Shown here in pieces: positions 1 through 64,000 of a stretch of DNA of 64,000 nt (its first letter is position 1; every line of letters starts with the position of its first letter). The position numbers and the translations under genes were made by a program. The stretch is from Guillardia theta CCMP2712 (lineage: Eukaryota; Protista; Cryptophyta): positions 176,407 through 240,406 of the forward strand of contig NW_005434605.1 in the NCBI RefSeq assembly GCF_000315625.1, given 5' to 3'. The notes under the pieces were generated by a model, which saw only the letters and a list, made by a program, of their open reading frames with translations, did no database searches and had not been told where the DNA came from.

Positions 1-249
1 GTCAAGAGAAGTTTTTCAAGGCTGATCCGAGCCGACGAGCTGGCAGAGTTGCCTACGTCATGAGTACACAGAGCTGTAGGCAACACGGTAAACTGATTGG
101 CTGGAACTAGCCGAGCGTGTGGTGATAACAGTGTTAGTGACCAGACCTTGGATGAAGTAGAGACCGTGAAGAATGTGCACATCCAAAGTCACGCTTGGAT
201 TGACTTCGTCACGAAAGGGAGCAGCTTTGCCCGGGAGGTCGCGTCGAAT

Positions 250-790
250 TGAAGCGAAGTGGTTCGAAGAAATTCAGACAAGCTGAATATGGTGAAGGGA
301 GATGACGGAACATACACAACGTTGTCAAGATTCAGCCGAAATGTTTCGAACCATATGAAAAGTGGTTTGAGACATCTCCGTTATGCATAAGCTGAATGCA
401 TGATCGTACATTTGTCAAGAGGGAACCTTATTCACAGCCCGGATAGATGGTGATCCGCCAGGTACCAGAGAAACCGTTGAACCGCAAAGCGTCAGCATGA
501 AGAAGACCATCCGTACCTGCCGTGAAGGGAAGAAAGGCCTTCGGAAGTTGATGGGTGGCATAACTTTAGCGATGATCCGAAATCTTCTCAGCGTTGGGCG
601 GGGCCGGAGAGCGAATGCACTGGCCGAAAGGCCGACCGAGAACGGTGGCAGCCCATTCCCGGAGGTGTGGGTGGAAGGGCCAGGGAGCCAAAGGTCGCCC
701 ATGATGTGTCGGTTGGTGGGGCCATGCTGAGGGACGAGCGTCGGAGGGTCCGGGGAGTCACGGAGTCCCGGCCGGGCGGGTGTGTCGCAG
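250..790 (-). mobile_element. Degenerate 3' fragment of a CRE-like non-LTR retrotransposon (restriction-like endonuclease region)
   Basis: Minus-strand pieces across frameshifts and stops: PPTLVPQHGPTNRHIMGDLWLP ... AEKISDHR*SYATHQLPKAFLPFTAGTDGLLHADALRF / FLWYLADHH. This resembles the RLE signature order (R-x-D ... K-x-x-x-Y ... AF-x-P-x-x-x-x-T-x-G-x-LH-x-x-x-x-R). No intact ORF and no RT domain seen. Confidence 0.4.
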
Positions 791-959
791 TCCCTGCTGA
801 TGCGACATCTGTCGTCACCGTATGACGACAATTGGCCATACGAGAGACACTGCTTCTCGCCGATGGTTCTAGAGCTGTAGCACAAGGATCACACTGAGGT
901 GGGAGGCAGCCTGGCCGGTTCGTCGTACTTCAGTTTTAACTTAACTTTGAGTAAATGCT

Positions 960-1175
960 GTTTAGTTGGGGATGAGAGGGGACGAGGGCTATTCCAACGG
1001 AAACTTCTACCACCCACCTTACCCCTCCCAACTTTGGAAAGTTAAGGGGTAGGAGAAACAATTCCCATCGAGTTCATTACCCCTTATTTTGATATGTAAT
1101 ACATTGTTATTTCAGTGGTGGGTGATACTACCCCACCCATGAATGACTCCTCAGGGTGTTGATCACCCACCCTCC
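960..1175. promoter_or_regulatory. YACCCC/GGGGTR motif cluster upstream of the EFHC gene
   Basis: ctaccacccacc, tacccctccc, ggggtag, tacccctt, ctaccccaccc, cacccaccc within ~200 bp, mostly C-rich on the sense strand. Confidence 0.5.
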
Positions 1176-1570
1176 CATATTGCGCGTGTCAAAGGAACTG
1201 AAGCCCCATGCCCAAACTTCATGGCGGCGCCTCCTCCTTTTCCGTTCTCCTCCCCTGCTCACTGTCGTCTCCGTTGTGCTCCTCGCACTTGCACTCCATC
1301 TGATGTCATCTGATGTCCTCCTATCCTTTCTCAGTGCCGCAGTGCCCAGTCTCGCTGTAGCCTCTTGATGCTCCGAGTCTGATCGTCTCTTCCTCCCTCC
1401 CTCTCTTGCCACAGCTGTCCTCTCATCCTTTCTCCCTGCTTTCTTCACAAGGCTGCACTGCGTGATAAGACGAAACGTTTTCTCTGCGTTTCGTTTATCG
1501 CTTCCATGCTTGTGTTTCTCCTCTCTGCACATCGCTGATGACTTTTTGCCTTTCAGTTGGGTTGACCGCC

Positions 1571-4007
1571 ATGTCGACAACCTCCTTTCAGCCGCATAGC
1601 GCAGCCAACACTCTGGCAGCAAACCCCAACCATCTCGGAGCAGGGGGACATTTCCGCAGCGACTACAAGAAGTCGCATGCCTTCGATTACAGGCACGGGG
1701 CTCCCTTCGAGCGCGACCGCAACGCTCGCTCACCGTCTCGCTCCTCTCCTGACGTCTCCATGAGGCTCGTCGCTCCGAAGCCTCCGGTCACAATCAGGGG
1801 AATGAGCGCCTATGGAAACATCCTTGCCGATGGTTTGGATGACGCGGTGTCGGACGATGGCCGATCCTTCCGAGGAATAGATGGTCGAGACAGCTCCATG
1901 TCCATGGTGTCAGACTACACGCTGAGCTACGGTCTGGAGGCACTCGACAACGACAAGCTGGTCAAGAACGACGACGGAAGGTTCGTCCCTGCCTTCGTTG
2001 CGCTGGACCGCAAGGTGCTGCGTTTCCACGTCTGGTTCCGCGATCCTCGAGCAGCGGTGGGCTTCAAGATCAGGCAGGCGACTCTGTTCCACTACCTGGA
2101 GGACGGGAGCACCAGGGTGTCTGAGAAGCGGGTGGAGAACAGCGGCATCGTCACTGGTGAGGTAGCCTGTAGGCATCGAGCTCCGAAGCCAGGGAGCAAC
2201 GGAGAGTTCTACACGGTCGAGGACTTTGACGTTGGGGTGGAAGTCGTGATCTTTGGGAGGACGTACAACATCATCGACATGGACGATTTCACGCGCGAGT
2301 TCTACGAGCTCAATGGGATCTCGCGGGCAGAACCGCTCCCCATGCCCAGCGATTATGTCGAGCCCTCGACCACCGCAGGGGTGAGTGAAGGGAGCGGATG
2401 GGGAGGCTGGAGACGATGATGAGTGGAAGAGACAGATGAGGCGAAAGAGGAAGAAGGAGGGGTGGGGAGCAGACTGGAGTAGGGTTGCACGGAGGGACTA
2501 GCAAAAGATGGTGGGATCTTGATGATTTTGACCCTTCTCTCGTCTTTGCAGCCTCCTAAGACCATCCACTCTTACCCGGATGTGGTGTTTCAGAGCCAGG
2601 GAGTTTCTGATCGCTTCCTCAACCTCGACAGGAAGGTCCTCAGATTCTACTGCTCCTGGAACGATGACAGGGCATACGGGGAGGAAACCTACTACGTACT
2701 GCACTACTTCCTCGTGGACGACACGGCAGAGGTGAGTACAGGACCCTGTCGCTTCCTCTTCCACCCTCACCCCCCCCCCCCTCCTCTTCCTCTCCTTCCC
2801 CTTCCCCTTCCGTTCCCTTCCCTCTCCCCATCCCCCTCCTCTTCTCATTCCATTCCTCCCCAAGTGCCCCCCCTTCCCTTCCTTTCTGCTTTGGGCTTCT
2901 CTTCCTCACGTTCCTGATCTTCCAACTCCTCAAACGATCTTCAGGTCCTCGAAGTCCATCACAGGAACGACGGGCGAGACCCCTGGACGTCCCTCCTGAA
3001 GAGGCGGCCGCTCCTCAAGGGCCTCCCACGGCAGGTCATCGAGACGGAGGAGGACAGGAAGAAGAACCCGCAGCCCCGCTGGCACTGGACGGAGCTGACG
3101 GTCGGCAAGGTTATCCAGCTGTACAATCGAGACTTCTTGATCCGCGACTGCGACCAGTTCACCAGGGACTGGATGGACAAGCACGGGCTGCCGCAGACCG
3201 AGGCCGTCCTCCCTGAGCCGCCTGCACTCTTGGAGTTCAAGAGGAAAGTGCCCAACTATCTTGGATTCGGTTCGCACGAGGACTCTTTCCAAACTGTCCT
3301 CAACCCCATCATGCCCAAGGTGAACAAGAAAGATTTCATCAAGGCGATGGCGAACAGCGGCAAGATCATGAGGTTCAAGGCCAAGATCGTCTCCACCATC
3401 CCTGAGGACGATGGGAGACTTTTCATCATCTCCTTCTTCCTCGCCGACGACGAGATGTCTGTGTATGAGCTCCCGACCCGCAACACCTTCTCCGGGCTGA
3501 GGGCGGACGGAAGCAAGTTCCTCGAGAAGAAGAAGGTACTGCACCCCGAGGGCAAGCAGTCTTCCCTTCCGCGTTACTACGGTCTCAACGATCTTCAGAA
3601 CTGGCAGGTGGGCAGTAGAGTGATCATCAACAGCTTTCAGTTCGAGATCATTGGAACTGACGACTACACGTCCAACCTGCTCGCTGGAGAGCACCAGAAG
3701 ATCGACATGAGCAAGAGGCTGATCCTCTCCCAGATCAAGTCGGAGATGCGCAAGATAGCGATCCAACAGAAGGATCAGTTCGAGTATGTCGACAGGAGAG
3801 ACGACGGGGTCATCAGCGCCGACGAGCTTGACTCAACGCTCAAGAGCGTCGGGATCAGAGTGTCCGAGGTAACCTTGCTGCTACTGCACTGCTCATGTCT
3901 CATGTTTCCGGCAGGCCGAGATTCACGAGCTGATTTCTCTCTTCGACCTCGACGGTGATGGCGCGCTCAACTTTGACGAGTTCAACAAGATGTTAGAGCA
4001 GATATGA
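1571..4007 (+). CDS. EF-hand domain-containing axonemal microtubule inner protein (EFHC1/EFHC2/Rib72 family): 3 DM10 domains plus EF-hands
   Basis: Three DM10 repeats (DRKVLRFHVWF...HYLEDGS; DRKVLRFYCSW...HYFLVDDT; GKIMRFKAK...FFLADDEMSVYE) and a C-terminal EF-hand DLDGDGALNFDEF. Exons about 1571-2380, 2552-2731, 2945-3868, 3915-4007 with GT-AG introns. Confidence 0.9.
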
Positions 4008-4140
4008 GACAAAGCCACACAGACTCTTGGACCGCAAACAACTTCTTGTGTAACAAAACTAATCGAGTCTTGTAAGTCTTCCTCTTCAGCTCCAGCACCC
4101 CAACGGCTGACTAAAGCACGAGTGCGCGCTCTCTCTACCT

Positions 4141-5471
4141 TCATACCCTAGATCCTTCTTGCATGACACGCTGTGGGCTGTAGCGCTCGTAACGTTGCTG
4201 CTGGACATAGCTCTGCTGCTGGTACTGACTCTGAGACCTCGGGACATAGCTCTGAGGCACGTAGCTCTCCTGGACGTAGCTCTGATGGTACTGACTTTGA
4301 GTCTGAGGCTGTTGGTAGTATTGTGTCACTGCATACGAGGTGTTTGGAGGAGCCGAGCTGTTATGATGGTCCACCTGTGTGGTGGAGACACCTGGAGCTC
4401 TAGATCAGTTGTGCCCCTTCAAAACATCCTTCCTTTACCTGGCGCTCGATAGCTCCTGAGGTATCGCCCGGGCTGGATCGAGGGCCTCTCGTACTCAACG
4501 ATGTGAGGTGTATCAACAAATTTCTGCTCGTCATGTCAACGACCTCAAACAGCTGCTGGTGTTCTGCCGTTCACACCTGGCTCTGCACTGTGTGTGCAAC
4601 GGGGACGATGCGGGGAACGTCAACGGTTGTTGGCTCTTGAACGGTGTACTGTCTATCTTCCATGGTCACTCTCGGTCTCTGAACCGTGACTTGCTTCGTG
4701 TCCATAACTTGTCGTGGGACTTGAACTTTGCGCTCTTCTGTGATTGTCTTGGGAACTTGAATAACTCGCTGAAAACAACCGAAAGTAAGCGCGCACAGAA
4801 CGGTCTAAGATGCGAAGCGAGGCACCTTCTCGTTTTCTTGCACATGCTTCGTGACATATGTCATCATTGGGACCATCACTGTTCTAGGGACCATTCTAAG
4901 AACCGGGATCTTCACTTCTTTGGGAACAGGAACTATCACTTCCTGCACAAACACATCACATCTATGCAAACTATAGCTCACTGCCATCCCTCTCCTCACC
5001 TGCTCTTCCATGACTGTCTTCGGAACAGAGATAACTTGTTCGTCGATAATGGTACGAGGCTCTTGCACAGTGTATTCGTACGGCTCCATTACAGTCTTGG
5101 GAACCTGGGGAAGGCATTTCAAAACATGACAAAGGGCATCTTGTTATGACCTTGATGTTGATCGTCTTGGGTTCCATCACGACTTTCTTCTCAGGTACCG
5201 TTGTTTGGGAAAACATGATCTTTGTGTCCGGTACAGCTTGCTTCTCTGTCACCAGAAACCTGTTTCATGTCATTCTCAAAATCACAGCCCGCCTTGAATG
5301 CGAACCTATCCACAATCCTCCCATCTTCGGTCCGGTACGTTCCACTTGGTACACCATGAACAGGGTGCTCGTAATCTATGCCTGAGCATTTTGCAAGTCT
5401 CAGGGACAATGCTTCAGATCTATCTACAAGTTTTGTTCACCGTCTGGTCCATTGTACGACATGCTCTGCAT
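4141..5471 (-). CDS. Epiplastin/articulin-like cortical (periplast) skeleton protein
   Basis: Spliced product rich in V/E/K/P/T with repeated VPKTVME, VQVPRQVM, VPVPKEVKIPV units, a VEYERPSIQPGRY motif and a Q/Y/S-rich C-terminal tail; about 7 short introns. Confidence 0.8.
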
Positions 5472-5844
5472 GATTGGTGAGCTCGGCTATCACCTGGATA
5501 CAAGCGGTCAAAAATTGTAGTTTCGAGCAGCATGCGATCTCTCAAGTCGCTATCTAAACATGTTCTGTGTTGCTGCAAGAGGAAACGAGGGAATGACAGC
5601 TCTACTCGACCCTTCTAGTCCACTGATTTGAAACGTCAGGGGAGCAGAGAGAATCCAAATTTCGTGAAATTGTGCAAGAGCATGTGAAGTTTCCTCGCAG
5701 GGTTGGGGAGGGAGGGAGGAGGAGAAGGAGATGACGACGAGCGCGAGGCTTCAGCATGGAACATTCCCCAAGGGATCGAGGAATGCGAGGCAACCGCGGC
5801 GCCCATGGCAAGGCGTCTTCGGACCGGCGGAGGCGGCACAAGGC

Positions 5845-6220
5845 AAGGGGGGTGGGGTAGTCAGCCTCAGACCGGGTGCTTCAAGAAGAGTTCTCCCTGA
5901 CAGGGGTAGTACATATAGGAAACATTGGATATGGACGGGGTGGTACTGAATATGATCTCGCCCGAGGGGGTGGGTAGATCAATTGGGTCCCGACACAGTA
6001 GTGGTAGTAACGGAGTCTAATAGGGCTGGTGGGGTGGTCAAGGGGGGCAGTACACCAGAGGAGCCAGGGCAACGAAGGGGTGGGGTCATTGCCTGGGATG
6101 GTAGAACACGGACCGGTGAGATGGATGGCGGAAAATGCGGCAGGGTAGGGGTTACCCGTGTGGTGGTCAGGTGTTGTTCAAATTCCAGGGGTGGTCGGAT
6201 TAGAAACGGAGGGGTAGTCA
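5845..6220. promoter_or_regulatory. GGGGTR motif array upstream of the epiplastin gene (G-rich on +, so C-rich on the gene's sense strand)
   Basis: ggggggtggggtag, ggggtagt, ggggtggta, gggggtgggtag, ggggtggt, ggggtggggt, gggtaggggt, ggggtagt. Confidence 0.55.
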
Positions 6221-7287
6221 GTAGTGTTCGGCATCTCCTGGCGTGCTCGCAATGCAGGAGAGGAGGGGGGCAGTAAGGAGGGCAGCAGAGCAGAGCAGAA
6301 CAGAGATGGGATGTGAAGGGGAGAGGGGAGGACAGTAGGGCGAAGGCATAGCGAGAGCGAGAGACTAAAGCAGGAGAGAGAGCAGACAGCGAGGGATATG
6401 GGGAAGGAGAGACAAGAGATAGAGAGGGAGGGTGATAGCTAGAGTGCGAATGGAGTAAATATGTTTTAGGTATACCCAACATAGAATGATGGTGTCCTGA
6501 AGATGAAAGAAAAGGAAGAAGAGAGGTTCTGGAACGAGGTGACATTGAATGCGAGGTATGACAGAGATCGAAAGGGCCAATCAGAACAACATCAGTGAGC
6601 CTTGAAGGAGCGAACGGGCGGGAAATTGTTTTCTAGTCGATGTAGCATCATTGACTATGGATGTGAGTCATGGGCGTCGATGGAGAAACGATGGGAGGGG
6701 GGTAGCCGTTGGAAGGTAGTCAGAAGTAGAATGCTAGCGAACCGCATGCGGTAAAGTGTATATGACGTATATGACCATCATGGCGGGCAGCTTTAGCTGC
6801 CTTCATCAAACCTTTGATTCGAGTTCATGATGTGATGGTTGAGAAGAGGGACGAGCAGCAAGATATCAAAAAGCCTGAAGAGTTAGACGTCCAGACTTTC
6901 AGTTCATCCTTGTTTATTGCATCCCTGGGATTCTTTCTTCTTTCTTCTCTGAGCTCACATGCAAATGTTCATTGTGAGCACGTGGTTGGATCAAGTTGTT
7001 GGAGATAATCGAAAGGCTCCTCTCCTCCTCCTCGCCCTCCAGACTCCTCGCAGTAACTTCACTGTGCCGCGATGCTGGTAGCAATAGAGCGGGAAATGAG
7101 CCTGAGTTTGTAGAGCCTATCCGTGATTGAATGTTAATTGCTCGCCCGACTCTCCTTGAAACTCCTCCTCTCACTTTCAAACTTCCTTCCTCCTCCTCTC
7201 CTCCTCCAATCAACTCAGAAGAGTCACTATCGGCTGCTCAAAAAGCACTGGCCGAGCACACTCTGGAGCATCATCGGACTACTGAGC

Positions 7288-7525
7288 TCCGGAGTCCGGC
7301 GCAGCTGATCCGATCTCTGCCAGGGCAGGCCAATAATCAGGCTCCTCTGCTAATGTAATGCTGCAGCCCCGCCGGAGGCTCAGATGGTCTGAACCCGGGC
7401 CGGACCTCCGGCGCGGCGCTGCCAGCCCGGGCAGGTTAACTGAGTGCCGGAGGCTCAGTGCGGTCGGAGACCCGGCGGAGTCTGCCGGGCCCGCCGGGCC
7501 CTCGGCCTCACTTACTGTGCCGGGA
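7288..7525. promoter_or_regulatory. CCGG-rich GC island immediately upstream of the dynein IC start
   Basis: About 12 CCGG in ~240 bp, followed by a short A/T tract (aaaaatttaaaa...ttttcaaaattt) just before ATG 7587. Confidence 0.5.
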
Positions 7526-7586
7526 AAAATTTAAAATGGATTTTCAAAATTTATGAGCCTGCCTCAGAGTTTACCGATCCTGAGCC

Positions 7587-10049
7587 ATGGCGGGAGAGGA
7601 GCTTGAGAAGAAGCGGCAGAGGCTGGCGGAGCTAAGGAGAGCGAAGGAAGCTCGAGCCCTGCAGCAGGCATCGTCTTCAGCTGCACAGACTGCTGCATCA
7701 ACGTCTCTCCAAGCACTTCTTGCTTCTGTTGGTGCCGTGGGAGAAAGTAGTAAGCCAGCTGAAGGGGAAAGGGGAAGCGACAAGGCAGAGCAGCAAGAAG
7801 AGAGCAGAACTGCAGATCGGGTGGCGGCAGAGGATGAATCACGACCAAGGTCTCGGCGTGAGCATAATCTTGTAATCTCAGAAGCGATCATTGTGGACAT
7901 TCCGGGGAAGATTAGCGAAGCTTACGACAAAACTACTCAAACCGAGCAAGCAGCAGAGCCACAAGCACCTGAGGCGGATGGAGAAAGGAGTAGCGATGCT
8001 CATAAAATAGGGACTGGTACTGAGAGACAGCCGCATAAGGCACAAGAAGACATCAAACCTGCTCAGAACGATGACTCGGTAGACGCTGGGAATCCCGAAG
8101 AGTCTCTTCCCGAACCCTTAGGAGAGGAAGAGTGGAGGAGGCTTGCAATTCAGGACGACTTCCAAAGTTTCTTCTTCAACACCTCCAAGATCCTTGAGCG
8201 TGCTCTTGGACAGCAAGATTATGACATTTTCAAGGACTACACAGCGGACGACATGAGTATTGACTCCAAAGATACTAGAAAGTCGCTCCTAAAGCTGCAA
8301 ACTACATGTTACGATCAGCAAAGGTGTCAGGATCGTCCACTAGCAGCTCTAGAGTGGAGTGTTCACCACCCTGAGCTACTGTTAGCGGCGTATCATGATC
8401 CCGTCGCATCTCACCCATCCGGTGGGACGATCGGGGGCGGCCAGAGTACGCAGAAGGGTCTGGTTTGCATATGGAACATGCGAGCAGGACAGTTCTCACG
8501 TCCAGAGTATGTTCTGCAGTGTGAAAGTACCATCACTGCAGCAGCTGTCCATGCGTTCAGTCCTCACTGCTACATCGGCGGCACTCAGGTCGGGCAGATC
8601 GTCATTTGGGACGTCCGGGCACAGCTCACACCAGTTTCACGTTCTCTCCTCTCAGTTCAGGTAGAGCTGGGATGCAGGATTCCGTACGTTGTCAGCTGAC
8701 CCTCCTCTCAGGGCCATTCGCATCCGATAGTCGGGGTGCGTGCGGTGGGCACGCAGCATGCGCACAGCTTGCTGTCCTTGAGCAGGGACGGCAAGCTGTG
8801 CACTTGGAACCCTTCGAAACTCTCGGAGCCGATGGACCAGATGCCCCTCTCCATCGGGAGAACTTCAAGTGCCGCCCCTGAGGGAGCAGCAGGCGCATGG
8901 AAACTCGACGACCACACGGTCTCCGCCATCTCTTTCTGGGTCTCGAACTCCGACGTGGAGAGGTCACCTGCGAGCTCGCGGTTTCAGGGGCTCACGTAGT
9001 TTGTTTGCAGCTTCATGGTCGGGAGCGAAGATGGGTGTGTATACTTCGGCAGCAGGAAAAGCATCACCGACCGGGGCACCAGCCATGCGAGCACGGAGAG
9101 GAGGAGAGAGTGGATCTCCGGCTCGCTAGCAGGGCATTCTGCTCCGGTGACGGTGAGCTCCAGGCAATTTCCTCCGCCCCTTGTCCTCTGAGATGCTCGG
9201 TGCTACTCGCAGGCTGTGGATTTCCATCCGACTGCTGACGATGCCAAGTCGTCTCTGTCGAACCTGGTCGTCTCGAGCTCCATGGACTACTCCTGCAGGC
9301 TTGTCGCTGCCGATCTCTCCGCAGCTTCTTGACGCCCTCCTGACAGGATCTGGGACCGCAAGTCCGGCAAGGCACTCCTTGTACTGGACGCGGAGAGCTC
9401 GGAGTACATCTACGACGTCAAGTGGTCACCAAGTGATGAAGCCTCTCACTCGTTTCACAATTGACGTCTCCTGCCCCAGCTCAAGCTGGAGTCTTCGCGT
9501 CTGTGGATGGGTCCGGCCTGCTCCAGGTGTGGGATCTCTGCTCGAACCTGGAGGAGCCGCTAGGAGACTTCAACGTCTCGGCCCGCCACTCTGCTTCCGT
9601 GGATGCTTCAGTGGGATCGCAAGATCCTGTTAGAGGCCTGGGGTGTGTAAGTTGGTCAGGTGAGCCCTTCTCAACTGCTTCATAGCCGTCCTCGTCGTCC
9701 TTGTTCTCTCTCCTCTTCTCAATATTGTGTTCTGACCTTGAGCAGGAGACGGAAAGTCGTTAGCATGCGGAGACTCCGTGGGAAGGGTAAGCGATCATGA
9801 TCTCTCCCTGCTCTGCCCTTCTCCTCCTTTTGTTCTTCAGACAAGAGCAACTGAGTTCCTCCGCAGGTGCATATCGTCGGCCTCGGATCTGACATCAGCG
9901 AGTTTAGAACAGATTCGGTGAGATGCTTTCATTTTTCTTTGATCCAACTGAACGTTTCCTCCTCCTCCTCCTCCTCCTCTTCCTCCTTTCAGTCATGGGA
10001 GCAGCTTTACAACTTGCTCGCGAGCTCAACGGAAGACGAAAAACAGTGA
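7587..10049 (+). CDS. DYNC1I: Cytoplasmic dynein-1 intermediate chain (WD40)
   Basis: N-terminal ELEKKRQRLAELRRAKEAR helix, LC8-binding YDKTTQT, roadblock-binding region FFFNTSKILERAL, WD40 repeats (LEWSVHHPELLLAAY, GHSHPI, GHSAPVTAVDFHP, YIYDVKWSP..GVFASVDGSG); about 9 introns. Confidence 0.9.
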
Positions 10050-10074
10050 CCGAGTGAAATCTTTACTCATGATT

Positions 10075-10330
10075 GATTGCCGGCTTCAAAAGCACACAAC
10101 ACGCCGCCGCCGCGCCCGGACCCCCGGTGATCGGACTCTGCCGAGCCGGTTCTACCGCACCGTTCAGTCACTCTCACTGCTGGCCGGCCCGGTGACGGAC
10201 CGTCCGACTCGGAAACTAGAAACTTGACTCACTCAGTCACCGGCAGCCTTTTGGGCCCGTTCCCCGGCGTCCGGGACTGGGACCGCGACTCCGGGCCCCG
10301 GGCCCGGATGGAACCACGTCGCCGGCAGAC
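10075..10330. promoter_or_regulatory. CCGG-rich intergenic island
   Basis: About 12-13 CCGG plus many TCGG/CCGA/TCAG; contains CCGGTGATCGG at 10124-10134. Confidence 0.5.
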
Positions 10331-10734
10331 CAGAGATCATGTCGTGGCGCTGTTCTGGGCGCTGTTCATCGGAGCGCTGTAGGCTCCACTGTAGGCTGAA
10401 CATGCTGAACATGGCGAGATAGTGCTCAGAGTAGTGCTGCTGCAGTGGCCAAGTTCATGTCTGTTAGCCAGGGAAAGTGGAAGAGGAAAGGAAGAGAAGA
10501 CAGAGAAGAGGACGAGGACGAGGAGAGGAGGACGGGAAGAGGAGAGGAAAGAGACCGTGAGAACGAAGAGATAGGGGAAGAGGCTGTGGCGAAGGCAAGG
10601 TCAGGATCAAGTCGAGGAGATAGATGATGGCAGAAGCAAAAGGGTCGTGGTTGAGTGGGCAGACACAACAAGCAAGATGATGAAGCTACGGCAACTCACT
10701 TGATTTTTCTCAGGATGTTTGAGGTAGCAGCAGC

Positions 10735-11912
10735 ATGTCCATGAACATACCTGAACAGAGAGAGTTCTGGACCAAGTTGGTAGTGGCGGAGGTTGATCGG
10801 AGAAAGAAGAAGCTGCAGGAGAGGAATCTGAAGGCTATCCCTCTATCTGAATGTCCCCTTTCAAGCTGCCAAACTTCACTCCCCCCCTGGCTTTACCGCA
10901 TCTCCACCGCTTCTCCTCGGGTGATCGAGTTGCTGTCTTGAGCTCAGAGGACAAAATCCAGCTAGGTGAGATAACTCAGGTCCACGAAGAGGCGACGTGC
11001 GATGTGGAGCTGGACGATGGCGATGTGCTGGCGCGCGTCTCCATGGCGAACATCCGACTCCCCATGCTCGACGACCTTCCTCGCGTCCTCGTCGTCACTG
11101 TTAGGGGAGGAGAGCGAGTCCCGGGGAGGAGCGTGAGGGTTCGCTTCAAGGGGAGCGAGATGTCAGGAGTAATCTTGCAGGAAGAGGAGAAGGGAACGAG
11201 TGTACAGTTGGGGATGGATCATGCTTGGCGATGCTGCAGAGAGAAGAGAGATCTGTCGCTGCATGCGGAGATCGTGACGAGAGGGGAGAGCGACTGGCTG
11301 GTCACGTCGCAGGCAGAGTTTACACATGAGGAGATGAGGAGCGTGCTGGGAGCAGCCGGTGGTTGCCAGGTGAGTTGGACCAAGAGGAGAGGAGAGGCGA
11401 GGAGGGGAGGGGAGAGGAGAGGAGAGGAGAGGAGAGGAGAGGAGAGGAGAGGAGAGGAGAGGAGAGGAGAGGAGAGGAGAGGAGGGGAGCGAGAGGGAGT
11501 GAGAGGAAGGGAGGTAGAATATTAGGAGGAGGGAAAGAGGAGTGGAGGTCAGCGAAGGGGAGCGGTTAAAAAAAGGAGAGAAGGGAGCCGTGGAAAAGGG
11601 TTTGAGAGATGGGTGGGGGAGCAAGGAAGGGAGCCGATAGATTTGCGGATGTTTTTATGCTTTCGGTGAACGAGACTTGACAGATTGATCGAGAGATGGC
11701 AAGAACGGGAGGCAACGAGACAGCGGTCAGTCATGACAAAGCTGTTGTGCTGATCGTTGTTGTGGTTGTGGTTGTGGTTGTGGTAGTCGTGATTGTTGAT
11801 AAGAACGATTTTGTTGTTATTTGTGCTATTGATCATATTGACTTATTACCAGAAGTGCGTCCACTTTGTCTCCATCGTTGTTCGTCCGAACCCGACGTTC
11901 AGCATGTCATAA
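10735..11912 (+). CDS. Hypothetical protein with a possible Tudor/KOW-like SH3 barrel
   Basis: FSSGDRVAVLSSEDKIQLGEITQVHEEATCDVELDDGDVLARVSMANIR resembles a Tudor-type barrel, and a second similar unit follows (VPGRSVRVRFKGSEMSGVI). Donor gtgagt at ~11370 and terminal exon KCVHFVSIVVRPNPTFSMS*. The 5' structure is uncertain. Confidence 0.45.
11384..11483. repeat. (GGAGA)n intronic microsatellite
   Basis: Direct tandem pentamer. Confidence 0.95.
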
Positions 11913-12155
11913 ATACAGGGAGAGCTTAGAACTATTCGAAACTCATAAAACAGCAACTCAATAGCCAACAAGCTTTGAACATTGAGAGAGGTCGTAAAAT
12001 GCTCAGGCTTGTTGTTGAATCAAAGGTTGGTTTGCCTTGAAAGACAGCTGTAACGCAGTCTCTGTCATGCCGTTGTCTTGTGCCGCTCTTGTGTTGTTCT
12101 CCCTCTCCTCCTGCCGACGCTTCACCATCAACGGTCACCCGTTGCACATGTCAAG

Positions 12156-16828
<4,673 letters not shown>

Positions 16829-17199
16829 AGCGAACGCGAACGATTGAGGGCAGGAATCATTACCATGGCCACTTCATCTCGAAGGAGAGTCGGGGCATTG
16901 TAGGAGAAAGAACATGGAGGAGATAGAAGAGGAGAGAAGGAGAGAAGGAGAGAGAGGAGGGGAGAAGAAGGAAGAGGAGAGCAAGCGCCAACGAGAGAGC
17001 AACGAGAGAGCAGGATATGTATATCAATTAAAATAAATAAAATTCCGATGCCAACCATCTGAACCCCTGTTTTGTATCTAATGATGACGGGTGGTATCAC
17101 CACCCACCCCTCAAAAAGTGCTTAATTAACTAAAGTGGCTTGCTAGTCAAATTTCACGAAGTAAAGTGAGGAAAATCACTTGAAGGGCATGGTCAGATA

Positions 17200-17442
17200 C
17201 AGCCGCTGAGTGAGCCTCGGAGTACGCACCGGCAGCCCGGCCCGGCCACCCGGCCCGGGCCGCCGCTGATCGATCTGATCGCCGCCGCCCGGGATTCGGA
17301 GCCTCGCGGCTGACTGATGCTACGATCACTAGTAACTTATTAGTAAGCCTGAAGGCTTAGAAAGGCCCGGGCGGCCGGGTCACTGGCACAGGCCCCCCGG
17401 GCCCGGTCACCCTGGTGATCGGACCCGGTCCGGTCCGATCAA
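17200..17442. promoter_or_regulatory. CCGG-rich island in the divergent promoter (K+ channel / ARM gene)
   Basis: About 12 CCGG in ~205 bp, CTGGTGATCGG at 17412-17422, several TGATC. Confidence 0.5.
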
Positions 17443-17869
17443 TTTAAGCCAGATGTCTGTTAATTGGTTGATTTCGAATACGATCCGAGTTAGATTTAAC
17501 TCACTTGTGACCTAATTCAAAGGCAGATCAGGTTAAAGCTGCTGGTATGTTGGTTATTTTTGAATCCCCTCTAAATTTTCACAAGGTTTCTACTTTTTTC
17601 AAGGCAGGTCGTTGGATGCTACCGCTACCGCATGCTGCGGCTGTAGGTGGAGGAGGAGGGTCGCGTCCTTGAGCCTGGCCCTTCTCCCCCGTCCTCCTCT
17701 CCCTCCTCTCCCTCCTCCACCGCTCTCCTCGTTACCTCCTTCCTGCCTCCTCCTCCCCCTCATAGGGCGGTCAGCAGCCCTGCCCTCGTTCGCTGATCCT
17801 CTCGTTGCGGATCGAGAGCCCCCCTTTGCTCTGACGATCTGCCACCTGAAGAGCAGGCCTCCCTGCACC

Positions 17870-19580
17870 ATGACGACGCGCGAGAAGAGTGCGGGTATGG
17901 CACTTGCCTGTGAAGGAGCGCGAGCCTTGACCATGACTGTTGCATGCAGACGACTACGTGGACGAGATCACGGATGAAGTGCCTCTGCTGACCAACACGC
18001 GCGACGGAGTGTTCTCCAATCACATCGCAACCTTCACGCCAGCTCCTCTTGAGGCCACGTCAGACCTCTTCGTCTCCTCCCACCGCGACGGGATCGACCG
18101 GCACAAGCTGGAGAAGTACCGCCAGGAGCAGAGGACGACGCAGCATGCGAGCGATCAGCCAGACAGTCTGCACAAGGCGGAGGGAGCAGAAGCGAACTCC
18201 GAGATGTTCATACCAGGTCTGCAGGAAGGAATCGATGATCTGCAGGACGACGAGCTCGATACGAGTCTCATAGAGTCATCGTCACCGAATCGTGAGGCCC
18301 CATTGCCTTCAAACGCTGCTGACAGTTTAAGGCAGAGGAGGCGAAGTCACCAGAGGCCAACACCCAGCAGGAAGACGAGATGATCTCTCAGTTCAACGCC
18401 TCGAACCCTCAGAACAAGGATGTCTCACTAGCCATCATGCAGAACATCGTCAAGGCAGATGAGACTCGTCAGAGGGGGGGGGCGCTGAAGTTTGCCTTGC
18501 AGATCATGGCTTCGAATGACAAGGAGAGGAAGAGGAAGGCAACGATCGCGATGTGCAACCTTTGTTGCGAATCTTCTCAGAATCGCATCAACGCAGGCAA
18601 CGCTGGTGTGCAGAACAAATGGCATGTGCCTGTTGCGGCCCTGATATGCTGGCGGGCAGGCACGATCGATGTTCTGATCAAGATCCTGAGTGCGGAGGAT
18701 GAATCGCTAGACCTCAAACGCCTGGCAACAGCTTGCATGTGCAACTTGTCTGCCGAGAATGCACTCAAGGTAGTCCATGCTCGCAGAAGCCTCTTCCCTC
18801 ATGTCGTCGTCCCTGGCAGGAACGTGTAGCGGACTCCGGGGCCATTCCCATCCTCGCAAAGCTACTCAAAGCCGACGGCAAGCACTCCGACTCCAAGGCC
18901 ATCACCGCGCATGCGGCCGCCACTCTATGGAGGTTCAACTTCAGCCATTGCGTGTTGACCAGGCTGATCCCTGCCACCAGCGTGTGCGTCGAGATGGACC
19001 ACGTGAAGCCTCTGGTGGCGCAGGAGTCGATCCTCAAGTCGCTGATCGACCTGCTTCACTCCCCCGAGCCCTTCATCCAGGGACAGGCGTGCGGGTGCAT
19101 CGGGGAGGTGGGAGGTCGGGGTGGCTCCCTGCGGCTGACCAGTCATGGCAGGTGTGCATCGGGATCAAGGAGATCAAGACGCAACTGAGCTCGTACGGGG
19201 TCATACAAAAACTCGTCAAGCTCGTGAGGAAGAGCGACGCGGCGACTCAGCGGCTCGCTGCCTCCGCCTTGTGCAACCTTTCAGCTAACCATTCAGAGAA
19301 CAAGAAAATGTGCAGAGAGGTGAAAGTGATGTGGGAGGAGGAGGAGCAGGTTGTGACGAGGGATGAGCAGGAGGGGCTCATGGACTCTCTGATCAAGCTG
19401 CTCAAGTCCAGCAAGGACCCTTCGTTGCAATCGGCGGCGGCAGGAGGGCTGTACAACCTCGTGACCGATGCTGATCGAGACCTGCTGGAGAAACACAAGG
19501 TGGTGGAGATCATGCAGAAGATTCCCATCTCCAAGAACATCCGCATGCGGCTCGGGATCAAAGGAGAAGGGAAGACTTGA
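17870..19580 (+). CDS. Armadillo-repeat protein
   Basis: Repeats such as KRKATIAMCNLCCESSQNRINAGNAG, KRLATACMCNLSAENALK, QRLAASALCNLSANHSENK, QSAAAGGLYNL; multiple ~45-55 nt introns. Confidence 0.85.
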
Positions 19581-19767
19581 GCACAGGACGAGAAGGGCAG
19601 GAGCGAGCTGACAGGAGTATTACAAGAAGTGTGTATGTCAAATCAAAAGAATAATGGCTGTCTTCTCCTCTCGCATCAACTCGAGCGACTTGTTCGAAGC
19701 TTTCAATCTCTTTTGCACAGACAGACCTTCGAACGACCCTCCCTGCGCGGACGCGAGCGGCTGACTT

Positions 19768-21790
19768 TCATCCCAGCACGAAGTACTCCCAGAAGTCCTC
19801 CTCCTCCTCGAGCTCCTTTACCACGTGGATAGGCCCGATCGGGATGTTTCCTCCACATGCTAGCTGGAACTCTCGCGCCGCCTTGAGCGCAAACCTGTCG
19901 CATGCGTCGTCGTCGAGGTAGTCGCACTCGTCAAAGTATTGACCGATCTGCGAGACGATAGTCAAGTTCCCTCCCTCTGAGCCTCCTGTCCTACCCAGAT
20001 GAAGACAGCAGGCCCTTGCCCTGGTCCCATCACTTCTCCATAGAGGAGGTAAGCGTGCTCCGACCACAAGTCGTCGGAGTCGAAGAGTTCATACTGTGTC
20101 GAGATCAGATCGCCCGACCGAGCAGGAAAGAGCCTACCTCATCCCACTCGGGGTACTTGAACAACCGCCCGGTCCTCCCTCCATCCCGAGGGGACTCAGG
20201 AGTGAGATCATCCCTGGGCGACATGCCGATGTCCGGGGTGACTACCCCCGTTAACGAAAGAGTTCGACGAGCAGAGAGGTTCGAGCTCGTTGTCCCGTCT
20301 ACCGCTCGCCGTGCTGAGATCCTCCCTGAGCCCAGAGGAGGAGCCCCCATCTGCGCGCGGGACCTGGCAGAGGGCGGCCGTTCCTTGAGCCTAGCTGACC
20401 CCTGTCCCATCAAGGTCCCAATCGCAGCCCTAGCTGACCCGATCCCGCGAGCTGAATGTCTACCCCCTCGCGGTGCGGCCAAGGGAGCATCCGTAGCAAC
20501 GGCTACCGAGGCATCCTGCACTGAATCCTTGTTCTGCGGTTGGAGCTGATGCGCTACCTCCTCATCTGCGGCCTGCTGCTTCAACTCAGCTTCCCTCTGC
20601 TCGGCTTTCGCCTTCCAATCGTCAAGGATCTTCTGGTCAGTGTTGTGCACGTGCGGCCTTGGCAGTTGATCAGAGGAGAATGGTTCAGCCGAGGGCTCGT
20701 CATGGCTTAAAACCCCCTGAACGTCAATAGTCAGTCCACAGCAGTTTGAAAGACAACTTCTCACATTGGAGGTCGTTTGCTCCTCGTTGGGCTGCCCGTT
20801 CATCTCTATGGCGCTGCTTTCTTGAATCGCCGCCGTCTGCTCCTCGTCCGATTCTGCATAGCAAAGCACATATTGACCGTGGAGCCCAGTGCTGAATGCC
20901 TGCTCAATGCGACCTGGAAACGACGCATACCAAGCTGCACCGTTCACTCCCCTTCTTGTCAGCACTCCCCGCAATCCACGTAAATCTTGAAAGTACTGCA
21001 CGTGAAGCCATTTCTTGCTCACATAGACCGAGGCCCCTGGTTTGCACTTGGGATCTCCATCTTTAACTATTTCCCCTGTTTCCTCCTGATCCTCTCCTGC
21101 TGGTAGAATATCTGCATAAGGAATTTCCTGATAACTCTGATCACCATTCTCAAAAGCGTTGGCTCTATCAGGAAATTGAGCAACTACCATTTCCAAGTCA
21201 TGCACGGCACTACTCGGACTTTGCTGAGGTTGATTCTTGCTTACAGAATTGTTGGGTGGTGGCCTGGGAGGTCTTGCGGCAGCTGCATTAGGTACAGATT
21301 TTGCACCGGCTAAAGAAGACTGCGGAATTGGGTGATTGTTCTTCTCCTTGAAGACTGTTCTTGGTGTCGCGCGTGGCTCAAATACCAATGTCTCGGTACC
21401 GTGCTTAAGGTCATCTGTTCGCATGGATCCAACCTCACCAACGACTGAAGGCTCAAGGTTCTGATTTGTCGACATCGAGCTGCCTTTCGGCAATAACGAC
21501 TCCTTGTCAGCAACCCCAGCACTTTCCTGCGCCTTTTCTTCACCCTGGGACTTCGATTCAAGGTTTGACTCAGGTTTTGGCTCAGCTTCTGTAGTATCCT
21601 TCGGAAGTTCCAAATCTTTCTCTACATGGTTGGGGATAGCTGGAGTACCATTGTCTTTGTCATTCGATTCCACCGATTTAGTCGAGTTGACACTTTTGGA
21701 CAATGATCGAGGATCAGCGTTGACTCCCCGGGCAGGGACCTCCTCCTCTTCGGGAACCCCCCCACACAGCGAAGAACAACAGCCGAACAT
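19768..21790 (-). CDS. Hypothetical protein with an N-terminal Cys cluster and a C-terminal gelsolin-like domain
   Basis: Long exon 21790-20141, then spliced LFKYPEWDE|YELFDSDDLWSEHAYLL...AVFIW|IGQ...IHVVKELEEEEDFWEYFVLG*, which matches the gelsolin-repeat pattern (F-x-x-DDL...Y-L-L...VFIWIG...V-x-E-x-x-E-x-x-x-FW). Confidence 0.65.
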
Positions 21791-22629
21791 TGAAACGAAT
21801 TCTTGATCTAGGTTTTCACGCCATTCTCTGGCTCAACTCTGCATCAGGAGCCACGCACTGTGACACTTTGGAGCGAGGCGTTGTTCGTGAGGATCTCCGA
21901 TTGGAATGCATCAAAGAAAATAATCTCGCTCTGCACAGAGGTCAGACAGATCGTCAGAGTGCATCCAACAAACTTACCTGCTTGCCGCATGCCTTCCCCG
22001 CAAAGGGAACGATGACCCATCTGCCTGAGAAAAGACGAATTACACAGGTGTGAAAGGGGCCATAATAGGCGATCCAAAGGTCACTTCGGGTGTAAGAAGT
22101 CTATAGAGACTCGTTGCAGAACAAGCATTCGAAATGGAGAGCAGTCTACCCATGAAAATGATGGGAGAAATACACATTCACAACAATCAGCGAAGGGCAA
22201 CAAGAGCTGAAAAACATACACGTGTACAGCGGCAAAAGATGCAGATACATGGGAGAATATCAGGGGGTTTGATGTAAGAAAAACGAATCGCCTATTGCAG
22301 CAAGGGGCAGGCCTGAGGTGCGCAGCATGGCAAAGAGCAGTACAGCATGCATGGATCAAGTGTGGAGCCTTGAGCAGGAGCGGGAAGATGCGGCAGGCAT
22401 CATAAACCCCTGACATGGAGAGGAACAAGAGATTTCATGGGGCTACAGCGAACATCTACGGAGGAGGATCGCAGGAAGCAGGAGCAAGGATACAGAACAG
22501 GAGCAGAGCAGGGAGCATAGAGGACAGAGCATGGAACAAGGAAGGCTGTTACAGCATGGAGGAAGCCGGGACATGCCGAGAATGACCGACACTACCATGC
22601 CAGTCCTCGGCCATCGCATCGGCAGGGTG

Positions 22630-23445
22630 AGGACATAATCGGGGGGTAGGGGTACAAGGATGATGACTAACAATGGGGTACTTCGTTTAGGAATAGGGGG
22701 TACTCCCTGGTGGAAAGGGGTTGTACTAGTATCTAAAATTGAATACGGGTGGTAGCAGCACTCAACAGGGTGATAAGATTCCGAAATGAATTTTTGACGG
22801 GGTGGGGTGTAGAGATACCCCTTCTTGAATAGCAATTTAATATGGAAATACACCGGTATGATTCGAGGTATGGGGGATTGGCAAGCACAGGGTGGGTATT
22901 CAAACTCTTTGGTAGGGTGATTGTCGGACTACGGCTTCCGGACAACAGGACCGGTGGGGTAAAGAAATCAGGGGTATATTCAACCAAAGGACAAATGTTT
23001 CATATTACTATGGGGGTACTTTTGGCTACTATGACAGGGTGAGTGTGACCAAGATAGGGTGGGGGTACACAAAGATGAGGTTGGGGTAATCGGGGGTCAA
23101 TTTGAAAAACAAGGGTTTGCTATAGTCTTCAGGGTACGAAAGTGAGGAAAAAATGGGGGTGGGGGTAAGGACCCATGGTACGACTTATTATCACTACCCC
23201 AGCATATGTCTGAATAACAAAGGGGCGAGTCATGGTGGGGTGATTTCAGTACGGGTAGCTTTTCATCAGTAATTTGTACTCTTCGGTTCTAGAGGGGGTG
23301 GGGTGATAAATGCAGCTCGATACCCCCCCTGGACATTTACTTCGTACCCTACCACGGGCGACTTGTACCACCCCACCCATGAGCCGCGAATACCCCACCA
23401 ATTACCCCTCCTTTTCTCTTCTCCAACCACCCCACCCGTCGGGGA
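22630..23445. promoter_or_regulatory. Large GGGGTR/YACCCC array in a divergent promoter, with a polarity switch at ~23310-23320
   Basis: More than 20 GGGT/GGGGT motifs on + up to 23305, then ataccccc, gtaccaccccaccc, ataccccacc, ttacccc, caccccaccc. Confidence 0.6.
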
Positions 23446-23604
23446 CTCACTTTACCTTTGCGGAAGAGCAGCCCTTGCTCAGGGTCAGGAGGAGGCGGAG
23501 GAAGGGAAGGGAAGGGATGGGGAAGCGAGTAGAGGAGGAGGGAGGACAGGGAGGGGAGGAGAAAGGAGATGATTTGATCAGTTCTGGCTTGAAAAGCGTG
23601 CAGC

Positions 23605-26600
23605 ATGCGCCTTCTGCTCATTCCCACTAGTGCGAAAACCAGTGATCGACCCAGTATGGACCGACATCCATCTTCACTGCATGCCATGCTTCCAATGGAA
23701 GGGACAAGACGCCCTCCTCCACGCACAAGAGCAGGTACAGCTTCAAAGCCGACAGCTAGAACTGCCGCCAGGCATGATGTCCCGCAACATCACTTCGACT
23801 GGAGCATGCGAAGGATGTTCTGGAGTCTCGTGCTGATCCAATCGATCACCTTGGGGATATTTGTTTCATTCATGTGCAAGACGATGAGCACAGGGAGCAT
23901 AAGCCCCTTGCCGCACACCATCATGGATGATATCAGAGAACGAGAGCTCAAGTACTTCAAGACGAAGGAAGGGATCCCTGCAGAACCTGCTGCGGTTTCG
24001 CCTTCGCATCGTCCTGCTGGAAAGACAGCATGGGTGTCAAGATACCTGTATCCTGAGCTCTGGGATGACCTTCCTGAAGTGAAGAGGCTCCCTATTGTGA
24101 AGATGCCTCCTCAAGGCGATGCCCAGAGCGCTCGTCTGCAGGTAGAGGTCCAGGGTCCTAGCAAGCCAACAGGGCAGGCAGGAGATCCTGGTAGGCCTGG
24201 AGGCATGGAGGGGTCAACAAGTCAGGAAGGCTCTGCCAGGTCATCTCAGGTGCAGGGCCTGAGGGCTGAACAGCCGGCTGCTCTTACGGCTCTGAGCATG
24301 AGCGCCTCTCCGCAGCTAGAGTGCTCCCCGTTGAAGGAAGGTTCACCCACAGCCATGTCCCTTGACCTCACTGGGGATCTTCCGGAGCAAATGCTGCAGT
24401 ACCTCTTCGCTCGGACATGGGCGGCAGTGAGGGGCGTCGGGGTGATCAAGAAGTCCTCTACTGCCCACGACCATCTGAGGCTCTCCTACCCTGGAGTAGG
24501 ATGGAGCCAGTCGTCAGGTGTTCACCCCCCAATGAAGGTGGACAGCTCGGTTTGTGGAGGGGTGTACAAGAGGAACTACCTGTATCACTACAAGAGCAGG
24601 AACCTTGCCAAGTGCCTGTTCTCGGTGCCGGCCAACTTTGCAATCCCCAACGAGGTGGTCGTGTACTTTGAAGGAAGGAACTCGGTCAGTTTCGACGCCA
24701 TGAGGGTGCAGGCCTCCCGGGATTTTGACGTGGAGCTGATCAAGAGGGTAAGCCCCGACGTGATCTACTTCAAGTCGGCAATTGAGCATGTCATGCGCAC
24801 TCTTAATACAGGCGCGATGATCTCCATCGTCTGCGAGCCAAAGTTCCTGATGCACCCGACTGTCCTGCAGCTGAAGCAGCTCTACAACTCCAGGGTGGTG
24901 CACGTGAACCCCTTGAATGACATGAACCGCGCTGTTCATGCGGCGGCCTTCATCGGCAGCTTTGGAGATCTCTCTTGGATGAGCGCCTTCCTCACAGGAG
25001 CCAAGCAGATTCATCTTCCTTACTGGTCGGACCTTGACGAGAATGCTGGAGGGAAAATTTCAGAAACTTTGGGGACTTGGCCGAAACTCTTCATCCACGA
25101 CGACGAGCGGTTGTGTTACTGGGACTTGAATCAGCCAACTTCATGCTCTCCTGCTCGACAGGTGCTGGCAGCTAGAACTCCGTTTGCAACTGCCGTCCTC
25201 AACAGGTCAGACGACTGCATTTTCAGACAGCAGCAAGATGTCATCGCCGCTAGTGGCACGCAGAAGGATTCGGCAGAGAAGACTTCTTCAGGAGTCGCAA
25301 TCTCAGGAGGGGGGTTGAGCACTGTAAGTGGGGCGGGGAACACTGTCACTGCCAGCTCAGGCTCAAGGCTAAATCCGATTGGAAGCATACAAGATGCAGC
25401 GGAAGCCGCAATTGCAGCTGCCGCTGGCAGGGGGGGGGGAGCAGGAGCAGGAGCAGGAGGAGGACAAAACTTTGTTATGAACCATGGGCAAGGACTTGGT
25501 TTCCAGCAGACAGGAGGAAATGTGATGAGGGCAAGTGCAGGTCAAGAATCCAATCGAGATGCAGCAAAGGGTTTGCAACAAGGGCCAGTCCACGGGGTGC
25601 AGGACTTGGTGATAGGAAATGGTGTAAATGGAGCAGTACAACTAGGGTTAGGCACAGGTGCAGGAGCCGCTGCTATGCCGAGGGTACAGAACTTGGCCAT
25701 CGTGGGGGAAGCAGGAGCAGGAGCAGTACAGCAAGGAGCGGTACCGGGGGCAGCAGCCGCTGCTATGCAGCAAGGGGTGGCGCAAGGGGTGGCGCAAGGG
25801 GTACAGAACTTGGCTATGGGAGGGGGAGCAGTACAGCTTGGCGGAGGAGCAGGCGCAGTACAGCAAGGAGCAGGAGCAGTACAGCAAGGAGCAGGAGCAG
25901 GAGTAGAAAGGGCTGCGATGCAGCAAGGGGTGGCGCAAGGGGTACAGAACTTGGCTATGGGAGGGGGAGCAGTACAGCTTGGCGGAGGAGCAGGAGCAGG
26001 AGCAGGAGCAGTACAGCAAGGAGCAGGAGCAGGAGCAGGAGGGGCTGCGATGCAGCAAGGGGTGGCGCAAGGGGTACAGAACTTGGCTATGGGAGGGGGA
26101 GCAGTACAGCTTGGCGGAGGAGCAGGAGCAGGAGCAGGAGCAGTACAGCAAGGAGCAGGAGCAGTACAGCAAGGAGCAGGAGCAGGAGCAGTACAGCAAG
26201 GAGCAGGAGCAGGAGCAGGAGGGGCTGCGATGCAGCAAGCGGTGGCGCAAGGGGTACAGAACTTGGCTATGGGAGGGGGAGCAGTACAGCTTGGCGGAGG
26301 AGCAGGAGCAGGAGCAGGAGCGGTACCAGGAGCAGGAGCAGGAGCAGGAGGAGCTGCTACGATGCGGCTAGGGATGGACCAGCCGATACTGAACTTGATT
26401 GGGAGAGGCTTTCCTCAGCGCCAACGAATGGTGATTGAGAAGGAGAGGAGGATGAGGCGCGGGACTGAAACTTGATGTCAGGGGCAAGAGTCCTGCGTGA
26501 CTCAGAAAGGAAACGTCCTTCTCCTTCAGAATGTCATGCTCGATTCGAAGCCGCTGCAGGAGAACGTTATCTTCACTTCGAGGTCTGTCTCGGCCTGCCA

Positions 26601-26786
26601 GCTCCCTCCGAGCTGACCCTGACGTGCTGCAGTCCGCACAAGTGCTGCGAGATCTGCGGGAAGACCAACGGATGTGCCTCCTTCACCTGGACGACAGACA
26701 CGTACGAGTGTTGGCTGCGGGGAGAAGCGAAGAGCTCAAGGTTATGGAAGGGGATCGTGGCTGGAGAGATGCCGAGGAGCTTTTGA
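23605..26786 (+). CDS. Type II membrane protein: divergent GT11 (alpha-1,2-fucosyltransferase)-like domain, Gly/Ala/Gln silk-like repeats and C-terminal PAN/apple domain
   Basis: TM MFWSLVLIQSITLGIFVSFM; GT11-like motifs LTGDLPEQMLQYLFARTWA, VIYFKSAIEH, FIGSFGDLSWMSAFL; repeat 25700-26355; introns at ~26431-26481 and ~26583-26632 join CVTQKG...CCEICGKTNGCASFTWTTDTYECWLR...IVAG (PAN_4-like). Confidence 0.7.
25700..26355 (+). repeat. Coding tandem repeat (about 4 hierarchical units) encoding AAMQQGVAQGVQNLAMGGGAVQLGGGAGAGAGAVQQGAG
   Basis: Near-identical DNA units gcgatgcagcaaggggtggcgcaaggggtacagaacttggctatgggagggggagcagtacagcttggcgga with (GCAGGA)n subunits. Confidence 0.95.
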
Positions 26787-27000
26787 GCAAGGGTGGGATT
26801 GGTGCAGGGCAGAGGGTGGCGGCGATGGAAGATGCAGGAGAGGAGAAGGGGAGGGGATGGGGAGGAAGAGTGTTCAACTTACATTTATTCTTTACTGTTA
26901 ACGTTATGGGCACCTGAATGTCCTAATGCTACAGCTTGTTTGTCAATCACACTCCTCTATGTACACGTTCTACAGCATCACGAAGAAGACGAACGGGAAG

Positions 27001-27077
27001 CTCCCTCTCCCTCTCCCTCTCCCTCTCCCTCTCCCTCTCCCTCTCCCTCTCCCTCCCTCTCCCTCTCCCTCTCCCTC
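27001..27077. repeat. (CTCCCT)n microsatellite
   Basis: Tandem hexamer in the convergent intergenic region. Confidence 0.95.
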
Positions 27078-27150
27078 CTGCCTCCACCAACTTCACAGGC
27101 ACTTTTCCCCGGTTCCGTTGGGGGACATCATCGATGCAACCTGCCAGCCG

Positions 27151-30157
<3,007 letters not shown>

Positions 30158-30475
30158 TCTTGTGAAGCTCGTTCAGGCGAAGGCTTTACTGCATCAACAG
30201 ACATCAACGTGAAAAATCCAGTCACGTAACAGCACACGATACCTCTTCAAGACATTCTTCATGAGAGTCACCTTGCCCCCACTGTCTTCGACCAAGCCTC
30301 AACCTGCTCATGTGCAAGAGAGACAGTCAAACGAAGAGACAGGTGCGAGGGATGTGAGGTAACAGCGTGAGTGGTGGAGGAGGAAGGCAGGAGGACGCCT
30401 ACCAGCGGTGTGAGAGTGACTGATGGCTGCTAGCTCGAGGAAGGAGTTGGAAGCTGCCGCCGACTGCTCAACAAC

Positions 30476-31050
30476 CCGGCATGGAGCCCTGGGCTGTGGC
30501 CGTTGGCGGTTTCAGGACGTAACGATAAACTGCAGACCCGGTCGGTTATAACAGTACGTGGTCCGTCTGACCGCCCGCCGGGCCAGCCGCCGGGCCGGGC
30601 CCCCGACTGACGGGCCACCCGGGCGGAGCCGAGCACTGAGAAGTCGCCTCCGCCTCCGCCGGACTCCCGTCCTCCCCCCACCCCCCACCTCTAGGCTGGA
30701 AGTTGAAATTAGGGGTAGGGGTGGACAACGGGAGATTTCCCCAGGGACGTGTAAAGTCCGATAAGTGACTCTTCAGATGGACGGATCGTCTTTAGAAGGA
30801 CCCATCCCATTGATCACCCCTACCCCCATAAAAATCTCAACCACCCCTCCTCAATCCATTTCAATGTGACTTCTTATCCCGTTTTCCCGTTGCCTACCCC
30901 ACTTCATTCTACCCCCTACCCCCTATTTGTAGTACCCCTCGTTGTCATTCCCGAAGTTGAAGTTTACGGCAAATTGATTTTAAATAGATAAACGACCACC
31001 CCCATAATCCCGAACGACCACCCCACCCTATATGGCCCTACCCTCGTAGG
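30476..31050. promoter_or_regulatory. Divergent promoter: CCGG island (30476-30665) followed by a YACCCC array (30670-31050)
   Basis: 7 CCGG, then cacccctaccccc, ccacccct, ctacccc (several), gtacccc, ccaccccc, ccaccccaccc oriented toward the Ca2+ channel gene. Confidence 0.55.
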
Positions 31051-31134
31051 TCCAACCCGAACCGTGCCTGGCACTTCCCCTCTTTTGCCTCAGTCCCTCG
31101 ATTATTACTTCATGCAACTGACGGTAAACATGAA

Positions 31135-34100
31135 GTGATGCCGAGGATGGCGGTAGGGGACGCCGACGCCGGCTTGCCAGCCGATCATGATGGAAAAGCT
31201 CCGGGTGATCCAGGGGACACGCAAGATGGTCTTGTAAGCTCAAAACGGTTTGTACTGAGAAACGACAGATCACAGAATTCATCGAGTTCTTCGCACCTTG
31301 AACCGAAAGATTCGAGCTTCGGGCAACCAGCCAAGAATTCAGCTGAAGCGAGTGCGAATTCGGACTTACCATATATATCGAGCAATCTGAGCTATGAAGA
31401 GGTACAGCTTTGGAATGTGAACTGGTCACACGTATTGAAACACTTACAACGGGAGAAAAAGAAAGCGCTAGCGCAACAAGAAGAGCACTATGTGAATAGA
31501 TCTTTGTTCTGTTTAGAAAGCAGCAGCTTGATACGTGAAAAACTTATCGTGCTGACCGAATGGCCATGGTTCAATCGCTTCGTTCTATTCATTATTCTTT
31601 TAAACTGCGTCCTATTGGTCCTGGACAATCCCGTTTGCAGTTGTCAAGCGAGCGTGTGCGTAGAGTATGATTATTATACCAGAATTGTTTACACGAGGCT
31701 GGGCAGCTGCAGCGATTGGGAAAAGATCCAGAACGTCCTTCAAGTCTTCGAGTATATTTTCACAGCACTTTTTACCGCTGAGATGGTCGTGAAGATAATT
31801 GCGAGGGGTTTCGTGTTGCACAAACATGCATACTTGAGAGATGGTTGGAATTGGATCGACTTTGTTGTGGTCATTTGTGGATTGATCAGTCTGGTTCCTG
31901 GCCTGATACAAAATGTAACTGTGCTGAGAACTGCACGAATTCTGCGTCCATTGAGAACGATGACTCGAATTAAAGGAATGAAGCCCTTGATGAAGACGGT
32001 GATAAGCTCGTTGCGCTCCTTGACCAACGTTGTGCTCCTGTTAATCTTCGTCATGACTGTCTTTGGAATCCTCGCCATTGAGTTGGCAGCAGGAAATCTG
32101 AGAGGAAGATGTTACATTGACCCAACCCCTGGAGTGAATTCTTTCGCGCCATCCGCGTGGACAGCTCTTATCAGCCAGCAGAAACCATTTGTCGTCGAGC
32201 CCAATGAAATGGTTGGGAGTTTCAATGCAGGGATCACATTCTGCGTTCCTGGTGTCACAGACTGTGGACAGTTTGCTATTGACGGAGTTTATTACAATAC
32301 GACATGTAGCTTCTACAAATGGTGTTGGACCGATTGGTGCACAGATTGGAACAATAATCCTTACTATGAGGGAGGGGCATACTTGAGCTGTGAGTAGTTG
32401 TATTTTCAACCTCTTTCTTGAACTGAGTTCCATTGCAGTCGATAACTTCCTCCTCTCACTGATGGTGTTGTGGGAAACCTTGACTCTGGAGGGTTGGACG
32501 ACTGATCTGCTTTACAACTACCAGGAAGGATGGGGGGATTGGCCCGCAAGGATATACTTTTGCTCGTTTGTGATAGTCGGGACCTTCTTTGTCTTGCAGC
32601 TGGCCCTCGCGGTTCTGTCCGATGCCTACATGCAGGCCCTTGAAGAAGAGAGATCTGAGAGGGAGATGGAGGCCCTGCATCACGAAGCCATCTTGAAGCC
32701 GGAGAAGGTGAGTTCACTCTAAAACTACACGCTCTTTCGTTGTTCTGCTGAGATGTTGTGTTGACAGGATATGGCCCGGCGAGTGGTCAGGAGAAAGTCG
32801 TCTTGGGTCAGCGATTATGCGACTGTGCTCCAAACCCAGAGCCAATCATTCCTCAAGGTTATCGGTCTGGGACCACAAAATTTACAACGAATTAGCTCAG
32901 GCATCCAGAAAGCACGATCTGCAGTTCGAGTCTTAGTACTTCACACTTGGTTTCAAAACTTTGTCCTGTTCGCGATCGTGATGAACACCATAGTCATGGC
33001 AATGTACTATCACGATCAAACTCTGTTCGAGTCAAACATCTGTCAGCGAAGGTGTGAGATCGATCCTACCATCCCAGCAAATGCTACGTCGCATTGTCGA
33101 GGACCACTCTTTAATCGTAGCTGGGACACAGATGGCCAAGGAGGCGGTCAGAAACCAGATCAGTCAACCTTCTGCTTCATGGAAAGAGACGCTGAATTCT
33201 GGCCTGATCAACAAGCATGCTCTCAGTTCACGAATGAAGGAGACTGTGCGAATGCTCAGGTCTCTCACGGTGTGGGCTGTGTGTTTTTTCCTGACGTGGG
33301 AGTGAATGGAACGTGCATGCTGGCATTGTATAATTCCTATACGTTTGTATATCAGAGCGACGTGATCTATCCGGATAGGATGCAGAGGATTGGAATGAGA
33401 CATGTCTGCGGAGATGGTCTCAACGAATGTGCCACATTCCCAACAACGTTGAACCATGTATTGGACGAGACGAATTTCGCTCTCACCATGGTATTCATTT
33501 CTGAAATGATTCTAAAATGGATCGCATTTGGCTTCAAGGATTACTTTGCTGATAGTTACAACAGATTTGACTTCCTGGTAGTTTTCGGAAGCATCATTGA
33601 GTTGATATTAGGGGCAGTCAATACTTCCTCGAATGGATCTACACTCTCTGCGCTAAGAGGTCTTCGAATGCTCAGATTGTTGAAACTCGCTCAGTCTTGG
33701 GGAGAGATGCGAAAGATTATCTCTTCACTTTTTCGTGCGTTATCATCATTGGGGCCACTTACCATCTTCTGGGTCATGTTCATGTACATCTTTGCACTCC
33801 TCGCGATGCAGTTTTTTGGCGGTCGATTCCACTACGTCAAGACTGACGTTCCTCGCAGTAATTTTGATACCTTTGCACCATCCGCGTTAGGACATGGAGC
33901 TTTCTTTATTGTGTTTCAGATCATCTCGACTGAAAACTGGAACACCATTATGTACAACTCGATGACTGCAACGGACGTTGGCAGTCCATGGAATGCTTGG
34001 TTGACAATCTGTATAGTTGCGTTTGGCAACTACATCATCATGAACCTTTTCATCTCAATTCTGCTCCAGGTAAAGTGCTGTAGTTTGTTACCGTCTACCT

Positions 34101-37100
34101 GTGTTTTTCTCTGCACCTAGCCGCCCCCCCACCCCCCCAAACCCTCCCCTTCTTTAAAATCCATAGAGAGAGCGAGAGCGAGAGAGAAAAGACAAGAAAA
34201 GCGAGAGAGCGAGAGAGCGCGAGAGATGTAAATGTTTCCGTACCATGGAAATAATTTTATTTCAGGGATTCGGGGAGACTGATTCAGAGGAGAACGCGCT
34301 CGAGAAAAAACCTCAGCAATCACTGGCAAGCAAAATGGCCAGGGGTTTCCGGGATATTTTGAAAGGGTTTCGGAGGCGATCTAAAACTTTGCCGATACTG
34401 GACGGAGCATCGATTGACCCTGAGGCTCAAAGGAATATAACTATCTTCAATGAAAACCTTGCAGAGTTTGCAACTAAGGATCATCAAAATCCAGAGGATG
34501 TCGAAGACCCGGATTGGGTTTTCGAAGTGACAGTGTTCGGAAAAGTGAAAAAGCTCAAGATTGCAAATCACCGATCATTTGGTATTTTCAAAAGGAAGAA
34601 CAAGTTGAGAATCCTTATTGCGAGGTTTGTGCAGAATCCGGTGTTCGATACATTTATTCTCAGTTGTATCCTGGCTACGAGCATTACCTTGCTGATTGAA
34701 CGTCCAGACAGTTCTTTCTTCGCAGAAGCTTGTCCCATGCCTCCTCAAGTCTTGAACTGCACGGGACCAGCAGCTGTTTCAGGGCAGACAGTCAATATCA
34801 ACTGTCCTCGAAATGTCGGGGATCCCAATTTCGGGAAAGTTTGGCCGGCGTGCGATTCAAAGACAGAAGAGATCCCAGACTGCTGTTACGTTGCCCAGAG
34901 AGTGTTCATTCTCGAACTTCTCGACGAGATATTTACCTTGATTTTCTTCTCAGAGATGGTCTTGAAGATGATGGTGGATGGTTTGATTTTTCACAAGTAC
35001 GCCTACCTAAGGAGCTCTTGGAACGTGCTGGACTGTCTTGTTGTCATTATTTCTATGATGAGCTCCTTTGGTGGGAGCGCAAACGCTAAATCGTTCAAAG
35101 TCCTTCGTGCGCTACGCGCCCTGAGGCCATTGCGCGTGATCAAGCGGAACAAATCCCTCAGGGTTGCAGTTGTATGTTTGCTATCAAGCATCCCAGCGAT
35201 GCTCAACGTTCTTGTTGTTGTTCTGTTCTGGTTTGTGATTTACGCAATGTTGGGAGTGCAGTTCTTTCGAGGAAAACTGTACAGGTGATAGCAGGGAAAA
35301 TGTCTCAAGTCTTCTGAAGATTTCTGTAGGTGTGTCAACGAAGGAGCACAGACATTTCTAGGTACGACGTTCTTTCCCCTTGCAAATCTCTACACGGCAG
35401 CTCCTCTAATGGCTGGAAATACGTCTGTTCCTTCCATCATTGACTGTGTCGACGCTGGTACATACGGGCAACAGACTAGCTCTCCTGGTGTTTGGCTCAA
35501 CAAGAATTATTCCTTCGACAACCTTGCCCAAGCCTTGTCCACGCTCTTTCAAATGTCCACGACAGAAGGATGGATGGATGTCATGTTCGCTGCCGTTGAT
35601 GTCGTCGCTCCTGGCATCACGCCGATTCCGAATGAGAACCCCTGGTTTGCAATCTACTGCGTCCTGCACATCATCCTCGGAGCGTTTGTGCTGCTCAACC
35701 TCATTGTGGCTGAGGTGATCAAGAACTACGTGAGGATCAAGGGAGCCAATGATGGCATCACACCGTAAGTGCTTCTGTTTGAGGAAAGTAATTTTCATGT
35801 TGTTCACTTGCGCTTCAGATTTATCACCCCTGAGCAGCAGGAGTGGAGAGAGATGCGCAGAATTATTTTCAGCATGAAGCCGATCAAAAGAGTGACAGGA
35901 CCTGCAAATAAGTTCAGAAATTTCTTCTTCAATGTTTGCAACAACAAGTATTTCGAGTATTTCATCACAGCATCCATTTGCCTGAATGTCTTGGCTATGG
36001 TGATCATATGATGGATCTTGCTGTCTCCACTCACACTGCTGCAGTTACTACGGACTTACAATCAAGATGCTTGCATGACCGCCATCATATTCTGGATCAA
36101 CTTTTGTTTCACCTTCATTTTTGTTTCTGAAGCAACCATCAAAATGATTGGTCTTGGTCCCCGTTGGTACTTTTCCGACTCATGGAATAACTTGGACTTT
36201 CTTGTTGTGTTGATCTCTGTCGTTACCATTGCGCTCGAATTCCTGAGAGGAGATTTCAGTTGTACCGTGAGTGGAGCAGTATCGTGAGTTCATACATGCA
36301 GTGCATGATTGGCATTTGCTGATTTCCACGAACAGATTGAAGTTTCCGGGGTTGAAACCACTGAGAGCTCTGCGGATTGTTAGGGTGATACATGCCGCAA
36401 ATGCATTGTTGAGCGCTGAAACAATACTGCGAAGGTGTTTCGACTTGTTCGACGGACAAAAGGGATCAGGCAGCTACTTGTGACATTGATAGAGTCGTTG
36501 CCATCTCTTTGGAATATTGGAGTTGTACTGTTTCTTTCGCTCATCATCTTCGCCGTAAGTGTCTGACCTGTGAGCGTTTCCATTTACACTTCTGTCAGGT
36601 TGTTGGTGTGAACTTCTTCTACAACATTAACGTGGGCCAGGATGCCTATGGGCGAATGACGGACCTTGCGAGCTATCAGACCATTGACAGCGCTATTTTC
36701 CTCTTGTTTCGCCAAACTACAGGAGAAGCGTGGAATGGTATCATGTTCTACTGCATGCAGGTACGTTCGATGTTTCATAGTGATCTCATGCCCTCGATCT
36801 CAATCTCACTAGAGGAACAGGCTGACCCATACAAGGCTTGCAACCTTGCCTACGACCCCTTTCTCAACGACGGATGTGGAAGCCCTTTGATCGGAATCGC
36901 CTTCCACGTCATGTGGCAAGTCCTGGGAGCTTACGTGCTCGTTCAGCTCTTCACAGGTGCCTCCGATGCCCCAACGCTGTCGACAGCCTGACCATCCCCG
37001 CAGCTGTCATCATCGAGAACTTTGCGGAGCTGTCGAAAGAAGAGTCGTCGGTCCTCCCCATCGACAAGGTGCTGCCGTTGTTGACATCTTGTCGGGCCTC

Positions 37101-37735
37101 TGACAAGAGCGCGACAGCTCAACGAGTTCGTCGACGTCTGGACTGAGTTGGACCCGCATGCGCGGGGGAAGATTCACGTGTCTCTGATCCCTGAGATGAT
37201 CAGGAGGCTGAGCCCTCCTCTCGGGTTGAAATCTGAGTACATCACGGAGACGAACCTGATGAAAGTGAGTGCATCTGCTAGCAGAGCAGCGACTGATCTC
37301 TGTGCTGCCTGTAGATCATCAAGGACTTGCACATCCCCGTCGTGAATGATCACATCAAGTACTACGACACCTTCTCGGCCTGTGTCAAGAGAGTGCTGGC
37401 GATAGACACCTTGGACGACGATGACGACGACGACGCCAAGATGCATGACAGCGTCAACAGGACAGAGAGCGCGAAATCGATGACCGTGACGGTGGAGCCA
37501 GAAAGGTAGGGAGTGGAGGAGCGAAGCAATCGACCCCTGACGACTCTGTATGCTAGAATTCCAACAGCAGCGGAAGATTACGCGAGTCGGCGCGTCCAAC
37601 ATGCTTACAGGGAGTGGAAGGAGAATTCTCTCCAGGTTACCCTCAAAGCCTTCGGTATGTACAACTGAAGCAAACATGCTGCAGGTGAAGAAGGCACAAA
37701 AGTTTACAATGAGTTTGCCACTCTCGAGACCTTGA
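31135..37735 (+). CDS. Four-domain voltage-gated calcium channel alpha-1 subunit (EEEE filter)
   Basis: Pore motifs TLEGWT, STENWN, TTEGWM, TGEAWN; S4 segments LRTARILRPLRTMTRIK, LRGLRMLRLLKL, LRALRALRPLRVIKR, LRALRIVRVFRLVRR; C-terminal EF-like region (EFVDVWTELDPHARG...RRLSPPLG) and IQ-like YASRRVQHAYREWK; about 16 introns. Confidence 0.95.
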
Positions 37736-37828
37736 GACACTCTTATCAAATGTACACTACTGACAGGATCATTTTGTCAATTTCATTTTATTCTTCCAAA
37801 GGTATACCTCAATGTATCTTCTTGTCTT

Positions 37829-39329
37829 TCATGCCTTCGAGAAAGCGATCTTTGTCTGCAACTCGCCAAATCTATGCCCCTGATACGATCAATTCAGAAG
37901 AGTGCTAAAAACACCCAAACATTCATCCAACCTGCAACCGAGCCATTGCCATTCCGGATTGAACATCACTCTCGTACTCTACAAAAGCGATTCCTGGCCT
38001 TGAAGGAACCAGACGTACTTCCTTGAATCCAGGAAACTGTTTGGCACATTCAGCCGTCAATGACTGCGAGCAGCAGAACAAATCTTGAGTACCGGTGAAA
38101 AGACCGCTGCAACATCGTCGCTCGTGATATCCAACGGAAGATTCTCCAAGAAGAGGATAGGATGAGGAAAGAGTGGGCCAGTGTGCACGGGTGCTGGAGG
38201 TGCAGACTTCTGATTCTGTCCTGAGGGCGCCTGCCAACCTCCATGGGCATTTCCTTTCCTGATCAAGACGTGAGCTGATAACAACGCTATTAGACATGGA
38301 TTACGATTTGTCCCCTCCATCCTCATCATCCTCGTCCATCTGCTCCGCATCTTCTTCCATTTCACCTTCACCACTTTCTGCCGCCTTCGCCTTCTTCTGC
38401 AGCGCCCAGAAGTCATAAGGTGCAGACCCAAGGCAGAGGAAGGAGTACCACTTTCTTTCCTGTTGGAGGCAACGCTTTTGTTTTCTTGGCCCTGGGCTGC
38501 AGGAGAACAATTCATTCGTAGTGCTTGTCGACATCGCCTCTCCGCACCTCAAAGGTTCCCTCCAACTTCGCAATCACATCACTCTTAGATCGAGCATATT
38601 TTATCTTCATCTCTTTCCCTCCTCCCACCGAAGTGAGAGAAAGAGTGTGTCCCTGCAAGTTATTTCAGCAATGTCCTCGTGCTCTTCAGAGGGAAAGTGC
38701 CTGCAGTCCATTCATGGCCTTCGTTGCCGACGCGACGTCCTTGAACACAACGAATGCTTGTCCCTTGTTATAGAAGTTGCTAACGGCAACGTAAGATGGA
38801 AAGACTGCCAAGCATTTTGATCCATTACCTCATCGCCACAATATCTAGTATCTCTCCATAAGGGCGAAAGATGGCTTTCAACTTCGCCTTCAATTCCTCA
38901 AGCCTTCATACCAAGTCAGCACTGTTGTCATGCGCTCGAAGAGCTTCAAGACCTAAATTTCTTGCTGTATTTCTCATTGATATTTCTAATGTAGAGTGTT
39001 TGATTGGGTGGAAGTTCCTCCTCCTGTTTTCAGTATTAGATTCAGAACTTTGGGTTGCGGATTTAGCTCCCCTTCCTCTACCACCCTCCCACAACTCCTT
39101 TCAAACGTCAAGCACATGTCCTCACATCATCTCATCTCCCTCCTCCGTACACGGAGGATCCTTCACAACATTGCAGCACATCACTCACACAAACAACGAA
39201 CACGCGACACTGCCACCAAGAACTTTCTCTCCTTGCTTTCCACAAGTACACCATGAGTCTTTCCATCGCTAATCTCGCCATTCCAACCTGTGGAGGAGGA
39301 GGAGGCGCCTCTTCTTCCATTGCCGTCAT
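37829..39329 (-). CDS. SNRPA/SNRPB2: U1 snRNP A / U2 snRNP B'' protein (two RRMs)
   Basis: [103 protein letters not shown]. Confidence 0.92.
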
Positions 39330-39717
39330 GGTCGCTCGCGCCGCCGCCGCTTTCGCACTACCCCCACCCTTCAGTCCTGCCACTACCGCCTTGTTGACCC
39401 CACCCCCTTGAACTACCATGGGGAACAGCCATACATCCCGTAGGGTGGTCTTCATGGACAACCCCTACCCCGTCTGCCTAAATTTCTTCACCCCTCGTTG
39501 AAGTCATCAAAGTACCCCTGCATTGACCCGGATTCCATATTTCTGGTCTTCCATCTTACTTGGTACACTTTTTCACCACCCCTTGGTTCTCATTTAGCAC
39601 TCTTGAAGGGGGTAGGACAGTCATTTGGAGTACAAGGAGTGGGTGCTAGGATGGGAAACAATGGGTCCTAGAAAGTGTAGGGTGGTGGTTTCCCGCGCGA
39701 AAGTTTGTGGCATCGCA

Positions 39718-41146
39718 ATGCTCAAATACTGCGAAGTTTGCACGAGCAAGACAGCAGAAGGAGACGGCTACTTCTCCACATGCGGACACATTTTCTGTCA
39801 AAAGGTTATTTACATGTTTATCTTTCTTTTTTGTGTTGTTGTCTTCTCTTGTTTTCTTTCAAGGCAACAAGGCGGGGATACCCACTTGAAACTGCATCTT
39901 TATCATACCGCGCAATTATTGACATCTTGCTGCTCAGTGCCACAAAGATGCTGGAACTTGTCCCCAGTGTGGAGTCCAGGAAGGATTTCAAGTAGTACCC
40001 TTCCAAAGGATTCCGCAACACCTAGCATTCATGTTTCTTGAAGACTTGGGCCTATCGAATCTGAAGCAGGCTGTGCAGGTTGACTTGCGTAGAGTTTCTT
40101 TCAATGAAAATGATTTCGAGGGTGCTTAGTTCCAGATCGCTCACTATCAAAGAGTTGCTTCCAGAGCTAGGGAGGAAAGAGACGCTGCGGTTCAATTTGC
40201 AGAAAGCTGTAAACGTTCCTTCACAACAAATCAAAGGTTCTTGTTCTCGACTGCACTTCAGTAATTTACGGAGTCCTTCAGTTGTCAGCCTCACTCAGAA
40301 ATCTCATCGAAGATGTACTTGAGATCTACTAATGTAGAGTGACCTGACAATTCATAGGCCTTTGGTTCCACATTCCGGTCTCTCTGCACAACCACCTAAG
40401 CTGCTTTTGCGTTCCAATGAATGTGTGGGAAGGAGCCAAGCATCTTTGAGTAATTTGATATCATTCGTTGTCATTACTGATTCAAAGCCAGGTACTTCTC
40501 AAAGCGCTTTGAATAATGACATCTCCGTACGGGCTTTGCAGGCTGACTTTCAATGTGCCGTTACCCCAAAATCATTACCTCGCGACCAGACCGCGATATC
40601 AAGAGATCAGCAAAACAGCAGATTGAATTCAAGACCTCCTTCTCCCATCGCATCACGCCCAGTTTCTAAACAAGCATCTCCTTCCTTTTCCACGGTCAAA
40701 AATTCCAAACCATCGCCGAATTCAATGAGCAGATATCAAACACCAGCCCTAGCAACCCCAAAGTTCAATGATAGTGAAGCACTAAACCGTTCTGTATCTG
40801 TTGCACAGCGATTTGGCCTGGGAAATAAGACATTGGTGAATTGTTCACAATTTTGCTCTTCAAGACTTACACTAAGTATACTACGTTGCAGGTTTCCTTC
40901 CCACCAAAACAAAGTGCAATACAGACTCCTGGGAATCAGCGGTTACAAGTCACGCCTTCGACACAATCGCTGCCAAGGCCTTCGTTCACTCCCCGTAGTG
41001 CACTCATTTCACCCAACACAACATTGATAGCAAATAGAGGACTCTTGCAGCCTTCAGGACTTGGAAAATCAGGCTTGGCGCAGAACTGCTCTTCGAATTC
41101 ACAAACGGCTCTCTTTGCGAATAAGAAACCTCGATTATTGCCTTGA
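39718..41146 (+). CDS. RNF212: RNF212/Zip3-like RING protein (meiotic crossover SUMO/ubiquitin E3 ligase family)
   Basis: N-terminal MLKYCEVC...YFSTCGHIFCQK|CHKDAGTCPQC RING, then IPQHLAFMF...KQAVQ|FQIAHYQR coiled coil with the family FQ motif, and an S/P/T-rich disordered tail. Confidence 0.65.
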
Positions 41147-41520
41147 AAAACGGTATGAAAACTCTGCTGTGATAAAAATTGCATGAAACAAAAATCAATC
41201 GGATGTTCATTACATCGTTAAAGAATGCGTTGTCAGTCCAGACTTCTACATCTGATATTTGGAGAAGTTGTTAAGAGTTTCCTTCTTGATGAAGAAGCCT
41301 CGATCAACAACTGGGATTTACAACAAGTGCGAGACCTTGAGGATTGCTATTCACAATTCTCTCTCGATCCTGTGCTGGAATTGAGAAACAGCCAGCGCTC
41401 TGCTTGCTTCATCCCCCGCCCTAGAAAGCAGCCACGCCACGAAAGCCAACAATACGGCCAAAGGCTGTGGGGTTACCTGAGGAGTGGATGGGTATGTCTT
41501 CTAGGGCGAGGGAACCAACG

Positions 41521-44151
41521 TCAATGGCCGATTTGTTGGTGGACCCCTCCTCTGTTCTGTTGCTGACCACCCCATGCTATCCCCCGAGGCAGATCTGATT
41601 CCGAATTTCCGTTCCACATTGGTTGAGGTCTTTCTCCGCTCCCTTGCCTCGTATCACCATCTTCATATTCACCCTTCCCCCCAGCAGCAAACAGAGCCTC
41701 TTTCGGCATCTCGTCAGCAAGGGCGTTCCTCGCTACAAGTTCCGCCAGCTTGAGAGCGACATGAGGCTGTACGTCATGGGCATCAAACAGGCATTCCCCA
41801 TAGTAATTTGGTGCTGTTGTGTTGTCCTTGGGTCCCTTGCGGAAGATTCTGATCTCAGGGGAGTGAGGAGGTGGAGGCAGCTTGATATCATCATAACAGA
41901 GGCCATGCATCTCGTCTGCCTCACAGTCTACGATGGCAGCCTTGGCCAGCCCAGCGACACCAGCACCAAGTCTGAGCAAGTTGGTGATGGCAGTGCGACA
42001 GGGCCCACAGAACACCCCGTCTGTGAAGACAACAAACCAGAGGTCCAGCGATCCCAGGACGTTATCCCTGAAGTCCGAAGAAGTCTTGAACGTTGGCACG
42101 TCAGTCTGCGAGTAGAGCCACTTCCACTCCTTGGCCACCTGCAGCGCAGAACAAGTCACAAGAAGGTACTGGAGGTGCGAGCATGCGCACCGCACGAGCC
42201 CACGAGATGATGCTGTCAGGGTCCTTAGACTGCGATTGCGAGTATATCTGTTGAGTTCCTCTCTCAGCAGATCCGATCAACATGAGGGAGGGATAGGATC
42301 CAATGCTGAACCATTCGCCACAGATCCCTTTCTCATTCACACAATTGACAGCTCCCACCTGTCCTCAAATGCGTCAGTCTGGATCCTGCGTATGCCCATG
42401 ACCAAGTCACCTCGATATCATCGTTCTCCAAGGCCTTGGCAACGTTCTTGTAGGTGCTCACGAAATGACCGCAGGCTGTACACCAAGGAGCATAGAACTC
42501 AACGAGCCAGATGGCATCTCCGATGACTCGTCTACAGAAAGAGCGCATTAAAGATGACTTTCCTGCTGCTTCTTTGCTCACCTGGGCCAGAGACTTTCGG
42601 TCAATTTCGAGATGAGGGTTTCTCCGTTGTAGAAGTCATTTGACGAGCCCTTCTTTCCGTACATCTCCCATTCCCAGAAGGTGTTGAACTGAGCCTTCTC
42701 AAAAGCATTCATGAGATCGCGGGCATGCTGTCAGGAGGCACTTCACCTGGTCTTGTCCCCCGAGATCGTCGAAGGCAGCCCTCTTGTCAGGATCCCCGAG
42801 AATTTCATAGGCCGCGACCTTCACAGGGACAAGATAAGGCGAGCGTCTCTAGGCAGATCATCCAGCAGCAAGGCTTCATCACCACATCCATGAAAGCTTT
42901 CTGAGCTGCCTCCTTGAGCCTCCCGTCGGAAATCTTGTCCGGATGGAACTGAAGGCTCAACCTGTCGGTTCTCTCAGCGAATTTCATCGGCAAACACGAG
43001 GGAACCTTCGGTACGCCTTGCGAATATCCGTCATTTGGGAGTCCTTCGGAAGCTTGAGGACTCCGTATGGATCTTTTTGTCCATCTCCAAAGTTTGCAGC
43101 TCGACGTTTGATCTCCTCCTCGTCTACAGCTTCTTTCTTGTCTACCGGCAGCACATGTGAGCAGAGTAACCGTAAACCCTTTGACCTCACCCTCATCGAC
43201 ATTCTGTCCCCTCAGTCTCTCTAGCTCCGACTGCTGTCGCTCAGCCAGACGTTGCTCAGCTCTGCAACGCTTCATGACGACTTGCCAAGTGGGGGGAGGC
43301 TGGCAGACCTGTGCTTGGCCTCCTGCAAGTTTTCTTTCTCCAGTCGGGAGGCCGCCTGCCTCTCCTCCATGGCGAGTAATTCTTCTCTCCGCCGCGCTTC
43401 GCGTTTCTTCGAGATCTGCCAGTTGAACGTCTCAGTGAGGACCCTTGTTACTTCATCTTCTCTACCTCGTCGCGGTGGGGGCAGCTCTTGACAACTCCAG
43501 CATTTCCTATGTGATCGTTCTCACCAGCACACATCCAAGCCTTGTCTTCCACGCATCTTCAGATCGCCAAGTGTCAATAGAGTAGGCGACCGCTGCAGAG
43601 CATGCACAAAACCTCCTTGATCCGATGCACCATGCGCAATTCGAAGCAAGGCAAGAATCGCATCCACGATGAGCTCCACATGGCAAGTTGGGATCGGCTT
43701 GGATGGTCTGAAATAATTTGAAGGAGACATTAGCTGATTGCAGTCAAGATTTCTTTCTTTCTCTCTTCTCAGTCATTCTCCTCACAAAGGCCAATCCCCG
43801 ATCCTCCCTCTTTTTCACCTGAGCTGCTCCATTCCTACACTGAGCGACAGCTCCATTTCCCGGCCAAGCCCAAGATCTGCCGATAAATTTCACCAAGAGG
43901 AGATATCTCTACTCCTCCTCCAACCCTCACTTCAGGCGATATGCTTCCTGTACATCCTTGCACGTTTGGCAGCACGGTATCTCTGCACTCTCTGCTCCGT
44001 AGCAGCTACCGCAAGCCAGAAGGTCTGATCTTCCTTGAGAGTCTTCACACGTCTCTCCTCTGCTCTTGTCGCATGTCTCAGAGGATGCCGATACCCCTAG
44101 CGCCCCCGCCATCAGAGCTACTCGGATCAGCCATGCAAACTTCCCCAGCAT
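41521..44151 (-). CDS. Secretory DnaJ plus two thioredoxin domains (ERdj5/DNAJC10-like) with N-terminal Erv46/ERGIC3-type Cys module and PSI-like domain
   Basis: Signal peptide MLGKFAWLIRVALMAGALGVSAS; J domain DPYGVLKLP...IRKAYRRLSLQFHPDK...AYEILGDPDKRAAFD; Trx WLVEFYAPWCTAC and WFVVFTDGVFCGPC; about 12 short introns. Confidence 0.85.
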
Positions 44152-44189
44152 GTTGGGGTTACCAGGGAACAGGAGGGGTCTGATTTACC

Positions 44190-45145
44190 AATATCCGCCG
44201 GGTGGTGGTGTTCAGGTGGTTCTTGAGTGTGACCGGCGGGTGCCGGCATCGGGCCCGGGGGCCCGGCTGACTCTTTTGGTACTCGATTGAAGGGGCGGGC
44301 CCGGTGATCGGGGCCTGCCGCCGCCCGCGGATTGAAGTAAGAAATAGAGAGGGGGTACTGCTGTGATTCTATTGCGAGGGTGGGGTGATTTTCACCCGTA
44401 GTAAATCAAATCAAATGGGGGGTGATAAAGATGTCATGTGGTAGAATAGGGGGTAGGGTAATCACCCCCCTTTCGTCACTTCCTAAGAGGTCTCAAGCAA
44501 AGGACCCAAACGAGATGTACCCTCCAATTACCTACCACTACCCCCTAAATGTCTCATCTTTCTCAGAAAAGGACAATTGTGATTGGGTATAGCAATATTT
44601 ACTCTTGAAGTATCGAGCAAAAGTACATGATGGACAGCCCAAGAAAGAATGTCGAACCCCCTACCTTCTAAAATTACAACCCTACCCCAGCAAAATCGTT
44701 CAGATGGCTCCTTTACCCCCACCCCCGCCCCACGTGATCTTCGCTTATTACTACCCTCGACGATCATGTCCTTCCCTGTCGATTACCACCCCTACCCACT
44801 ATAAATCAGCCTACCCCCTCTTTGGGCTGTTGATGACGTCTACGCCTCCTTTCCCTCCCTTATCGTATGACCCCACCAACTCATTACCCCCAATCAATTG
44901 TCTTAGACCCCCCTGAATCGGGTTCCTCTCCCCTTGCCAACAAAACGTTGGGGTCATAATCGACTGCTTCATCTCTTCTGCTGTTCGTACAGCAAATGAC
45001 CCCGACCGGTATCTGACTACCCCACCCTTCTACCTATGACCCGTTCAGTCGTAAGGTAAATTGAACACGTTGGTATACCACCCCTCTACCAATCATTGAT
45101 TACCACCCCCACCCATCGTTTTAAAATACCCCCACCCTACCTGGT
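44190..45145. promoter_or_regulatory. Divergent promoter: CCGG island (44197-44311) and GGGGTR/YACCCC array switching polarity at ~44460
   Basis: CCGGTGATCGG at 44301; G-rich motifs 44350-44460 face the minus gene; about 20 C-rich motifs 44463-45140 face MDH. Confidence 0.6.
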
Positions 45146-45158
45146 TTCAACCATCGCA

Positions 45159-47204
45159 ATGCTCTCCTCCCTCAGAGCCACCGCTTCCCGCTCCCTCACT
45201 GTAAGACGCCCTGCATCCTCCTCCTCCTCCTCGACCAGCACCACCATCACCACCACCACCTGCTTTGTTCCTTAAGTGTTCGCCCTCCTTTTGCTTCTCC
45301 TCTTCCTCCTTCGAAATCTCGCATGGCGATCCTCTGTTAGATGTTTACTTTGTTCACAGCGCAGCCTTGCTTCCCAGCAGCAGCGAGGATTCAAGTGCAG
45401 GTTAGACCTTAGTCTTCAGATCCCCCAGATTCTGATCCCATGACCCAGCGTCCTCGGAGCTGCCGGTGGCATTGGACAGCCCCTCTCCCTCCTCCTCAAG
45501 CTCAACCCCCGCGTTACCGAGCTCACCTGCTACGATGTTGCTCCTGTCACTCCTGGTTGGCTAGTATCGTGCTCTTACTCGCACAAACGACTGACGATGG
45601 CATGAAGGTGTTGCGGCCGATCTTTCCCACTGCTCCTCCAACTCCAAGTGCACTGGATACTCCGGAGAGGACCTCAAGAAGGCCCTCGATGGCTGCCAGG
45701 CATGCGTAAGCGGCGGCGCGCTCCTTCCTTGACTTGGTCTTCAGGTTGTTGTCATCCCTGCCGGTGTTCCCCGCAAGCCCGGCATGACTCGTGATGATCT
45801 CTTCAACACCAACGGTGCCTCCTCCACCAAGCGCCATATAATAGCTGCTGGTGCTGACTTCTCCACCAGCAAGCATCGTCAAGAACTTGGTTGCTGCTTG
45901 CGCCGAGGCCTGCCCCAAGGCCTGCCTCTTGATCATCTCCAACCCTGTCAACTCCACTGTTCCCATCGCTTCCGAGGTCCGTGGGAGGATGATGAGGAGG
46001 TAGGGAGGAGAACCAAGAGCTCACTGTATGTTGCAGGTGTTGAAGAGCAAGGGCGTCTACGATCCCAAGAAGCTCTTTGGTGTCACCACCCTTGACGTTG
46101 TCCGTGCTCGCACCTTCATCGCTCAGGCCAAGGGCCTCGACGTCAACAAGGTGATGCCTCTTCCTTCCACTACCCTCTTGGCTGTTCAACTCCATGTGCT
46201 CGTTAACTCTCCTCTCTCCATCTCCCCTCGATCTTTCCCCTCTCCTCTCCTCTCCTCTGCTTCTCACCTACTTCAGGTCACCATCCCGGTCATTGGAGGA
46301 CACGCTGGTACCACCATCGTTCCCCTCATCTCGCGTGCCGAGCCCAAGGTGACCAGACCACCTGCGTTCTTGTCCCCTCTTGACGCTGTTGAAGGTTTCC
46401 TTCCCCGACGCTGAGCGTGATGCTTTGACCAACCGCATCATGTTCGGAGGAGACGAAGTTCTCAAGGTAAGGGGCGTTTTCCCCTCCCCCTTCTCTTCCT
46501 CACGGGCCTCCCCCCTCCTCACCCTCAGGGCCTCCTCCTGCTCTCCCTCAGGGCTTCCCCCTCTTCCTCCGGCCCCCCCCCCCCCCCCACCCCCCCCTTT
46601 CCTCTTGTTCCATTTTTTTGCTGTGTTTCCTTTTTTCATTGTTGGAGCGATTCTTCGAATCCGATCTCAATTCTTCGCTTGAGCGGCCGAGGGCTCACAT
46701 GGTGGCAGGCCAAGGCTGGAGGAGGATCCGCCACCCTCTCCATGGCCTTCGCTGGAGCTGAGTTCGCCGACAAGTGCGTCTCGTGCTCTTGTGCGATCGT
46801 TGGCGTGACGTTGGGTCAGGGTCATGGCTGCCCTCGATGGCAAGACCGGCATCACTGAGTGCACCTTCGTCGAGTCCACCGTTACCTCTAGTGAGTTTCC
46901 CGACCCCTCGCGTTCTAAGGAGGTGACCTTGATGGCAGGCAAGTTCTTCTCCTCCCCTGTCACCCTCGGCAAGAACGGAGTTGAGCAGATCCACGGGTGA
47001 GGACGGAGAGGGAGGAGGGTGAGAGGGCGAGGTGAGAGGCTGCTGCAGATACGGAGAGGTCAACGCCTACGAGCAGAAGCTCATCAACGACATGTTGCCC
47101 GACCTCACCGCTCAGGTTCCTCCAGCTCCTCGTGTGCCGCCGGATCTCTTGACATGCGCTTCCAGGTCGAGAAGGGCATCAAGTGGGCGCAGGAGAACAA
47201 GTAA
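45159..47204 (+). CDS. MDH2: Mitochondrial malate dehydrogenase
   Basis: Presequence [14 protein letters not shown]; [91 protein letters not shown]. Confidence 0.97.
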
Positions 47205-47338
47205 ATTCAAGCCTGAACATCACGAGGGGAGAGCAGAGCTTCGAGTTTCTCGTTGGTTTCATTAAAATCTCGAGTTTTTCGTCTTTCCTCGTACCTCCCT
47301 CCCTTCCCCAGCCCTTTGACTTCCCTTTGACTTCCACT

Positions 47339-48760
47339 CTACCTTGACTTCCTGAACAAGAAGAATGCTCCTGACGGGCTCCTGCACACTCGGAGGTCTG
47401 CGCTATCGTGCTTCAGACAAATAATTTTCAACATGAAGACAAAAAGTAGGAGGGGTAGGGGAGGGGCATCCAGAGGTGAAATGAGGATGAGGGCGAAGGA
47501 CGATCAGGGTCGGGAGCTGAGGATGGAGACGAGGCGAGAGGGTCTTCCCACCTTCAGAGAGGTACGTGATGGCAAGAACAGCTTTGCTGTCAGGCTGCCA
47601 GTCAGCGATCCACGTCTAGGATGCTCCTCCTTGTACCTGAAGAAAACGCCCGAGCCCACGATCTGCGACTGCGCCTTGAGGACGGAGGCCAAGTTGACGT
47701 TCTCGTAGCTTTGCTCGAACACCTGCGCGAATGTGAATGTGAAGAGGAGGAGGAGAGGAAGGAGAAGGAGAGGGAGGAGGAAAGAAGAGGTAAGGACAGA
47801 GTGGAGAAGGAGGACACGTTGCATGCAAAAGAGGAAGGAGCTTGCGCCACCTGCTGGTTCACCACCGTGATGTTTCCTTGTAGCACACTCGTCACTGGTG
47901 CTCCTGTGACGGGCATGAGCAGAACCTGCGCCATCGTCATCCACACCTCCTCCTCATTCTCCTTGTCATCATCATCACCATCATCGTTATTGTCATCGTA
48001 ATCATCATCACCACCACCATCATCACCACCATCATCATCATCTCATCCAAGTGTCTGTTTAACCTCCTCCGTCTCAGCAACGCCGGTGCTGCTCAAAGTC
48101 TGGGTGATGCTCTTGAATTTCATGAAGGGAAAGTTCCCGAAGCCCGTCAGCCCTCTGTTCTTCACCATGGCGGGAGAGTTGGTAAACGCCAGCTCCCATC
48201 TCCCCCACAGCTTCGCGCTCCTCGTCGGGCTTTCCACAGCGTTAAACTCCTCAAGCTCGCTCAGCATGCTGTCCATCCGCTCGACATCTTGCTTTGATGC
48301 ATCGAAACCGATACCAGCTTGACCCACCAAGTCTTGAATGTCAGCGATCAGCTGCTTCTCCTTCCTCTTGCTCGACACTTCCACCTCTCCATCCCTTTTC
48401 TTCTTCGCCTCCAAACTCAACGTGGATCGCTGGCGGATCAGCTTTTCCAGTGCTGTCCGGGTTTGGCACGTTGAAATCTGTTCTCCTCGTTGAGAGCTCC
48501 GCATATTGCCATAGTTGGGAAGTACTGAGAAGGTGGAGACGCTTCCTGCTCCAAAAAAGGTTCTAGTCAGAGGCATTCTTGCAGTACTCCCCGTCTTTCC
48601 CTTCTTTCCTCACAGCTTCTTCCATCTCATCATCTTGCTCCCTCTCCGACCTCCTATCGTCTCTTCTAGCTCTCTTTCTCTCTTTCCCTCCTCGTCCTCT
48701 CTTACCTTGCATCGCCATCACCAGCGCCATCACCAACATTCCCTCCGCCATTGAGCGCAT
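47339..48760 (-). CDS. Plastid lipid-associated PAP/fibrillin family protein with bipartite targeting leader
   Basis: Signal peptide MLVMALVMAMQ|GSVST-F followed by an S/R-rich transit region; ELEEFNAVESPTRSAKLWGRWELAFT; C-terminal ITYLS...DLRVCRSPSGAFFLFRK*. Confidence 0.8.
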
Positions 48761-49176
48761 TTTGGCCTGATGGGTTTATAACCCTCACCCACTACCCCCT
48801 GTTTGCTATGAAAAAGTACCCCCACGCCTTTTACAAGTTTCTCCAGTCGACAATGCATTTGTGAATGTAGGATCTATGTTCAGCTCGTCGAAGATGCCCA
48901 GCAGAACAGTTTGAGTGACATGACAACGAAGCTGGTGAGGTTGAGATCAACACCTTCAGCATTGCGAGGTGAGAAAGATCACAGCTCTTAACTTTGCTTG
49001 AATGTTTTACTTTAATACAACAACGTGATCTTCGAACTACAATGCGCCTACGGCAGGTACATGGCAGGACAAACAGCTTCCTGCGCCCTTCATCCTCTAC
49101 ATGCACGTGGCTAGACGGATCGCATCCTCAGAAAACCTGTAAAGAATCGAATCCCCATGTCTCCTCCTCAGCTCCT

Positions 49177-51210
49177 TCACTTCCCGAGCTTGGCAACAGC
49201 CGAGTCCATGAAGGCGAAGATGTTCCCGTTGATGAAGTCGTTGTCGACGATCGTGACCAGCATGTACTGGTCGTAGATGTCCTGGACGACCTTGGCGGAG
49301 CTCGAGCCCTCCTCATACAGCTTCTTCCACTGCGAGAGCCACAGTCCGAACGCCTCGTCCTTCCACACCAGGAACGACTCCTCGTCAACGACGGTGGGCT
49401 GAACGATCTCGCGATCGGGGAAGACACCCCAGGTGACTGCGTTGACCTTGTTCTTGGCCGAAGTCTCGTACTGTCCCTTGGTGTTGACAGCGCTGTACTG
49501 GATGGACTTGTGCTCGGGGAGAGCGGCCTTGATGGCAGCAAGGTGAGCAGGAGAGCAGAACATCTCGATGTAAGCCTTCTGGTAGACGACTCCTCCAGGT
49601 CCTCCCCATCCGTGGACCTCGTCTGTGGAGGAGGCGGCGTTGACGCGTGGCTGGCTGTTGATGGTGAGGAAGCCGGAGTCGCAGAGCTTGGCGAGCGACT
49701 CCTTGAGGGCATTGGTCTCCACGTCGAGGGCAGTGCACCACGGCAGCCTGTTGATCTCTCCCTTGAGGAACTTGGCGAAGAGGGCGTTGACGTCGGCAAC
49801 GCCGGAGAGCTGGGAGCCGTAGGCTGCCTTGCGGTCAGCCTCGTCGACAGTGTGGACCTGGGTCAGGTGGTAGTCGGTCAGCTCCCCGAACGCAGGAGAG
49901 CGGCTGTCTCCCCAGCGTCCGTTGGGGTACTCGTCCCAGTGCATAGTCCTGGAGTTGTAGGAACGGGGGCGGTTGGCCCAGAAGATGGGGCGGACATCCT
50001 CGGTCTTCTGTCCGATCCTGGGCCTCCATGGGAGGGCACGGCGGCTGGTGGTGTTCTTCAACAAGTTCAAGTTGTTCAGGATGGCGACAGTCGACTTCTC
50101 AAGATTGAGCGTGTACATGTGGAGGCCGGGGATGCCATTGTCCAAGAGGCGGCGGCACATGTCGGTCACCAGCTGCACGCCATACTCCTTGACCGCGTCC
50201 TCGTTGTCCTTGATCGCCTCGAGGCCATCGCGGATCGCCTTGGGCACCTTGGTCTTGCAGAAGCCGGTCATGCGGTTGAAGCCAGCATAGGCGTTGATGG
50301 GCATGATGCCGGGGACAATGGGGACGTTGATACCGATCTCGCGGCAGTCCTTGACCCACTTGAGGAAGACGTCCACGTCGTAGAAGAGCTGGGTGATGAT
50401 CATGTCGGCGCCAGCATCCACCTTGTCCTTGAGGTACTGCAAATCTCTGCGGTAGTCCTCCTCCGAGATCTCAGGCGTGTCCTTGAACCAGTCGATGTGC
50501 CCCTCGGGGTAGCCAGCAACGGAGATACCGAAGTAGTCGCCGTGGAGCTGCCTCACGTATCGGACGAGGTCAACTGCGTTGGCAAAGCCTCCCTCTGTCG
50601 CTTCCCACTTCTCCTGTCCCGCGGGGGGATCTCCACGGAGGCAGAGGATGTTCTGGATGCCAGCCTCGCGCGCCTGCTGGAGGGCTTGGGTCACAGTCTC
50701 CTTAGTGACGTTGGTGCAGGTCAAGTGCATCTGGGTCTCGAGGTTGAACTGCCTCTGGAAGTTGGAGCTAGATCACGAGTCAGCAACGGGCAAGAGCTGT
50801 TGACAAGGCAGTCACCTGAGCTCGAGGGTGAGGTCGCTGGTGGACCCTCCAGCACCCCAGGTGATGTCCACGAAGAGGGGCTCCAACTTGCCAAGACGCT
50901 CAACTCTCTCATAGAGATTGGAGACACCTGAAAGAGCAGGATGTCAGTCAAGGCGCTGGATACAGAGATGCAGAGACAGACAATAAGTGAGGAGTTGTAC
51001 GAGGAGCGGGGAACAGTTTGATATCGTGACGGGCACGCAGTGAAAGCGGAAGTTCGACAGAGCATGGGAAAGGATGCAAGGGAGAGGGGAGGAGGGTGCG
51101 AGAGAAGCTGGTGGAGAAGAGAAGAAACCTGAGGGCGTCTTGGGAGGGAAGAACTCGAAGGAGTAGAACGGCGCGCCATTGCGCTCCTTGAGACGGTCGA
51201 CGATCTTCAT
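49177..51210 (-). CDS. MTHFR: Methylenetetrahydrofolate reductase (eukaryotic catalytic plus regulatory domains)
   Basis: [112 protein letters not shown]; 2 introns. Confidence 0.98.
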
Positions 51211-51229
51211 GGCCTCGTGTGTTGGCCGG

Positions 51230-51660
51230 CTCACCACCCTACCTTGATTATATAGTGGAGGTAGGCTATACAGGGGTTGGTAGTGTTGGGGCATAAGCCG
51301 AAGGGTAGGGTCACATCCCCCACCTCAGATATTCCACTAAAATGTACCCCTTTACTTCAGATTCCTGACCACCCCCACCTGCTCCCTTCGGGACTCTTGC
51401 AAGCCTTGGAAGGGTACATGGTAGGTGGTACATCCAAAAGGTGGGAGTGAGATAGGGTAATTGGGGGGTAGTTGTTTCAGGACAGGGGTAGAGGAACAAC
51501 TCAGGGGGTGGGGGGTGATGAAAACCTTGACTTTTACCAGTATTGGATGGTAACATTGGGGGTAAACAGTGAATGAAAGGGGGTGAGAAATGTTCCTAGA
51601 TATTTGAACGGGTGGGGTAGTAAGCGAAACTTGGTCCTTGGAATAGGAGGTGGGGTGATG
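51230..51660. promoter_or_regulatory. GGGGTR array upstream of MTHFR (mostly G-rich on +)
   Basis: gggtagggt, ggggggtag, ggggtag, gggggtgggggtga, gggggtaa, gggggtga, gggtggggtag, ggggtga. Confidence 0.55.
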
Positions 51661-52296
51661 CTTTTTGGAGCCGGCAGGGAGTTGTGATGTGGCGAAGATG
51701 TGGAGGAGATTTTCAAATGCAATCTAATAATTTCAAAACTCTTCTCAACATTTCACACAGAGAATTCAAATATACCCACTATTTTTAGGCTCCATGGAGC
51801 CCTAAGAATTCGGTCCTAGAGGGTTCGGTCGGGTGTACCATTTCTATGAACTGCGGTCCTTGGAAGCTCGTAGAATGTGGTACTAGGATACCTAGGACCA
51901 CCTTTACACCGGTATCATCTCCTTAAGAATTAAACTTTGAAGTTGTCGCAGTCAAACTTTGAGAATTCGCTCCCTGATATGAAACTTACAAAACTTTGAA
52001 ACTTCAGCCTGGTTGGCCCGCAGACAACTTTTCAGTTTGCCTCGGAATGGTCCGCCGAGGCCGCTCGTTCTGCTGCCGCGCCGGCGGTCACGACAGTCGG
52101 GGCGTGGCCAGGCCCTTCGAGCCTCATGGCATGGGAGTGCGCCTCGGGGGCGGCCCCTGACTGGGCGGCCGGCGGTACGCGGACTCGGTGACGGTTTCAA
52201 ATTTACTTAGTTTCATCAAACCTTCGAAGTACCAGCCACACACACATGCAACATGTTTATATGTACATCACCTGTGAAGAATCGGTTCCCAATTGG

Positions 52297-55200
52297 CTAG
52301 CCCAGACAGCGAGTCTCCACGGACTCTTGCACCAGCTCCTCGAACAAGCTGTCGGCTACTTCAGCCATGATCTGCTCCTCATCTGCCTTGATATCCATTA
52401 GGATGTTGTCCATTTCAAGTACGGACCGCTCAACAGCTCGCTCCAGCACCTTCTCCTCCAGCTCCCAGTCCAGCTCGCTCTTCCCGTCCCCGTGCGCATG
52501 TCTGACCGTCAGCTCCGAGGAGGCGCATACCTCTGCCATCCTCTTGAGGAGATCCCTCCTGACCCCCTCTGCTCCCTTGACGACCGACTGCGCCCTCTGC
52601 ATCCTGCTGATCTCCTCGTTCATCAGGTCGAAGAGCAACTTGTGAAAGATCTGCTGGGCCTCCGTCCGCCGCCCCGCGAACTTCTTCTCCTTGTTCAGGA
52701 AGTCAGTCATGACGTCGAGCTCCCTCAGCTCCTCCATGCCCTTGTCGTCCACTGAGTCCAGGAGCTCCGCGGCGTAGAGGACTGCAGACGCCGTCGACCT
52801 CGGGCAAGAGGAGAGGTCCTCCACCGCGCTCAAAAGTATCCTTGAGGAGACGGTCCTCTCATCCAGGAGGCTAGCTGCCTTGCGGGCGCTGCCTCCCGAA
52901 TCATCCGAGTGGAAGGAGAAGTCTTGCTCGTTCCAGCCCGACAGGATCTGGGCATCCGACGAGGTCGAGCTGCTGGCGCTGTGAGGAGACGAGTCAAGCT
53001 GGCTCGGAGCTCGGAGGTCCATGGCGAGCGAGTCAGACACGAGCTCGTCCAGCAGCATGTCTGAGACTGCCGGCACGCTGTCAAGCTTCTGCTTCCGCTG
53101 GTGAACCGACGGGGGCGCGAGGGGAGGAGAATCGACAGTGGGGGAAAGGCTACCAGGGGTTCCATCAGGGAATCGAATGCCGCCTCCCTCGCGTCCGCTG
53201 CAATCTTCCTGTCCATTCGCCCCTCTTTCGAGCTGAACGAACTTCTCTGCGACCCCCTTGACCCGCGGAGCCGGAGCTTGCTCGTCCACCAGGCGATTCA
53301 GGCGCGACATCTCTCCCAGCTTGGGGTACAGACAAGCAACCCTTGAAGGCGAGTTGACAGGCTGAGGTGGCGAGAGGTTCGAGGGAGAGGGGGCATTGTT
53401 CTCTTTCATATCCACCGCATCCGTCTGCGAGTCGAAGTGGAACTTGATGGAATCTCCTCCGTTCCCCGAGTCATTCTGAGATGAGATGCTCTCGTCCGAT
53501 ACAAACTCATCTGTCAACTTGTCAAGCCCGGTCAACTTTGAAGGTTTTGCTCGCTTGTAGTGAGATTGACTCTTCATCACCGCATCAAATATGGAAGCAT
53601 CAGCCTCCTCGGTGCGCCTGGCATCCAAACAAGACTCAAGGCCATCAGTTGCAGGCTCCTCCTGGGGCTTCTCGTCCCCTGCCATGACCTCTGCGCCCCG
53701 TGCCTCCTCCTCCTCGGCTGGCTCCCCCCTCTCGGCTGGCTCCTCCTCCTCCTTCGCCCTGACCGCCTCCTCCGTCGACCGGTCCAGGCTCTCCTCCTCC
53801 TCCCACCTGTCGGACTCCTCCTCCTCCTCCTCCTCCTGGGGCTCCTCGTCCCCTGCCATGACCTCTGCGCCCCGTGCCTCCTCGTCCTCCTTCGCCCTGA
53901 CCGCCTCCTCCGTCGACCGGTCCAGGCTCCCCTCTCGCTGCAATATGTCAGACGTGCCCTGTTTCTTGATCTGGTGGACCGGAAATTGGATTTGGATCAA
54001 TTTGCTGTTCGTTCCATTCAAGAATGATTTGGAGGGAGAATTATTGATATCCCCAATGTCTTCCGAATCTTTGAACACAATGCCTTGGCGTTGAGGGCTG
54101 AAGCTGCCGGCACTGTCTGTCAGAAAGGTAAAGTTTGACGTGTTCTTTTCAAAGTGTGTATGATGCATTGTTTCCGCATCCCTTGACAAGTCTTGATGAT
54201 CGCCATTCCTCGTTTCGTTCTCCTGATTCTGACTGCGATGGACCGATTCCTCCAAAGTATTGAGTTTCTGAGCAAAACCCTCTCGCTTCACCGCCGAACC
54301 CTCTAAGTCAGACAAATCGTCCTCTGAACCTTCCTTTATGCTTTCATCCTCCATCACCGAATCCATCAATTCCGAATCATCTTCATCAAGGTACTTGGGC
54401 CTAGCTCTTGCCTTTCCTGGCAAGGGGCTCTGGGCGACCATGGATGAAGGTGTTCCCGTCGTGGCCGATGGGATTCGCTTGTTGGGACTTGGCGAAGGTG
54501 CCACCATAGAGGAAGGAGTGCCTGGACAGCTGGGAGAGTTTCTCAAATCCTCGAGATTCCAACATGTGGTTTCATCCAGCTGCGACTGCTCCACTTTCTC
54601 CTGGCAGCTGATCGTGTCCATCCTCATCTCAACGAGGACCTGCGACCTCCTCTCAAGCTCCGATCTCTTTCGGCGTCTTTCCTCTTTGATCTGCCGCCTC
54701 AGATCAGCGATCTCCCGCTTCTCAGCCGACAGCTGCGACAAAATTCTCTTTTCCATCTCCTCGATCTCCTCCAGACTCTCCAGGGCGCAACGATCACGTT
54801 GGCCCGCAAGTTGGCCACGCGCAGCAGAGAGTCTGTCAAGCTCAATCGAAGCCTTCTCTTCGATCGCCTGCTCCCGCATTCTCAGGAGAGTGAAATGCTG
54901 CATGCAAGTTCCATCCTCCTCCTCGAGCGACCTCTTGATCAGGCTCAACGCGTCCCTGGTGATCCGATCGTCGTTGACGGGCGATGGGACGTCTGACATA
55001 ATGTTGATGGGCTCCAGGGGGGAGAGGACTTGGTTCGCATCGAGCTCGTCAGATCGATCTCTTGCGTCAACACACGGCGAACCGATCAGACTGACGTGTA
55101 ATGAAGACTTGTTGCTTCCCTGAGCAGCTTCTTCCATGACGGCTCTGTACTCCTGATCCTCAAGTTGCCGATGGTGGATGTAATCCTCGATCGAGTGTTC

Positions 55201-58200
55201 CGAGCGATCAACAGCGCAACGATGCTCCCTTCGATCTCGGTCCTCATCAACCTCTGACATGATAACCCAATCAAGGTCTTTCTCTTCGAGTTCATCGCAT
55301 TCTCTCTTGGCTGACAGCTCCGCCCCATCTTCACAATGGGATGACACTTCCATCGACATGTTCCCTTGCGACGGCGCGTCCCTCGAATCTTGTAGATCCT
55401 CTTCGCGAACAGAAATGTGACCTTGAGATGGTCTATGAGAGAGATCGAGCTCCTCTATGTCGATCTCTTCGATCGTAATGTCAGCTCCTGTAAATTCTCT
55501 CGAGCCCAGCTCCTTGTGCCCCTCGTTTTTCTCCTCCTCCTCCTCCTCCTCCTCCTCCTCCTCCTCCTCCTCCTCCTCCTTTCCTCTCTCCATCGGCGTG
55601 TCAAGGGCCTGAGCAAGCACAAAATTGCCTGCCTGCGTCTCTCTAGGAGGAATCGTGGATGTATGAGGCTTCATGGTGGCAGCGAGGGATTGGAGCAGAG
55701 AGTCGGCAGCTTTCCTAGAGGCGGCGATGATCGATTGCGGATCAGGGAGCTTTTCTTCGCCTACATCCGCAAGGTCTTCAAACCTCTCGTCCCTGCGCTT
55801 CAAAGTGGGTTCGAGTCCTATGCGGTCGGAGAGGATGTCCAGGAGTTCAGATCTAATGCTCTCTTCGAAGCTGTCGAGGAACTTCCTTGGGGGGTGAAAA
55901 GGGAGGGTAGGGTCCAAGTCCAAGTACCTCCTGGCAGAGTTTGTTTGTAACCACTCGTCGTCGGTCCATCCCTCGAGATCGCTCGAGTCGCTGTTGGTTG
56001 AGCTCTTTGCCACCCTCGTTGAGTTCTCCGCCTTTTCTTTCTTCCTCATCGGCATGACTCTCTTGTCTTGTCCCTTTGACTTGTGCATACTTGGAAGCTT
56101 CCCACACGAAGATTCCGATCCACTCTGAAGACTCTCTTGCTTCTTGGAGACCTGAAGAGAAACAAGGCAGTCAGACGCCGTATCGAATAGTGCTTATCAG
56201 CCCCATACCATCTCTCGTTTCTTCACCTGCTTTCCGATATGCTCCCTGTTGCTTCTGACGGTCTGCATGAGATGTTCCAGATTCGACTTCTATCATGGAG
56301 TCAAGTGTGAGGATTAGCTCATAAGCTCCAGCCACACGCACCAGTTTATCTTGCTTGCGAGCGTCCAACTCTTTCTGTTTCTTCGCTGATTTCTCTCGCT
56401 CCTGGCGCTTTTGCTGCATGTATTGTTTGATCTGCGCCCAGCATCATTCGAGAATTGCAACAAAGTTGCTCTAACCTCTGCCGTAGTTCGGCCGGAGCAA
56501 TGAGGATCATGTTTTTCAACTTTCTTCTGCATGACAGAGGACTGGACAGAGAAACTTGTCAGTCTTTGATACAGCTCATCCTGTCTTCAACAACCTCCTT
56601 GCCACCCTTCTTCTTCTTGCGTCTGTGTACATGGCTCTTCTTTAACGCACAAGACGATTCACTCTGGGACAAGGTCTGGCAAGCGTGGGATCCCTGGTTT
56701 GTCAACAAAAATGAGCGCAGAGGACCAGGAGCCGACCAAGGAGGAAAGAAGTCGACAGCGAAAGGAAGAAAAAGCAGAGGAATCGTAAGGCAAGCGACAT
56801 TACCTCGTCTAGAACCTGCCGCTCGAGGATGTGCTCTGCTTTGTCCAACAGTGAGTTCCACGTTGAGGACCTGGAGCTCTTGTGGAAGTCCGAAGATTCC
56901 TGCAGAATAAACTAACGAGAGGCAAGGAGGACAAGGTACCGTAAACATGGGATGAGAGAGAAAGGCAAGAGATGAAAGGGGGGTTGCTGAGGGCTCAAGG
57001 TAGGGGCAGAGGAAGTAACCTCGAGCGAGTGGACGCCGGTGCTCTCACAAGTTGGTTCGCTGCATCATGTCAGACAGACCTCTTCTCAGCTCGACCCCGA
57101 GCACTCACTCGTCAGAGTTGCAGTACTGAGCAGACGACAAGGAGATGTCCGAAGAGGATCCCTGGGAAATAAAGTCAAGTGAGAGGCAGGAGGTCCCAAG
57201 AATTCTCAACTCACCGCAACCAAACACGGGATTCCAGAGAGATTGGAGGTCAGCCTACACGATCAAATTGTCAGATGCTCCTGGGCCATCCTCCTCCATT
57301 CTTGCTTACTGCTCATGCTTCCGGGAACGTTGACGAGAAGACTTTGACGACAGCGAAGATCCGCTCAACCCCTTGGACTTTTTGGCTGTTTCAAAATCAT
57401 CACGACGACATTTTTGAGGTCCTCCTTCCACCTCTTCCTCGCGCAGGAGCTGAAAGACTTCGCTTCCTGCTTGTTTGGGTCGCTCCGTTGACCAAGACAT
57501 GCACCTGCTTTATCTGGCCTGTCAGAGATGTACAACAAGCAAGCTTGTGCTAGGGAACCTCGTCGGTGCTGGCAGAATTCCTTGAAGCAGTGTCAATCTC
57601 TGATGAAGGAAAGTGCAAAATAAATACCTCGTCTGACTTTCAGATGTCTTCATCTCCTTACATTCTCTCTGTGGCCCGGCAGGCCGTCAACACACAACAC
57701 AGAATCCTCAAAACTTGCCTGATCTCGGATCTCCTGAAGCAGAGCCATCACGGCAGATCTCCGTCGCTCCATCTCATTCTTCGTCTCAATCTCCTGCTCC
57801 TTCTTCTGACGGATTTCCTGCAGAAACTTGTCAGATTCCGGGAGTCACGACAAAACCTCAAACCTGCAGGGCTAACGTCGGCCGCTTGCTGTGCCTGACT
57901 TTCTTCTCCCTCTTGTCCATGTTCGAATCATGCGCCGATACGTCCGCAAGATGCTGCACAACAGAGACCGTTACAAGACTAGTTCAACCATCAACGCAAG
58001 GAGGACTCGCCTTTGAGGAATCCTGGACGGTCGCCGGGATCTTGGAGGCGACGAGTTCACGAGGGTTGAGCGAATTCAACTTGTCGAGCGCGTCAGGGAC
58101 ATGAACATCTCTCGTCGTCATCGTTGACAGGTTGAAAGATCTGAAAAGAATCACATCACAATCGAGAGCATTCGAACCATTGGGGTCGCACTTGACAACT

Positions 58201-58728
58201 TCTGACTCATTGCCGGCGCCAGGGGGAGCAATCGTTGAGAGTTTTCCTGACCTGTAGTCCCAGATAGTCACATGGCGTCCCTCGCTCAACTCGACAACAG
58301 ACCTCTTATGCAGTCCTGACGTGTTCTTCACAGCCGTAGAAGAATTCCCAGAATGGTTGAGCGACCTTTGAGAGCGAGGTATTTCTGTTTGAGCTAAAAA
58401 CCAAGGTGTAAGGAACTCAACTTACAGCTAACAGAGGGGAAGCGATGCCAGCAGAAGACATGAAGGGAAAGACGGTTGAACACACCTTGCCATGCTGTTG
58501 AAAAGGGTTGGGAGAGAAGAGCTCTACTTGTACCCATAGTCTCGTCGCTGACAACCTGACAAACAAAATCATCCTATTGGAAAGAAAGCCTCTCATTAGG
58601 TAAATACCTGTACTTTACCCAGACCAATAGCCAACGACTTCCTATTTGCATGCGCTAAAACATGGTCAGCTCAATCCTTTTCACTTGAATTCAGTCTCAC
58701 TGTTCTCCGATGGCCATGGCGCGTCCAT
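52297..58728 (-). CDS. CEP350: CEP350-like centrosomal/basal body protein
   Basis: FTLLRMREQAIEEKASIELDRL resembles the conserved CEP350 LLRLREKAL..K...EL..L coiled coil. C-terminal QQIFHKLLFDLMNEEI...ADEEQIMAEVADSLFEELVQES is DUF4378-like. Large terminal exon of ~3.8 kb with several upstream exons; the start is tentative. Confidence 0.7.
53659..53930. repeat. Internal coding duplication in the CEP350-like gene
   Basis: SLDRSTEEAVRAKE(D/E)EE and ARGAEVMAGDE(E/K)PQEE each occur twice, near-identical at DNA level. Confidence 0.9.
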
Positions 58729-59314
58729 ACGCTCACTTCGGGCTTGCAACGTCCGAGAAACTACGACTCCCGAGCTCGTTGAGAGTTTCTTCCCCTTGAA
58801 CTCAGCCTCTTGCATCTTCCACCACCCTCCTCCTCTGTTCTTCCTCCAATCTTCACCAAACGCGCACCCAGGGCCTTACACAATTTGACCAGCGCTGGAC
58901 CCGAGTCTAGAGTTAACAACCAATAGCAGCGGCCGAGTGTGACTGCTTGAGCTCTTGTTGACTCCTACCACCTTGCTCATCATCACACTCTCAGTTGTCC
59001 TTCTCCTTCTCCGCCGCCTCTTTCTTCTCCTGCACCTTCACAATGGACGAATTTCATTCTGCGCCGCCCTTCCCGCCATGGCACCATTTGTCTACTACCC
59101 ACCCTTTGGTCATATTAAGTTTTTAGAGACCCCTGTAGTTTATTTCTACAAGTACCCCACCCCTCATGACAAAGTAACTCAACCATCGTTTACCCTGACA
59201 AATTCGAATTTATGTACCCCGTACCCCTACTTATACTACCCCCACCTCCTCTCCCTTCATCGGACTGTCTCCACCCGACCGAAAATCTCTCCTTCGCACA
59301 GTTGTACACTACTG

Positions 59315-59436
<122 letters not shown>

Positions 59437-59627
59437 TTAACCTTGTACTGAGCCCGTTCTCCTCCACTCTCGGTTCTTCTGCATCTCCTAATTGTTCTCA
59501 CGCTCCTCTGCGAAAGTTTTTTGATGCCGAGGCGATGATGAAACAGGCAAAGTGGCGCAGACGAGGAGGACGAGTCAGGAGCAGCTGGGGCAAGCGCGAG
59601 AGTAGAAGCGATAGAATGTTTATCCTC

Positions 59628-61877
59628 TCAGAACACTTCTAGTCCACCAGCCACCTGGCCGCTCGGCTTCGAAGAAGAGACTTCCTCAGGGTTTGCCGCG
59701 TGCATCCTGTCGAACTGGATGGTCTGGGAAGCTTTTCAGCGACAGAGGGCAATGGTGGAAGGCGTGAGCGGGGAAGGTATGATAGAGGAGGGGGATGAGA
59801 AGCTGTGGGCTACTATAGCAAGAGATCTGCAGGAGGAGGAGGAGGAGGAGGAGGAGGAGGAGGAAAGACTCACCCTTCGTCTCAACTTGACCAGATAGTG
59901 CAAACTATCAAGCCTTGTTACAATCTCTGGCGCGAGGAGAACAGTAGGAGCAGGAGCAGGGGCAGGGGCAGGGGCAGGGGCAAAAGCAGGAGCAGGAGCA
60001 GGAGCAGGAGCAGGGGCAGGGGCAGGGGCAGGAGCAGGGGCAGGAGCAAGAGCAGGGGCAGGAGAGGAGCAGGAGCAGGAGCATGTAGTGCCTGTCGGGA
60101 GTGAAAGCCGAAAGGCAATCCAACCTCAACACCTGTAAGCAACGCGAGATGAGGCTGGTGCTCGGCCAATGCAGGAGAAGAACCTTGCGGAGGTGGGCGA
60201 AGGCAACGTAGTCCTTGTACTGCTGCCTCACCGTCGCGTCGCACGCCGCCAGGCTGTCCAGGTGCAGGATATAGTCACTGATCCTCATCAGCCTGCTGCC
60301 AGCGTCTGGGGATGCGATAGCGTCAAGAGTAGGAGGTCCAGCCCGCATCGAGGCTACCTGTCTGTGCCAACCATGGCGGGACGGACATCACGACGACAGC
60401 GCGGGATCTGCGGACCATGCCTTTGAGCATCTTGACGAAGACGAGGAGGTCGTTCTCGCAGCTCTGCCGGGGTCGCCCTGGAGAGAAACAACAAGACTTG
60501 AGGGATGCAGCAGCAGCGGGCTTTCTTGCTATCACCTGGAGAGAACCAGGAGAGGGACCCCAAGGATGGAATCATGACTCGGCAGAGCTTTTCTTCCAAC
60601 TTGACCGCGTTTTTGATCTGGTCGAGCAAGTGCGACAGGTGGAAGTGCGACTGGGATGACTCGGTCTCTTGACTCTCTCCATTTGCCTCCCTTGTTATGG
60701 GAAGTTCTTTGTAAAATTTCTCGCGGATTTCCGGCGATAGAGGTTTGCTCTTGCTTATGTCAAACCTGCGGGAATATTCAGAACAAGGAAAGGGAGGAAC
60801 GCAGGAAGGAAGACCTGTCGCAGTATGACGGACCTGATGTCTGTGTCTTCAGCTTAGATTGTTGTTGTATCGCCTCCTATCAAAGATTGTTCTCAAATTC
60901 CGAGGCTGAAAACAACTCTCCCCCGTCACCTTGTATCGCCATGCTATCCTTAGCTCGTCGTCTTTCTCTTCGAAACAACTTTCACTATCTCATTTTCACC
61001 CATCACAGCATACCCATCATGGAACTTGGAACTCTCTGCCTCACTTGCTCCTCAGAATCTTTGTTAAAGTCAAGCAGGAATGCGCAATCTCGCATACAAG
61101 TACCGTTCTCTATCAGGGAGGGAATCTCGTCCGAGATCCTCCCGCCCTCTCCACAAAGCAGCACGTTATGTTCATGTTGCACTCCCTGTAGCGGAGATAA
61201 GATCACAATAAGAGATCAAGCGAGGAGGAGAGGAGAGGAGAGGAGAGGAGAGGAGAGGAGAGGAGAGGAGAGGAGAGAAGAAGCGACCTGAGCTATGCAG
61301 TGCTTGAAGATGTGCTCATAGCATCTCGTCGGAGAATCTTCGACGACGAGCAGCACAGTACCGACTGTGATCCCACCTGAACGAACTTCGGTCATGCCGC
61401 TGTGTGTAGCTCGGATGAAGACAAGGGGAAGGAGAGGAAAAGGTTGGAGAGCGAGAGGAGCAAGAGAAATACCTCCAAGCGCTGAGTCAATGGCAGCGAG
61501 CCCGGAGCTAGTCTGCCAGTTCTTGGAGAATGCGGAAGACTTGACGCCCTGCACACATCGAGTCACTCTACAGACTGCGATGAGACTTGGTCACCTTGAC
61601 ATGCTTGTAGTCTAGTTCAGCCTGCGAGCCAGCGAGTCAGTGGAGGGGGGGAGGAGCAGGGCGAGGAAGAGGATGGGAAATGTTCAGCAGGCTCGAGAGA
61701 ACCTTCTCTTGTTGTGAGGACGTGGAAGATGCAGCGCCAGGTTCCTGCATTCATTTCACTCAGTATCTCCATCCTCCTCCTCCCCTCCCCTCCCCTCCCC
61801 TTCCTCCTCTGCCTCCTCCTTTGCATCTTCTCCTCCTCTCTGACCTTCTCATAGCGACGGAAGACGCTGGACGCCAT
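59628..61877 (-). CDS. ELP4: Elongator complex subunit 4 (PAXNEB)
   Basis: TSSGLAAIDSALG|GGITVGTVLLVVED...IFKHCIAQG, IAWRY motif (ctaaggatagcatggcgatac on minus strand ~60935-60953), CRVMIPSLGSLSW, FVKMLKGMVRRSRAVVVMSVP; ends GLEVF*. Confidence 0.88.
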
Positions 61878-62173
61878 GGCAAACGCCCCTGGCCCCCGGC
61901 TGTGCCCTCCTACCCGCCCCCTTTTTTTTTCCCACTCATGAAATTCTTTGGGGGAAGGAGAGGGGAAGCAGACGGTAAGAGAGGACAAGAGGAGCGGATG
62001 GGAGGGAAAGAGCAGAGCAGAGCAGAGCAGAGCAGAGCAGAGCAGAGCAGAGCAGAGCTGAGAGCTGAGAGCTGAGAACAGGATTTTGGAGCAACTCATA
62101 CATAGCAATCTTCTATTTGAACAACAATCTTACGACAACAAAGGTGTACAAAGTAACATCGTCATGGTCATCT

Positions 62174-64000
62174 TCATCCTTCGGGATGCGCAGCATTCAT
62201 CACGAACGCGTTGAAGCGACCGACGGCTTTCCGGTTCATGTCATCCTCTTGCTCCACATCTGCCGCGAATTTCACGCCAGCATGCAGCGGGCGCTCCTCT
62301 CACCTTGCTGCGACACCATGTCAGGAGCGAGGTAGTCGCCGTTGAGGTCAGGAGGGATCCGCTTGTAGATCATGGAGAGGATGCGGCAGTTGGACGACTT
62401 CCACTTCCGCCCCAGCATGCAGGCGATCTCTTTGTACAGTCTGAGCACAACCAGCTCCACCTGCTCCTGCCAGTCAGCCGGATCGACTCTCCTCCCCTCG
62501 CCTAGACCTGCTCGTTCCCGATGTCAAGGACCTTGCGGAGCACCAGCGGAGCCTTGAAGGAGACGAGCGTCCGGATCCTGCTCCTCGAGCCCGCGATGGT
62601 TTGCTGAAGGCATGGGAGTGAGGAGGGGGAGGAGGAGAAGCAGCAGCAGCAGCAGCGGGGAGAGGCAAGATGGTCGTACATGCAACACATGAAGCAAGCA
62701 TGAGATGTTGGCGATGTTCCTGACGCAGACCGAGGGCCTCGTTTCCTTTCCTCGCAGTGAGAAGCTACCGGCAAGCAAGTCGTTTACCCCCGCCATGTCG
62801 ATCTCCTCAGAGCTGAACGCCGTCTTCATGCAGATGGCCTACCAAGACTGTGAGCTGACCAGCCTCACATCGCCTCCTCCTACCCTTCTCCGCAGACTTC
62901 GACTTCTCCCGTCAAGAAGCCCTGGGCATGCGGCGTCAGACGACCAGAACGAGGGTCCCCACTGCACAAACACCGAGGATGCTCTTGTCCAGCTGCAAGA
63001 CTGGCCAAGGCAGGCTGACCAGCTGCTCCATCTCCTGAGCTCCGCACGTCATGCAGGCTGATGGGCGCAAGGGAGGGGCAGAGGACCTGGTTCAACATCT
63101 TGAGGGAGAGCAGGAGGAAGTTAGAGTCGTTGAGGAGTAGGCAGAGGTATCTGCGAGGGGAGCGTCACTGCCATCGCCTCCTACACAGCAAGAGGTCATT
63201 CACTCTTTCGCTAGAGGATGGAACCGGTCGAATAGTCGCATGATCTTCCTCAGACAGGTGGCCGTGGACTTGCCCACGATCCTGCCCATTCCTGTCAAGG
63301 GGGGAGGGGGGGAAGGGTGTCGGGCAGGGGTCGTCACCTCCGATATCGGGTCCACTCGGCATTGAACAGGGAGATCATGGTTTCCCCGGAGTTCTGAAGG
63401 ATTTGCTCATAGGTGAGGACCAGAGGGTCAAGGTCTTGCGGGTCCGTTTCCATGGCGGAGAAGATTTCATCCCACAGATCTTGGTTCAACGTCAACCAGG
63501 GGGCAAGTTCGGTATGCAGTCAGGTACCGGCAGAATCGAAGGAAACGTCGCTTGCCATGTCGTGCACGGGCGGGCTGGAGATCTCAACGTTGTCTTCTTC
63601 GATTTCCTTGGTATTTACACTGGATGCCAGCAAGAATTTCAGCAGGACAACCACCTGCCAGGCAAGGATGAGGATTGTGGAACTGCAAATGAGCAGGTAC
63701 CAAGTTTGGGAGAGAGGGCAAAACGGAGGAGTAGAAGCGTGCTTCTTTGCTGCTGAGGTCGGGATGACTTCGTCCGTACGGCAGGTCCTTTGACTCGGCC
63801 TTGTTCCACCTGCCGTTGGCTATCGGGGGCTCCCGGCTAGGGTCGCTGCTATGAATCAGCACAGAACAGACTTGTGGCGACTGGATCACTCACGTGTTGG
63901 CCTTGTCATGCAGAGAGATAGCAGCAGAGGAGATACACTTGGGGATCACGTCAGGGTACTTGGTTTGCATCTCTGACGGCCATGGTCAGCAGCGTTGCGC
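62174..64000 (-). CDS. STRIP: STRIP1/2 (Far11) STRIPAK subunit, 3' part (5' end beyond the window)
   Basis: DUF3402-like motifs: LRKIMRLFDRFHPLAKE|YLCLLLNDSNFLLLSLKMLNQ; SRIRTLVSFKAPLVLRKVL; LVVLRLYKEIACMLGRKWKSSNCRILSMIYKRI...DYL; EDDMNRKAVGRFN. Confidence 0.82.

What the first reader, a model, noticed from the sequence alone, without database searches (positions are those of the whole stretch)
22630..23445. Dense, oriented GGGGTR/YACCCC arrays mark gene 5' regions and flip polarity inside divergent promoters
Seen: non-tandem clusters of GGGGTA/GGGGTG at 960-1175, 5845-6220, 22630-23445, 30670-31050, 39360-39690, 44350-45145, 48780-48825, 51230-51660 and 59090-59280. All lie upstream of a gene start, and I saw none at the seven convergent junctions (4007/4141, 11912/12156, 19580/19768, 26786/27151, 37735/37829, 41146/41521, 47204/47339). 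In the divergent promoters at 22.6-23.4 kb and 44.3-45.1 kb the strand switches so that the C-rich form is on the sense strand of each downstream gene. Exceptions: 48780 and 59090 are C-rich on + although the adjacent gene is on minus. The spacers are unrelated, so this is not a satellite. Inference: a lineage-specific promoter code, such as multimeric sites for a general regulatory factor (KLF/Sp- or STRE-like C2H2 protein), G-quadruplex-forming elements, or replication origins.
Basis: partly seen in the sequence, partly recalled or inferred. Interest (0 to 1): 0.8.

Follow-up and report, generated by a model that had tools for sequence, protein, structure and literature searches.

The report
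Oriented G4T motif arrays in promoters
In this cryptophyte alga (Guillardia-sized genome), the untranscribed DNA in front of many genes is filled with one-stranded swarms of a short GGGGT(A/G) motif separated by unique spacers. This looks like a lineage-specific promoter element that I could not find described in the literature.

Summary
All 19 copies of the longer form GGTGGGGT lie in arrays, against 1.65 expected.

Spacers are unique, and I found no tandem repeat, transposon family, telomere repeat (TTTAGGG here) or canonical G-quadruplex pattern. Neighbouring copies share a strand 85-88% of the time, and 4.2:1 genome-wide.

At the focal locus, spliced transcript contigs end at 22628 (minus gene) and start at 23460 (plus gene). 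The array (22643-23436) therefore fills the untranscribed spacer, and each arm is C-rich on the sense strand of its own gene.

Four more window arrays agree with that rule by homology (DM10, ion channel, MDH, MTHFR genes). One 3-copy cluster disagrees. In an independent 200 kb the rule is only a tendency, and genome-wide the G-to-C flip is not the preferred switch (3935 against 5221 for C-to-G).

My best reading is arrays of sites for a sequence-specific promoter factor. The factor itself is unknown. The G-quadruplex reading is not supported, and the replication-origin reading could not be tested.

The scan had already noted this feature on other DNA of the same genome (s1-433784 and others).

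The parts
22643..23305 (+). G-rich arm of the focal array. It holds about 18 copies of G(4-6)T(A/G) on the + strand, with 2 interspersed copies of the other polarity. On the sense strand of the minus-strand gene it reads YACCCC, and it starts 15 bp from that gene's transcript end.
   Evidence: positions; transcript contig ends at 22628; zero depth over 22723-23304 in all runs
23321..23436 (-). C-rich arm of the focal array. It holds 5 YACCCC copies on the + strand and ends about 25 bp before the 5' end of the plus-strand transcript.
   Evidence: (contig starts at 23460)
20201..22628 (-). Transcribed region of the minus-strand gene on the left. Its introns at 20716-20763 and 21931-21977 have CT..AC ends on +, which is GT..AG on the minus strand. 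The 5' end lies at about 22628.
   Evidence: run X1 record 1; also X2 and X5
23460..26472 (+). Plus-strand gene on the right. The transcript contig runs from 23460, and the ORF spans 23605-26472 (956 aa, no Pfam match).
1021..1137 (-). Small array (3 C-rich copies and 1 G-rich copy on +) upstream of a plus-strand DM10-domain gene whose ATG is at about 1221.
5849..6215 (+). Array of 11 G-rich copies. It begins about 40 bp from the putative start (ATG about 5806) of a minus-strand gene.
   Evidence: the gene strand rests on the ORF and the coding track only
30680..31027 (-). Array of 10 C-rich and 2 G-rich copies upstream of the plus-strand ion-channel gene (ATG 31135). A GC-rich CCGGGCC island lies on its left at 30557-30634.
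   Evidence: (Ion_trans 6.9e-41)
39360..39613 (-). Array of 8 C-rich copies followed by 1 G-rich copy. The coding track points to a plus-strand gene on the right.
   Evidence: (weak RING hit on +)
44352..45132 (.). Second divergent array. It has 4-5 G-rich copies next to the minus-strand gene on the left, then about 16 C-rich copies ending 29 bp before the ATG (45161) of the plus-strand malate dehydrogenase gene.
   Evidence: Ldh_1_C on +; GC island at 44227-44332
48786..48825 (-). Three C-rich copies on +, directly upstream of a minus-strand PAP_fibrillin gene. This is a true exception to the polarity rule.
   Evidence: PF04755, 1.3e-08, on the minus strand
51273..51656 (+). Array of 9 G-rich and 2 C-rich copies upstream of the minus-strand MTHFR gene (ATG about 51213). 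The gap is a tandem one, since the 3' end of the next minus-strand gene lies on the right.
   Evidence: MTHFR 8e-88 on the minus strand
59129..59242 (-). Array of 6 C-rich copies.

Best explanation
The arrays are promoter elements: clusters of up to about 25 binding sites for one sequence-specific DNA-binding factor. The site is G(3-6)-T-(A/G), often continued by G-T, and often doubled as GGGTGGGGT. The clusters fill the non-transcribed spacer in front of many Guillardia-type genes and reach to within about 15-30 bp of the transcript start.

Shown here:
- The motif, its strand coherence and its genome-wide spread.
- The untranscribed location of the focal array, flush with two divergent transcript ends.
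- The upstream-not-downstream bias.
- The usual (not universal) placement of the C-rich form on the sense strand of the adjacent gene.

Inferred:
- A protein reads the motif.
- Many occupied sites keep the region open and set or help set where, and in which direction, transcription begins.
- The terminal copy may act as a positioning element at roughly the place a TATA box would occupy.
For: Location:
- Transcript contigs with spliced introns end at 22628 and begin at 23460, and no run covers 22723-23304. The array spans 22643-23436.
- Four further arrays abut genes whose strand is fixed by Pfam: DM10, Ion_trans, Ldh_1_C and MTHFR.
- Among 14 Ras-family genes, 7 have arrays of 4 or more copies upstream and none downstream.

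Sequence specificity rather than plain G-richness:
- Inside arrays a G-run is followed by T in 81-89% of cases, against 26% elsewhere.
- GGTGGGGT occurs 19 times against 1.65 expected, always inside arrays.
- Genome-wide, GGTGGGGTAG occurs 2235 times against 655 for the reversed control.

Spacing looks footprint-like. There are doublets at 5-6 bp, a depleted zone at 8-19 bp and a broad hump at 20-32 bp, with no helical periodicity.

Strand coherence is 82/97 and 130/148 locally. Genome-wide there are 38028 same-strand pairs against 9156 opposite-strand pairs.

Each array is unique sequence, so the motif recurs independently at each locus.
Against: - No binding protein is identified and no occupancy or chromatin data exist.
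- The spacers are also depleted of C on the G-rich strand (C 12-17%, GpC observed/expected 0.33). Discrete binding sites alone do not explain this.
- The polarity rule has exceptions: 48786-48825 in the window, and arrays at about 84.3 kb and 126.8 kb of the C1 sample.
- Genome-wide, the C-to-G switch is commoner than the G-to-C switch.
- Only one locus has transcript-end evidence. Contig ends only approximate start sites.
- Many promoters in the window have no array. Some carry GC-rich CCGGGCC islands instead.
Confidence: 0.5

Rival explanations
1. The arrays are the footprint of a local, strand-asymmetric DNA process, not a selected code. Short unique segments bounded by a G-run plus T would be inserted or rewritten repeatedly in nucleosome-free promoter DNA. 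Candidate processes are error-prone repair, template switching or short-patch insertion. The arrays would mark promoters only because that DNA is exposed.
For: - Spacers are unique and mostly 20-32 bp long.
- The whole tract, spacers included, is skewed (C 12-17% on the G strand, GpC observed/expected 0.33).
- Strand-coordinated clusters are typical of single-strand-specific processes.
- Arrays are absent upstream of the orthologous MTHFR gene in related organisms, which suggests fast turnover.
- Other readers of this scan noted GpC-poor tracts and segment differences at ACCCC junctions. I did not check those notes.
Against: - No spacer has another copy in the genome or in 320 kb of sampled sequence, so the segments are not copied from elsewhere.
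- Simple GpC decay to GpT does not fit, because GGGGA is depleted as strongly as GGGGC inside arrays (A 14%, C 5%, T 81%).
- The array ends coincide with transcript ends, which suggests function.
Confidence: 0.2
2. The element works through DNA or RNA structure rather than a site-specific protein. The template strand upstream of the gene is G-rich, so any upstream antisense transcript would be G-rich. That would favour R-loops, long-loop or intermolecular G-quadruplexes or i-motifs, which stop divergent transcription or keep nucleosomes off.
For: - One-stranded G-runs with strong GC skew run over 200-800 bp.
- Polarity is usually tied to the direction of the adjacent gene.
- With loops up to 12, G-quadruplex patterns are 3-4 times denser in arrays than elsewhere (2.2-3.0 against 0.6-0.8 per kb).
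Against: - The focal 816-bp array has no canonical pattern, even with loops up to 12.
- With loops up to 7, arrays in the window equal background (0.28 against 0.33 per kb).
- The median distance between G-runs is 25-26 bp.
- The strict T after the G-run is not needed for such structures.
Confidence: 0.13
3. The arrays mark replication origins, like the oriented G-rich repeated elements upstream of initiation sites in animals. They coincide with promoters because origins often do.
For: The support is only by analogy. The arrays are oriented G-rich elements in nucleosome-free intergenic DNA. Both G-to-C and C-to-G skew switches occur (scan note s1-437247).
Against: - At about one array per 12 kb in 264 kb sampled, they are far denser than origins usually are.
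- The tight fit to transcript ends points to transcription.
- No replication data are available.
Confidence: 0.06

Closest known systems
Sp/KLF GC-box and GT-box (CACCC-box) clusters in TATA-less vertebrate promoters
   Same: Both are multiple G-rich sites (GGGGTGGGG-like) packed just upstream of start sites in promoters without a TATA box, often in bidirectional promoters. About a third of the copies here are GGGGTG, and GGGTGGGGT doublets are common.
   Different: Here the commonest form is GGGGTA(G/T), which is not an Sp/KLF consensus. Copies are strand-coherent over hundreds of bp. CpG and GpC are depleted rather than enriched. No Sp/KLF-type protein has been linked to the motif.
General regulatory factor sites and GAGA-factor arrays (yeast Reb1/Rap1/Abf1; Drosophila GAF)
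   Same: Both are short motifs in many promoters, often in several copies and with a preferred orientation. They are thought to keep promoters nucleosome-free and to set direction.
   Different: Those arrays have 1-5 sites. Here there are up to 25 over 0.8 kb, and they fill the entire spacer.
Plant telo-box (AAACCCTA) and site II (TGGGCY) promoter elements
   Same: Both have a C-rich strand on the sense strand near the start site. Both co-occur with a second, GGGCC-type element. CCGGGCC islands flank several arrays here.
   Different: The telomere here is TTTAGGG and the motif is not derived from it. Copy numbers are much higher than for telo-boxes.
Origin G-rich repeated elements and G-quadruplex promoter motifs
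   Same: Both are oriented G-runs in intergenic DNA.
   Different: The G-runs here are too far apart for canonical quadruplexes. A T is required after each run.

Membership tests
Promoter-proximal cis-element | Lies upstream of, and close to, mapped transcription start sites and is not transcribed | tested here: met
   At the focal locus, transcript contigs end at 22628 and begin at 23460. Depth is zero across 22723-23304, and the array spans 22643-23436. Only one locus was mapped, and contig ends are approximate.
Promoter-proximal cis-element | Enriched upstream and not downstream of genes in general | tested here: met
   Among Ras-family genes, arrays of 4 or more copies lie upstream in 7 of 14 and downstream in 0 of 14. 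Window arrays abut the 5' ends of Pfam-supported genes. The long-ORF profile in the independent 200 kb shows only a weak excess.
Promoter-proximal cis-element | Fixed orientation relative to the gene served | tested here: inconclusive
   RNA or homology supports 6 agreeing arms and 1 disagreeing arm in the window. The coding-track tally is 8 agree and 4 disagree raw. Genome-wide there is no excess of G-to-C over C-to-G switches. The 5' splice-site marker test had no power.
Transcription-factor binding-site cluster | A protein binds the motif specifically | not testable with these tools
   This needs a pull-down, DAP-seq or footprinting.
G-quadruplex-forming sequence | Four runs of three or more G separated by loops of 1-7 (or up to 12) nt on one strand | tested here: not met
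   The focal array has none, even with loops up to 12. With loops up to 7, arrays have 0.28 per kb against 0.33 elsewhere in the window.
Satellite / tandem repeat | Head-to-tail copies of one unit, spacers included | tested here: not met
   TRF finds only a (GGAAG)4 outside the array. The repeat finder finds only motif-sized matches.
Transposon or MITE family remnant | Copies at different loci share sequence beyond the short motif | tested here: not met
   There is no array-to-array similarity in the window or in 320 kb of samples. The focal array matches only itself in the 87-Mb genome.
Interstitial telomere-like repeat / telo-box | The motif equals or derives from the organism's telomere repeat | tested here: not met
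   The telomere repeat at scaffold ends is TTTAGGG. The motif is G(3-6)T(A/G).
Known structured RNA gene | Match to an Rfam family or a tRNA | tested here: not met
   There are no Rfam hits at gathering score and no tRNAs in the window.
Replication origin element | Replication initiates at or beside the element | not testable with these tools
   No origin-mapping data are available.

The most novel reading that the evidence does not exclude
Guillardia may use a promoter architecture of its own, in which an oriented array of G4T(A/G) sites replaces conventional core-promoter motifs. The terminal copy, about 15-30 bp from the transcript end on each side of the focal spacer, would position the start site much as a TATA box does. 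The polarity of each arm would tell the polymerase which way to go. One spacer built of two opposed arms would then encode two promoters with no other recognisable element.
Probability: 0.2. Interest if true: 0.85.

Novelty: new variant of a known kind. Interest (0 to 1): 0.6.

Why it matters
In the literature I could search, nothing is described about promoter elements in cryptophytes, and I found no paper on this motif. A short, very abundant, oriented motif that marks the untranscribed DNA up to the transcript ends offers three things:
- A direct handle for finding the responsible factor.
- A way to define promoters for genetic tools in these algae.
- A system for asking how transcription direction is set in a compact genome full of head-to-head genes.

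It also gives a simple sequence cue for improving gene-start annotation in this genome.

Tried and rejected
- **Self-trained coding callers.** Codon and 3-periodic Markov models with iteration drifted to low-complexity purine tracts and missed the ion-channel gene. An ORF-based frame classifier was 32/32 correct on long ORFs but called the intron-rich MDH gene on the wrong strand. I therefore used only a sliding strand track, which was right for 9 of 10 known genes, and I treat it as noisy.
- **The look-up of encoding contigs** does not serve this genome.
- **The fetch from genomes** stopped after 200 kb. Later loci could not be cut out either.
- **Intron regular expression as a strand marker:** not discriminating.
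- **Genome-wide 5' splice-site marker test.** ACCCC followed by GTRAGW gave 4309 and GGGGT followed by GTRAGW gave 4717. The test is uninformative, because GTRAGW is not strand-biased in known genes (18 against 20).
- **First-ATG ORF length on the two sides of each array:** no difference (16 against 14).
- **Long-ORF upstream profile.** It shows a polarity bias near the ATG in the window (13 against 3) but not in the independent sample (14 against 11).
- **Pfam on flanking ORFs** gave few hits.

Readings considered and rejected: telomere-like repeat, satellite, transposon, simple GpC-to-GpT decay, and 5'UTR or outron element. The array is not in transcript contigs and no spliced-leader loose ends were seen.

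Full report
**What the window is.** The window is G000:C69:176407-240406 of an 87.1-Mb, 669-contig eukaryotic assembly. It has spliced genes, short GT..AG introns and TTTAGGG telomeres at scaffold ends.

**Checking the observation.**
- GGGGT/ACCCC copies within 150 bp of each other form nine clusters of four or more in the window.
- The ninth (25774-26071) is a coding tandem repeat inside the 23605-26472 ORF and is unrelated.
- The nine reader intervals cover 5.6% of the window and hold 87 of 137 GGGGTR/YACCCC hexamers, 24.3 per kb against 0.83 per kb.
- The longer word GGTGGGGT occurs 19 times against 1.65 expected from dinucleotide shuffles, and every copy is in an array.
- Simulations that keep the composition of each 1-kb block give 12.6 clustered copies against 106 observed. 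In an independent 200 kb of contig C1 they give 42.9 against 169.
- The focal array has no tandem periodicity and only motif-sized internal repeats.
- Arrays do not resemble one another, and the focal array matches nothing else in the genome.
- There are no Rfam families or tRNAs in the window.

The description 'non-tandem, unique spacers, not a satellite' is therefore correct.

**The motif.**
- Aligned copies give G(3-6)-T-(A/G)-(G)-(T), with a G three bases upstream. This reflects frequent doublets such as GGGTGGGGT.
- Within arrays, a run of three or more G is followed by T in 81% of cases, and a run of four or more in 89%. After G-runs outside clusters the figure is 26%. The element is therefore a specific word, not plain G-richness.
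- Spacers on the G-rich strand are depleted of C (12-17%). GpC is at 0.33 of expectation, against 0.90 for the whole window.
- Distances between copies show doublets at 5-6 bp, a depleted zone at 8-19 bp and a broad hump at 20-32 bp, with no 10.5-bp periodicity.

**Genome-wide spread and strand coherence.**
- GGTGGGGTAG occurs 2235 times in the genome, against 655 for the reversed control.
- With a 10-40 bp gap, same-strand pairs number 38028.
- Opposite-strand pairs number 3935 for G-to-C and 5221 for C-to-G. The ratio is 4.2:1 in favour of the same strand.
- Locally, 82 of 97 neighbours in the window and 130 of 148 in C1 share a strand.
- Counting non-coding arrays only, there are 8 in the 64-kb window and 14 in 200 kb of C1, about one per 12 kb.

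**Where the focal array sits.** Contigs of public runs were laid on 20201-26000.
- One 4444-nt contig (run X1) covers 20201-22628. It has two introns removed whose ends read CT..AC on the + strand, so it is a minus-strand mRNA. It stops at 22628.
- Another contig starts at 23460 and runs on through the 23605-26472 ORF.
- Two further runs show the same exons. None of the four runs has depth over 22723-23304.
- The first motif copy is at 22643 and the last ends at 23436.
- The array therefore fills the untranscribed spacer between two divergent transcript ends, reaching to about 15 bp and about 25 bp from them.
- No unaligned spliced-leader tails were reported at these ends. Spliced-leader trans-splicing is known in this species (PMC5619915).
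- About 18 G-rich copies lie next to the minus gene and five C-rich copies next to the plus gene, so each gene sees YACCCC on its own sense strand.
- Contig ends only approximate start sites, and this is the only locus I could map.

**Other arrays in the window.** Pfam fixes the strand of several flanking genes.
- DM10 domain on + (1538-2416): C-rich array at 1021-1137.
- Ion_trans on + (31135 onward): C-rich array at 30816-31027.
- Ldh_1_C/MDH on +, with ATG at 45161 and a mitochondrial-type leader: C-rich arm at 44464-45132.
- MTHFR on the minus strand, with its N-terminal exon starting at 51213: G-rich array at 51273-51656. The 3' end of another minus gene lies on the far side, so this is a single-promoter gap.

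The three copies at 48786-48825 lie upstream of a minus-strand PAP_fibrillin gene but are C-rich on +. That is a true exception. For 5849-6215, 39360-39613 and 59129-59242 only ORFs and a coding-strand track are available. They fit the rule.

**Tests beyond the window.** I could fetch only 200 kb more (C1:100001-300000) and 18 loci around Ras-family exons.
- For 14 Ras-type genes the strand is certain. Arrays of four or more copies lie upstream in 7 of them and downstream in none.
- Sense-strand C-rich arrays begin 600-760 bp from the first coding exon. Sense-strand G-rich arrays all lie more than 1 kb away, as expected if they belong to a head-to-head neighbour. The 1.5-kb flanks do not allow proof.
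- A sliding coding-strand track, right for 9 of 10 known genes, gives 8 arrays agreeing and 4 disagreeing with the polarity rule. Two of the four are window calls already refuted by RNA or homology.
- Two C1 arrays, at about 84.3 kb and 126.8 kb of the sample, remain contrary.
- A profile around long ORFs shows the polarity bias near the ATG in the window (13 against 3) but not in C1 (14 against 11).
- Genome-wide, the G-to-C switch seen at 22.6 kb and 44.3 kb is not the commoner one (3935 against 5221).

The upstream location is therefore well supported. The polarity rule is a tendency with real exceptions. 'Flip inside divergent promoters' describes some loci, not a law.

**Relatives.** The long MTHFR exon finds seven metagenomic loci at 62-75% amino-acid identity, five of them with the same single long exon. 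None has a GGGGT/ACCCC array in up to 4 kb upstream. Two have (GA)n tracts instead and one an AT-rich region. The organisms are unidentified, so this is only weak evidence that the element is lineage-specific or turns over quickly.

**Rejected and untestable readings.**
- Canonical G-quadruplex patterns are absent from the focal array, even with loops up to 12. With loops up to 7 they are no denser in window arrays than elsewhere.
- The telomere repeat is TTTAGGG, so the motif is not telomere-derived.
- Satellite and transposon origins fail the tests above.
- Decay of GpC to GpT cannot explain the motif, because GGGGA is depleted as strongly as GGGGC.
- Replication origins cannot be tested here.

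**Interpretation.** The most economical reading is a homotypic cluster of sites for one sequence-specific factor that marks and probably opens promoters. It may also set start position and direction (confidence about 0.5). These points favour recognition of a word by a protein:
- the strict T after the G-run;
- the doublet form;
- the 20-bp minimum spacing;
- the exact fit to transcript ends;
- the independent recurrence at unique loci.

The C-poor spacers, the exceptions in polarity and the lack of any occupancy data leave room for two rivals. One is a strand-asymmetric mutational or insertional process acting on exposed promoter DNA (0.2). The other is a structural role of the G-rich template strand, for instance in curbing upstream antisense transcription (0.13).

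**Literature and earlier notes of this scan.** I found no paper describing this motif or any cryptophyte promoter element in the held library.

The scan itself has noted the same feature many times on other pieces of this genome. One follow-up (s1-433784) describes one-stranded ACCCC swarms plus GC-rich palindrome islands in non-transcribed DNA before genes. I checked three of those leads here:
- CCGGGCC-rich islands flank the arrays at 30557-30634 and 44227-44332. They also sit at 7391-7511, 10262-10307 and 17218-17408, just upstream of plus-strand ORFs with no array beside them.
- GpC depletion holds in the arrays.
- Both switch polarities exist.

These notes are leads, not independent evidence.

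Noticed in passing
window 7391-7511, 10262-10307, 17218-17408, 30557-30634, 44227-44332, 52133-52184: Short islands that are 85% GC or more are built from CCGGGCC/GGGCCCGG-type words and hold several 6-8-nt palindromes. Two flank GGGGT arrays on the side of the minus-strand gene. Three others lie just upstream of plus-strand ORFs (7584-8696, 10436-11513, 17564 onward) that have no array beside them. They may be a second promoter element type. A similar island precedes the C1 array at L010:4250-4283.
   Followed up: partly
window 25430-26400: A coding tandem repeat lies inside the 23605-26472 ORF, with units about 130-150 bp long and 78-88% identical. Each unit carries GGGGT, which mimics an array. 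RNA contigs show A>G differences at 25907 and 25909 that probably reflect repeat variants.
   Followed up: partly
window 21790-22628 (minus strand): The minus-strand gene appears to have a 5' leader of about 800 nt, containing an intron (21931-21977) and short upstream ORFs. This holds if the 561-aa ORF starting at 21790 is the main coding region.
   Followed up: no
L011:8460-8804 and L011:9351-9698 (C1:198460-198804 and 199351-199698): An inverted duplication encodes identical 115-aa ORFs reading outward. It flanks a 550-bp spacer that holds a five-copy C-rich array.
   Followed up: no
window 59300-59440 and 59930-60085: Hexanucleotide repeats, (CTGCTC)n and its complement, lie next to the 59.1-kb array. 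They also match part of the repeat at 25.9 kb.
   Followed up: no
window 45132-45161: The last motif copy ends only 29 bp before the MDH start codon. Either the leader is extremely short, or the mRNA is trans-spliced, or transcription starts inside the array.
   Followed up: no
window 12979-13106: A run of 128 N marks an assembly gap.
   Followed up: no
L010:3900-4000 (C1:183900-184000): A perfect hairpin-type inverted repeat (about 14 nt arms) lies in an apparently non-coding stretch left of a 13-copy G-rich array that breaks the polarity rule. An unannotated minus-strand transcript there would restore the rule.
   Followed up: no
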